From: Eukaryota sp. GEM-RC1
Lineage: Eukaryota
Direction: 5' to 3'
DNA length: 64,000 bases
Assembly (NCBI GenBank): GCA_040285855.1
Contig: JAUFOQ010000016.1
Coordinates: 1,116,001 to 1,180,000 of the forward strand
The notes below the pieces were generated by a model. It saw nothing but the letters and a program-made list of their open reading frames with translations. It ran no database searches and had not been told where the DNA came from. Each line of letters starts with the position of its first letter. Positions within the stretch are counted from its first letter, which is position 1. Shown in pieces: positions 1 to 64,000 of this stretch. The translations under genes were made by a program, and so were the position numbers.

Positions 1-59
1 AACAGATGAGGAAGTTGATACCGTTTGAAAGCCAAAACGTGTATTTGACCTATGTTCGG

Positions 60-469
60 AGTCACCTCAACACGTGTTGAATGGTGTTTTCGAGAAGTTC
101 AACACGTGTTGGATATGTCATTCTTCTGTGTCACTTCAATGAATTTGGGTAAATTTCTACTGTTCTTGATAAAACTATATTGAATAAAGGTAGAAAGTTC
201 AAGTTTACTTCAAAGTTTACTTAAATGTATGGATTATTGATGAGCTCTTCGTGTTATCAGTTCTGGAATCATTGAAAATCAGTTCTAATTTATTAACTTG
301 GTTGGGGTGTAGCATGAGTGAAAAATAGATGTGTTTTTCCATTGGTTGATCTTAAAGTGAGGTATTCTGTTCTTCTGCTCAGAATTGATTCAACACGTGT
401 TGGCGCCAACACGCAACACGTGTTGAATATTTTCCAACACCGTGTTGAACATGGTATTTGACAACCCCT
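60..469. mobile_element. Probable MITE end with repeated palindromic CAACACGTGTTG motifs
   Basis: Several CAACACGTGTTG(A) copies at ~68, ~101, ~391 and ~414, ending in TTTGACAACCCCT. No TSD was resolved. Confidence 0.4.
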
Positions 470-533
470 TTCTTTTACTACACGTTGCTATATTGTACTA
501 CTAGTGCATGTAGACGTTTCTTTTGTATCCTGA

Positions 534-1694
534 ATGTACCGTGCTGCACTCGTTCGTCAACGATATCTTCTTCTTTTGGTTGCATCATTTCTATTTGCAC
601 TTCTGCTGTCAGATTCAGATATCGATGCTATTGACCATAATTTTTCCTCTTCATATGAGGAATCTAACGCTGACTCGTATTCTCTTTACCCATCTCTACC
701 TCCTGGCAAACTTTCCTTCACGAATGGATCAATTGACGCTGTTGTCACATTCGTAAATGGTTCAGACCCTATTTGGTTGAAACAACGTGCAGACACCCTT
801 TCAAGACTAGGTCTCCCTTTGCCAGAGTCCTTCCAGTTCAGATCCAATAATGAACTGGTCTATTGTCTCCGCTCTATCTGGCGTAACGTTCCCCAGCTCC
901 GTCACGTCTTTCTAATCTTGTCAGGACCTTCTCAAGTCCCTTCATGGTTGAATCATTCAAATCCTTATTTAACAATTGTTTATCATCACGAGTTCTTTCC
1001 CCACTTTGCTGTTCTTCCTACTTTCAATAGCTATTCCATTGAGAGCAATCTCTGGCGGATTCCATATCTTTCAAACACATTTATCTATCTCAATGACGAC
1101 TTCTTCATTTCTTCTCCTTTCCCAAATAACTTTATTCGTGATTCTGATGGTTATTTCCAGGTTCATTTGGATACAACAACACTCAATCGTCCAATTAATC
1201 AATACAGACGAGGTCTCTTGAATGGGGGTCGCTTCCTATCAAGACGATTCCCTCTTCCTTTTCGATCTTCCACCTTGACTTGGTATCCACTTTCCCATTC
1301 TGTTTATGCTTGTAACAAAGACATTCTGGAGGAAACTTCTCGAGTGTTCTCCAAGGCTTATAGGATTATTAACCAAAACCCTTTTAGAACTCATAGTGGA
1401 CTCCCCCATTTTCTGTTTTTGGCAGGTCATTATTACGTTCAAAGATCATTGGAAACGTCATCAAGGCAGTATAAGGCTCGGTATCATCAGTGTTCGAGTA
1501 ATGAAGTTGTCTATTGGAATTGGAGCAACTCTGAATTGGAGGTAAATGCCCATTATTTTGATTTAATTAAAACATTCAGACCTCTTTCTTTTTGTATTAA
1601 TGACGATGAGGATGTACGCGATCCTTCAATGCAAAAGTATTTCTTAGAATCGATGGAAGAATTGTTTCCAATTAAATCTGATTGGGAACTGTAG
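534..1694 (+). CDS. Stealth family hexose-1-phosphate transferase (GNPTAB/CpsY-like), type II membrane protein
   Basis: CR1 IDAVVTFVNGSDPIW, CR2 ELVYCLRSI...LPTFNSYSIESNL...FIYLNDDFF, CR4 FCINDD...FP..SDWE, and an N-terminal TM anchor. Confidence 0.9.
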   Translation: MYRAALVRQRYLLLLVASFLFALLLSDSDIDAIDHNFSSSYEESNADSYSLYPSLPPGKLSFTNGSIDAVVTFVNGSDPIWLKQRADTLSRLGLPLPESFQFRSNNELVYCLRSIWRNVPQLRHVFLILSGPSQVPSWLNHSNPYLTIVYHHEFFPHFAVLPTFNSYSIESNLWRIPYLSNTFIYLNDDFFISSPFPNNFIRDSDGYFQVHLDTTTLNRPINQYRRGLLNGGRFLSRRFPLPFRSSTLTWYPLSHSVYACNKDILEETSRVFSKAYRIINQNPFRTHSGLPHFLFLAGHYYVQRSLETSSRQYKARYHQCSSNEVVYWNWSNSELEVNAHYFDLIKTFRPLSFCINDDEDVRDPSMQKYFLESMEELFPIKSDWEL

Positions 1695-2633
1695 TTTGTT
1701 GTGAATGTTGAAATTCAAGAGTTAATCTTTATCTCCAATAATTTAAGTAATTTATTGTTCCGACTTTCTTTATGAATTTATTTGTTCTAGTATATCTGTT
1801 AATGTATTTTCCCGTTTTGATTTTCTAGCACGTTTACTGTTATCATTTTTCATTGTAACTCTTCGAGTTCTTGCTGTGAGTTTTTAGGATTAGATCTAAG
1901 CACAAGCGGAATCTGAAATATACTTCTTTTTGATAACTGTACAAATTGACTAGCATGTACTAATTCACAAAATTTAAGAAGACGAATTCTCTACATCAAC
2001 TCAGTAGTCCTTATACAACTTGAACTTACGGATTTAGGTGTGCCGTAAAGCACATACATAATACTACACTGTACATGTACATATTTTGATAACACATTTC
2101 TGAAAATTGATGACTTAAACGAGAACCACTTTCTTTGTAACAACTCTCTTAAATTCACTCTTTGGGACTCAAAACATTCTACAATGTTACCAGATGACTT
2201 CTTTGAGAACGAAACTATTGAGGATGTTATAGAACCCAGTTCGAATGCTTCTGTGTTGAGTGCGGTTCTGAAATCTGCTGCTGAACGGCGGAAACTTTTC
2301 AAACGCACTAAGGAGAAGCCTTCAGATAGTGATGATCTTTCTGTTGAGAAAGAACAACATAAACCACCGGAGTCAAAGTCTCTCGAAAAGAGGTGATACA
2401 TGAAGCAACTATAGATGATATTATCAGTTTTTATGATTCGTGCAAAAGCAGCACTGATGACATTGAACGAGCACATCGGTTGACTGATCAGACTTTCCAA
2501 TGACTAGGATGATTTCCCATTGTTGTCTTCTAGTTAGGCTTTTGTGGGATTTCAAAACCAAGACTTTTTGAGCCAAACAATAGAGATCTGATCGACATTA
2601 TGAACCTAAAGCAATCGAATAAATTTCTGTCCC

Positions 2634-3278
2634 ATGATTCAGTCTTTCTCTGTTCCTCCTCTTCAAGCTAATTGTGCTATTATAACAAGCGGATCTGATG
2701 CTGCTGTTTCAGATCCTGGTTTTGGCTCGAAACAAATAATCACTCGTCTTGAGAAAGACTCGCTCGATCTCAAGTACATATTCTGCACTCACGCTCATTT
2801 CGATCATTGTGGAGATGTACTTACTCTCAAGCAACGATATCCTGAGGCCAAAGTAGTCCTGGGCAAGGAAGACCTTGAACTTTACAATAAGATTCATCAA
2901 CAACCAAGTGAGTTTGGTGTTCCACTTCCTGCGAGTCCTCAGCCGGAACCCGATCTTTTGGTTTCCGATGGTGATGTTGTATCTATGGGTGAACTCGAGA
3001 AACTTGAGTTCAAGATTTTCACAAGTCCTGGTCATTCGCCAGGAAGTATATGTTTGTACATTGAGAAGGAAAACACTCTCATTGCGGGTGATGTTCTGTT
3101 CCAAGGAAGTTGTGGACGATCAGATCTTTGGCAAGGCAATGGCAACGATCTCAAAAATTCTATTCGTCGGCTGTTGAGAGATTTGCCTGGGAAAACTAAA
3201 GTTATTGCTGGTCATGGACCCTCTACTACTCTAGATCAGGAGAAGCGATCTTTTGCTGGTTATGGATCTTTCCTTTAG
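2634..3278 (+). CDS. Metallo-beta-lactamase-fold hydrolase (glyoxalase II/YcbL-like)
   Basis: THAHFDH metal motif, SPGHSPG, GDVLF..SCGRSD, GHG..TT. Confidence 0.92.
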   Translation: MIQSFSVPPLQANCAIITSGSDAAVSDPGFGSKQIITRLEKDSLDLKYIFCTHAHFDHCGDVLTLKQRYPEAKVVLGKEDLELYNKIHQQPSEFGVPLPASPQPEPDLLVSDGDVVSMGELEKLEFKIFTSPGHSPGSICLYIEKENTLIAGDVLFQGSCGRSDLWQGNGNDLKNSIRRLLRDLPGKTKVIAGHGPSTTLDQEKRSFAGYGSFL

Positions 3279-3646
3279 CTGTTGAACACAGTTCGTGTGC
3301 ATCAATGAGTATAAAATCCAAGTCATTTTTTTCGATTTTACTTTTAATTGCTTGTGTTGCCAATGGAATTCGTCTGCTTGTGCTTTCCAGAATGATAGTA
3401 GGTACCTTTTTGTATGATGCTAGTAAAGTAGCATTGAAAGATCGCTTTAGGTAGTACCCTTCATAACGTAGCTAAACAACAACAATTTGATGCGAAAAAT
3501 TGGACAACTTAGTAAACAACAATCGATCAATTGTTGGTAATTGCATCCCTTTCAGAAGATAACGGAGTATTGCAGTTTCGAGATCGAAATTTGGGAACGA
3601 CCTGCAAGAGTTCTCGAATTTGAACTCTTCTACTAACGTTAGTCCA

Positions 3647-5386
3647 ATGTTTGTTAGACTGCTTCATCTGTTTCAGACCAACTTCTATGTGTCATTTCTT
3701 CTTAGTTTTCTTCTTTTGGGTACTGTTGGCGGTCTGCTCTTATATCCTTCTTCAGATGTCACGATTGTTCAGTCCTTGTTCACAGCCTTCAGTGCTATTA
3801 CTAGTACTGGTTTGAGTCCTTTTAATTTCCAACAATCCTCTTTTCTCTTCAAGATTATTGTTTTGATACTCATTCAGCTGGGATCTATGCCTCTCTGGTC
3901 TTTAGTTCCACTGATAGTCCGTCGTCGCTTCCTTACACACAATTTCTCTGAACCTGTGTTCCCCCAGGGAGTCGTTCAACAAGTTTATCGACGGAATTCC
4001 AGCCTCTCTGACCTACAAAGTCTTGATAAAGACGTTTCTCTTGACATGTCTGAACAAGAAGCTCAACTTAAAGCTTCTATTCCCCTCTACCAGTATTCTA
4101 CTGAGTATTGGGCCACTACTAAGCTTTGTAAAGTCATTATCATCTACATTGCCTCATGCTATCTCATTTGTATGTCTCTTCTTTCTTTACGTTTCCTTTT
4201 CTCTCCCTCTGCTCGTTCAATTGCTTCTGAAGTTGGTGGGTGGGCGTGGTTTTCGTTTTTCCACACCATTAGCGGTTTCAACAGCGCTGGATATGCTCTT
4301 TTCAATTCCAGTCTAGAGCCTTTCAATGACGATCCCTTTATTCTTTTCCCTCTTACTTTTGTTATGTTTGCAGGCATGGCTGGTTATCCTATCTTTCTCC
4401 GTAGCATTGTCAGAATCCTTGCTGTTAGAACAAGATTCTCTCCTGTTTACAAGTTTCTATTATCCCATGGGCGTGAAGTACACACTCATCTTTTTTCCCA
4501 AGTTGAAACCAATTGGTTATCTTTTTGGGCGTTTGCTCTCTATTTTACAAAGTTTGTTTCTCTTTTGTTCGACTTCAAAGTTCTTCCGTATTCAGGACTT
4601 TCAACTTTATTAAATGTCTATTTTGGAAGTATTGCCATCAAAAGCACTGGTTTCAGTTCATTTGATCTCAATCTTCTATCACCATCGTCACTTCTAATCA
4701 CTTTGTTACTCATGATTGTTGGTCAGATCCCTTTTATTGCAACACTACGAGGTTCTGCAAGAGAGTTTCAAAAGAAGAAGAAGAAGTTGAAAGATCCAAA
4801 GAGTTTAACTGCTGCTTTTTTACGTATTCTTAAAAGTCAACAAGATACTGCTTGGTTGAGAGATTGCTTTTGGATTTATATTTCAAGTTTTTTAGTATTA
4901 GTATCATTTGGTAATTTCAAAGACAATCGTTTCTTTTACACTTTCTTTGAAGTTATGGCGGTGTATAGTAATGTTGGTCTTTCCTTAGGTTGGAAAGGGG
5001 TAGAAGGGTCTTTTGTGGCTTTTATTCCGCCTTTTGGACAGATAGTACTTTGTTTGACTTGCGTTGCTGGCAGATTGCGTGGTCTTCCGACTTCCTATGA
5101 CCGTTCAATCACGACAAGAACTTTCGAAGGAGTTGCTGATGACGTGTTACGATTACTGCCGGGGGAAACCCTAGCCAAAATGGGAGTCAATAATATTCAA
5201 TCGCCATTGAAAGATTTCAAAATTGATCCAAAAATTGAAATGTTGTTGACACGTGGCTGTTTACCTGAAGATTCTATTACTTTTGTAGCAACTCACCACA
5301 CTTACCCTCCTAGAAGAATCATGAACATGAGAGAATTGATGGATTTACAAAGAGCTCAAGAGCCAGTCAGTGATGACGATACATGA
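3647..5386 (+). CDS. Trk/HKT-family K+ transporter
   Basis: Four MPM pore-loop repeats (SAITSTGL, SGFNSAGY, KSTGF, YSNVGLSLG) and GRLRGLP. The first ATG is at 3647; the ORF track starts at TTG 3620. Confidence 0.9.
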   Translation: MFVRLLHLFQTNFYVSFLLSFLLLGTVGGLLLYPSSDVTIVQSLFTAFSAITSTGLSPFNFQQSSFLFKIIVLILIQLGSMPLWSLVPLIVRRRFLTHNFSEPVFPQGVVQQVYRRNSSLSDLQSLDKDVSLDMSEQEAQLKASIPLYQYSTEYWATTKLCKVIIIYIASCYLICMSLLSLRFLFSPSARSIASEVGGWAWFSFFHTISGFNSAGYALFNSSLEPFNDDPFILFPLTFVMFAGMAGYPIFLRSIVRILAVRTRFSPVYKFLLSHGREVHTHLFSQVETNWLSFWAFALYFTKFVSLLFDFKVLPYSGLSTLLNVYFGSIAIKSTGFSSFDLNLLSPSSLLITLLLMIVGQIPFIATLRGSAREFQKKKKKLKDPKSLTAAFLRILKSQQDTAWLRDCFWIYISSFLVLVSFGNFKDNRFFYTFFEVMAVYSNVGLSLGWKGVEGSFVAFIPPFGQIVLCLTCVAGRLRGLPTSYDRSITTRTFEGVADDVLRLLPGETLAKMGVNNIQSPLKDFKIDPKIEMLLTRGCLPEDSITFVATHHTYPPRRIMNMRELMDLQRAQEPVSDDDT

Positions 5387-6373
5387 CATACTACTTCTTA
5401 AAGTAGTAAATGAATGCTGGCTTTATTTTTTTCTTGTTTGCACATCTTGTTTGTCTACCAATTTCAAGACTTAGTCATGATGACGTGGTATCTTAGAAGC
5501 TGATTCTTTGATACTTCCCAGTGACCTCTGTTTGTTTTGATTGGGATGTGTTGAATTAATTAGATTTCTAAGTGGTTTCTTATGGCCTATTTTCTCGTTC
5601 TCCATACTTTGTACGTTGATGTTGTTAAATTTTTCATTAAAGAATACAAGCTCTTTGCCTTTATCTTACTTCTAGCGAATATGATTTCAATTTTGGCAAG
5701 TCATGCAAAAAAGGAACTACCGCCTGCAAAATCATACTACAAATATAGAAGCTGTGGCTGGTTCATCTGCTTATAAGATATAGATGTAGGTAAACAGGCT
5801 CATATTAGGATATCTAGCAAAGATATCTGCGACCTCTACTTAAAAGTTAGGTTCAGCTTGTTTCCATCAGTTGTCTCCCCTTCATCCGTCGCTCGAAGCT
5901 GCCAGCGGGCTTAAACCAGTACTGTTGATGGCTTCAGTGCCCAAGAACATATGTCGATTGAGAGCTCGTATTATTCCCTCATGGTTTTTTTGAGACAACT
6001 CGGAGCTATTCGGTCAGAATGACATTCTTGGTCACTTCAATGTAGAGCTTGTACACTCGTTTGAGTGGGTATGGCTGTGTCGTACCCTATACTCGTAGAC
6101 TACTAGTAGACTTATAGTTTATTTTCGTAGTTTAATATAGAATCAGATCAGTTGTTATTTTTTTTGGCTATGATCATCTTTCCACTGTTTAAGATAGTGT
6201 TAAATTTGCACACGTAACTAGTACAATCTAAATTGTATCTTCAAATCCACAATTTTCAAGAATATTAATCATGTTTCTACGTTAATTCCATTAGAATCAC
6301 TTATCTTGAAACCTTTACGGGAACTATACCAGCCACTCGTTAGGGTCTAAGTTTGTGGTTTACTGCTACATGT

Positions 6374-6538
6374 ACTCTAATTTACCTAATACTAGCCTGC
6401 GCAAAACCGTTACTAGCCTACCTTGTCTTGGCTTGTATTAGGGAAATGCTAGTAATAGGGCAGGGCTAGTAACGGGGAGGCTAGTATTAGGGAAGGGCTA
6501 TGTATACAGCCCAGGGCCAGTATTTGGTTAATTAGAGT
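6374..6538. mobile_element. Small MITE with ~24-bp imperfect TIRs
   Basis: ACTCTAATTTACCTAATACTAGCC versus GGCCAGTATTTGGTTAATTAGAGT, with internal TACTAGCC/GGCTAGTA repeats. Confidence 0.55.
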
Positions 6539-6605
6539 TGTAGTACATGTATTTGCGATTCAAAATTTAGTCTCATCACAACACCTCCTACTAGTAGTTT
6601 GTGTC

Positions 6606-7978
6606 ATGACGTCTCCCTCAGTCATTGACTTAGAACAGTGTTCTTCTCAACCATATTCTCAGGCTGAATCTAGACTCATTGACACTGCAGCCATGGGCTA
6701 TACAGGTAATCTTTGCCCTGTCAATCTCTCCTTCTTTGGTGATGGCTTTACCTTCTGTAGCAAAAAGTGATCCCTTCTGAGGCTTGTTCTATTCTTATAA
6801 GCGGTTCTTCAATCCAATCCTGGGACCATCAGCTCTACGATGGTCATTACTTCATCAAAGTCAGACTAAAATATACGCTAAGCATTGACGGTGTTGACGT
6901 TACAGACATGTTCTTTGTCACCCACGACCACCACATTCTCGACTACCTCACCTCCTTCTCAAGTAACGACAAGTCCAGGAAGAGAGACATGTCTGTTAAA
7001 AGGGTTAACATATCTAATACCGACAAGAAGACCTTTTGTGTTGGCTTAATCAATCTTTGCAAGGAAACACGACTTCTTGAGGAGTTGGGCAGTCTAACGC
7101 TGGTTAAGCAGTTAGTTCCTTTAGATGGTAATGATATTGTCCAGTTAAAGCCTTTTTACTTTCTGAATGACAATCTAATTGATCATTGTCTTGCTGACGT
7201 CATATCACGTGTTTCTGTGGGGGAACAACAGTTAATCTATGCTTATAATTGCTTCTTTTACACTCAGTTACGAGAACTGGAAAATATGAGTGAACCTGGT
7301 CGCTTAGCCAACTGGCATAAAAAAGGTACTATATTTGAAAAACAAATGGTTTTCATTCCCATTCATGATTGCAATCATTGGATGTTGGTGGCAATCATTA
7401 ATCCAGATACTCTTCATCCTGATTACACACCAGAAACTCATCAACCAGTGCTGAAGGTGAGTCGAACGTATAGGAAATTCAAAGTTATTCTATTTAATTC
7501 ACTGAATTTTAATATTCATCAATGCTTGCAACGTGTTTGTAAGTTTCTTGAAGCGGAATACAAGAGATTGTTTGACAACAAGCTAGTCCTCGCATCTGCT
7601 CAAGATCGATTAGTCCCCAATGTCCCCTGCCAATTCAATGACTATGATTGCGGACTCTTTGTTTTAACTTATGCCCAACAACTCCTGGTCGACCCTCCTT
7701 CTACTCCAAAGAACTACTCCAGAAAAGATTGGACGGAGTGGTTTGATCCAGGGATAGTGTCTACGAAGAGAAGAGAGTTTACTGATCGAATTCTTACTAA
7801 AATTGAGAATAGTGAACATCGAAAGGTAATGGAGAAGGAAATGCAAAGTTTGTTTGTTGAAGAACCAGTCGATGATGACGTTGATGCTGATTTTATTGTT
7901 GATCAATGTTCAGATACAGAAGATGTATTCGAATACAGACCTCCGCCAATGAAAACTAGGAGGAGCAAACGGCGTTGA
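6606..7978 (+). CDS. Host Ulp1/C48 SUMO protease (SENP6/7-Ulp2-like); one probable homopolymer frameshift near 6765
   Basis: FLNDNLID, FIPIH..NHWML, QFNDYDCGLFV. An upstream ATG at 6606 stays open to the A-run at 6761-6766. Confidence 0.88.
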
Positions 7979-8170
7979 ATTATTTAAAATATTTGTTCAG
8001 AATTAAGACATTTTTTGCAGTTAATACGACAGTATTTCGCATGTTCTTTGAAACTGGACTCTGATTAAATTATTAATTATGCACATGTCAAGACAACTTA
8101 ATCATTCATAAAGCAGAGTTGAATGGCTTTCAGGACTAAGCCTTTTGAGTTAGTTATCTATCTGAAGATA

Positions 8171-8695
8171 TTAAGCTTCAATCAGAACCCGCTTCCTTTT
8201 GTCTTCAGGACAATTTCTATTTCCCTTGACATAAAAATCTTGCAACATTTTAATTACTTCATCCTTAAAAACACCACCAACAAAAGTTGTTTCAGAATCC
8301 GTTAACAGATTCAGAACAGATCCTACTCCACCAAATTTATCATTCCAAGCTCCAAATGTAACTGATCTGAAACCTAAACGTCGTATAGCATCCGAACACA
8401 TTATACATGGTTCAAGAGTAACATAAAGGTCACACTCATGGAACACAGAGACTGAGTGAAGAAGTGGCGGAACAAAGTCTGTATTGATATTAGTATCCCC
8501 AAACAAGACGTTATCAATAGCATCTAATTCAGCATGACGGGTTGCGTTTTTGGAGGCATTAGTTTTATTCCACCCTGATGCCACAACAGTGGAATCCCGC
8601 ACAATAACACATCCAACAGGTACTTCCCCTTCTTCAAGTGCTTTATATGCTGCTTCTATAGCATGGCGCATGAAGCCCTTGTCATTGAAGTTCAT
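8171..8695 (-). CDS. TAD2: tRNA adenosine-34 deaminase catalytic subunit
   Basis: GEVPVGCV, NATRHAE, TLEPCIMC, NDKFGG motifs. Confidence 0.88.
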   Translation of the reverse strand: MNFNDKGFMRHAIEAAYKALEEGEVPVGCVIVRDSTVVASGWNKTNASKNATRHAELDAIDNVLFGDTNINTDFVPPLLHSVSVFHECDLYVTLEPCIMCSDAIRRLGFRSVTFGAWNDKFGGVGSVLNLLTDSETTFVGGVFKDEVIKMLQDFYVKGNRNCPEDKRKRVLIEA

Positions 8696-8715
8696 TTTTG
8701 TCAAATCGATTTTTG

Positions 8716-9259
8716 ATGGAAGCACTTCCCCAGTTTCTGGAATGTGCCATCAACCAAATACTCTATGCACGAGGAGTTTATCCTCAAGACACCTTTCAAT
8801 CTGTCAACTTCAATGGTGTCGCTCTTCATATAACTATGAGTGAGGAACTTGGTCAATACATACGTGATGCCATTAATTCTTTGTCAGAGTTTCCCTCTGA
8901 ACCCCATCATCTAGTTCTTTCGCTCCTTGATGCCAACAATCAACATCTTGATGCCTACTGTTTCTCCTTCCATCCTAACAGCCACACGTATCTGTTTGAT
9001 GATAAGAATAGTTCTTTGAAGTCTTGTTTTGCCCAACTTGGTCTCCTTGGTCTTTTTGATGCTTTTTGTTCCAGAGGGAAGTTCTTTCAGACTTCATGTT
9101 GTTGGTAACTTCGAGTCTTCTGTCAAAGATTGGGTCTCATTCTGTCCTAATCGAAGTCAACAGGCTAATGCACCTCTTCAAACAATAGAAACTGTTCATT
9201 TGAGTGGGATCTCCTGTTCAGTTAGCCGTAACTTTTCTTTTGATTTGATGTTGCGTTGA
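8716..9259 (+). CDS. HORMA-domain protein, Rev7/MAD2L2-like (frameshift near 9065)
   Basis: FLECAINQILYARGVYPQDTF is the HORMA N-terminal signature. It continues in the 9029-9259 ORF (VPEGSSFRLHV). Confidence 0.75.
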
Positions 9260-10301
9260 TTTTTTGGACTTTTTTACAATGACCTTCCTAATTTCTTAAA
9301 TCGCCTTTGTCAGTCTGACTTTATGTAGAAAAACAGTACCGAAAAACTATTAGTTCTCTTTCCTTTTTCTTTTTGGAACAATCTTGTTATTAATTTATTC
9401 ACAGGATTGTTAGAAGTTTTCGATGATGTTAAGAATTGTGAGATCTTCTTATCACTTTGCTTTTTAAGTATTTTGCATTCGTAACTTGTCATCTGCAGTT
9501 CTTCCAATTACTAGTAAGTGACTGTTCTTATTAGCTTTTCCCATAAAATGTTTTTCCGTATCCCTTTCTTCCAAATAATTGATTGTAACCAAAGATTATA
9601 CTTTGATGATTTCATATTCACTGTGTAATAAATAATGGAATTGATACTGCATTGTTCTTCTTCATTCTAGATTTAGTACTAAACAACTTTATTCGGCACC
9701 CAATAAGGTAACCTTCCTACAAAACTATGAAATTGGAAAAACAAACAAATAATACTAAGATTAAATCCAAACGACTTCATCACCACCCGGTAAAAGATTA
9801 TGCTTATCAACATTATCCTTCACACCAAACTTGTACAATTTCTCAATTAATCTAGAGAAATAGAAAGGCATATTCCGATATATGGAAAACACTATACCGT
9901 TTTTCCATTCAGCCATTCTAAACTAACGCAAAAAATCTGTAATCTAGAATCAACAAGTTCATTAGAACTCCATTCAACTTTGTGGTCAAAAATTGAACTT
10001 GGTTGGTTGATAAAACTAAATGTACAAAGTATGAAAGAAATACAATTTTGAACGAAACTCATGACCACTTTGTTACTGTTATCTTAGATTAATAGAATTT
10101 TCCATTATATCTTTCTGGATTGGAACATTGCTTGTACAATGTACAGTACATCTCTCTAATACCAATTTTTTAAGGACTACACATTTACCACTAATGGACA
10201 AGGCAGAAGTACAATCCCGAAAATTGCATCTGATGTGGTTTTACACAAAGATCTCACTTCACTAAACTCGACTTCTACTTTTTGATAAACACCCCTCTTC
10301 T

Positions 10302-13300
10302 ATGGGTTTGGAAATTGTCCTTTCTGATGCTATTCCTAAGCAGATGTGTGTTCTTTCAACCATTCATCTCTCATCTCAGTACTCAACTCCAGTTTGGACT
10401 TCTTTCTCCTGATGAAATTCAACAAATGGCTGAATTCGAAGTAGTAAATAAAGAATTGTACCAGCAGGGTACTCGTAATCCTGTCTCTTTCGGAATGCTC
10501 GACAGACGTCTAGGTATAGCAGACAAAGTCTCTACATGTAAAACATGTGGTCTTGCTCTAGCTGATTGTGTTGGTCATTACGGCTACATAGATCTTCCAG
10601 TCCCTGTCTATCACATTGGACATCTTCGTTCCATTCAAAACATCCTTCAATCCATTTGCAAGTTTTGCTCTGGGTTTCTACTTCCTCTTTCAACAGCTTC
10701 ATACTATCGTAAAATCTTATCCAATCCTTCAATAGAACCTGACAAAAAGAAAGCAGTTGTTAAACACGTCCTTTCCATCTGCAAGAAGACTTTCCAATGT
10801 CCTCACTCCAATTGCGAAATGACTAACGGAAGTATTAAGAAGGTGGGTCCATTAGCTTTAGTCCACATGATTGGTAAACAAGTAACTGACCTCAACCCTC
10901 TACTTGTCCACCAGCTCTTCTCTAACATAGCTGAGGAGGACTTTCCACTTCTAGGCATGTCCGCCATCAACTCTCAACCTCAACATCTTCTACTCACTCG
11001 AATGCTAGTCCCTCCTGTGTGTATCAGGCCTTCTGTTACTACTGATCTTTCTGGAACTTCTAACGAGGATGATTTGACTGTGAAACTAGCCGAGATTCTA
11101 CATTGTAGTAATTTAATTCGAGATAATATAGCTAAAGGAGGTACTTCAAGTCAGCTTTATGAACTTTGGAACTTTCTTGGACAGCAGGTTGGTCTTTATA
11201 TCAATTCTGAGTCCCCTGGATTGGCCCCTCAAGGATTTGGAAAGTCTAAGCCAATCAGAGCTCTTTGTCAACGTCTCAAAGGTAAACACGGTCGTTTTAG
11301 AGGCAATCTGTCTGGTAAACGTGTTGATTTCAGTGGCAGAACTGTTATTTCTCCTGATCCCAACCTCGCAATCTCTCAGGTCGGAGTTCCCATTCTAGTA
11401 GCTAAAGTTCTCACCTTTCCAGAGCCTGTTAATAGGCATAACCTAGAGAAACTACAAAGAATGGTCAGAAACGGAGCTAACACTTACCCAGGAGCTAACT
11501 TTATTGTTCACAAAACAGGTATTCGGAAGTGGTTGGCTTTTGGAGATTTAGATAAGGCCGCTGATCAACTACGTTTTGGAGACGTGGTTGAACGTCATTT
11601 GATTGACGATGATGTTGTTCTCTTCAATCGACAGCCTTCCCTTCATACTCTTTCCATTATGGCTCATCGAGTTAGAGTTCATCCCCATCGAACCTTTAGG
11701 TTTAATGAATGTGTTTGCACTCCTTATAACGCTGATTTTGATGGTGATGAGATGAATCTCCACGTTCCTCAGACCTTAGAAGCCAGAGCTGAAGCTATTG
11801 AATTGATGGGTGTTTGTCATAATCTTGTTACTCCAAAGAATGGTCAACCTCTAGTAGCCGCCACTCAAGATTTCATTACTGCAGCATATCTAATTACTCA
11901 AAAGATGTATTCATTGATCGTTCCACTCTCGCTATGTTTGCTTCCATGGCTTTCGACGCTGATGCTAAGCTTGAACTTCCTCCCCCAGCCATCCTCAAAC
12001 CAATCCCCCCTATGGACAGGGAAACAGGCCTTCTCCCTGCTACTCCGACCTAATCCTAGTATCCCAACTAGATTTCACTTGGAAGTTGAGAGTAAAAGCT
12101 ATGTAAAGGGAACTTTTATTGATTGTCCTGCTGATGGGTATGTCGTGATTAGAAATGGAGAGCTGTTACTTGGTAATCTTGACAAAACTCTAACAGGAGG
12201 TTCAAAACAGTCGCTTTTCTACTCTCTCAACATTAGAAACTCTTCAAAAACAGCTGCAGACGCCATGCTTCGTTTATCCAAGCTCTCTGGTCGTTATCTT
12301 GCTTCCAGAGGTTTCTCTATTGGTATTGGTGACGTCACACCTTCAGATCGACTCAACCAACTCAAAGAACAACTTCTTGACGAAGGGTACTCCCAATGTG
12401 ATCAACTCATTGCTCAATGTCAAGCTGGAGAACTGATACCCCAGCCAGGTTGTAACGCCGAGCAAACCCTTGAAGCCAAGATCAATGGAGTTTTGTCTCA
12501 AATTCGAGAAGACTGTGGTAAAGTCTGTCTCCGTGAGCTTCATCACACCAACGCTCCTCTAATTATGGCTGTATGTGGGTCCAAGGGTTCTACCATCAAT
12601 ATCTCTCAAATGGTTGCTTGTGTTGGTCAGCAGACTGTTTCAGGAAGTCGGGCTCCCAATGGATTCCAAGACAGATCTCTCCCTCACTTTGGATTGTTTG
12701 ACAAGAGTCCCGCAGCCAAGGGTTTTGTAGCTAACTCTTTCTTCTCAGGTCTTACTGCTCCTGAGTTCTTCTTCCATACCATGGCTGGTCGTGAAGGACT
12801 AGTGGATACTGCTGTTAAGACTGCTGAGACTGGGTATATGCAACGACGTTTAATGAAGGCTTTTGAGGATCTTTCTGTTTGTTATGATGGAACTGTTAGG
12901 AATTCTGAAAGTGGAGTTGTTCAGTTTGTGTATGGTGGTGACGAGTTGGATCCTGCGTTAATGGAAAGTGATTCAAAGTTGATTAATTTCAGGAAAAGTC
13001 TTGATTGTGTTCGATTGGAGTTTCCTGTTTTGGGAGACAATCAAGATGATTACTTAATGCATCATTCTGAGTTTTTGACCTTTTGTCGATTGATTTTGCC
13101 TACTGACGAGTTGATGTATGATGAAGAGCTAGCTCAAAAATGGTTGACTTCTAACGACTTCAAGGAGGCTGAACGTTGGAATACTCTGAGAACTTCTGTC
13201 TTTGTTACCCAGATCTGGGATTTTTTAAAGTCTATCCAACGTAAAATTGAATCTGCACCTAAAATGAATGCTCTTTCATGGCTACAACTACGTCAATTCC

Positions 13301-14427
13301 TCACTGAATGTCGTATCCGTCACGTTAAAGGAAAGGTTCAGCCTGGTATGGCAGTGGGAGCTCTCGGAGCTCAGTCAATTGGTGAACCTGCAACCCAAAT
13401 GACCTTAAAAACCTTTCATTTTGCTGGTGTTGCTTCAATGAATATTACTCTTGGTGTTCCTCGAATTAAGGAAATTATTAATGCAGCAAATAACATTTCT
13501 ACTCCACTTGTGACTGCTACTTTAGTTAATCCACACTCAGAAGCTTCTGCTAGGATTGTTAAGGGAATGGTAGAGAGTACGAAGTTGAAGGACGTGGCCC
13601 TTTCCATTTCTGAAGTAATCAAAAGTGATTCCATGTATGTGTCGGTTTTGATTGATGTTGATGTTATATCACAGTTGCAATTGCCGATTTCGTCACATTC
13701 CATTAGAGAGTCTATCATTAATCACCCCAAGCTCAAAATTCCTCCGGATCACGTCATTGCAGCTTCTGCTTCTGAAGTTAGAGTTTTACCATCAGGGCGA
13801 GTTTTAAAATCAAAAGCTAGGAGTGAAACCAATGTCATCTTTGTTTTACAATTCCTAATGAACACCTTACCAAATGTTATTGTTTCTGGTTTTCCAAAGG
13901 TTAAACGAGCAGTCATTAATGACACTGGCAATGGTCTCAATCTCTTAATTGAAGGAGAGAATTGTCTTGCTGATATCCTCACTGTTCCTGGAGTTAAGGG
14001 TGCTAAAACTACTGCGAATCACGTTCCTGAAGTTGCAAAGGTTTTAGGAATAGAAGCAGCAAGGACAACCATCATTAATGAAATGACTTCACTGTTAGAA
14101 GCTCATGGAATGAAGGTTGATGCTCGTCATATCATGTTGTTGGCTGACCTGATGACGTTTAAAGGCAAACTGTTAGGTATAACCAGATTCGGATTGACTG
14201 GGATGAAAAGTTCTCCCTTAATGCTTGCTTCTTTTGAGAAAACCACCGATCATTTGTTTGATGCTGCTTACTTTGGGTCTTCAGATAGCGTCAGTGGTGT
14301 GTCTGAACGTATTATTTTTGGAGGACAGTTGACCCTTGGCACGGGGACTTTTCAGTTGATGCAGGATTTGTCAAGTATTCGACCTAAGAATGTTTATAAG
14401 CCTCCCCCGTTGTTGTTATATGGATGA
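10302..14427 (+). CDS. RPC1: RNA polymerase III largest subunit, with a 34-nt intron at 10346-10379 and compensating frameshifts near 11900-12000
   Basis: YNADFDGDEMN catalytic loop, GRFRGNLSGKRVDF, FRFNECVCTPY, TQMTLKTFHFAGVASMNITLG, FEKTTDHLF, and no CTD. Splicing gives MGLEIVLSDAIPKQITQLQFG. Confidence 0.95.
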
Positions 14428-14995
14428 TTGTCTTTTGTGTTTGTCCAGTTTAGTATTTTAATATTTTATTTTCTTGTAGTTTTGTTATTGTTTTTTGTGC
14501 AGGTTGCTTATTCGATCTATTATACATTTTCTTTTGATGATTTATTCTATCAATACCACTCTAACATGTCTTTGATTTAAAAGAGAGTTCTGTTGTAGCA
14601 TTAATTAATCAAATCCCCAAAATACAGTACTATCAAACGATCATCAAGAGAACTATTTATGAGACTTCAGTGTGATTTATGGTCATACAATTTGTCAAAT
14701 GATCTCGAAACCAATTAACATTTTCTCTTTTGTTAAGTTGCAACCCTATATCAACATCGCAAACGGTTGAAACAAAAAGAATTGTACCTGTTAGCAATCA
14801 ATTGGTTAAACAAATGACAGTACTTTGTAGTTTTAATGATACCTAAGTTTGTAGAAAGATGTGGTCGTTGTTTTAACATGAGGTTAGGGTAATGTATGTG
14901 ACTTACAAATAGCTGATGAATGAAAATGAAACGTTTCGAAGATTTCCTCATAGAAAGTAGGACCCTTGGGACCATGACTATAATGACGTCATTAG

Positions 14996-15676
14996 CAGGG
15001 GTACTCAAAATTGAATTGGCAATTAATTGGCTCTCAAATTATGGGAACAATTAATATTGCAATTAGTGCAATTAATTGGCAATTAATTGACCAATTAATC
15101 AGTTATTGTTGATGAAAACAAAATCGTAAATTATAATACTAAATTCTAAATACAATCGTATTCCGCATACGAAATTGCTTCGCCAATCTTCGTTAAAACT
15201 TCCCTTCTTTTATTATCCTTAAGAGGATGTCTGCTGACAGAAGTCGATCGCTTTCCGTCTCTCTCACCATTATCAACATTGACAGCATTGCTGTGCAGAG
15301 CCATTGTTCGACACTTTAACTATTGAAAAGTTTTCAGTTATGTTGGTGGAGTCTTGTTATTGCTATATAAATTTGTTAATTGAAATACATAAATCAAAAA
15401 AGACTCCACTTCTTCTGAATCGGCTTATGTAGACACACTTTATGAGATTTCGAAAAAAAGTATTTGTTCACACACATTTCTTAAAGCTAGATTGATGACT
15501 TTTGGCATTTCAATAATTGTTCTGCACCATATTCATAACAAACTGATTAGACCAATAACTGGTTAATTGGTCAATTAATTGCCAATTAATTGGTGGGGTA
15601 TGACGATCGACCAATTAATATTGCAATTAATTGATTGGCAATAACTGAATTGGCAATTCAATTTTGAGTACTCCTG
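14996..15676. mobile_element. Non-autonomous hAT-type element (MITE)
   Basis: TIRs CAGGGGTACTCAAAATTGAATTG / CAATTCAATTTTGAGTACTCCTG, perfect 8-bp TSD GTCATTAG, and subterminal CAATTAATTG repeats. Confidence 0.9.
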
Positions 15677-16054
15677 GTCATTAGCAACAGATACCAGAGG
15701 TTCAAAATCCACTTGTAAATTACCAGTCTCAATCTTTGTGTTTTTTTTGTTTTTTGCAAATAGAAAAATAAATCTGAGCAAGATGTTGGGATCTCTCAAT
15801 TTGTCGAAATCGTTTAATTTTCTCTCTGATCAGATTGAAGCCCAAATTGACTATATCAACTGACACCAAGTTGAGACAAATTAGTACGCCAGTCTTTCAA
15901 CCAATTCTATGCAAGACATAACGCGAGATTAACGGTCAAAAACATTGTCTTTGACGACGTTACACGTACATTGTAAGATCACAGAATGAACTGAACAAAT
16001 CATGAACATGATGACTAAATCTTTTCCCCAAAACTCAATTTCTCAAACACTTCC

Positions 16055-16510
16055 ATGATACGAGCAGTACTCATTATCAACAATAATGGCATCATCCGAC
16101 TAGCCAAATTCTATGAACGTCTTACTGATTCCCAACAGCAAGATGCTGCAAAATCTATCTTCAAGATTTTGTCTGCACGTACCTCAGATTCGTGTAACTT
16201 TGTGGAGGAACTTGACTTCTGGGGCTCTAATGTGAGGCTTGTCTATCGTCATTATGCTACTCTCTACTTTGCTGTGATAATAGATGAAGCCGAAAACGAA
16301 CTAGCTGTTCTAGACCTCATTCAAATCTTTGTTGAAAGTCTAGACAAGCTATTTGAAAGCATTTGTGAACTCGATATCATATTCAACTCCGAGAAGGTGT
16401 ATTTCCTGCTGGACGAAATCATTGTTGGAGGACTTGTGGTAGAGACCTCCCTCAAAGGCATCACTGCTGCTGCTGTCTCAGCCAATCGGCTAGCATCAAA
16501 ATCGAAATAG
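16055..16510 (+). CDS. AP3S: AP-3 adaptor complex sigma subunit
   Basis: MIRAVLIINNNG..RLAKFY, CNF, LVYRHYATLYF, ELAVLDLIQIFVESLD..F..ICELDIIF. Confidence 0.85.
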   Translation: MIRAVLIINNNGIIRLAKFYERLTDSQQQDAAKSIFKILSARTSDSCNFVEELDFWGSNVRLVYRHYATLYFAVIIDEAENELAVLDLIQIFVESLDKLFESICELDIIFNSEKVYFLLDEIIVGGLVVETSLKGITAAAVSANRLASKSK

Positions 16511-16536
16511 TACCTGTATATAGTAATTTATTCTCC

Positions 16537-17754
16537 TTAATCGTTCAACTTTGTATATTTAGTGGTTTTCCTGCATAAAACTCCTTTACATGCCACTTTA
16601 GAGGTTACATAGTAAAGTAGTGACAATGCAGCTGTTGTTAGACCCATTGTCAGAATCACTATCTGCAATACCGTCAGTTCAGATACTCCTTGAACCAATC
16701 CACGCAATTCTCCCCTCAAATTAGTTACCATCAACTCCTTCACTTGCTCTACAGGAAGATCCTTTCCTAATAGCCAAGAAAGCTTCGTATAAGCAGCCTC
16801 TGGTGTCATATCAATAGCTCCAATACAACCAACCTCAGCCATTGAGTTACCAGTAGCGTAGTGTTCCAAGTCAACTAGTCCTTTGAAACATTGAGATGCA
16901 TCAATTAAGATGATCCCCCTATCATTGGCATTCTTCAATGCCTGCATAAATTCTTTATTTTCATCTGGACCATTCCCCATTCCATAAGCTAATATAACAA
17001 CACCCTTGATTGAAGACGATAAAAGCTGATCAACAAAGGTAGCAGAAATACCAGGATAGACCATCATGATAACAACGTCATCAGACATCTTGTTCTGAAC
17101 CTTTAGGGGACCTTCTCTTCTTGGAAGTGTTGTAGTAGAGTCTAATCGGAGTTCTCCACCCCAGAAGCCAATGTGATTGTAACCCCCTGATTGGAAAGCT
17201 CCAAAACTAAAAGCATTTTCCTTTTGTACACGATTTCCGCGTAGTAAAGAGTTTTCAAAGAAGACAAGAACTTCGGGAAGATCGACGGTTCCTGCGGCAA
17301 CAATTGATCCTAGAAGATTCAAAGCAGCGTCAGAGACTGCTTCACAAAGAGGAACTTGTGATCCAGTGACAATGACGGGTTTTTGGAGATTTTCGAGAAG
17401 GAAAGAAAGTGCAGATGCGGTAAATGCAAGGGTATCGGTGCCATGAATAACAACAAAACCAGTATACCGATGATAGTGTGTTTCTATATCACGAGCAATC
17501 CGAATCCAATGAGAAGAATTCATATTAGAAGAATCAAGAAGAGGATCGTATTCTAAGATATCGTAAAGTGGCAGAGAAGCGTTTTGAAATTGAGGTGAAG
17601 CAGCCATAAGCTCATTGAGATAACCAGGCGAAGGTTCATAGTGACCATCCACTTTTTTCATTCCGATTGTTCCACCAGTGTAGATGAGAAGTACATGAGA
17701 TCCCCAGCATAAAGAGATGGTTAATTGAAGTAACAATAAACAGTGAGGTGACAT
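16537..17754 (-). CDS. Type I-like L-asparaginase with predicted signal peptide and C-terminal TM anchor
   Basis: YTGGTIGM, HGTDT, TGSQVP, DMTPEAAYTKL..LL, NLRGE, with a hydrophobic N-terminus and a C-terminal TM. Confidence 0.9.
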   Translation of the reverse strand: MSPHCLLLLQLTISLCWGSHVLLIYTGGTIGMKKVDGHYEPSPGYLNELMAASPQFQNASLPLYDILEYDPLLDSSNMNSSHWIRIARDIETHYHRYTGFVVIHGTDTLAFTASALSFLLENLQKPVIVTGSQVPLCEAVSDAALNLLGSIVAAGTVDLPEVLVFFENSLLRGNRVQKENAFSFGAFQSGGYNHIGFWGGELRLDSTTTLPRREGPLKVQNKMSDDVVIMMVYPGISATFVDQLLSSSIKGVVILAYGMGNGPDENKEFMQALKNANDRGIILIDASQCFKGLVDLEHYATGNSMAEVGCIGAIDMTPEAAYTKLSWLLGKDLPVEQVKELMVTNLRGELRGLVQGVSELTVLQIVILTMGLTTAALSLLYYVTSKVACKGVLCRKTTKYTKLND

Positions 17755-17829
17755 CTTCAAAAAACCTGTCACGATTTTTTTGGATCTGAAACAGTTCTGT
17801 CTCGTTGAAACTGGTAGATCTTCAACTCC

Positions 17830-18966
17830 ATGTTCTTCTTCTGGCTATTCATCCTTGTCAGCTCTATCAAATGTCTTCATATATCGGATGATGCCCTTCC
17901 CCATCCCTATCATCTCAATCCCAATTCTATAAAGATTATTACAGTCGTTATAGATGCTTCTCCGCCCTATAATACTTTTCTTCAAGTTCAATGCGACTCA
18001 CCTATCACTCTTAAAACATCCCTAGGGATGGCTCCAACTGTAGAACGCTACACTGAATCATTCACTGGTTCGTCCCTACTAATCGGTTTCGATGCTTGTC
18101 TCTATGAGTCTGGATTCCCTCACTTAGGAGGACTTTTCCTTAGTCTAGAAAGTGAAGCAGAAGCTGATTGCAAACTTACCCTGTCCTCAGTACATGCAGC
18201 GGTAGACCTATCCTCTGCTAAACCCATTTCCTTTTTCCCTTCTCCCAACCTTGTTTCATACTTTTCACTCCAAGCTTCTAATATCCAATCCCTCTCAATA
18301 CAAGGATCCAATGTCTCTTCTCTCCTGCTAGGTGCTCACTGTCCTCTTCGTCCTTGGACCACCCTTTTCTCTTGTGAAACTGACGAACTTGGATGTAGGA
18401 TTAGTCTGACCAAGCTACTTTTAGAAGGTACTCCTGATAAACTATGGCTTGCTGTCACGTCATCTCTTGCCTTTGGAGATCATCCTCCCAATGTTACTCT
18501 TATTATTGAAGCTTCTACGTACAGTGATTCGTCTTTCCCATGTGTTCTTGTTGATTTAGTACGTTTTGCTATATGGGCGATCATTGTTATTTCAATGTGT
18601 TGTGGAAGCGAGAAAGTTGAAGCTTATTGTTCCGTTGCAATGCCGTTTGTTCTGTTTGGTTTGGTGGTTTCTGGAGATTTCCTATCAGTGGTAATTCTGT
18701 TGTTTTTTGTGTTTTGTAAACTTATTGCGGTGTTTACAAGTTCAATTGAAACAGAAATTCAAATGGAGGAATGGTGTGTCGTGATTCTAATGATTTCGAT
18801 CGCTGCGTCAGTTTTAAATATTCTGCTAAATTTTGTTATTGGTCCAGGGGGACTACTGTCGGTGTTTCCTTTGTTAGGGTTTGTTTGTTATGAGAACACG
18901 TGGCTGCACGTCACCGTTTTGGTCTATGAGATTGTGTTTTTGATTGCGATTAAAGAGGATGACTGA
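17830..18966 (+). CDS. Uncharacterised membrane protein (signal peptide, luminal domain, several C-terminal TM helices)
   Basis: Intact 378-aa ORF with a clear hydropathy pattern. No family was recognised. Confidence 0.65.
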   Translation: MFFFWLFILVSSIKCLHISDDALPHPYHLNPNSIKIITVVIDASPPYNTFLQVQCDSPITLKTSLGMAPTVERYTESFTGSSLLIGFDACLYESGFPHLGGLFLSLESEAEADCKLTLSSVHAAVDLSSAKPISFFPSPNLVSYFSLQASNIQSLSIQGSNVSSLLLGAHCPLRPWTTLFSCETDELGCRISLTKLLLEGTPDKLWLAVTSSLAFGDHPPNVTLIIEASTYSDSSFPCVLVDLVRFAIWAIIVISMCCGSEKVEAYCSVAMPFVLFGLVVSGDFLSVVILLFFVFCKLIAVFTSSIETEIQMEEWCVVILMISIAASVLNILLNFVIGPGGLLSVFPLLGFVCYENTWLHVTVLVYEIVFLIAIKEDD

Positions 18967-18998
18967 TGAAACATTAATTTATTCAAATTTGATTATTG

Positions 18999-20097
18999 TC
19001 AAAATATTAATTTTTGTTCTGCCGGATTGATAGGTTCTCTTTTAATCATGAGCTTCTGTTTATGTTCAATGGATTTGCCAGTCTCAGGCCAGTAGTAACA
19101 GAGTTCTACTAGATAAGAAAGCTTGAATCTAGGCTTTTTTCTAGATGACGGACATGCCTTTGGGATGTGTATAAAAGTTGAAATTGATTTTTTGAATTTT
19201 GTTGAAATATTTTGAGTTGATATAACTGAATCAAGTTGATCCTCGTGATTTAAAGATTCGACTGTCATAATTAACGAGATTGAAATTTCAGATGGTAAAC
19301 AGTCGTAAAGACTTTGAAAACTAATAAAGATTGGTACCGACCAACCAGAATAACTAAATGACGGCATGGAAATAGTTGAATCATGTTGATTCTCAACAGC
19401 AAATTTTGAATTTTTAAATGATAAAGGAGTAGTTAATCGCTCATAATCAAGACGTTCCAACGACAACTCTTTGAAGTATCCTTGATTAATCACAGAGATT
19501 GACAATCCTTCATGTCTATTCCAGGAGCAGAAGTGCTTGTTCAATTCGGGGTTAGAAGAAGAGGCGATTGCAAAGTTGTATTCCAAAAGTACGACATTTG
19601 GATCCAAAAGTAGTACAAACACTGATGAACAAAGAAGCGAAGATCTTGATGGGAATGAAGTCATTTGGGGAATTACTCTCATAAACTGTGGTAGGTTCAG
19701 CAAAGAAAGGTATTTGTGCAGAGAGAATGAAATAGACAGAATGAGTTAGTTCTTTAGCTACAATAAAAGGAGTGGTTGACCAGAGAATTAGGTCACTATT
19801 AGTTGAGAAGTCAGGGAAGTGATGGCCTTGGTCAAAACTAGTGTGCAGGGATGAGTTTAGTGTGGAGAGCTCGTCTATTCTTCTAGAATGAATATTGACT
19901 GGAAGTTCAGGACTAGGATGTCGTAGAATGGGTGATGACGACCTGTTTCGCTGAGTAACTATCTTGGAGTTGACTTGAGCAAGAACAACACAAGGATGAG
20001 AGACTTTGAGGTCAATGGACACAAGAAAGTTGGCAATGTCTCCTGGAGAGAATTCATGTTGGAGTGCTCTAACTGAAATACAGGAACCAGAGTGCAT
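18999..20097 (-). CDS. Rgp1-like (arrestin-fold) protein, frameshift near 19690
   Basis: Two overlapping ORFs with FSPGD, LILWSTTP, and C-terminal IHIPKACPS..FKLSYLVEL. Confidence 0.5.
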
Positions 20098-20247
20098 GCA
20101 TTTGGACAAAGAAAAGGATTTTTGATGGATCCGTTTTGCCTATATACCGTTGGTTATTCGTCAACAACTGCGAGTATGAGCCCACTTAGCTAACACAACT
20201 GTTTGTCCGTGAGAACACATCGAATCACATACATAATACAAAAAAAT

Positions 20248-20329
20248 CGCAACCAGTGAGATTTGAACTCACGCGGGAAGATCCCACTTGTTTTCTAGAC
20301 AAGCGCCATAACCACTCGGCCATAGTTGC
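20248..20329 (-). tRNA. tRNA-Ser(AGA)
   Basis: GCAACTA acceptor stem, CTTGT-CTAGAAA-ACAAG anticodon arm, long variable arm, GTTCAAATC T-loop, followed by a T-run Pol III terminator. Confidence 0.95.
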
Positions 20330-20449
20330 TGATGACATTGTTAGGGTAGTAACATCACATAGTTTGATCGAAACGCACTTCGTTGTGACATTAAACCATA
20401 CTAATGTTATAAACCAAATTCTTCCTCAAACGCCGCAAAGTAGTAGCCT

Positions 20450-21374
20450 GTCATTGGAACTGTGAAATATTTTGTCACTTAATTTGGTTCTTGTTTGGGA
20501 AATTTTAAATATATCTGAAAAGACATAATATCATTAGTTTTGGGCAATTTATACCTTGTGAGTATGATCAATTGGAGGTTGTTCATCTTCGAAAAGTTTG
20601 CTATTATATTATATTAGTGGAAAAAATTGACTTTCATTAGAGATGTTATTCTTCTTAGTTTAGCTGTGGAAAACAATTAACGTTGTCTCATCTGTTAAGT
20701 TGTAATCGCTACATAACTTATCGAACGTGTATGCATGATTCTGAAAGAGATCATATACATGCTATGTGTAAGTCTTACAAAATTGAGTCATTTGTTGAAC
20801 CACTTCTAAGATCTTTAGAACCAAGTAATAATAGTAATGTCGAAAAACAAACCCAATTTTTTTTGTAAACGGAGAGCAGATGTTGTTGTCCCTTCTTCTT
20901 CAGACAAATTGTTTGTTGTTGATGTAGAGTCAGTGGATGTTTGTAAAAAGACATCTTTAAAGAACGCTTCGTCTGAAACTTCTCCTTTAGACATTTCTGA
21001 ACAGGCCAAACAGGATAAGGACAAGAAACCATTGATGGCTTTAAAACATGTAAAACATGTTGAGTACGAATTATGTTTGCTGTTTCAATTTACGGACGTT
21101 TAGGAAAAAGTGCACTGAATTTTTTAAACGACTTCGATAAAATCGTAAAAAATAGGATGAACAAACGTTTTGATCATATGTTATGGTTGAATCGGATCGT
21201 TTTTACTGTTTTTATAACAGTTCCCCAATCATCTCCAAAGCTTTATTAGCAGTGAGTTCCTTTTATGAGGACACAGCTGTTGTAAGGTTTGATAGCGATG
21301 GGTGTTGTTTAATGATATCAAATTTTAGTTGTTTTGATCTATTACATTTATAATAAAACTATTACAAAAAAAAA
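20450..21374 (+). mobile_element. 5'-truncated, decayed non-LTR retrotransposon (CRE-like, restriction-like endonuclease C-terminus)
   Basis: CGKQLTLSHLLSC zinc motif, HD..RD.IH, EP, RRADVVV, VVDV, FAVSIYGRLGKSALNFL, then AATAAA and an A-run at 21367-21374. Confidence 0.75.
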
Positions 21375-22529
21375 TCTTTATCACGTAAAAAACGATAAAT
21401 CTTGTCTAACAAATTGATTATAGATGAAAGGGACAAAAGAAAATATCAAAATTAATGCTATAAAACACAAGACACAGAAAATTCCTGGTCGACAGAACCA
21501 CAGTTCGTAAACAACTTCGTGTTAATTGATTGAAAATAGTTGGGCATCAAGAGCCATTTCACCAGTACTACCAGAAACAGAAATAGCAAATGGAACAAAT
21601 ATATATTTTGATTGGGTAGCAACATCACTGAAATACGAATCAATTTTCCGTTTTTGAGCTGTTTCTCAGTGGATAAAAACTTTTTAAGATTTTTTGTTGA
21701 ACATACTAGTATGTTATAAACATAAATTTGAGCACATGAATCCAATGTTGTGATATCAACGTTATTTTGACTGGAATTAATAAATGGCCCATGTAAGTCA
21801 CCTCGACAAGAATTAATAATTTCATCAAGACCGAGCTAACTAAAGAAGATTTCAACTTTGGCATGAATCCGAGAGCTTTAACCATTTCAAAAATAACATC
21901 TCTGACTCATCACAAGAACAGAACGAAATCGTAATGAATGTCTAGCCATTAATTTCGTGTCTAAACGTTGCATTGTGACGATGGCTACACATACATTCAG
22001 AATTGTCGGGTAATTCAGCAGGAACCGAACCCAAACTTATACGTTGTTATTAAATTGTCATGCTTCATCAGACAAATGCAAACCAAAAGGGCGTGGTTGT
22101 TGAGTGATCAAACAAGTTGAATTGTGAATGCCATTTGAGTAAGCAGCAAAACCCGGAATGATCAAAAAACCATATCTGGATTTTAATGCAAATAGAATAG
22201 AATAAATGTAATGCTTTGTTATTGTTTACTATATTGTATGCTACATTTGGAATTGAGAGCTCGAATAATAACTATATTGTTGCAACAGCAATGGAAACCA
22301 CACAGAACAAAACCATAAAACTTTATATTTGAACTGAACTCACGTTCATGTAGTGAATTCTACCAATTAAAAACAAAATACAAAGTTTTATCAAAAACCA
22401 ATAAAATTAGAAAAACAAGTAACAATCAACAGTCCAAACTACAAGGTCAAAAATACAAATAAACAACAAATAGCTCATAATCAAGCACGTCACAGGTCAA
22501 AAATTGAAGAATACAACTAACTAACATAT

Positions 22530-23521
22530 CTACACAAACTGCTCAATAAGATTACTCAAAAACACCGTAGAAGTACTACTGGCACTGCCCATTGAGTCTA
22601 AAGTACTCACCCCTTCCTTATCTCTATAAACATTAGGACCAATACAAATAGCCAATGCATGAACACTCATCTTTGTAACTTCTTGATTCCTTGCCACTTC
22701 AGCAAGACACTTTCCCAAGGCTAAACACACAGGGTGATCTGGGATTAGTGTCAAATCATCAGGAAGCTCCCTAAAGAACTGCTTGATTACAGTAGCAACC
22801 GTGTGAGGATGAAGAAGACAAGGTGGAGGGTCTATTGTTGGGTCGTCGGAATTCTGAAGAAAAGCACGTGCTGTTTTGACCATATCTGAAGCAGGAGCAG
22901 TTCTAAACACTGAGACAGCTGAGTACCCCCTGCTAACTCAAATAGTGACAGAAGTTGCTCAAAACAAAGTGGGACACCTGATGAAGAAGTTGGTAGAAAC
23001 TCTAGCCATGAACCGAATATGGAACGCTGACAGGAAACGAACACGGGAACAAACACAGGAGAGCAGTTGGGAGATTTGATGAAAAGAAGTGCAGGTATGG
23101 TAGTCGAAGGACGATAAGACTTAGCTGTAACAGTTATTGTACAAGGAAGATTCTTTCTTGTTGTTCCGGCTGAAGGACTTACAGTTAGTGAAAGGTCATG
23201 ATGAGGGGAAAGAGTCTTGATTTGTAAGTCACTTCTACTCCATGATGATCCAGTAATGGTCAAGGTGGCAACTCCTAATTGACGAATTTGCATGCGAATA
23301 ATTGTAGGACTTACAATTAAAGAAGCAGGGGAAAAGCGTAGAACTTTGTGAAACAAAGATACTTTCGCTGGAGATTGTATTGTAGAAAACTGAGCTTGAG
23401 ACAATAATGCAAGGATATGAGTCGGATCTTTGGCAAGGAGCCACTCACCTACTTCAGTAGAGAGAGGCAGTGAGCTGGAAACAGCAGAAGTGATGCTATG
23501 GACGAAAGTATCATCATCCAT
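22530..23521 (-). CDS. RhoGAP-domain protein (frameshift near 22915)
   Basis: IFG..L, GVP, FR, HPHTVATVIKQFFRELP, TKMSVHALAICIGPN. Confidence 0.85.
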
Positions 23522-23856
23522 TTACACACGAATATTAGGCTATGAAAAAAAATCATTCACTTTCATTTTTCTCACCAGCCACATCTTTCACCAACCCAAA
23601 TTTCCTTGGTTATCCATCAATGGGACTTACTTTTGAGATGCTATTACAAGGAGTTGACTTAAAACAACTCAGTCGACGTCCATCTGAAGATACGAAGACC
23701 AGGGCCGTCTACACTCACCTCATCTTAGGTGAAAGCCAAGATGCAGTTGCGAGATGTATAAAGGTCTGATCCGCATTTTAGACCTTCACATTTTAGACCT
23801 AACATCTTCCCTCATCTCCCTCGCCTTCTCTTCCGTTCTTGAAGACTTCTTTTACA

Positions 23857-24174
23857 TCACAATGTGTTTGACTTGGGATCTTCTTCTTTCACACGAAGAT
23901 TTTCGATCTCTTCCCCTAAAACCCTCAGGAGATCGTCAGTGATAGAGTTTATCACCTCTTCGTCAGAAGCAGAAGAGGGAAACCGTAGGATTCCTTTGAC
24001 CTCTGATATTGTCAGAATCTCGCCACTGAAAATTCTTACCGCAATTGAATGCAACAGAACACTCTGTCCATCACATTTATTGATGAGCGAATCTCTGGCT
24101 TCAGCGATAGACCGAAAGCGAGTATCCTTTGATGTAACTCTGATATCACCGTATTTTGAAGATAGAAAGGACAT
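23857..24174 (-). CDS. Hypothetical protein (possibly frameshifted or decayed)
   Basis: ATG-initiated 105-aa ORF with host-like composition and no recognisable motif. Confidence 0.35.
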   Translation of the reverse strand: MSFLSSKYGDIRVTSKDTRFRSIAEARDSLINKCDGQSVLLHSIAVRIFSGEILTISEVKGILRFPSSASDEEVINSITDDLLRVLGEEIENLRVKEEDPKSNTL

Positions 24175-24373
24175 GATGGTTTGAAATTAGATGTTGAAAA
24201 TTGTAGTAAAACTTCAAACTACCCTGTACTGACCTCCACTTTTGAACGAGACTTGAGGAACTGCGCCAGGGTGTAGTGGAAGGTTATTTTCAGTCACTGT
24301 TGTCAACAGTAAACCAGTATATGTAATATCTTAATTTATAGTAAATGGACATTCATCACAGGGTTAATAGTGG

Positions 24374-24747
24374 ACATTTGTAACAACAACATTTGTAACT
24401 ACAACATTTGGTGATACAACATTTGTAACTACAACATTTGTAATGACAACATTTGGTGATACAACATTTGTAACTACAACATTTGTAATGACAACATTTG
24501 TAACTACAACATTTGTAATGACAACATTTGGTGATACAACATTTGGTGATACAACATTTGGTGATACAACATTTGTAACTACAACATTTGTAATGACAAC
24601 ATTTGGTGGTACAACATTTGTAACTACAACATTTGTAATGACAACATTTGTAACTACAACATTTGTAATGACAACATTTGTAACTACAACATTTGTAACT
24701 ACAACATTTGTAATGACAACATTTGGTGATACAACATTTGTAATGAC
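24374..24747 (+). repeat. 15-bp minisatellite, ~25 units ACAACATTTG(TAACT/TAATG/GTGAT), read as TTFV[TM]/TTFGD upstream of 2A
   Basis: Directly visible array with three recurring unit variants. Confidence 0.95.
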
Positions 24748-27700
24748 CACCGCTTTCTCTGTCACTTCAATGGACACAACGTCTTCCTCTTGTCGTCTGA
24801 TTTCGCTTTCCCCTGCTTGGTCAGTTGATGATGACGATGAGATGAAGTCTTGTAACATGGGGTGTTGTGTTCTCTCTACAGAAGGAAATACATCGTGGAT
24901 ACGTGATCTTTCGGTTGATGGTGATATTGAACTCAATCCGGGACCTCCTCGTTCTGTACGAGGTTCCTCTACCCCACCAACTATGATCGATGCAAAGATA
25001 ATCAGAGCTTCTTCCTCCTTATCACATGATACTCAGCCACTACGAATACGAAAAGAGCCACTACGAAAACAGATTAAAAGTTCTAAGACAAAAAGATGAA
25101 GTACCACAACATCAGGAGGCACCGTTGTTGTCGTGTTTGGCATGATACATATTCACATCCATTTGTTAGGTCAGGTAAACTCGACGGGTTGGTTGTTTGT
25201 TCATGTTTACAACATCTAATGATTGATAATGATTTTGAACATTTGACAGATCCTGCTCCAGATGTCATCACTGAGCCAGATAATAGTTCACGACGCTCTT
25301 TTCTCGATCGAATTCAGAAGGAATTGTGCTCACCCGGTTGTTGGCCTTCACTGTGGAAAATTGAGAATTTTATTATTGCCAAACATTATGAAAGTATTGT
25401 CGCTGAATGTCAACGTAGTGAAAATCATCCTATTCTCTGTTATGACGATGAAGTTTTGGACGCACTTCATATTTATTGGCAGGATCTCCAGGATCCAGAA
25501 AAAGAATGTCGCTTCCTATTCAACCTAATGGATTTCAAATTACCATGCATCAAAATGATGAAAAATGTCGGTCTTTTAAGCAACCTTTTGTCATTTTATT
25601 GCACCATGCCTTTATTGTTTAATTCCGGGGCACCAATATGAAAACTGTCCCTTTGCAGTTGCCAATTATAGTGATGTTACATTTAAGTTTAAATCATTGT
25701 ACGAAAACATTAACCCAAACGTTTTGTTAAGACCTGAAGTAACGCTTGATATCTTATTGACAATGCTTCATATGCAATTAGCACAGTCAGAAAACCAGGT
25801 CCTTAAAGTGTATGATGTTGATACAAATCAATTTACACTGGAAATGTACAGAGTAAACCAAGAAGTTATTAAAGATTTTGCTAAATCGACAGAAGCTGTT
25901 CCAAATTTTCAAACATTGGTCTTTGATATTGCGCAAATTCTTCTGTTAATTGAAGAGGACGAAGACACTGAAAAGATTGATACTGAAAAGAATGATACTG
26001 AAACAGCTGAATCCGATCAATTGTATACTCAAAATGCTCTTAATGATATGTGTAATCAATTTAAGGCTATCAGAGATTCATCATGGACTTCTCAACTACT
26101 GTCAAGATTTTTTAATTTGTGTTCTGTAATTGAATATTATATGTATGTGGATACAGCTGATGTCATCCGTATTGAGAAGGAAACAGTCATTGAAACTGAA
26201 AAGATGAAGAAACAGGAAACATCATTGAAACTGAAAAGAAGTTGAAAATAGAAAAGTTATCCGACATAGGTATACCTTATTGGAGAATTTTTTTGGAACA
26301 AGGTTTGAAAGTGCAAGTATGTTGCTGTTCCAATTGTCTTTTGTGCCTATCATCATTATACTGCACAAACTTCTCCATGTCTAACGTCTTTTTGTCTATC
26401 GGCTATTAATTATTTAGTCTCAATGACATGGTATCTGCCAAATCACCAAGACTACTGTGAGTTATTCGACATATACACAGAATGGAGACATCCCCCTCTA
26501 TTTTTAAAAAGAACATGAAACGGTGGAGATTGTACTGCCACAAGAGGAAAAAGTTGACTCTATTGAATATCCCATCAATACCTCAAAATTAGCTAATCTA
26601 AAATCTTTTGTCCGACTGAGCGAATTTCTAAGTTCGGTTGTTGATATTTTGACCAAAAATGATGAATGGAATACTGCCGTTGACGCTGACCAGCTTAACT
26701 TTGAATTGGTGTTGTCTTGTCTGCGGTTAATTCATAGTGCACGGAATTGCCGTATTGCCTTTGTCAATGAAGGATTACAAACTTTTTCGATCTGATTGAG
26801 ATGTTTCGTCTAAATTATATTGATGATAATTGTACTATTCCTTTCATCGTTTCTGGTGAAACAGGTTCGGGTAAATCAGTTTTAACTGGCGTTGTTGTTG
26901 TTATGGTTACTCTGGAACCAATCATTGTCTGCCAACCACGAATTTTACCAGCAACAAAACTATCAAATTTTATCAACGATTTGTGTGATACTACTTTTCC
27001 CTTGTCTGGATACCGTACAGGCAATAAGAACACAAATATCCCTCTGAATTCACACAGGTTTATTGAAGTTCAAACTGCTGCTTATACTTCTAAATTTATA
27101 ACGAACAACAAAAATGTTGAAAACTTTATGACAATTATGGTTGATGAAGTCCATGAACAAAAATGTGATATTGACATTTTGTTAGCTCAGCTGAGGATTA
27201 TTTCTCGAACTCCTCGATCTCCTTTAGGGCACAAATTGAGGGTTGTCATTTGTTCAGCTACTATGGACACTCCAAATCCTTGTTTCAGATATTTAACTCA
27301 GGATTGTAGGAACCAGTCATTTTATTTGAATTGTGAAAACAATTATACCATCCATGCTACTGGCAGAACCAACCCACTTGTTGTTGTTGACTATGACTGC
27401 ATTAGTGTCAATACTTTTTCCCAGACACCGTTGGTAGTCAACTTGTCCAAATCAGACTTTTCGAAGATCGTGAGGTTCTAACCCATTTTAAGTATCACTT
27501 TTGTAAAATATATCAATATTTTACTAGCAGTGTCTGTCGTTACTACTCTCATTTCGTCAAAAATTTGAACCCAATTTCACACAAGAGTATAAACTTCAAA
27601 GCATTGGCTCAAGTTTGTCTCTGTTATTACTCGCTTGCACAGTCAATATTCAAGCGGTTTTCTCACTGTGAAGGATTTACGTTGCTTGTGTTTCTTCCTG

Positions 27701-30700
27701 GTAGTCCAGAAATTACTACGCTTACTCAGTACATTGAGAATGAGTATACATTTCTCCTTAAACAGAAAAAACCTGATCTTGATGTATCACGTACAGTTAA
27801 ACCAAATGTTCATCCTTTATATTCAAGCCTGGATTCGAATCAACAAGACACGGCAGTGGCGAAACCAATGGAGAATCAATTCAAAATTGTTCTTGCTACA
27901 AATATAGCAGAATCTTCACTGACAATTGACGGTGTGAAATTTGTCATTGACTGTGGTTTGTCGAAACAAACGGATGTTGATGATCTTCTGGAAACTCATC
28001 ATTGCTCCATTGCTTCTTTGGACCAGCGCTCTGGTCGTGCTGGTAGAAATTCAGCTGGATTTGCGTTACGTCTTGTAAGTACAAAATTCCTTCCAAACAG
28101 TTTTCCACGATTAGACTACGACAAACCTGAAATATTGACATGCTCATTAATTGGACCATTGTTGACGATAAAACAAATTGCTACTGACCCTACGTCTTTC
28201 ATCAACGAACTGCCAGATATTCCTTCATCAGAGAATATCCTATCTACAGTTGATGTGCTCTTCCGCAACAATGTTCTCACACAAAACAACCTCGATTCTG
28301 AGTTGACTTGTTTGGGGAAGTTGTGCAGTAAGGCGAATATTTCGTTCTTCAATTTTAAATTTTTGTTTTATTGTGTTAAAAATGATTATCTCTCTCAAGG
28401 GTTGATTATGTTAGCTGGTATCAACTCTATGTCGTTTATTCGCTGTCATCGTACTTTTGATTCATTTTATGATTTATTCAAATTTTCAGAATCAATTGAT
28501 GTATTAAAATCTCTATCAACTTTGGGTAATGATGAGGAAATTTCTGAATTTGTTTGTTCAGATATGTTTTTAAAATTATCACTGGTTGATTACATTTTTC
28601 GTGCAAAATTTACTAAACTTCCGGTTGAAAAATACGATTCAACAGAACCAAGGTATAAAGGCGCTATTGATAATCTATCTAGATATGTACATTTAAAAAA
28701 ACTAGAGAGATATTTGAATGAACTAAGATCTCTTGTTTCACGGTTCCAGTATATGGAAGACTCCCCACCTACTCTTGTAAAAAAAATTAGTTAATCTTAA
28801 GTCCACTGCCTTGATGCTGTTAAATTTTGTTACCAATCCTTCCGAATCTACTCTCGTTGAATTTCTTCAACAATCATCGATTTTTGTTGTACTTTTTGTC
28901 ACTCTTCAAATTCAGCAATGACCCTCTACCAAGCAGTTGTGGCCTCGTATCCCAATAAGGCCATCCACACAACTGTGGTAAACAATTCATCTTCTCAAAT
29001 CCAATTGAAACTGTATGGCAGAGTTAAAGACAAAGAATCTTTTGACAAATTTATTGAAACGTTGTTTGGTAAACAGTTCGTTGTTCAAGGGTTGTTAAAA
29101 CAGGGTAAGATTCCGAATTTTGGTATCTACTTACAAGACAATGAAAGTTCCACTGCAATATTTACATCACATTTTTCTGATCAGTATCAAGATCAATTGT
29201 TCATTCACAAGTGTAGTGGAAATGTAAATTCAATTAAGAAGTTCAAAATCAAATTGTACTTTGACCACAATAGATTCTTTAGTGGTCGTACGATTGTATG
29301 GGATAAGGCAACAGAATTTATTAAAGACAAATCTTTTTGGGAAATGTATAGTCAATTGTATCATTGGGATCACATTGAATGTTGTGAGAAAAAAACTATT
29401 ATGCTACAATTTGAAGTTGCTGCAAAACCATGTACTGATTTAATTCAGTACAATCGTCTTGACTATGAGAAATTTTATTCAGTCAACTGTAACAAGACAC
29501 TGTTTCCTCTTCCTACTGTTCTAGCTCCTACTAGTGATACTGCAAGTTACCACAATGGAATTTTTGTTGGAGACAAGCTGCCCCAATTATTATCATTTAT
29601 CCCGTGCACAACTAATTTGTTCATCATATGGTTAATGAACTTCAATATTAATTCAGAATCAGAATTAGAATTTGAAAAACCAGTTGTCAAGATCGGTAGA
29701 CCAGATCACTGTTCTGACAACAATTATCTTCAATTATATTTATTAAGTCACGAGCTAGATCTTAATGGAATATTTCAAGTTAAACGTCTCTGGAATGTGT
29801 TCTGGTCTTATCAAGAATCATTTATTGAATCAACTTTTGGATGTATCAACAGATTACGCATTCTGGTATATTTGACTGAACAAGGAATTGTTTCTTCAGT
29901 TGATTTATCCGCTTTTTATCAAAGAATTGCTTGTATTGATTTGAGTAGATTTGAGGATCAATCAGTTGCTGTGGATTTTGTCGAAAGAAGACATCATCAT
30001 TTTCAGCTTTTGAAATTTCAATTGAGAGATGAAAGCAACATGTTGATGTGTTTTAATCCTTCGTGTCCAATCTGTGGGATACTATCTGTTGATCTAAATT
30101 CTATTTTGAATTCTGAAATTACAGTTCGTACTGAACAAATGATTGCTGAAGCTACTGAAATTGCTGAAGGTACTGAAGAAATGATGGAAGCTACTGAAAT
30201 TGCTGAAGGTACTGAACAAATGATTGCTGAAGGTACTGAAATTGCTGAAGGTACTGAACAAATGATTGTTGAAGCTACTGAAGAACCATGTGTTAGTGAT
30301 TTATTGTCTTGGACTAATACCAATTGTAAGGTCAATACTTATTCTGCGACATATTTGGGACAAAGTTGTAAAATTCTGAATTTTGTACATAATTCAGGTT
30401 CTTTGTTCTATGTTGTATTTGAACAAGAGTTCAAAATCCACATTGGAACATTAGATTTGGCAGACAACAACAGTGTCGTTGAGCATGTGACGGAGGTTGA
30501 GGCTGTGACGGAGTTCGATCCTACTCCTGTCGTGTTGTTTGTTGGCAAAAATTTTGTTTTCTACAACAATGGTAAAGTCCTCAAATTTTTTAAACGTAGC
30601 TCGGGAAGAGTTGAAGAATTCTGCAAACCCTTTGAACATCAATTAACAATGTTTGCTCTTCATGGCCAATTGGGTGGATATGCTGTACTGGTAGCTTCTG

Positions 30701-31953
30701 AAGGTCCCAAATTTTTTCTACATTACAAGAAGCCATCTGGAAAAGTTGGTCGAAAAGCATTGCCATGTGCACCAAATCGCAGTGACCCCAATGTTATTGA
30801 CATGGTTGGTACATCCAATTCTTTCAATTGTATATCGAATTGTATATTGTCGGTTATTTCAGTTACAGAAACTGACAAAAAAGACTTAGAATGGGATTCT
30901 CTTTCAATATTGTTAGATTTAGATGATTTAACAATTGAACGCGGAGAACAGTTCAAAAAATTAAGACGTTATGATAATTTGATATTAATTGTTGGTACAT
31001 TTACCATCCGAAAGCTAGATTTGTATGAAAAGCAGCTGCTTGATACAAAAGTAATGGATCTTTGTACATGTCATCACGATGACAGAATTATAGATGCAGT
31101 CTATGTACAACGTTATGACACAATAATGTACATCACGGAATTTGGGTTCTGTGTTGGTTTCGGTTTGAAACTACCAAAGAAACAGATTCAATTTATTATT
31201 GATTGTTCATGTGGTGAGTTAACAGGTCAACTGTTAAAAATCGATTTTTGCAATGATTTAAATTCTTTCATTGTTCTGAAAAGGATGGAACACTGTTAAT
31301 GCTTTCAGCATTATCTGTGATTGGTATTTCTGGTGTACAATTCATGATGTTCGTTATTGTGATTCAAAAAATATTTACGAACAACGAAGTCTTGAACTAC
31401 GTGCTTTAACTGTTCAATCGCCTCAACAGGTTCAACAAGTTGAGATTCGTGTTGTTGAAGAAAGTGCTCATCCCATCGACATTGATACAACGAAAAGACT
31501 TCAGTTTCTTTCATCTAAATGGAATTTTGATGAAAAAATCAACAAGGTGAAGCATTTGTTGACTATATTTGAGTTACAAAAGTTGTAATTACAACTGATT
31601 CAGTTGAAAAAGTAAGGAAACTTTCAAGGCTTCGTCCTGAGATTGCTTTTAGAGTTGTGACACTAGAGGGTGGAAAAGGACGAAAGATTACATCGAGTCT
31701 GAAAACATTCAATGATAATTCTGATCCTGTTTTATTGATCAGTACTACTCAATTAGCGGTTAACCATTCTGTTCAGGCTGATCTTTGTATAATCTTTGAT
31801 CTGCCAAATGATGCCAGACATGTTCACAAATTGTATGAACATAATCAAAAAATCGTTGTCTTTTACGATTCTATCAGTGATAAGGACAAAAAGCAAAATT
31901 TGGAAAAACACTTCTTTAGACCCTCAGGATTGCAAGCACTTGATTTTATATAG
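24443..31953 (+). CDS. Large 2A-led protein: Cys/His domain, CCHC knuckle, helical region, DExH-box (DEAH/RHA) RNA helicase, long C-terminal region, RecA-like tail; broken by several frameshifts
   Basis: Knuckle CLYCLIPGHQYENC (~25607-25648, alternative frame). Helicase motifs GETGSGKS, QPR, DEVHE, SAT, LVFLPG, LATNIAESSLTIDG, QRSGRAGR. The breaks checked (~26785, ~27460) fall in T-runs. Confidence 0.8.
24905..24946 (+). other. 2A/StopGo ribosome-skipping motif DLSVDGDIELNPG|P
   Basis: Matches the canonical D(V/I)ExNPGP consensus with a WIRDL lead-in. Confidence 0.9.
30128..30283 (+). repeat. In-frame coding repeat (TEQMIAE/ATEIAEG)
   Basis: Repeated ACTGAAATTGCTGAAGGTACTGAACAAATGATTG units. 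Confidence 0.85.
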
Positions 31954-33359
31954 TCTTTCAATAATTCATTGATGTTTTTTATTATGTAGAACAATATACT
32001 TTATTACAATTTTTCTTTATTTATCAAGAAGTTGATTGATTGGGTTTATCTGGTCTAAATTTATAATTTATACCATGATTTTTCACATAAACTATGCTAC
32101 CACATCTACACTGAATATGTAACAAATTGGTCTGGTTTTGTATGTCACATTTTCTGACATACTAAATCTGTAACAAATTTCTGTCAGATTTCAGGTGGAT
32201 GAAATTCACGGATTGTTCTGTATGTAATAGCTATGTAACAAAACATTGATATTTAGACTACGTCTGACACATTTCATTGAACATTGTAATATTGTACAAA
32301 TATTGTTTATTTGATGTGTTATTCTTATATGTTATACAAAATTATAAATACATCTATATTGTACTATTTATTCTCTATCACTATCAATTCATTTTTTTAA
32401 AGTCTTTTTGATTCCAAAAGCACTTGCAGTAGTTTTCATTCTTCGTTTTCCTGTTTTTTCCCTAAAACTTCATTTTCGTCTTTTCTTTAACGATTTGTTT
32501 TCAAATTTTGTTCTTGAACCATCAATTACATTTTTTCTGTCACCAAGTCAGGTTGTACACTCTGAAGTAGATCATACATAACAAGACATAGATTTTTTCT
32601 TGATCTGTTAGTGTATAATTTTGGGATAAATGTCAAATATACTCATTTCCCAAATCAATAATTCACACATACTCAAAATGAAATCAAAAATTCATGACGG
32701 TTTTACACTATAATGACTCTCATACAAGGAGCTACCTTTCCATCCAAAGATCTCTGAAAACAAGCTGTACATGAAGAACTTACTGAAACAAGAACGAAGT
32801 TGTATAACAACACTGAAGCGCTACAGTGTACATTGCCAAGAAGACTTGTTTACATGGAAACCGTCCGATTCTGCTCCTGGATTAAAGCTGCCATGGGTTA
32901 ATAAATCTATAAAATAGAAAAACAATCAATTTATTGGAAACAACTCGTAGAAAAGCTATGACCAAAATGAATGAAAGATTCAACAAACTTAAGAAAATGA
33001 AAACAATGTGCCAGAAGATGTAAGAGTACTACTACAAAGGCAGCAGCTTTTCAGGTTGTTGCTTCGTTAACTTGTCCAACAGCAGATGTTCCTGTAAAGA
33101 GTGGCAGGAGAAGAAAGTCCAATGTGTTCACTTCGTCTGAAAGTACCACTAGTAGAGTTTATTGGTGCAGTACATCGAAACAGTCTCTTGAAGTTTTATG
33201 TCCGAAATTGTAGTGAGTTCGAGCAACAGGTAGCACCTACAATGGAAAAGCAGAAGAATGGTCCAGTTACTGAGAGGTAGAGGTCAAGAAGGAAGGATCC
33301 ATGATGATATGGATGTAGTGTCTGTAAGCATCAAAGTGTCTGTAAGAAGAAGGGACATA

Positions 33360-34882
33360 CTATGAAGTCATGCCAGAACAAGTTGATGAGTAGGTGATAC
33401 AACAGTGGTTATAAGAAATACAGGGAGATTGAAGAAGCAGAGATTTATGTGGATATTGACTGAGTACAGATTGAGTATGGTTTGAATTTTTGATTTCAGT
33501 TTGAGTAGGTGTGAAATATTGATTTGTGGAATGAGTATAAATGAATTTTACCCATAATTTTGTCTGATTTTGTTCCTGACGTGCATCAACCATTAATCCT
33601 TGTAAAATTAAAGTAACATTCAAACAGACAATCCATCCACAGATAAGAGACGATGTTGACTGTGCAAAAGGAATATAGTAGTCCACCTTATACTCTGGTA
33701 ATCTTGCAAACAGATTTGTTTCCCCACATCCATAAACAGTTCTAAAAGGATTAACGATTAATTCAGTGGTTAATGAATAATCCAAAAAATCATAAATATT
33801 GAATAATAAAACATTTGCTTCATTTAGAAACAATTCAATGACCAGATCCTGCATCACCAGGAACATGTTCTTTCACCAAACATAATGGGGCAAGAATTCT
33901 TTTCCTGATTTTAGTGTATCGACAATAGCCTTACCAGAATGTAAGGCATAGCATATTGGATCACCTACCAACTGTTGAGTTTCTTGAGATTGCAGGAACT
34001 TGTACCTACTTGATTTAAATTTTTGGAATGCAAGCATCACAATGAAATCAAGTTCAGAACTCAGCAAGAGTTGTGTTTTACCTTCCCTATCATCCTTTGT
34101 CAACATTTTCTCAATATCACTAAATCCAAATTTTAATTTTGAATTTATGTAAAACTGATCACTGATTAAATCTACAGAAAGAATCAACGGGTTACGTTGT
34201 TTTTTGCGTTTCATAGGTTTAGATAAATTAGCATTATCACTGACTGGAACAGGAACTATTTCAGATGGTTCAGAGAAAATAGAATGAATATGATTGATTG
34301 CGAAGTTATCAATACGACGTTTTGGTGAAGGAAAAACGACTTGAGATGGAGTATCGTCAATGCGAGTAATGTCACAATCATGTAAAAGATTAGGAGATTG
34401 AGGCTGAGGAGGAGGAGGAGAAAGAGCAATTGTAACTCGTTTAACGTCTTTGAGTAGATCCTTAAGATGATTTAGAGTTGAAGTTGTTGAAGGAAGTGGA
34501 AGAGATATGTCACGCTTCTCATAAGAACCATCAAAAGGAAAGAGATGAACAGTTTCTAGATCAACATCTAGCACAATGGCAACGGCTGATTTGTAGTTGA
34601 GGCAAAAATCCATGGTACCTTTTTGAGATCATCTGGTAAGTCAGAGGTTGAGACTTCCGTTATGTGGATAGATTTAGTTCTCCAAGAATTGTATGTTCCA
34701 TAAGGAAGAAGAACAAGTGACAAGTTAACTGCATACTTATCAGCAAGCTTTACAACAAGTTTCATATATGTTTTGATGGTACGGGAACGACTTTCTTGTT
34801 CAGAAGTGTTTCTGAGTTTGAAGATTGAGTAGGACATGGGAAATTCTGGTATAGACTTTATTACAGATTTCGTTCCAGACAA
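33360..34882 (-). pseudogene. Ulp1/C48-protease-domain gene transcribed divergently from the 2A-Fanzor gene; frameshifted, with TGA at the HW position
   Basis: An alternative frame at ~33900-33830 reads RILAPLCLVKEHVPGDAGSGH*IV. It is followed by NIYDFL and FAQSTSSLICGWIV, matching the C48 His-Asp-Gln-Cys order. Confidence 0.6.
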
Positions 34883-35177
34883 GTGAATTTACATTCATTA
34901 CTTCATTACTTATTGGAATTAATTCATTTTCTTCTCGTCTACGACTATACATGGCTTTATAGCAAATGAATTCAGAAGAGAACTAAGTCAATGAGTTTGG
35001 TTATACGATTGACAGTCTTAAAGACTTCTTAAGTAATCACTAATGATAACGGATGATGGTATAACATAAGAGTTGTTTTGATGTTTTGACACTCTACTGA
35101 CTACAAGTGATAGTAGAATTGTACTGTAGTCTAGACTACAGGGATGACTGAAACATTTCATTTTCCTCTCTCCACAA

Positions 35178-38100
35178 ATGTTGGTTGTTTTACATTCTAA
35201 CAGACACTCTGTTCCGTACAAGGCTCCTCTTTTGGCCCAATATGAGGCGGAATCCCCTGCTTGGATTCTATCTCCGTTGAGTCGATATATGGATAGCTTT
35301 GTCTCCTCTCCCGTTGATGTCATGCTGCCACCTTGTTATTTGTATTTGACCCAATATGAGGCGGAATCCCCTGCTTGGATTCTATCTCCGTTGAGTCGAT
35401 ATATGGATAGCTTTTTCTCCTCTCCCGTTGATGTCATGCTGCCACCTTGTTATTTGTATTTGACCCAATATGAGGCGGAATCCCCTGCTTGGATTCTATC
35501 TCCGTTGAGTCGATATATGGATAGCTTTTTTCTCCTCTCCCGTTGATGTCATGCTGCCACCTTGTTATTTGTATTTGACCCAATATGAGGCGGAATCCCC
35601 TGCTTGGATTCTATCTCCGTTGAGTCGATATATGGATAGCTTTTTCTATGTTGTGAAAACACTTCCATCTCTGCTGTTGTATGTACTCTACTTCTATTCA
35701 TGTGTTATCCCTTCCCATCCTCCGTTCCCAAAAGACCTCACCGCCGACGGTGACATTGAGTCCAATCCCGGACCGTTGTCCAAAGACTCCCTAGAGTATC
35801 TGAATCCTGGCCAATGGATAGATGATTACGCCCTTTCTGAATACTCAAAACACCTATTCAAAGAAGCAAACCTTGATTGGGAATGCTATTTCATTACTCC
35901 AGATGAGATGTGGTCAGATTTTTTAACTGATGGATACTGCCAAAATAAGATTGATGACGCCCGGGAGAGAAGCACCAGATACTTCGCTGTTCCTCTCAAC
36001 GATGCTATGAATACAACAGGTGGATCTGGAGGAGTTCATTGGGGTCTAATGGTAATAGACTGTGCGGAAAACAACGCGATATTTGTGGATCCAATTGTTG
36101 GTTCTTCTTATCTAAGTTCTGTTGTAGATGAATTATGTAGGAAAGTAACATTGAACGTACAGAGGGTCAACATCACCAAGACACAGACTCCTAATGACTG
36201 TGGTATTTATGTTATTGGTTATATTCAAAAATTTGTTGAACTCATTTCAAGGGATGGCATCAATCCATCTTTGATCTCTATTGAACGTGCTTTAATCCAA
36301 GTTAACATTGAACTTAATGCTGCAGATCTCCGTAAACAGATTCAAAAATTGTTTACTTATGTTGACGATCAATTGTACATCAAATATTCCAAAATACTTG
36401 TATAATCAACAGGTTTAATCTTTTATGACTATGTAATTGCGCCAACTGATTTATATCCGTTATTATATGGTGACCAACCCTATAATAAATATCCATTTTC
36501 AGATTTTTTGACGCAGAAATTCTTCCAATGTGGTCAAAACAACCAACAAATGCTACCTGTTCCTGTCAATAGTGCAATGTGTGATCTTACTGCTGATGGT
36601 CGTCATTGGGGTTTAATTATTCTGATCATTTCATCTCCTACAGGTCATATTTTATTCATTGATCCGACCTACGTTGAGGATGCTTATGCCAGAGAATTTC
36701 CTGCTAACCAAACGCCAGTTGCACCATCTTCCTCCAATTTATTTACAATTGTGTCAAAAATTTATTCAGTGTTGTCAATGTGTGAAACCAGAAATATAGA
36801 ATTTATTCCATCAAATATCAAACATACTCTAACTGACTCTGGTTTTTGTGTTCTCGAATACATTGATCTTTTAATGAATTTAGATCAATCTGTGGTCATA
36901 AGGTGGACTGATGTTAAAGAACTGCTGGGTAATACCACTATTGCTGTTCACGAGTCTCGAAGTAAAATTTTGGAACATTTTGAAACTTTTAGTCCTGTTG
37001 ATTTGTCGCATGTGCCAAAAATGCCAGCCGTCCCTCCAAAACGTTTGTCCAGTTCAAGTGTTTCAACCAGTGCCACTCCTCAAACTAAAGTTTCTGCCAT
37101 TAACTTATTGCCACCGACTGTATCAAAACCTGTTCCTGCGTCTCTCACAGGTTTGCGTCTAGCTAGCACTAAAGCATCCACTGGTTTAAGCACCAAAAAA
37201 AGTAAACCCAAACTTGAACCCGTTCCCACGTCTCCAACTCCTAAACCATCAATTACAGAACAAGAACCCAAACAACCACAAAAGTTCTGTGTTATTGAGA
37301 TAAAAAGTGTGATCTCAGATCCTGAACGCTTGAATCTTAAAGTCGTTCGAGTTAAACAGGAGCCAGAAGTAGACGAAGAGATTGAATCAACTTCAGAAGG
37401 CATTCCACAAATTCAGGATACCACTTTTGAAATTCAACGTGATCCAGATTTAGACCCAATTGTGTCAATCTCTCTTCAGTTTACCCATGATAAATTTGCA
37501 AATGAAACTCACCTATTCACCCATAATGTTTCAGAAATTTCACTTCCTAATTGTGTAGTTCACACGTTTACAACTGAAAAATCAATGTTAACAAATTTCA
37601 TTACATTTTTAAATCTTAACAAGCCCAGTTTGTTAATAAGTTATGATTGGCATTTAGATACTTTTCCGTTTTTAGTATCACGATGTAAAAAATTAGAAAT
37701 TGACATTGATTATACAATTGATGATTACATTTCTTCTCTTCCATCTTGGTTCCATAGATGGTGCAAACCAACGGAAATTGGTCCTTTTTATTCCCTTGAC
37801 TTGAATTCAGTATTGAAAAAGTTGTATGTCTTTAGAAGAGGTCGGTTTTTGGAAAACTTGACAACAATTATGATGGACATGAATAATCATTCAAGAACAT
37901 TTGAAAGTTTTGACAATGAAAATATCTTCCTTAAGAGAATATTTCACTCTTTAGACAATCCTCTAGTGTCAGATGAAGAAATGAAGGTTAAAACTGAAGA
38001 ACGTCAAAACAAAGCGCCATCTGTAAAACTAAAACCCAAGGCTGTTATGGAGATTCGATTGTTAGCAGAATTAACAAAACTTAATGAACTTTGGGAATCT

Positions 38101-38217
38101 AAAACTTCGAGAACCACTTCGAGAGCCACTTTGTTATCGAACTCAATCAATAAGTTGTTTCTAATACAATACCTTCTCTTTGATCTTCTCGATGAAAAGA
38201 AGCAACAATTAAGATAA
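35178..38217 (+). CDS. N-terminal part of 2A polyprotein: SENP8/NEDP1-like C48 protease, second C48 copy with catalytic Cys>Ser, S/T/P linker, degenerate PolB-type DnaQ exonuclease fold
   Basis: Protease 1: WIDD, VPLND..GGSGGVHWGL, FVDP, QTPNDCGIYV. Protease 2: YVDD, VPVN..GRHWGL, FIDP, TDSGFCV. Exonuclease-like: DPIVSISL, FTTEKSML..F..FL...PSLLISYD...TFPFLVSRC. The ORFs join in frame across a single TAA at 36403-36405. Confidence 0.75.
35237..35648 (+). repeat. 114-bp tandem repeat x ~3.6 (38-aa unit) upstream of 2A
   Basis: TATGAGGCGG anchors at 35241, 35355, 35469 and 35584. Units are near-identical, with one extra T in a T-run. Confidence 0.95.
35734..35775 (+). other. 2A/StopGo motif DLTADGDIESNPG|P
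   Basis: Canonical D(V/I)ExNPGP. Confidence 0.9.
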
Positions 38218-38226
38218 CGACCACCA

Positions 38227-41200
38227 ATGAAGGTTGTGAAAAACGATTAGATAATGTTGTATCAAAGACCAAAGCGAATTGGATGGAATCTTGTGCTAAG
38301 AGAGCTCATCAAGTCAGAGTTCGTGGTACTCATATGTTGAAACATTTTTTCGTTACTAAGTTTCACAACTCACTAATTTTCGACAAGGTCAAAGAGATAC
38401 TACCTCCCACTGTTAAAGAAGAAATTGAAACAGACACAGAAGTTTCAGACACTGAACAAACAGAAATTTTAAGTGAAGAGTTTGTGCCTCAACAATTAGA
38501 AGAAGAAACTGAATTGCCTGTGACTTCAGACCCTGATTTTGGTTTGGATCGTACAATTGAATCCGAAATTTCAGAAGAAGACAGCCAAATTTTAGAAGAA
38601 GACAGTATTGAAAATGAAACTGGAGAACCTGAACTTGACCTTTTTACTAAAATTCAAATTACCAAATTTGAATTACCAGACTGGGGAGCTTACTTTAAGA
38701 AGGGTCCAATGGGACAACTGTTGGCCATGATGTGGATTCCAAATCACCAATTTTTCAACAGCACTGATCATATTAAAACTGTGGAAAACTCTTTAAACAA
38801 CATCATTTCTAATGCAAAAACAACAACTACAAAGAAGGAGTTCGCCCAACACTTCCTATCAAACTACATCCCTCTGTTAGAAACTGCTGGTGAAATGGTT
38901 GGTAAAGATAGGATCATGTTTCCAAGTGGACTTTATTTGTCTAACTCTCTCGGTTACGTTGCAACCGAAATTATTGCTAATTATAAGAACAACATGAGCC
39001 AACACTTTCATGAGTATGTTTTTCAAGTCTTTAACTTGGTTACTCAAAAGAAAGAGAGAGTGGAAGCTCTTACTGACAAAACCCAAAGACAAGAACTCTG
39101 TCAAAGGATTAATGAAGTTAGAGAATTGATCATTAATGGTGAAATTTCCAAAATTAATTTTGATGACAAGCAAGTTTTTACCAATCCGGAATCTCACTTG
39201 AGTATATTATTCTTCAATTATTTGTTTAATTATTTTGAAGGGAAGATGGAGAAAACGATCTACTATGCTGAAAAGAGTGATCCGTTATACTTTTTAAGTC
39301 ATGCATTATATTTGAACCGTCTCATTGAAGACTATTGTCCTGGTGTAAGAGCAAACAATCCTTTCCCGTTGTCTAAATCTTTAATTCCAAATCATATCAG
39401 GTTCGATACGCAATGGTTTCATACAATATTTCGCAGGGATATTCCCAATACTGTCAACTATAATGATGTATGGAAACTTATTTGGAATTCAGTATTAAAA
39501 CCTCAGGCTATTCCAGAGTCATTATCCTATGACTTTAAATACACTTCAATTTCGTCAGACGGTTTAAGTTGTAGTTTGTTGATGATGAGGAAAGATTTAC
39601 TTGATGAAAATGGAAATGCCCGTGAAAATGTTACAGCAGTTAATCTTGCTTCAAATGAGCGTTATATTGATTCCTTAAGTGAAGATGAAATTGAAGAACT
39701 GAATTTAAAATCTAAGAGAATTGTTGCTGTTGACCCCAACCAACATGATCTCATGTATTGTGCAAGTTTAAAAACTGATGAGGAAGAGGCATGTGAGAAA
39801 TTTGAAGTTGATGAAACAAAACAATTGATAGAAAATGGAATGACTAATGCTTGTGTTACAGAAGTTGATCTTGCTTCCAATGAACAATCTGTTGATTCCT
39901 CAGACGAGAAAGATGATTCCTCAGGTGAGAAGGAAATTGAGCCCAAGCCAGTTACCCCAACTAGAAAAAGAAAGATTGCTCCATTATCTTCTAAGAAAAG
40001 GGGAAGTTTGAAAAAATGAAAAAACAATTAAATGATTGGAAGCAAGACACTAACCCACAACCTGTAAAGTGGAAAAGGCGTGACAAATGGAAGGTGCTCC
40101 GATACACTGCTGGGGAGAGAAAGGCAGATATTAACAAATCTAGTTGGAAACCAAGAAAAAAATCAGCCATCACAGTTCCAAAAAAATTGACAAAGAAACA
40201 AAAAAAGAAAAAAAGCTAAAAAGGAACGAAAGAAAAAAAGAAATTTCAAAAACTTGAAAGAAAGCGCTGTAACAAAAACATTGTCGAATTGACTGAAAGT
40301 GAACGTTTACAGAGGTACTCAACTGAGTTTGAGAAGAGTGTGTGGAATGGTCAAAAAGTACTGGATTCCTACAGTTCTGATACTCCAAGAAGAAAATCAT
40401 GTAAATTGGAAGAATTTTCAAGGTACATGGTTAACAATGAAGTTTTCTGTGCATTAATGAGATCAACCACAACTGGAAAAGCAACTGCTGAAGGATTACC
40501 TAAAAGGAAAGGACCATCTAAGAATCTATCTAAGAAAGGACCATCAAAGAAACTACCTAAGACAGGACCAACTCAACAAATACCTGCTGCAGCTGAAGGT
40601 CTTTATGAAGAGAAATTTTTTAGACGTAGACGCCTTACCCAATATTCAAGAAAAGAACGAAGTGAACAAAACTTGGTCCACAGATTAGCTCTCCAATATG
40701 GTGATCCAGATGAAGTCGTTGTTGGTTTTGGGGATTGAAATGACACTCAATTCCGAAGAAGAAGGGGTAAGGCAAGTACAGTAAAAGGCGCTACTCTTCG
40801 AAACTTACTAAGAAAATTTGGATTTAAAGTTTTCTTAGTTGATGAATTTATGACAAGCAAATGTTGCTCTGCTTGTGCTGAAGAAAACCAGGAAGGTATC
40901 TGTTCCAATCCTGACTTTGTCAAAGTCATTGATCCTCTGTGGAAGAAGAAGTTACAGAAGGAGGAGAAGAAATTGAAAAAAGAAATTATGGAACACAATC
41001 AATTAGACAATGTTGTGAAACGTAATTTTGATGATGAATGGACCAAACAGTTGCCATTTTCGAAAGAAAGATTAAAGAGCAAAAAAGTCTCACCATGGGG
41101 CTTAGTTCAGTGTGCTAAATGTCATGTCCTCTGGAATAGAGACTTCAACTCTGCTATTAACATTTATAACATTGTAAATGGAATTATCCAAGGTCAAGGT

Positions 41201-41485
41201 AGACCTGCTGTCCTCGAGAGACCAAAATCTCAAACAATAACTATCGAGGATGGTGGGATTACAGATCAGGTTCCCAAGAAGAAGAAGAGTGTGAGTAAGT
41301 GTCAGTTTTGTCATATGGAAGGCCATACAACGGCAAAGTGTCCTCAAAGACATGTGCCTCCTAAAAGTCCTCGTACATGTACGATATGTAAACAACCAGG
41401 ACATGATAGAGGAAATTGCCCAAGTAAGGCCCAGAAAGATGTACCCAAAGACTCACAAGTAGAGAATGAAGAACCGGAATCCTGA
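38227..41485 (+). CDS. Fanzor1 (eukaryotic TnpB-like RNA-guided nuclease) with acidic/basic insertions and two C-terminal CCHC zinc knuckles; frameshifts in A-runs and one in-frame TGA
   Basis: YKNNMSQHF, FPL....PNHIRFDT, SDGLSCSL, RuvC-I IVAVDPN (D 39732), VVVGFGD[W], RuvC-II LVDEFMTSKCCSAC (E 40844), CAKCHVLWNRDFNSAINI (D 41141), GRPAVL, CQFCHMEGHTTAKC, CTICKQPGHDRGNC. Confidence 0.9.
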
Positions 41486-41489
41486 ATCT

Positions 41490-41590
41490 TATAAGTTAGC
41501 TCGTCCTAAAAGGCTTGCAAATGAGTGGCACAATGTGTCAAACTGTGGTGATAGTGCATTATGCATTTGAAATGAAATCCACAGTTTTAT
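41490..41590 (+). ncRNA. Candidate Fanzor omegaRNA scaffold / element right end
   Basis: Immediately after the stop. Stems GCTCGT..ATGAGT, TGGCAC..GTGTCA and AAACTGTGG(41540-48)/CCACAGTTT(41579-87). Contains the 15-mer shared with the second Fanzor. Confidence 0.55.
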
Positions 41591-41847
41591 CTCTTAAAGA
41601 TACATAAAGTCGTAAACAAAATTTACAATATTATTCCATGACATGGTCTTGAACCTCAAAGAGTTTCTTCAAAATTGGGTCGAAATACTGAAACATTGAA
41701 CGAAATATAGACAAAAAGAGACGATCCCTCCAAAAACTAATGTTAAACTTCTTGCCAAATTCACAATACAATTGATTAAAAGATGACAAACACGTTTGAG
41801 CTGCAGAAACCAAATTCCCATAAATAGAAATACCGAATGGTTGAAAC

Positions 41848-42375
41848 CAGGGCCTGGAAAAATTGAATTGATTGCCAATGTCAATGATTGGTATTTATCC
41901 AATGCCAATTCCAATATCTCCAATTGAACCAATCAATGTTTGAATGTTTCAAATGAAACCAATCAATGTTTGGATGTTAGATATCGGCCCAATCAATGTT
42001 TCAATGTTAAATATTGGTCGACATGATGTTTCAATGTTTGATATTGGTCAATGTTTCAAGTATTACCACTATTACTAGTAGTAGAACAACCAAATCATAC
42101 AAGATATTTATTTTGTTCATAAAGAACACGTTAAAACGACTATCTACATCAGCTGCATATTGGTATTTCTATTTGCAGTGTTGAGTGAAATAGCATAATT
42201 CGCAAAATATAATTGGCCAATGTTGCAATGTTTGAACATTATATAAATCAATGTTTCAATGATTTATGTTGAGCCAATCAATGTTTCAATGTTCTAAATT
42301 GAAATTGCGCCAATCAATGTTTCATACCAATGTATTGAAATAATTGTATTGGCAATTCAATTTTTCCAGGCCCTG
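41848..42375. mobile_element. MITE, TIR CAGGGCCTGGAAAAATTGAATTG, 9-bp TSD GGTTGAAAC
   Basis: Perfect 23-bp TIRs, perfect TSD, and subterminal CCAATCAATGTTT repeats. Confidence 0.92.
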
Positions 42376-43090
42376 GGTTGAAACACCAAAGCATTATTTT
42401 TTCGTGAATATAATTTAGAAAGAATTTTCTCACAATAACGAAGACATTTCTTACCTTCAGCATCATCCAAAGGTGACAATTCAATGAATTTTGAGAAATG
42501 TTTCAAAAATAGCACACTATCTGTAGCTTAATGGTGTTAATAATCCACCATTTGAAGTTGCTACAAAATTGAACAACAATAACCGATCCTTTTGCAAAAC
42601 AGAGTTTAATCGCTTTTCATTAGAATACCAGACCTCCTACTACAAGAGTATCATTGTCTGTTCGGTCTATGAGTCCACATATAGATATGTTGATTCTATT
42701 TTGGCCAAGTTGTTTGGTGGTAACTACGTGTCGGAATTGGCTAGTTCCTTTTAATAGTCTCTATTTATATTTAGTTTGTTGTTTTGTGGTTGTTTCAGCA
42801 CATACAAGTACGAGCAAACTCCTATAAATTCATTTGTTAAATTCACAACTCTTTTAAGCAAATTATACTGTTAAACTCATAGTTCATGTCCATATATACA
42901 CATAATATACGGTATATACAGACAATCTGTATCTACAGTGTATATAAAAATCACCAAGATGTTGGTTAACGGTCTATATTTGTATATGAGTTCATTTACA
43001 TGTTATACAAATGTTTATGAACTTGTCAGAGTCTACTGAATCACCAGACTGTATTTGTTTATTGTCAAGGACAAAGATTCAGGTCATTAA

Positions 43091-43720
43091 TAGAGTTGGC
43101 AATTGACGACGTCATGACGAGTCTTGACGATGTCAGGCCAAGTCGACGTGACGTGACTTCCAACAAAACCAAGTCACGTCATCGTCACGTCAAGTCACGT
43201 CATCGTCATCGTTACATGACTTTTGGAAGTAAATATATACATACATTTTTCCGAAACTTCTACTGGCTACAAATCATTCCATGAGTTCAAACAAAGTTGT
43301 GATTTTACAGAACTGTACTTCAAACGAGTTCTACTGTCGCAACTGTGAGACCTGCTTGTGTAAACAACCGTTCACTTGGTACGGATGAATTTTTTCGATT
43401 GACTTGACAGTTGCGCATCCATCAGTAGTGAGCGTAAGCGTTCCAAGCTTAGCATCATTGTTAGAGATGACAGTATTAATGAGTCTAAGTAATTTTTGAT
43501 AAGACTGGATTAATAAAAAAATGTGGAACTCCATCTTGTAGCAACATCTGATTTCTATCAACTATCCGTACTGATCCGACGTTCAATTCATCAGGGGCAT
43601 TCTTCAACTGTTGCTACAAATAATAGGACCTCTTCATTATGAACATAAACTTCGAGAGTTGCAAACACTGAGAAGCTTGATAAACGCATTTATGTAATAA
43701 TTTGAAGCAACACTGATTTG
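43091..43720 (-). mobile_element. Decayed hAT transposon (3' end plus transposase fragment)
   Basis: The minus strand near 43555-43500 reads KSDVATRWSSTFF. A TAGAGTTGGC end at 43091 carries CAAGTCACGTCATCGTCA subterminal repeats. Confidence 0.65.
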
Positions 43721-43869
43721 ATTATCTTCTAGTAACCACAATATGAGTCACACAATGATATCTATCATTTTTATACAAGAGAAGGAGTAAAGTAGCATTC
43801 ATGTGTAACAAATAACCCGTCATCAAATACAAAAAAAGAGTATAAATAAACAGACCCAAAAGTCATGAC

Positions 43870-46100
43870 CTACAGCTCCTTCAATCGCTCTGAGTGTTTC
43901 TAGATCTTTTAACGAGTTGAGGATTAAATTTTTTGCTTCATTGTTAAAAGTTGTTTCAACGTTACTTAGAAGTCACTTGTTTACTTCTGCTCACTTTGGT
44001 GGCATTGGTTTTACCAAATCGTCAATTTCGTGTAAATCTGCTTTTTTTAGGGGGCGGGAAAAACTTCATTTTGGAATTTTCTTATTCGATATCTCTGTGA
44101 ATTGCATTCCAAATGCATAAAGGCATTACTTGCACATTGTGTGAACAAATAAATGACCTCATTCGCAAAGACTTTTAGGACCAAATTCGTTCCCTAAACT
44201 ACTGCAACATTCGTGTCGAATTGACCGGATTTTTGGGGATTCACTTATTTCTGAGGCATTACAAGAAGGAGAAATTGGTTGCATGGGTTCTTCTTTTGGT
44301 TTGAACCATTCGGTATACGCTTCAAAAAGTTCAACATACTTGGCATAATTGTCAGAGTCATTAGCCAATGATACAATTGATTTCAATGCATACAAACAGT
44401 TTGATAGCAAAAACATATCAGTCTCTGACGGCAAAAGGAAGTGCTGATGTGCACTAAAAGCAATTTCAAACATGAAAAGATTCAACGACTTATAATGCTC
44501 ATTAAAGAATTTAAGACGGACTTGAGATTTACACATTTTGAGTGCTTCATAGAAGTAAAAATATCTTGAAATCAGACGATGTGTCCAAGAGTGTAAGCTT
44601 TGCGAGGTAGCAATAAAACAATCCCAATTTTTCAGTAATATCTGTAAATCAGGATCAGAAGATTCAGTATCAGAACCAGAACACATGTCTTTACGCGCGA
44701 AAATAATGTTGTCAATGTCGAAAACAAGATTTTGATAAGTAATACTAACTTTGGGGGTTGTATTACTGTTTTTTGCTATATCAAGGATTGCTTCACTGTT
44801 GTCGTGAAAATTCTGTAAAGAAAATTCATTGTTCTCCTTGTCATAAAATTGTACATGTCTGTTTTTAGCCAATTGTAGATGAAGCATTGTGAGAAGCATA
44901 TCAATCATTGCTTGCTTGTTAATCAAAACATTGTGATTCAACACATCATAGAAAAAATTAAAATCTTTTGCCATTGAAAATTGAAAAGGACAATCATGAA
45001 GTTGATGACCGGGTAAGAGACAACGTGGACACGGCGCAATAAATCTACAGAAACTCTTATCAGAAGTATAATCATCTACATTCAACAAGGGTTTGATCGG
45101 GGATGTTTCGTTAGGTTTATACATTTCATCAAAACATTTCTTCAACGATTGTAAAGTCGGATCGTTGGGTAAATCATAATTTATATAACATGAATCATAG
45201 AAGCGAGCTGATAACAAGTTTTCAATGTGAAAATAGGAGATATTATCTTGGGCAATTTCATAATCTTGAAGAATTTCTTTTAAGAAAGATCGATTAATAA
45301 TCCCATGTAACCGTTGAATTGACTGAGGGGCTTCATATGATAGTTCTGTCACCGTTTCGTTAAAGTGTTCGAAACAGTGGCAAATTTTGAAGTTTTGCTG
45401 CGGCCTGATGATGCAATGGGATGAACATTACAGCTGTGTGATAATCGACCACAGCGAATATGACTTTCAGATGGTTTATAAGTAGGTCTTGACTTTTTTT
45501 TGGTGGTGTAATTGAACTGACTGAGGTACTTGATTGAATGCTAGACGTTCGTCTTTTCTTTGGATATGGTGGTCCAGGATTTAGTTCGACATCTCCATGT
45601 ATTGACAAGTCTTGTTTCCATAGACTTGTAGACAACCAAATCTCTGTAACCGTCAGCACAAAAAGACATCGGGCGTTGAGAAGTGGAGGGGGGAGGGAAT
45701 TGGCATCAGAAGGAGGAGGTAACCAAATCTCTGTAACCGTCAGCACAAAAAAGACATCGGGTGTTGAGAAGTGGAGGGGGGAGGGAATTGGCATCAGAAG
45801 GAGGAGGTAACCAAATCTCTGTAATTGTCAGCACAAAAAGACATCGGGTGTTGAGAAGTGGAGGGGGGAGAGCTTTGAGAAGTGGAGGGCGGAGGGAATT
45901 GGCATCAGAAGGAGTAGGTAACCAAATCTCTGTAACCGTCAACACAAAAAGACATCGGGTGTTGAGAAGTGGAGGGGGGAGGGAATTGGCATCAGAAGGA
46001 GGAGGTAACCAAATCTCTGTAACAGTCAGCACAAAAAAAACATCGGGTGTTGATAAGTGGAGGGGGGTGGGCGTTGAGAAGTGGTGGAAGGAGGGATTCA
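43870..46100 (-). CDS. 2A-led protein, paralogue of the N-terminal half of the 24.4-32.0 kb gene, without a recognisable helicase; frameshifted or decayed
   Basis: 2A, PKKRR, HIRCGRLSH..HP..SG, FIAPCPRCLLPGHQLHDCPF, DMLLTMLHLQLA, QNLVFDI and SWTHRLISRYF all align with gene 1. Confidence 0.75.
45570..45611 (-). other. 2A/StopGo motif DLSIHGDVELNPG|P
   Basis: Canonical D(V/I)ExNPGP with a WKQDL lead-in. Confidence 0.9.
45634..46090 (-). repeat. 87-bp tandem repeat x ~5 (29-aa unit CLFVLTVTEIWLPPPSDANSLPPPLLNTR) upstream of 2A
   Basis: AACCAAATCTCTG anchors at 45634, 45721, 45809, 45920 and 46007. Confidence 0.95.
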
Positions 46101-46163
46101 CAGTTCATGAGATACTACTACATGTAGTAGTAGAGAAGAAATGCTTTCACACCCAGCTAATAC

Positions 46164-47741
46164 CATGGCCTGGAAAAATTGAACTGCCAATACAATTATT
46201 TGAATACATTGGTATGAAGCATTGATTGGTGCAATTTAAAACATTGAAACATTGATTGATATAATGTTCATACATCGAAACATTGGTCAATTAATATAAG
46301 TGAATCAGCCCTTTCACTCAAGACCACATAACAAATACCACAATACCAAATTTCAGCTATAAAATCTGACAAATATCATGGTAAATATGTTTTTAATAGT
46401 GATGGATGGATTAATCGAATTATGTTTGCTCTTTATAGACGAATTCCCAAGTATTTAAGTTCCGTTTATCCGAAGTTGTATCGGGACAATTCTCGTGTTG
46501 ATGTGGAGAATTTAACTTCTTTGATTTTTTGAATTAGTATGTATCGATATATTGTGGCAAATACACTTTTCATTTTTTTTTTAAATATATTAGTCCTAGA
46601 TATATTAGGTATATAGATGGGAGCCGGCTCAAAATTTGCTCACGGCTAAGCCGCAGGCATTAGCCAGCCGGCTGCGGCTTACAACGCATTTTAGCCAGCT
46701 CAAGCCGGCTAAAGCCGGCTCAGCCGCATGTTGGTTGATATATCAATAAAATGATTCAGAACCATTGTTAATGACAACTACACCGAGTATCAAAACGACA
46801 CAATGCTGATACTATTGATCAGTACATTCCAGTTTTCACAGATTTTACATGTCACATATTTTTGTGATTATCACTTATATACTTGACGGTTAGTTATCGC
46901 TTGAATCTGTGAAACAATCGAAACACCACTATAGAAATAGACACTGCGACAATGTACATAAGGCACTGAATGTACTATCAGTGCCCAAGAAAAACAGTAG
47001 GGCAATTATTTGACACATATCAACTATATTCACCAATTCTACTGTTGCTCGAACGTTGATAAACATTAGTAGCCCTAAACTGTTCTGTAAAGCGCTGTAA
47101 ATGATATTTTCGATTTCTAAATTCATCATTCGTTCTTTATTAGCTATGTTTTCTGAGAACCTAAAATATTCGGCTTGAGCCGGCTACAAATATATTTAGC
47201 CAGCCGGCTTGCAGCTGAAAATTTTTCTATTCTGGACCAGTCGGCTGGCTCGGCTAGCCGGCTCAGCCAACTAAATTGAGCCGGCTCCCATCTCTAATTT
47301 AGGTAGTAGAAACACAAACACAAATTTCTAGAGCTCGGCTACTTTTAGGGTATCGTGTGTCTTGTGATTCACTTGAGTTGCAGCTCTTCCGACTGTACAA
47401 TCAACACTTGTTTACTGAAACGGTGATGAGAGATGTACTGAACAAGGAACCAGTAGAAGTGGATGACGAGTTATTAGAAACATTAGATGTAGATAATCGT
47501 TTCAACTTGTCCTTTATGTAATAAACAAATAACTTTTATGATTTCCCTGTTCTACTACTAGTAGTAGCGGCTATAACAATAGCCATACAGGAAACATTGG
47601 ATCAATATCAAACATTGCAACATCATTTGAACCGATAAATAACATTGAAATATTGATTGGGACAATATAAAACATTGGAATTGGCATTGGTTAAAAACCA
47701 ATGATTGACATTGGCAATCAATTCAGCTTTTCCAGACCCTG
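46164..47741. mobile_element. Second copy of the CAGGGCCTGG MITE family (inverted orientation), 9-bp TSD AGCTAATAC
   Basis: Ends CATGGCCTGGAAAAATTGAA / TTCAGCTTTTCCAGACCCTG and a perfect 9-bp TSD. Confidence 0.88.
46612..47296. mobile_element. Nested MITE with TA(G/T)AGATGGGAGCCGGCTCAA TIRs
   Basis: 21-bp TIRs with one mismatch, AGCCGGCT subterminal palindromes, and imperfect flanking direct repeats TATTAGGTA/ATTTAGGTA. Confidence 0.8.
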
Positions 47742-47973
47742 AGCTAATACTAGTAGTAGACAAGTTGGCAAGAAAAATTTTCCTTGCCAATTTGGTATTA
47801 ATTCAACTGATCATACAAACCTGGATTTCTTCGATCTAAAACAACCATTGACTGTACAATTACCGATCTAAGTGTTCAATGTAACATTTGTGAAGACATA
47901 ACAACAATTTATATAAAAGGAATACCTTTAATTTGAGATTTTTATTTTCAGAAAAAATATAGTTGATCTGAAT

Positions 47974-48741
47974 CAGCAATGTAAAAATATCTTATTGTTA
48001 TCTTATTGTTTTTCTGACATTCAACAATAAATATATTGTCTGGATTGATATCTTATCTTATTTATTGGTTATCTTGAGTCGAAACAATAAATATTTCTTC
48101 AATAACGACAGTAACAAATCACTAAGAACAAGAATTTGATCACATTCATCAATTGTAGCCTGATTGTATTGAGGAGTGAGATACTTTATTAAATTTTCCA
48201 ATAGAAGTTTGATCCCACAGATCAACATTGTACAACAAGAACAGTTGCTTTCCTAACGCTTTTGAGTTCAAATTTGGTTTAGTGTTTCCTGAAGTCCTTC
48301 TTAGCTCTACTGAAAAGCATTCCAGATGTGAATGCTTTATTCGGTACCCAATAAGCTAACCTTCCTACAAAACTATGAGCATCCCATATTCATTTCTAGT
48401 TACAAGTATACAATATAAATCTATATATTTTAAATCTTGATTAGTTCGTTGCTGTTTACGTTTGTTCAATCTTTTGTTTGAGCCACCGTGACTGCATGCT
48501 CTCTGTTACTTTGGAGTTCAAATGCTTCAACACAATTCTACTTTTTTCTAAATTGACATCAAGATAAAATCAGGTTACAGAAAGAAAATGAATGTTCTTG
48601 AATTATGTTATCTTATTGAAATATATCGTATATTGTTGAGTTTTCAAGATAAATATATTGTGGAGAGAGAGTGTCACAATAAGATAACAATAAATATATT
48701 TATTGTTATTGAACAATATATTTATTTATTTTACATTCCTG
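47974..48741. mobile_element. hAT-type MITE
   Basis: TIRs CAGCAATGTAAAA / TTTTACATTCCTG, 8-bp TSD ATCTGAAT, and TATCTTATTG subterminal repeats. Confidence 0.8.
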
Positions 48742-49574
48742 ATCTGAATTAGTCTGAATCATAATAATTATTGTGAAAAGTGTAGTTGTTTTGAAAACCA
48801 ATTCTATATTTCATGGAATTGTATACAACACGCAATCATGCGTTAACAAGCCTGTGCCAAAACTGAAAAAGACAACAGTTACTATATTGCCTAAATTGCG
48901 ACCAAAACTATTGTCTCGAAATACTCTCAAACCAAATTCGAATTTACCTAGTTTGAAATTATCAAAAAAACATTTCAGATCATGAGGACACTGAATCTCT
49001 CAACAGAATACCTAATTCACTTGGTCTTCAGACAGACTTTGAAAACAACTTGAATAATACTCATAGTATTGCCATGCAGACAGAAACAAAGATTCTCACA
49101 GTTGTCCACGATATTGTACCACTGCACTGGAACCAAGATGATACAACATCAGACTGTCTTCCAAATATGAAATTGAAACTTCAGCTGTTAAAAGATTTAA
49201 ATTTAATGATGGTCAAAATTTTGAGTTTTAATTTGAATGATAGGAACAAGTACTTTAATGTTTCGTCATTGACCAATTTTTTGGTTGTGTCGATACTAGA
49301 CTTAAGTGATGAATTGGTTTGTGATGAACAATGTTTGGGCATATTGGAAGAATTTCGTGAAGTGATGTGTGAGTGTTATTGTGGGATTGGATTTAAGGAG
49401 TCGTATTCGTTGGCTATGATGTTTGCGAGAGTGATGGAGGGATATAGTAGTGTTAGTTAAGTTTGATAAATTGAGATTGTATATTTTATTGGTTGTTTTT
49501 AACTACATTACAAATAAAAAAACAAATTATCAGCAACAACAATTCAGTACCCATGCGACATTTTTATTGAGATG

Positions 49575-49690
49575 TATTCTCACCAAATGGTGTATGACCA
49601 GATGTTGTCATTACAAATGTTGTAGTTACAAATGTTGTCATTCCAAATGTTGTATTCTTATGGTTGCTCGACAGATGCTGTCATTCCTGA
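49575..49690 (-). repeat. Short inverted array of the same 15-bp unit seen at 24374-24747
   Basis: ATGTTGTCATTACAAATGTTGTAGTTACAAATGTTGTCATT is the reverse complement of the GTAATG/GTAACT units. Confidence 0.8.
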
Positions 49691-50048
49691 ATAAACATAT
49701 GGAACTTCATAAATTCAATACAATCATTACAATAGGCTAAAAACAGGTTCGATTGTATCAACACAATATTCCTTAGAAATTATACAAAATGTCCGAATTC
49801 AACTGCAAAAACTTGTCTATTACTACTAAACTGATAACTACTCCTACTGAGTAAAGTTAGAGTTTAACCATCATAAGTGGAAAACAACATAAGTTCTAAA
49901 GAAACAAACATGTAAGAGATACAACTTAACTTATCAAGTGTGATGGAAAGTAATTGGAACTTTGAATTAACAGAACTCAATTAACACTAAGAAACGAGTT
50001 ACGGGGAGAAAAACAAGGGAGATGTTACGTTAAGCATTACAGAGAAGA

Positions 50049-50556
50049 CTACTCAAGAAGCCAGCGTAACGTTAGATAGACGTAAAGACAGAAACTAATC
50101 AGAACCATTGTATAATAGTAAAGTGTTTGGTTGAAACCACTCCCTTTGTGGTCCTCTCCAGGATAGTTATTGGCGAAGATCCACTTACATTGCTTTTGGT
50201 TGAAGTAATTATGACAAAGAGGATCTAGAGGGGATAACTCGTGATGGGTAATATAGTCACAAACTATGTGTAATAGGTAACATCCAACACCCCAGACAAA
50301 GTAATAGGGTTGAAAGAGGGAACAAACACCGGCAAAAGGCACGCCGACTAGAAGAGTGCCAAGCCATTCCTCCACAAAAGTCCTGCGGTGGCGTCCTGGA
50401 CGCCCCAGTTTTTCCCAATCATTTGGTTGCCATCAATAGCAACACCAAAGACAAAACTGAAAACAAAAGGTTCAAAAACCAGAACCTGACACCAAGAAGA
50501 AGTGCAACTGTGATGTTGAAGACAATTCCCGTAAAGAAGTGGGAATACGAGTGCAT
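50049..50556 (-). CDS. Small membrane protein, YdjM/TMEM267-like putative metal-dependent hydrolase (frameshifted)
   Basis: MHSYSHFF, GVAID, HIVCDY..H..SPLDP motifs spread over three frames, with TM segments. Confidence 0.5.
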
Positions 50557-50937
50557 GATGCTGTGCACAAAAAAGCAAATTTTGGATCATTGATTGCAAA
50601 AGTTGACTTGAAGCCAATCGACAGTACATTTGATTCTACTCATATACAGTACGTCTTTTCTTACATTTGGTCAACATACATTTTTGCCGCAACGTATGTT
50701 TGTACTATTTTGGTGTTCTTTATGCTACCGAATTTTCTACCATATTGACGATGGACATTTTGCAAATATGATGTATCTATTGATCCAACAATTGGATGTT
50801 TCAGAGTGGATAGGTAGAATTATCATACCCTATTTGTCTTTAGCAAGCTAATGTGATATGATAAGTGCTTGAAGAGCTCTTCATTGAAGTTCCCTTAAAA
50901 CTCGAATTTTGCACCTTCAAATTTCTCCAATAACTAT

Positions 50938-53249
50938 ATGAAGTCTCTTAATGACATAATAAAAGGCTTACGTAATCTAAAGGGCTCTGAGTCTCAGTTC
51001 TTATCTGATGCCGTTCTTGATATCAAGGAAGAAATCAAAGGCAACTCTTCTGCCAAGATCAATGCTATACGTAAACTCTGTTACGTATGTTACATACAAC
51101 AACATTCATCATAGCTCCAAATGTTTGGCGTAAACATTAATTGGGCAGCTTTCCCTATCATTGAAGTTGCAGCTACACCCCACTTTGCTTCTAAGCGTCA
51201 AGGCTATCTTGCCATCTCAAACTCTTTCAATGACGAAACTGATGCTGTCATCATGGCAACTAACATGTTCAAAAAGACTTAACCCACAAAGACCATCACT
51301 TTGCTTCTGCTGCCATTGCTGCTCTTGCTTGTATTTGCACTCCAGATCTTTCCAGAGAGCTCATAAACGACGTCATCACAATGCTCAACTCAAGCAAAAC
51401 TGTCATAAGAAAGAAAGCCCTACTCCTAACCTATCGTATGCTCCTCCGTTATCCTGATGCCCTCGCTCTTGCTCTACCTCGCCTTAAGGATCGCCTGGAC
51501 GACAAGGAACCCTCTGTCCAATCTGCTGCTTGTACTATAATGACTGAACTCGTCATTCGAAACCCTTCCATTTACATGGCCTTTGCACCCTCCCTCTTCA
51601 AGATTCTCTCTTCCAAACCTCCTAGAGATACCTGGACTCAAATTAAGTTGATCAAATGCTTTGGAGAGTTGACTAAGGAGGAGCCTAGGTTAACTCAACG
51701 ACTTTTTGAACCTTTATCTCATATTCTGGATACCAGTACGGCTCAGTCATTGGTTTTTGAGGTAATTCAAGCAATCATCTCAGGAATGTCTCATGATCAA
51801 CGACTACTTAGACTGGCAGCAAGGAAACTTTCCTCTTTTGTGGAAGACAGTGACGTTAACATTAAATACCTAGGTCTAAGAGGCTTAAACTCTCTACAGA
51901 AGGAACATTCATCAGCTGTCCGATCTCATGAAGAAATCATCTTCAAATGTTTAGAGGAGGCTGATATCTCTCTCAGACTCCGTGCTCTTGACATTGTAAC
52001 TGGTCTAGCTACTGACAAGAACCTTAAATCGTTGGTTAAGAGACTCCTTCTACTTGTAGAAGATGAAGCTCTGTCTGATGTTGATGTGTCTGGGTCGTTA
52101 AAGTCTGCTCTGGTCAAGAGTATCATTGCAATGACGACTGCTGACGATTATGGCTCAGTGATTGACTTTGAGTGGCTGGTTGGTATTTATACTAGACTTT
52201 TGGTATCTGCAAGCTTTGAGAGTCAGCTGATTGGTGAAACTCTCTGTGAAATTGTTTCTAGAGTTCCTGATGTTAGATGTTTAGCAGTTGGTAAGTTAGT
52301 TCAGGCACTTCTGTCTCCAAGAGGAGCTCAGCTATTGGAAACTTCCTGTACAGCCATGGTGGTCGGATTCGTGATTGGTGAGTTCTTTGATTTAGCTGCC
52401 AAAGATGCAGCAATTATTGTTCCAAAGCTATTAGATGTTGACGTGTGCAAACGACTCTCTGGTGGAGCCGTGGGATCTTTGGCAGACGCTGTGTTGCAGA
52501 TTGTTGTGGCTGAGGCTAATTTAGTGAAAGAGGAAGGTGATTTGGAAAGGTGGCAATCACTGAGATTGATGGCAGTCGAAAAGTTTTCCATTTTGGCAAG
52601 TAGCTGTAGTTGTTTTGAAGGAGTATCGCGAAGTAAGCATTATTTCTCTCTATTAGAAAAAAGTGATGATCCTAAATTGATTGGCATGCTCTCTTTCCTC
52701 TTTAGGAAGGGTGCTGAACTCGTCCCAGTCAGTAAAAGGCTCAACGGAAGGTTCAACCTGCTGAAGGGCTCAACCTTGATTGTTATTTGGACCCTAATGT
52801 TGAAAAGCTAGTTACTCAAACTAAACCTCCAATGCTTCATGATGATATTCTGGATTCAATACCAGTTAAAACTCTGTCTGACGACGATCTTCCACCTCTC
52901 TCAGATTCAACTGAGAAAAAGAAGAAAAAAGAAAAAGAAAGTGAAAAAGGTTAAGAAAGAAAAGAAAGAGGACGTTGAAGTAGAGGAGAAGCCTGTACCT
53001 GCTCCTAAACCTAAAGCAACTCCAGTCAAGATTGTAGCAGTTAAAAGCCTGTCAGATGACGATTCGGAGGAAGAGAAGTCTGGTGGAAAGGGACTTCACT
53101 CAGCACTGGCGTCAATGTCAGTAAACCTACAGGAAAGTTTGTATAATGAGGAAGAATTGAATGAAGGGGAGGATGTGGGTGAGAAACAGAAGAAGAAGAA
53201 ACGTAGAAAGAAAGTTAAGAAGGTTAAGACTGATGAAGTTGAAGTGTAA
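50938..53249 (+). CDS. AP3D1: AP-3 adaptor complex delta subunit, with a 30-nt intron at 51085-51114 and several frameshifts
   Basis: KSLNDIIKGLR, KLCY/LQMFG..INWAAF.IIEV, KRQGYLA, WTQIKLIKCFG.L..EPRL, DVNIKYLGL, DFEW, and a Lys/Glu-rich tail. Confidence 0.9.
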
Positions 53250-53379
53250 ATGAAGTATTTTGAAATTTATTTAGTTTTTATAAAACTGGTGCCACAGATT
53301 TTGTTCATTTATCACAAGACACTCTACTAATCTTCTTAAAATTACATTCAGAATTGAATGTGTACTACTAGTAGTATAT

Positions 53380-54132
53380 CCTATGATTGAATCTGGTTCC
53401 CAGTTTTCGTTTAAGTCTAAGCGAGAACAAATGCACTTCGTTGCTTTGATTAACCACATTCCACAGCTTTATGGATTGTTGTTGAATGTCATCAATGGAC
53501 TGCAACATTTAGATTTCGATGTTTCTTGTGGCCCTCTAATTTACCTAATGATCGGATCCCATTAAGCCAGCCATATGCAAGGTTAGGGCTTTTGTCCTTG
53601 CTTACAGAACTTCAATATTGAAGGGAGTCCTAAATAGGTTCTGTGCTTCAAAGAGTTTTCAAAAGATCAACACTCTGAAGGATGATGTTGAAACTCGCTG
53701 GAACAGCACGTACGACATGTTGAAGAGCTACCAGGATGCCATGATCGTCATAAAGAACTTCTTTGCAGAACCCAGCGTTTCTAGTGGATATTATGAATGA
53801 AGCTCTTGAAGCTATGTGTTCTCTAAAATCTTGGTGGAATCAGCTTGGTGCTGTAGATAATGAAGATAGTGACTCAGAATAGTACTTGTATTTATTTAAG
53901 TGATATAAAGAATATGATATTGGTGTTCTCATATAGTCAAGAAAGGGCTAAGAAGATTCTGCTTGTTCGGATTTCAGATCGGATTCAGATTAGAGTAGTT
54001 CGGATCGGATCGGATTCAGATTAGAGTAGTTCGGATCGGATCGGATTCGGATCAAGGTAGTTCAGATCGGATCAGATTCGGATACAAGAAATTCAGATCA
54101 GATCGGATCGGATATCTGAACGCCCAGTGCTA
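53380..54132 (+). mobile_element. Internally deleted hAT transposon relic with right end
   Basis: LKDDVETRWNSTYDML transposase motif, LKSWWN, a TCGGATCGGATTC subterminal array at 53966-54115, and the end GCCCAGTGCTA. Confidence 0.8.
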
Positions 54133-54139
54133 AATGATC

Positions 54140-55140
54140 CTCAATGTAAATGTGGTAAATAAGTTACTTTTTCTCACCTTTTGAGTTGTAATCGTTTCAT
54201 TACATATAGAACTTGCATTTATGATGCTGTCAGAGATCAAATTCATGTAATGTGTAAGTCCTACAAAATCGAATCTTTCGTTGAGCCAACCGTTGAGATC
54301 ATTTGAAATCAATAATTTAAAATAGTGACCCTGATAAGACTTTTGGTAAAAGAAGAGCTTATGTCATCGTTCCATCAGTCAATGATGTTGACGTGATTAC
54401 TGTGTGATGTTTGCAAGAAAAGAGCATTTAAAGACGCTAAAAATGAAGTGTATCCCCTTGATTTTTCAGAGCAATATAAGAAAAACAAATACAATGTTCC
54501 CTCGACTGCTCGCCCTCAAACATACTAGACATATTGAGTACAAATTATCATAGATGTCCCAATACAAGTAAATTAATATCTGATATAAGCAAACACAATT
54601 TTTGCTTGTATTGGAACCCTTTATGTGGTCAAGTGGCCACACCGATAGTTGTTATAGAATTACATGACACAACGTGACCAATTGGTTTGTCCACAGCTCC
54701 AAACATAGCAATTAATGGAATTTAATTCCATATTACAGTATAACTCGGCCATTATCAAGTATATAGAGAATAAAACAAGCAAGCATTTGTATTTGCTTGT
54801 ATTGGAACCTGCTTGTATTGGGATACCTACGATATGTCCTTTTGCAATTTCAATATATGGTCGATCTGCTATAGATGCTCTCTCTTTGTTTTCTCTCTGA
54901 TTTTGAGACATTTGTCAAAAAAAAGAATGAACAAGAAATTTGATTTCAAGTTTTGGTTGAGTTGCATTGTCTTTACAATAATTTAAACAATTCATACTGA
55001 TTTCAAAAGCTCTGTTAGCTCTCAGAGTTTGTTTATGAAGAACAAGCTGATGTGAGTATTAATGGCAATGAACGTTGTTTTAATGATATTGAGTTCCAGT
55101 TTTCATACATACTTATCTTACTGTTTTTGTTCTAAAATGT
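54140..55140 (+). mobile_element. Second CRE-like non-LTR retrotransposon remnant, interrupted by a small inverted-repeat insertion (~54556-54824)
   Basis: CKCGK*VTFSHLLSCNRFITYRTC..D.VRDQIHVMCKSYKIESFVEP and ICPFAISIYGR, collinear with 20660-21320. Confidence 0.78.
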
Positions 55141-55185
55141 GAACTAAACGAATGCAGTGATGTGTACATTTTAGATATGTATCAA

Positions 55186-55257
55186 TCGCATATGGTGTAG
55201 TGGTTAGCATTAATGTCTTTCACATATTAGACCCGGGTTCGATTCCCGGTATGCGAA
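55186..55257 (+). tRNA. tRNA-Glu(TTC)
   Basis: TCGCATA/TATGCGA acceptor, AATGT-CTTTCAC-ATATT anticodon arm, CCGGGTTCGATTCCCGG T-arm, and a TTTT terminator. Confidence 0.95.
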
Positions 55258-55383
55258 TTTTGCTTTTCTCTATTGGAACATCACTCAATCACATCTGTGG
55301 CACCGATGAGGCATTGTATAGTTCTAGATCTATGTAGGAACGTTTGTCAGGTACTGAGAGCATGTATAACACGAGCTTTGGTG

Positions 55384-55622
55384 TTTCTGTGGATTTCATT
55401 TGAATTTCAATAAGAATTCCGAAGAATCCATTTCAAATTTTGAAATGGATTCTTCGGAATTCTTAGTTCACAAATTACCCATTCACAAACATATCTTGGG
55501 AGTCCATTGTAAAAGTAGGAGACCCAAGGAGATCAACCACAAACGCTCCTAGACTAATGAGTTCCGATCTCTGTTGGAAACATCATCTTCCCTCTAGGAG
55601 CAATACATGAAAGATAATATAA
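55384..55622 (-). ncRNA. Candidate omegaRNA scaffold / right end of the second Fanzor
   Basis: Stems at 55545-53/55593-601 and 55495-500/55523-28, a perfect 27-bp hairpin at 55411-55465, and the shared 15-mer at 55387-55401. Confidence 0.6.
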
Positions 55623-57412
55623 TTATCTATGTGGACGTCGAAACTCTATCGGCCTACTATTGTGATAGTATTCCTCCAGAGCGATGTACCACTGGTTGAT
55701 GGACGCTGAAATGTCCCTAGACCAAATTAAAGAGCATACCGGACATTGAAAGTGGGTGTACAGAGTCTTCATATTTCCATTCACAAGGACACGAAGTTTC
55801 CTTCCAAACTGACGGTGACAAGCCACTTTAGCTGATGTATAGTATTCATCTCCCATCATTACATGATCAAATCGAGTTTTCAGAGCTTTCAGAAACCATG
55901 TTCTTGGACTCTTGACAGCCTGGCGTGATGCTCCATCTCCTCCTTTTCCAAACCAAATGTAAACAGGTCTGTTTTCGGCTAGCTTCTCTATCTTTGCAAC
56001 AACATTGTCTAATCGTTGTTGTTTTCTTATCAAAAATCGAACTTTCGTCTTCGACGCTCCCAAACAAGGCCCTGACTTAGGTTAAAGTCAACAATAGACT
56101 GATTCCCCAGGTTTTCACGTGTAGCTGTGATCTCAAACAAGTACTGGTCGAAGTCTTGAGCAAGGTACACATCAGCACTCAGCTGAGTAATCGTGCGTTC
56201 AGGAATCCATTCTTCTGGTTTAGGGTTCAGCAGGAGACCTGAGTGTTGTGGTCCATCGGGATCAGTTACTCCCGCAGTCCAACCACATAGGTTCTTGTGG
56301 TTGGGGTCGATGGCAACGAAGAAAGGATCAACTGGGTTTTGAGGCCAAGAATCATCTGGAACTTCTTGCCAATTTCGTCTTGGGATTTTGCCTTTAAGAT
56401 TCTTTTTTCGATTTACTTCTCTAGGGCGAAAATCATCAATGCTGCATGCATCACGAGCCACCTCCATTTCGGCTTTGGTTCGTCGTCGTCGTTTCAGACG
56501 AACCTTTGGTTGAAAGCAAACATGAACACTGAGGCCATTAGTAGACATGGCCCACGTGGGGTATCTGGAAGGCTTCTCGTGGTGCTTTTTATATGGAGAA
56601 ATCATTAAGGCCCTAGTATCATTTAGGCGGCAGTATCGAGCCAGGGTCTGTTCGCTGAGGGTGATCATCCCTGGTAGAAAAGACGCAATAGGTGAGAGCC
56701 TATTGCGCTTCATGAGCACGGGAGCTATTGCTTCCAAGTAGGACAGCAATCTCAGGCCTCTTGTGGATATAAACGAGGCCTTCTCGCTACTCAAGAGCAG
56801 AGACCGACTGGAGAGGATCTCAAGCCACTGTGAGTATGCAGCGGGTCCGCCAAGACAGTTGATAAATTCTTCTAGAAGTCTTTGGTGGTTGGACCCTACC
56901 CACTGACGCACGGATGGAGGAAAGGAGCTGGTCCCGACACAGGCTTTTGAGTATGCCTTTGGGACAGGACATCCTCGTAACTGAGCCATGGTGTGGAACC
57001 AATTGGTTGACCACACCACTGGTCCGTCAGTCAGAATCTGGCGGTGATTCTGGGCCAATTGTTTCGCCCGAGCTGATACCAGCTGAGCATCAACATGGCC
57101 AGCCAGCACCCCGTACGGCCAAGCAGATTTGGCTTGCCAGAAGGCGGCAAAGACTTCAGGATGCCGGTTTGGCTTGTCCTGGAACTGGGCCCTAGATCTG
57201 GGATTGGTCTTCAGCATGAAATCAAATGCTGTGACCCAGAAGTCATGGGTTGTAGCTCAACTACCCAATTCGGGGAATTGGTGGAGAAACTTACGGACAA
57301 AGAGAGACGTCCAGTAAGCTGCCTTTGTTAAGAAGGCCACGTCTTCAACAATTGAAGCCCGTGCACGTTCCTGGAAGAATGCAGCAGCGCTACAGAAACG
57401 AGTACACGACAT
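55623..57412 (-). CDS. Fanzor1 nuclease (~595 aa), stand-alone; one T-run frameshift near 56035 and an in-frame TGA at 57257-57259
   Basis: LSPIASFLPGMITL, MSTNGLSV, RuvC-I FVAIDPN, VYIWFGKG, RuvC-II GDEYYTSA, CPVC..WSRDISASIN, RPIEF. Visibly GC-richer than its flanks. Confidence 0.88.
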
Positions 57413-58435
57413 TGGCAATCAATTTATGATTGTTTTTCAGTTTCCAGTTAACTTCTTCAACAATGTGTTTATTGATATGTTTGTAATACATCATAAAAAA
57501 TAGCGTTGTCTGTGAGTATTCATGGCCAGACTGATACAGACACTCAAGTACGCTAAGAGGATCGTTGCTCATAATATTTGTTCATGATCTTGATTCTTGT
57601 TATCCATCATTCTTCTTTGGTCTGGTTCTGTATAGGTTGATCTTGTCAATTTATCTTTTCTTTTTAATTTTACTTTGGGATGTCTTATCAGCACCTTTGG
57701 TTGAAGCAGAAGATCCTCCATTTCTCTCAACCAACGATTTCACTGGTGCTGATGAGATCTTGAATGAATTATCAGTAAGTCCAACTGACATCTTGTCATC
57801 CGAATGTTGGTCTTGAAGCTTAATACAATCCCGAAGACTGCATTCATTGTACCGTTTACACTGATTCTTCCTGAAAGAGTTTTGTTCCTTACAGTTTGCT
57901 TCCGAGATCTCAGAAATCTTCTATCGTTTCACGTCTTCTATTTCGCTCAGAAGATCTACCCTTCTCAAGATCTACCCTCTCTAAATCCCCTGCTTTCATG
58001 TCTTCAAGACTGAGAGCAACCAACCATTCCCCCCCTCTCTTCAATACATCCTTCAAGGAGATTTATGCTCATCGTAATTCTATGTTCAATGATATTACAA
58101 ACAAAGTCAATGAGATTCAAGAAGATGGTGCAACAGAAACAGACAAGCTCTCGAGTACCTTGATCAGATTGATGTATATCTTTCTCAGGATCAGAAGAGA
58201 TGTCAAGTAGAGGATGATGATTTAGATATTGATGAAGGTGTTTGTAATGATCATTCTTATTGTTTCAGTTCCCATTCAGTTGTAGACTTAGAGGCTTGAC
58301 TGTTGTAAATTAGCTTTATCTTTAATTAATTTTGTTGTAAATGATGGCTGATTAACCTAATACTGGCCCTGTCCTATTCTACTAATACAAGCCAAGACAT
58401 GGTAGGCTAGTAACGGTTTTGAATTTAGTAAATTA

Positions 58436-58593
58436 TAGAGCTGTCAAACGGTTCGGCTCAAGCCGTAAACCGAACGACTTGAGCCAAACCATATCGAAAT
58501 TTGGTTCGGCTTACTCAAATGGCTCAAGCCAAAGCCGAACCAGTTTGGAATTTTACAAGCCAAACCATTCGGCTCAAGCCGTTGACAGCTCTA
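58436..58593. mobile_element. hAT-type MITE present only in the right duplication arm
   Basis: TIR TAGAGCTGTCAA and 8-bp TSD GTAAATTA. The left arm has the empty site (single TAATTTAC at ~6378-6385). Confidence 0.9.
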
Positions 58594-59210
58594 GTAAATT
58601 AGAGTGTAGTAGTAAACCATAACTTAACTTAGAGTCTAACGAGTGGCTGGTGTAGTTCCCGTAAAGGGTTCAAGAAGAATATGAGTCATATTTAAGTGAT
58701 TCTACTGGAATTAACGTAGAAACATGATTATTACTCTTCAAAATTGTGAATTTGAAGAAATTATTATGATTGTACTACTAGTAGTTACCTGTGCAAATTT
58801 AACACCATCTTAAACAGTTTAAAGATGATCATACAGTAGCCAAAAAAAACAGCAACTGACAGCTGAATAAATATTAAATTATTTCTATTTTTCGCAGGCT
58901 GTAGTTGTTTTTTTGCATGACTTGTCAAAATTGAAATCATATTCATTAGCTTATATTCTTTAATGAAAAATTTTACAACATCAACGTACAAAGTATGGAG
59001 ACCGAGAAAATAGGCCATAAGAAACCACTTAGAAATCTAATTAATTCAACACACCCAAATCAAAACAAACAGATGTCACTGGGAAGTATCAAAGAATCAG
59101 CTTCTAGATATCACGTCATCATGAATAAGTCTTGCAATTGGTAGACAAACAAGATGTGCAAACAAGAAAAACAAAGTCAGCATTCATTTACTACTTTAAG
59201 AAGTAGCATT

Positions 59211-60949
59211 TCATGTATCGTCATCACTGACTGGCTCTTGAGCTCTATGTAAATCCATCAATTCTCTCACGTTCATGATTCTTCTAGGAGGGTAAGTGTG
59301 GTGAGTTGCTACATAAGTAATGGAATCTTCAGGTAAACAGCCACGTGTCAACAACATTTCAATTTTTGGATCAATTTTGAAATCTTTCAATGGCGATGGA
59401 ATACTATTGACTCCCATTTTGGCTAGGGTTTCCCCCGGCAGCAACCGTAACACGTCATCAGCAACTCCTTCGAAAGTTCTTGTCGTGATTGAACGGTCAT
59501 AGGAAGTCGGAAGACCACGTAATCTGCCAGAAACGCAAGTAAAACAAAGTACTATCTGTCCAAAAGGCGGAATAAAAGCCACAAAAGACCCTTCGACTCC
59601 CCTCCCAACCTAAGGAAAGACCAACATTACTATACACCGCCATAACTTCAAAGAAAGTGTAAAAAAAACGGTTGTCTTTGAAATTACCAAAAGACACTAA
59701 TACCAAAAAACTTGGAAACATAGATCCAAAAACAATCTCTCAACCAAGCTGTATCTTGTTGACTTTTAAGAATACGTAGAAAAGCCGCAGTTAAACTCTT
59801 TGGATCGTTCAACTTCTTCTTCTTTTGAAACTCTCTTGCAGAACCTCGTAGTGTTGCAATAAAAGGGATCTGACCAACAATCATGAGTAACAAAGTGATT
59901 AGAAGTGACGATGGTGATAGAAGATTGAGATCAAATGAACTGAAACCAGTGCTTTTGATGGCAATACTTCCAAAATAGACATTTAATAAAGTTGAAAGTC
60001 CTGAATACGGAAGAACTTTGAAGTCGAACAAAAGAGAAACAAACTTTGTAAAATAGAGAGCAAACGCCCAAAAGGATAACCAATTGGTTTCAACTTGGGA
60101 AAAAAGATGGGTATGTACTTCACGTCCATGGGACAAGAGAAACTTGTAAACGGGAGAGAATCTTGATCTATCAGCAAGGATTCTGACAATGCTACGGAGA
60201 AAGATAGGATATCCAGCCATGCCTGCAAACATAACAAAAGTAAGAGGGAAAAGAATAAAGGGATCGTCATTGAAAGGTTCCAGACTAGAATTGAACAGGG
60301 CATATCCAGCGCTGTTAAATCCACTAATAGAGTGGAAAAACGAAAACCACACCCAGCCACCAACTTCAGAAGCAATTGAACGAGCAGAGGGAGAGAAAAG
60401 GAAACGCAAAGAAAGAAGAGACATACAAATGACATAGCATGAGACAATGTAGGTGATAATGACTTTACAAAGCCTTGTAGTGGCCCAATACTCAGTAGAA
60501 TACTGGTAGAGAGGAATAGAAGCTTTAAGTTGAGCTTCTTCCTCAGACATGTCAAGAGAAACGTCTTTATCAAGACTTTGTGGGTCAGAGAGGCTGGAAT
60601 TACGTCGATAAACTTGTTGAACAACTCCCTGGGGAAAAACAGGTTCAGAAAAATTGTGTGTGAGGAAGCGACGACGGACTATCAGTGGAACTAAAGACCA
60701 GAGAGGCATAGATCCCAGCTGAATGAGTATCAAAACAATAATCTTGAAGAGAAAAGAGGATTGTTGGAAATTAAAAGGACTCAATCCGGTGCTGGTAATA
60801 GCACTGAAGGCTGTGAACATGGATTGAACAATCGTGACATCTGAAGAAGGATATAAGAGCAGACCACCAACAGTACCCATAAAAAGAAAACTGAGCAGGA
60901 ATGAAACATAGAAGTTGGTCTGAAACAGATGAAGCAGTCTGATAAACAT
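59211..60949 (-). CDS. Trk K+ transporter, second copy (two apparent frameshifts)
   Basis: Near-identical protein to 3647-5386. Confidence 0.85.
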
Positions 60950-61298
60950 TGGTCTTGTAGAAGGGTTCAAATTCGAGAACTCTTGCAGGTCATTCCCAAA
61001 TTTCGATCTCGAAACTGCAATACTCCGTTTTCTTCTGAAAGGAATGTAATTACCAACAATTGATCGATTGTTGTTTACTAAGTTGTCCAATTTTTCGCAT
61101 CAAATTGTTGTTGTTCAGCTACGTTATGAAGGGTACTACCTAAAGCGTTCTATCAATGCAACTTCACTAGCATCATCAAAAAGGTGTCTACTATCATTCT
61201 GGAAAACACAAGCAGACGAGTTCCATTGGCAACACAAGCAATTAAAAAAAATGACTTGGACTTTATACTCATTGATGTGCACGAACTGTGTTCAACAG

Positions 61299-61715
61299 CT
61301 AAAGGAAAGATCCATAACCAGCAAAAGATCGCTTCTCCTGATCTAGAGTAGTAGAGGGTCCATGACCAGCAATAACTTTAGTTTTCCCAGGCAAATCTCT
61401 CAACAGCCGACGAATAGAATTTTTGAGATCGTTACCATTGCCTTGCCAAAGATCTGATCGTCCACAACTTCCTTGGAACAGAACATCACCCGCAATGAGA
61501 GTGTTTTCCTTCTCAATGTACAAACATATACTTCCTGGCGAATGACCAGGACTTGTGAAAATCTTGAACTCAATCTTGTTTTCGAAATCACCCATAGATA
61601 CAACATCACCATCGGAAACCAAAAGATCGGGTTCCGGCTGAGGACTCGCAGGAAGTGGAACACCAAACTCACTTGGTTGTTGATGAATCTTATTGTAAAG
61701 TTCAAGGTCTTCCTT
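61299..61715 (-). pseudogene. 5'-truncated second copy of the MBL hydrolase
   Basis: Homology to the left copy stops at ~61715, removing the THAHFDH motif. Confidence 0.8.
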
Positions 61716-62070
61716 ACCAGTATCTCATTTGTTACTATTGATGATAGTTTTTATTTGTATGAGTAAATAAAAGGCGTTTTTTTAATACAACTAAACTAAA
61801 ACAACGTCAGCAGATTTGAGATGAAATATTACACTGTGAAAGTCACAATTCTACTGATCCATTTCTTTCTTATGTTCTCATCAATGCTACGGAATATGTT
61901 TAGCTGCCAGAGTGCTTTAGGAAGGTCCAGTTTTCTGATGAAATGTTGGTCTGAGGTACGATGTAAGATAAATGTAAATAAATTAGGGAATAAACAAGAC
62001 TATTACGCCATTACACTAACAGAAACTAGCTTTCGGAAGGATCTCTAGAACGTCACAGACACGTGGCATA

Positions 62071-62223
62071 AAGAGTGTTAAGTCGACTTGACTTGGACTT
62101 GACTTGGGATCCGAAAATCCAAGTCGACTTGGACTTGGACTCGAGTCAACTTGAACTTTGACTCAAGTCAAGTAGGAGTCAAGTCGAAACTTGGAGACTC
62201 AAGTCAAGTTTTGCCCAACTCTA
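62071..62223. mobile_element. MITE-like fragment with GACTTG/CAAGTC inverted arrays
   Basis: Facing arrays of GACTTG and CAAGTC and a hAT-like end GCCCAACTCTA. Absent from the left arm. Confidence 0.55.
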
Positions 62224-62664
62224 TTACAAAGAAAGTGCTGTTCTCGTTTAAGTCATCAATTTTCAGAATGTGTTATCAAAATATGTACAATGTAGTATTA
62301 TGTATGTGCTTTACAGCACACCTAAATCCGTAAGTTCAAGTTGTATAAGGACTACTGAGTTGATGTAGAGAATTCGTCTTCTTAAATTTTGTGAATTAGT
62401 ACATGCTAGTCAATTTGTACAGTTATCAAAAAGAAGTATATTTCAGATTCCGCTTGTGCTTAGATCTAATCCTAAAAACTCACAGCAAGAACTCGAAGAG
62501 TTACAATGAAAAATGATAACAGTAAACGTGCTAGAAAATCAAAACGGGAAAATACATTAACAGATATACTAGAACAAATAAATTCATAAAGAAAGTCGGA
62601 ACAATAAATTACTTAAATTATTGGAGATAAAGATTAACTCTTGAATTTCAACATTCACAACAAA

Positions 62665-63826
62665 CTACAGTTCCCAATCAGATTTAATTGGAAACAATTC
62701 TTCCATCGATTCTAAGAAATACTTTTGCATTGAAGGATCACGTACATCCTCATCGTCATTAATACAAAAAGAAAGAGGTCTGAATGTTTTAATTATATCA
62801 AAATAATGAGCATTTACCTCCAATTCAGAGTTGCTCCAATTCCAATACACAACTTCACTACTCGAACATTGATGATACCGAGCCTTATACTGCCTTGATG
62901 ACGTTTCCAATGATCTTTGAACGTAATAATGACCCGCCAAAAAAAAGAAAATGGGGGAGTCCACTTTGAGTTCTAAAAGGGTTTTGGTTAATAATCCTAT
63001 ATGCCTTAGAGAACACCCGAGAAGTTTCCTCCAGAATGTCTTTGTTACAAGCATAAACAGAATGGGACAGTGGATACCAAGTCAAGGTGGAAGATCGAAA
63101 GGGAAGAGGGAATCTTCTTGATAGGAGACGACCCCCATTCAAGAGACCTCGTCTGTATTGATTGATTGGACGACTGAAAGTTGTTGTATCTAAATGAACC
63201 TGGAAATAACTATCAGAATCACGAATAAAGTTACTGGGGAGTGGAGAGGAAATGAAGAAGTCGTCATTCAGATAGATAAATGTGTTTGAAAGATATGGAA
63301 TCCGCCAGAGATTGCTCTCAATGGAATAGCTATTGAAAGTAGGAAGAACAGCAAAGTGGGGAAAGAACTCGTGATGATAAACAATTGTTAAATAAGGATT
63401 TGAATGATTCAACCATGAAGGGACTTGAGATGGTCCTGACAAGATAAGAAAGACGTGACGGAGCTGGGGAACGTTATGCCAGATAGATCGGAGACAATAT
63501 ACCAGTTCATTATTGGATCTGAACTGGAAGGACTCTGGCAAAGGGAGACCTAGCCTTGAAAGGGTGTCTGTACGTTGTTTCAACCAAATAGGGTCTGAAC
63601 CATTTACGAATGTGACAACTGCGTCAATTGATCCATTCGTGAAGGAAAGTTTGCCAGGAGGTAGAGATGGGTAAAGAGAAAACGAGTCAGCGTTCGATTC
63701 CTCATACGAAGAGGAAAAATTATGGTCAATAGCATCGATATCTGAATCTGACAGCAGAAGTGCAAATAGAAATGATGCAACCAAAAGAAGAAGATATCGT
63801 TGACGAACGAGTGCAGCACGGTACAT
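62665..63826 (-). CDS. Stealth family protein, second copy (frameshift in an A/T-run near 62945)
   Basis: Near-identical to 534-1694. Confidence 0.88.
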
Positions 63827-64000
63827 TCAGGATACAAAAGAAACGTCTACATGCACTAGTAGTACAATATAGCAACGTGTAGTAAAAGAAAGGGGTTGTC
63901 AAATACCATATTCAACACGGTGTTGGAAAATATTCAACACGTGTTGCGTGTTGGCGCCAACACGTGTTGAATCAATTCTGAGCAGAAGAACAGAATACCT

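Follow-up and report, generated by a model that had tools for sequence, protein, structure and literature searches.

A probable in-frame polyprotein of a C48 protease, a disabled exonuclease and Fanzor1, and a probably dead copy of its gene, in Eukaryota sp. GEM-RC1

Introduction

To our knowledge, the Fanzors described so far are compact, stand-alone nucleases. The locus considered here (35178..41590 of the window, that is, of the whole 64,000-nucleotide stretch that was analysed) raises the question of whether such a nuclease can also form the end of a single long protein, behind a 2A peptide, two C48 protease copies and an exonuclease fold, and of what the stop codons within its frame mean. 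The combination of protease, exonuclease and Fanzor1 was not found in the literature searched. The answer that on balance appears probable is that the window holds what is probably a dead copy, and that its intact form is a single frame with guided cutting at the element's own site and the protease attached.

Domain architecture

All coding features lie on the plus strand. The leader ORF (35178..35715) bears ATGs within a 38-aa in-frame tandem repeat, and the 114-bp unit noted in a preliminary description of the locus was recovered in 3.6 copies at 35231-35647. In the window copy an extra T near 35530 shifts the leader frame; leader and 2A share a single frame in P0001, P0007 and P0015, and at least five leader types stand ahead of the same 2A. 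The 2A/StopGo-like peptide (35716..35775) contains the expected motif DIESNPGP from 35752, with the skip predicted between Gly 35770 and Pro 35773, and GD(V/I)ExNPGP is exact in the window, in 13 named paralogues and in the distant relative P0070. The motif by itself is not sufficient for activity, and its upstream context matters (PMC3708506, partial text). An 18-bp perfect palindrome of no assigned strand (35124..35141), 37 nt ahead of the first ATG and one among 20 such hairpins in the window, is a possible promoter or element-end feature.

The first C48 (clan CE) protease copy (35776..36340) matches above the Pfam cut-off (E 9e-6) and has the intact active site claimed for it, with H36037, D36088 and C36199 as the triad, Q36184 as the oxyanion Gln, and a clan CE fold in a model of pLDDT about 60. 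The top Foldseek match is 1xt9, and NEDP1, XopD and NopD fall within 1 Z unit (VIA Z 15.9-16.2), with SENP1/Ulp1 lower at 12.6-13.2. The label SENP8-like holds for the nearest eukaryotic fold, which is tied, however, with the bacterial XopD and NopD. The H-D-C triad and oxyanion Gln are common to SENP8/NEDP1/DEN1 (PDB 1xt9, 2bkq) and XopD/NopD of family C48, whereas identity to them is 17-21% and the protease here lies inside a nuclease polyprotein, with a tandem dead copy. This second copy (36341..37005) has no Pfam match of its own and is homologous to the first (E 5e-7); it retains H36604 and D36661, carries the described Cys-to-Ser change at Ser36838 and has lost the oxyanion Gln. Ser without Gln occurs in 12 of 12 named copies as well as in the window.

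A linker rich in Ser, Thr, Pro and Lys (37006..37284), 37 aa shorter than in most subfamily-A paralogues, leads to a PolB-family 3'-5' exonuclease domain (37285..38214). DNA_pol_B_exo1 matches it above the Pfam cut-off (E 2e-7), and the ExoI, ExoII and ExoIII acids are replaced in the window and in subfamily B, which bears out the earlier description of the fold as lacking its acidic motifs. The best PDB matches, Pol delta and archaeal PolB, place it with the proofreading exonucleases of family-B DNA polymerases, from which it differs in having no polymerase domain after it and, in both subfamilies, other residues in place of the acids. The models of the second C48 copy and of the exonuclease part of P0070 both have a pLDDT under 50, a level at which structure does not confirm either fold. 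P0070 keeps all three catalytic Exo motifs, a point overlooked in the preliminary description.

Fanzor1 (38215..41250) is matched by SpuFz1 (E 6e-14 and 3e-8), and the window retains the three reported RuvC acids (D39732, E40844 and D41141), a C4 zinc finger and the terminal RD; sequence searches upheld the Fanzor assignment as they did that of C48. The catalytic Glu six residues ahead of the zinc finger is a Fanzor1 hallmark (PMC13565253, in the text available), and the six codons from E40844 to C40862 fit this spacing. Fanzor1 is closer than Fanzor2, TnpB or Cas12 by homology for the window and by fold for the P0070 model only. The Fanzor part of P0070 (RuvC acids D1037, E1316 and D1414) folds like SpuFz1, with a TM of 0.73-0.75 over the target, and Foldseek matches the model to three Fanzor1 proteins at E 1e-14 to 1e-19 and to Fanzor2 at 0.2. 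In the 2013 Fanzor1 pattern (PMC3627910) the first Asp and the TS motif stand 125-275 aa apart. No motif residue is missing here, but the distance is about 373 aa in the window and 281 aa in P0070, with low-complexity inserts accounting for the excess. The Fanzor1 is likely an RNA-guided DNA cutter. Two CCHC zinc knuckles, as described, follow at 41300-41341 and 41378-41419, preceded by a basic, NLS-like stretch (41273-41287) and closed by a stop codon at 41483-41485.

SpuFz1 of Spizellomyces punctatus (PDB 8gkh; PMC10432273, partial text; PMC3627910) shares homology, fold, RuvC triad, the catalytic Glu at six residues ahead of the C4 finger, a multi-copy state without linked transposase, and a tail of about 90-100 nt past the stop. 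It differs in size, about 630 aa against about 1,900 here, where the N-terminal 2A, two C48 domains, PolB exonuclease, C-terminal CCHC knuckles and long acidic and Lys-rich inserts are additional and no terminal inverted repeats were found.

Viral clan-CE enzymes cut polyproteins at Gly-Gly, and the protease here might likewise release itself, the exonuclease and Fanzor as free proteins; self-processing had been suggested earlier. The fold is indeed common to poxvirus I7L (Z 13.5) and ASFV pS273R (Z 11.8), and one Gly-Gly lies ahead of the knuckles, at 41252. NEDP1, XopD and NopD lie nearer in fold (Z about 16) than these viral proteins, however, and no Gly-Gly occurs from the protease to RuvC-III, the last RuvC acid, in the window's pieces or in P0040, which makes self-processing very improbable.

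In-frame fusion among paralogues

The fusion into one reading frame, doubted because of the stops at 36403 and 38215, finds good support in other copies. The exonuclease-Fanzor junction is crossed in frame by 16 paralogues, which form two subfamilies about 45-50% identical. TAA 36403 is replaced by Glu in 8 of 8 paralogues that span the position, and TAA 38215, far from being conserved, is Glu with the junction in frame in 8 of 8 subfamily-A sequences; the junction is likewise in frame in 8 subfamily-B sequences. TGA 40736, which stands in place of the Trp of the conserved GDW motif, is Trp in all 8 paralogues. The domains, their catalytic residues and the in-frame read-through of every break by paralogues are the observed part of the model, apart from TAA 40217, which only P0070 spans; the stretch 40200-40427 is covered by none of the named paralogues.

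All named copies are fragments, and none of the retrieved proteins holds protease and RuvC together; the full chain is thus pieced together from copies that overlap. P0016 is one protein from the 2A into Fanzor, of which it includes the first 55 aa, P0004 and P0040 are overlapping single proteins, the latter reaching from the exonuclease to RuvC-I, and P0043 and P0049/P0055 overlap in the same way, with RuvC-II joined to the knuckles in P0049/P0055. Each module is present in 7-15 named proteins on several contigs. The chain after the 2A comes to 1,904 aa, in agreement with the roughly 1900 aa first estimated.

Two products from recoding or separate starts are another reading: the main product would be protease-exonuclease, and Fanzor would be made rarely, either after a programmed -1 shift or with an ATG of its own. 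Six of seven B-type sequences frameshift at one site just past the exonuclease-Fanzor junction, about 55 aa into Fanzor, where the residues could be encoded by a U-rich slippery run, as inferred from the protein; when the tail is read one base back, up to 9 of 11 positions agree with the read-through copy, a level attained by 0 of 1,000 shuffles. Subfamily A nevertheless passes the B-type shift site in frame, and in P0065, whose residues there suggest that the run is interrupted, the frame stays open. A-type gene models end at homopolymer runs (16 of 27, against a rough background of 15%), as nanopore errors or slippage would give, and two products are held to be improbable. Four of six named A copies stop at one site near 40017, which, like the shared shift of the B-type sequences, counts against a single long chain.

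P0070 offers an intact frame: its single ORF of 1,473 aa comprises 2A, exonuclease with catalytic motifs and complete Fanzor1. It groups with the window family (SH-aLRT 86 in a quick, unstarred tree). Among the best 150 of 244 representative matches, which include many fragments, it alone has an exonuclease or 2A, and none has C48. The absence of a protease from P0070 indicates that the Fanzor chassis can do without it, and the family likely began as a 2A-exonuclease-Fanzor chassis, into which a protease was later taken up and duplicated and whose exonuclease became inactive.

The same absence suits a reading in which the fusion is real and the protease is passive cargo that module shuffling placed between 2A and exonuclease, acting cell-wide or not at all and unlinked to the guided site. 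Ulp1-type cargo is common in transposons, and leader, protease module (single or double) and exonuclease type are shuffled freely from copy to copy. Against passive cargo, 14 of 15 named copies (P0026 counted) retain the catalytic Cys although the two protease types are only about 41% identical, and the frame into Fanzor is preserved in both exonuclease subfamilies; this reading is considered unlikely.

Decay of the window copy

The two TAA codons first described are both present, but the frame of the window copy has seven breaks: four in-frame stops (36403, 38215, 40217 and 40736) and three one-base frameshifts (about 35530, 38240 and 40016), of which all but those at 35530 and 36403 fall in the Fanzor1 region. 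The window copy is probably a dead copy or pseudogene, which the preliminary description had missed, and its parent gene is multi-copy and likely mobile. An alternative genetic code was rejected, as 11 host-like ORFs in the window end in TAA, TAG and TGA alike and paralogues carry Glu and Trp at the stop positions.

Assembly errors in an intact copy would be another source of the breaks. All three frameshifts fall within runs of 5-6 identical bases, and the named paralogues presumably come from a 2017-era nanopore assembly (10.1101/2023.05.03.539051, partial text), which would favour such errors. However, the stops at 36403, 38215 and 40736, where all paralogues show Glu, Glu and Trp, lie outside homopolymer runs, so indel errors do not explain them, and a 1,397-aa single-copy host ORF in the same window is unbroken. 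An intact copy disguised by assembly errors is accordingly rated as highly improbable.

The 3' tail and the ends of the element

The 3' tail (41486..41584, plus strand, 99 nt) is a candidate omegaRNA scaffold and closes with a 13-nt end motif common to four mobile-looking loci of the window; the bases beyond 41584 would be the guide, as read from the one copy available as DNA. The SpuFz1 RNA is 88-90 nt long (PMC10432273, in the text available), and the tail here, ending 99 nt past the stop, is of similar length. The tail had been called structured, which the folding did not confirm: four folds gave z +0.04 to -1.4, no better than shuffles, the best of 32 sliding windows reached z -2.4 (41540-41599), and an Rfam search of the tail returned no match.

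No transposase was found in the window, as first reported, nor any terminal inverted repeat. No target-site duplication turned up at any of the four loci, and the longest flank match was 7 nt within 3.2 kb upstream. Neither a reverse transcriptase nor an A-rich tail was found at the locus; a non-autonomous copy would need no RT.

Among known systems, the Helitron2 elements CRe-1/2/3 with Fanzor (PMC3627910) are alike in being non-autonomous Fanzor1 elements with a terminal hairpin adjoining TTTT and an end motif common to unrelated cargo loci. They differ in their asymmetric inverted repeat at the other end, whose best upstream match here (10/16) is within background, and no RepHel occurs in the window. 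Hairpins stand at both ends here, but such hairpins are common in the window. APE-type non-LTR retrotransposons with 2A (L1Tc, Ingi, CR1, L2 and Rex1; PMC3708506, partial text) share GD(V/I)ExNPGP near the N-terminus, one long ORF and zinc knuckles, whereas no AP endonuclease, RT, poly(A) tail or target-site duplication was found here. No relative of the Fanzor or of P0070 turned up in viral contigs, and 20 scattered matches there to a 16-nt end motif were taken as chance; metagenome contigs gave two weak partial matches.

Proposed mechanism and significance

The intact form would be one reading frame that opens with a swappable repeat leader and the 2A, continues with a C48 protease whose active site is intact, a pseudo-protease and a disabled PolB exonuclease, and ends in Fanzor1 and two knuckles. 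Any ATG in the leader would start translation and 2A skipping would shed the leader, so that, whatever 5' module was acquired, the product would be an identical protein of about 1,900 aa. Fanzor1 would load RNA from the element's 3' tail, with a guide extending into the flanking DNA, and would cut the matching empty site, where repair would restore the element; such restorative homing has been demonstrated for TnpB. We infer that DNA targeting would be coupled to deSUMOylation or deNEDDylation, as had been suggested: the attached protease would remove SUMO/NEDD8 from proteins on the targeted chromatin or close by, which would ease silencing or steer repair. Binding of the modifier likely falls to the dead protease copy, that of nucleic-acid ends to the dead exonuclease and the knuckles, and the mobilising enzyme would act in trans. 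In the older form, represented by P0070, the live exonuclease likely trimmed cut DNA ends or the 3' end of the guide.

A broader reading is put forward tentatively and is itself doubtful: a modular RNA-guided Fanzor1 chassis, with the 2A as a socket for interchangeable promoter/leader cassettes and a slot filled first by an exonuclease and later by a modifier protease, would be a natural RNA-guided deSUMOylase/deNEDDylase and an undescribed element class with one 3' end motif. If true, it would be the first natural enzyme of that kind, and P0070 a natural cut-and-chew editor.

A modifier protease held in frame with Fanzor across diverged subfamilies would point to chromatin or repair signalling as the nuclease's obstacle. 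Leader and 2A together are a possible way for a mobile element to exchange promoters and start codons with the protein unaltered. P0070 is a candidate natural exonuclease-assisted editor, a design that engineers built by hand: in the T5 exonuclease-SpuFz1 construct (PMC13434818, partial text) an exonuclease is likewise joined to an RNA-guided nuclease, a 5' exonuclease there and a natural 3'-5' PolB type here.

Domain architecture and novelty

The locus at 35178-41485 (+) has a real Fanzor1 architecture that is apparently undescribed, as judged from the literature searched, and that the window represents by a probably dead copy. A leader of 114-bp tandem repeats in its 5' part is followed by a 2A motif at 35752, a C48 protease (H36037, D36088, Q36184, C36199), a second C48 copy that keeps His and Asp, a Ser/Thr/Pro linker, a PolB-type exonuclease domain, Fanzor1 with its three RuvC acids (D39732, E40844, D41141) and two CCHC knuckles, all on the + strand. 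The first protease and the exonuclease score above the Pfam cut-off. These assignments bear out the preliminary description, which had named the repeat and 2A, the intact H/D/Q/C set, the RuvC acids, a PolB-type exonuclease fold lacking its acidic motifs and a Cys to Ser change in the second protease copy, from which the oxyanion Gln is missing as well.

A full-text search, with subscription papers and Repbase outside its scope, found no paper pairing Fanzor1 with Ulp1 or a cysteine protease. Among the papers listed for Fanzor with fusion/protease, exonuclease, PolB or additional domains, the architecture is absent from titles and the opening of abstracts. No natural protease or exonuclease fusion appears in the accessible text of PMC10530073, PMC3627910, PMC10432273, PMC10711439 and PMC13565253, nor in the text portions of two PMC10530073 supplements (domain-architecture figure S1B lying outside this scope), and the main text of two 2A surveys does not mention Fanzor.

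Continuity of the reading frame

Protein searches and cluster look-ups retrieved 57 distinct proteins related to the fusion ORF. Five of these are products of the window, and NCBI lists the other 52 as hypothetical proteins of Eukaryota sp. GEM-RC1. They include two exonuclease-Fanzor types, subfamilies A (the type of the window) and B, which are ~45-50% identical around the exonuclease-Fanzor junction. In counts that rest on predicted gene models, at the protein level only, all eight named sequences covering each site have Glu at 36403 and Trp at 40736, and in 8/8 subfamily-A sequences the TAA at 38215 is replaced by Glu and the frame continues across the junction. The exonuclease-Fanzor junction of the proposed fusion is read through in paralogues, and the TAA at 38215, whose conservation among copies would have indicated adjacent genes, is not conserved. 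The junction is also crossed by eight subfamily-B sequences, while two more B fragments stop short. The A proteins correspond to the window DNA plus one base at the junction, which therefore leaves no space for an intron there in the window.

Individual paralogues cover successive parts of the chain. P0016 comprises leader, 2A, both protease domains, exonuclease and the initial 55 aa of Fanzor. P0040 covers the stretch from exonuclease to RuvC-I inclusive, the frameshift near 40016 is bridged by P0043 and P0033, and RuvC-II, RuvC-III and knuckles occur together in P0049 and P0055. Because protease and RuvC do not co-occur in any retrieved protein, and 40200-40427 is not covered by any named paralogue, the whole chain is tiled rather than seen. 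Overall, the protease-exonuclease-Fanzor1 fusion is very likely to be real. In six B copies (P0008, P0016, P0018, P0023, P0024 and P0025), unlike in P0065, the frame is lost at one site ~55 aa into Fanzor, a loss that may stem from programmed -1 frameshifting or from a systematic error at a homopolymer.

State of the copies

The frame of the window copy is interrupted seven times, by in-frame stops at 36403, 38215, 40217 and 40736 and by one-base frameshifts near 35530, 38240 and 40016 (all +); the two TAA codons described earlier are both present, but understate the total. The breaks are true ones, since TAA, TAG and TGA each end host-like ORFs of the window. Three of the stops lie off homopolymer runs, at positions where all relatives have sense codons, and the window copy is for this reason in all likelihood dead.

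Every named paralogue is a fragment. Sixteen of 27 A-type model ends lie no more than 9 nt away from a homopolymer of at least five bases, against a background of 15%, a rough figure because the script misplaced at least one model (P0043) and counted one site twice. The named records are presumed, from the organism name, to belong to a published assembly that was built from early nanopore reads and corrected with Illumina data (10.1101/2023.05.03.539051). In the living cell, many paralogues may therefore be unbroken, or they may have decayed by slippage.

A distant intact relative

An exhaustive search gave 244 matches, and only P0070 among the best 150 of these 244 has an exonuclease or a 2A. 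This protein of 1,473 aa is encoded by one uninterrupted ORF. Behind a 2A motif it has a PolB exonuclease (Pfam E 5e-13) followed by a complete Fanzor1, and it has neither protease nor knuckles. It aligns to the exonuclease and to the N- and C-terminal halves of the Fanzor of the window, the C-terminal alignment keeping a single frame over 40004-41248 (E 6e-46). Its exonuclease, with Pol delta as top PDB match (E 4e-4; Atlas concurs at 0.95), retains the ExoI, ExoII and ExoIII motifs that are lost in both subfamilies. In a model of residues 269-1442, the Fanzor part is mostly confident (TM 0.73-0.75 to SpuFz1) and the exonuclease part has a pLDDT below 50. A quickly built 54-row tree (nine chosen family rows and the first 45 others; 131 of 156 passed the length filter) places P0070 with the fusion family at an unstarred SH-aLRT of 86, which allows, and does not prove, a single origin. 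Another relative, P0071 (266 aa), lacks the stretch between RuvC-I and RuvC-III and retains a single knuckle, which suggests that part of it was deleted or that its model was mis-spliced.

Modular leaders and putative shared ends

The same 2A is preceded by leaders of at least five types, whose repeat periods are 27, 33, 38, 42-58 and 76 aa. After it comes the double protease or a single one ~41% identical, and then a linker and exonuclease of A or B type; copies are mosaics of leader, protease and linker/exonuclease modules. Tandem repeats (periods 15 and 87-111 bp) also stand before two further 2A motifs of the window, which are followed by unrelated cargo. These repeat-leader loci lie at 24371-31953 (+) and 44159-46110 (-); the ORFs behind the 2A motifs are homologous to each other (E 1e-34), each with a CCHC knuckle, the first locus runs on into broken DEAH-helicase ORFs, and a shared 3' motif terminates both.

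The tail (41486-41584), previously described as structured, folds overall no better than shuffles, the best of 32 windows reaching z -2.4. In a short-word search, its last bases recur after a second Fanzor (15/15 nt) and after another 2A-led ORF (23/26 nt), and a fourth occurrence, after the helicase ORFs, was spotted by eye. A 13-nt pattern has four exact matches, at 32199-32211 (+), 41572-41584 (+), 44095-44107 (-) and 55387-55399 (-), against 0.06 expected, a figure that overstates the case because the pattern was derived from those very sites. All four are on the sense strand, 64-258 nt past the last ORF; a hairpin is predicted at each motif or immediately before it, and the loci that these motifs close carry unrelated cargo. 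The motif is read, from sequence, as a putative shared element end, which would put the scaffold end at 41584, and is a candidate signal of one mobilising enzyme; tests for Helitron2 inverted repeats and target-site duplications were negative.

The second Fanzor, at 55623-57410 (-), is very divergent and has one frameshift; an unbroken version exists in the named paralogue P0062 (596 aa). The tail of the second Fanzor includes a nearly perfect hairpin of 55 bp (55411-55465), and its final 15 nt are identical to those of the fusion element.

Protease class and proposed mechanism

The protease model is weak (mean pLDDT 49, first domain ~60). Foldseek ranks DEN1/NEDP1 first, and VIA places XopD, NopD and NEDP1 in a tie (Z 15.9-16.2), with SENP1/Ulp1 lower (12.6-13.2). 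The earlier label of SENP8-like suits the modelled fold and carries no firm implication for the substrate. Viral-type self-processing consists of cleavage at Gly-Gly; as no Gly-Gly occurs from the protease to RuvC-III, self-processing of this kind, suggested previously, is disfavoured. Separate from the fusion, the window carries a conventional Ulp1/SENP-type gene at 6761-7978 (+; Pfam E 8e-18), which suggests that the host has a SUMO-type pathway.

Fanzor1 is RNA-guided, with its RNA derived from the tail (PMC10432273). Restorative homing is an established behaviour of TnpB and has been proposed for Fanzor as well (PMC13565253), and skipping at 2A motifs requires a suitable context (PMC3708506). 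Building on the observed domains, residues, read-through, copy number and modular leaders, a mechanism can be proposed in which the leader would be shed at 2A, the Fanzor1 part would drive homing and the tethered protease would act at the target on SUMO or NEDD8. As a whole, this coupled mechanism seems somewhat probable.

Neighbouring features

A gene at 33363-34837 (-) diverges from the leader; it has no Pfam match and one named paralogue, P0059. An insertion of 940 bp, bounded by inverted ends of 78 bp (32617-32694 and 33483-33560), overlaps the 3' part of this gene. A MITE-like element at 41847-42375 has inverted ends and, by eye, an apparent 9-bp direct repeat on either side, with related ends at 46162-46299 and 47486-47741. 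The remainder of the window resembles a gene-dense protist chromosome, with host genes in an inverted segmental duplication (360-6385 versus 58594-64000, mostly 94-97% identical), two of which are frameshifted in the second arm.
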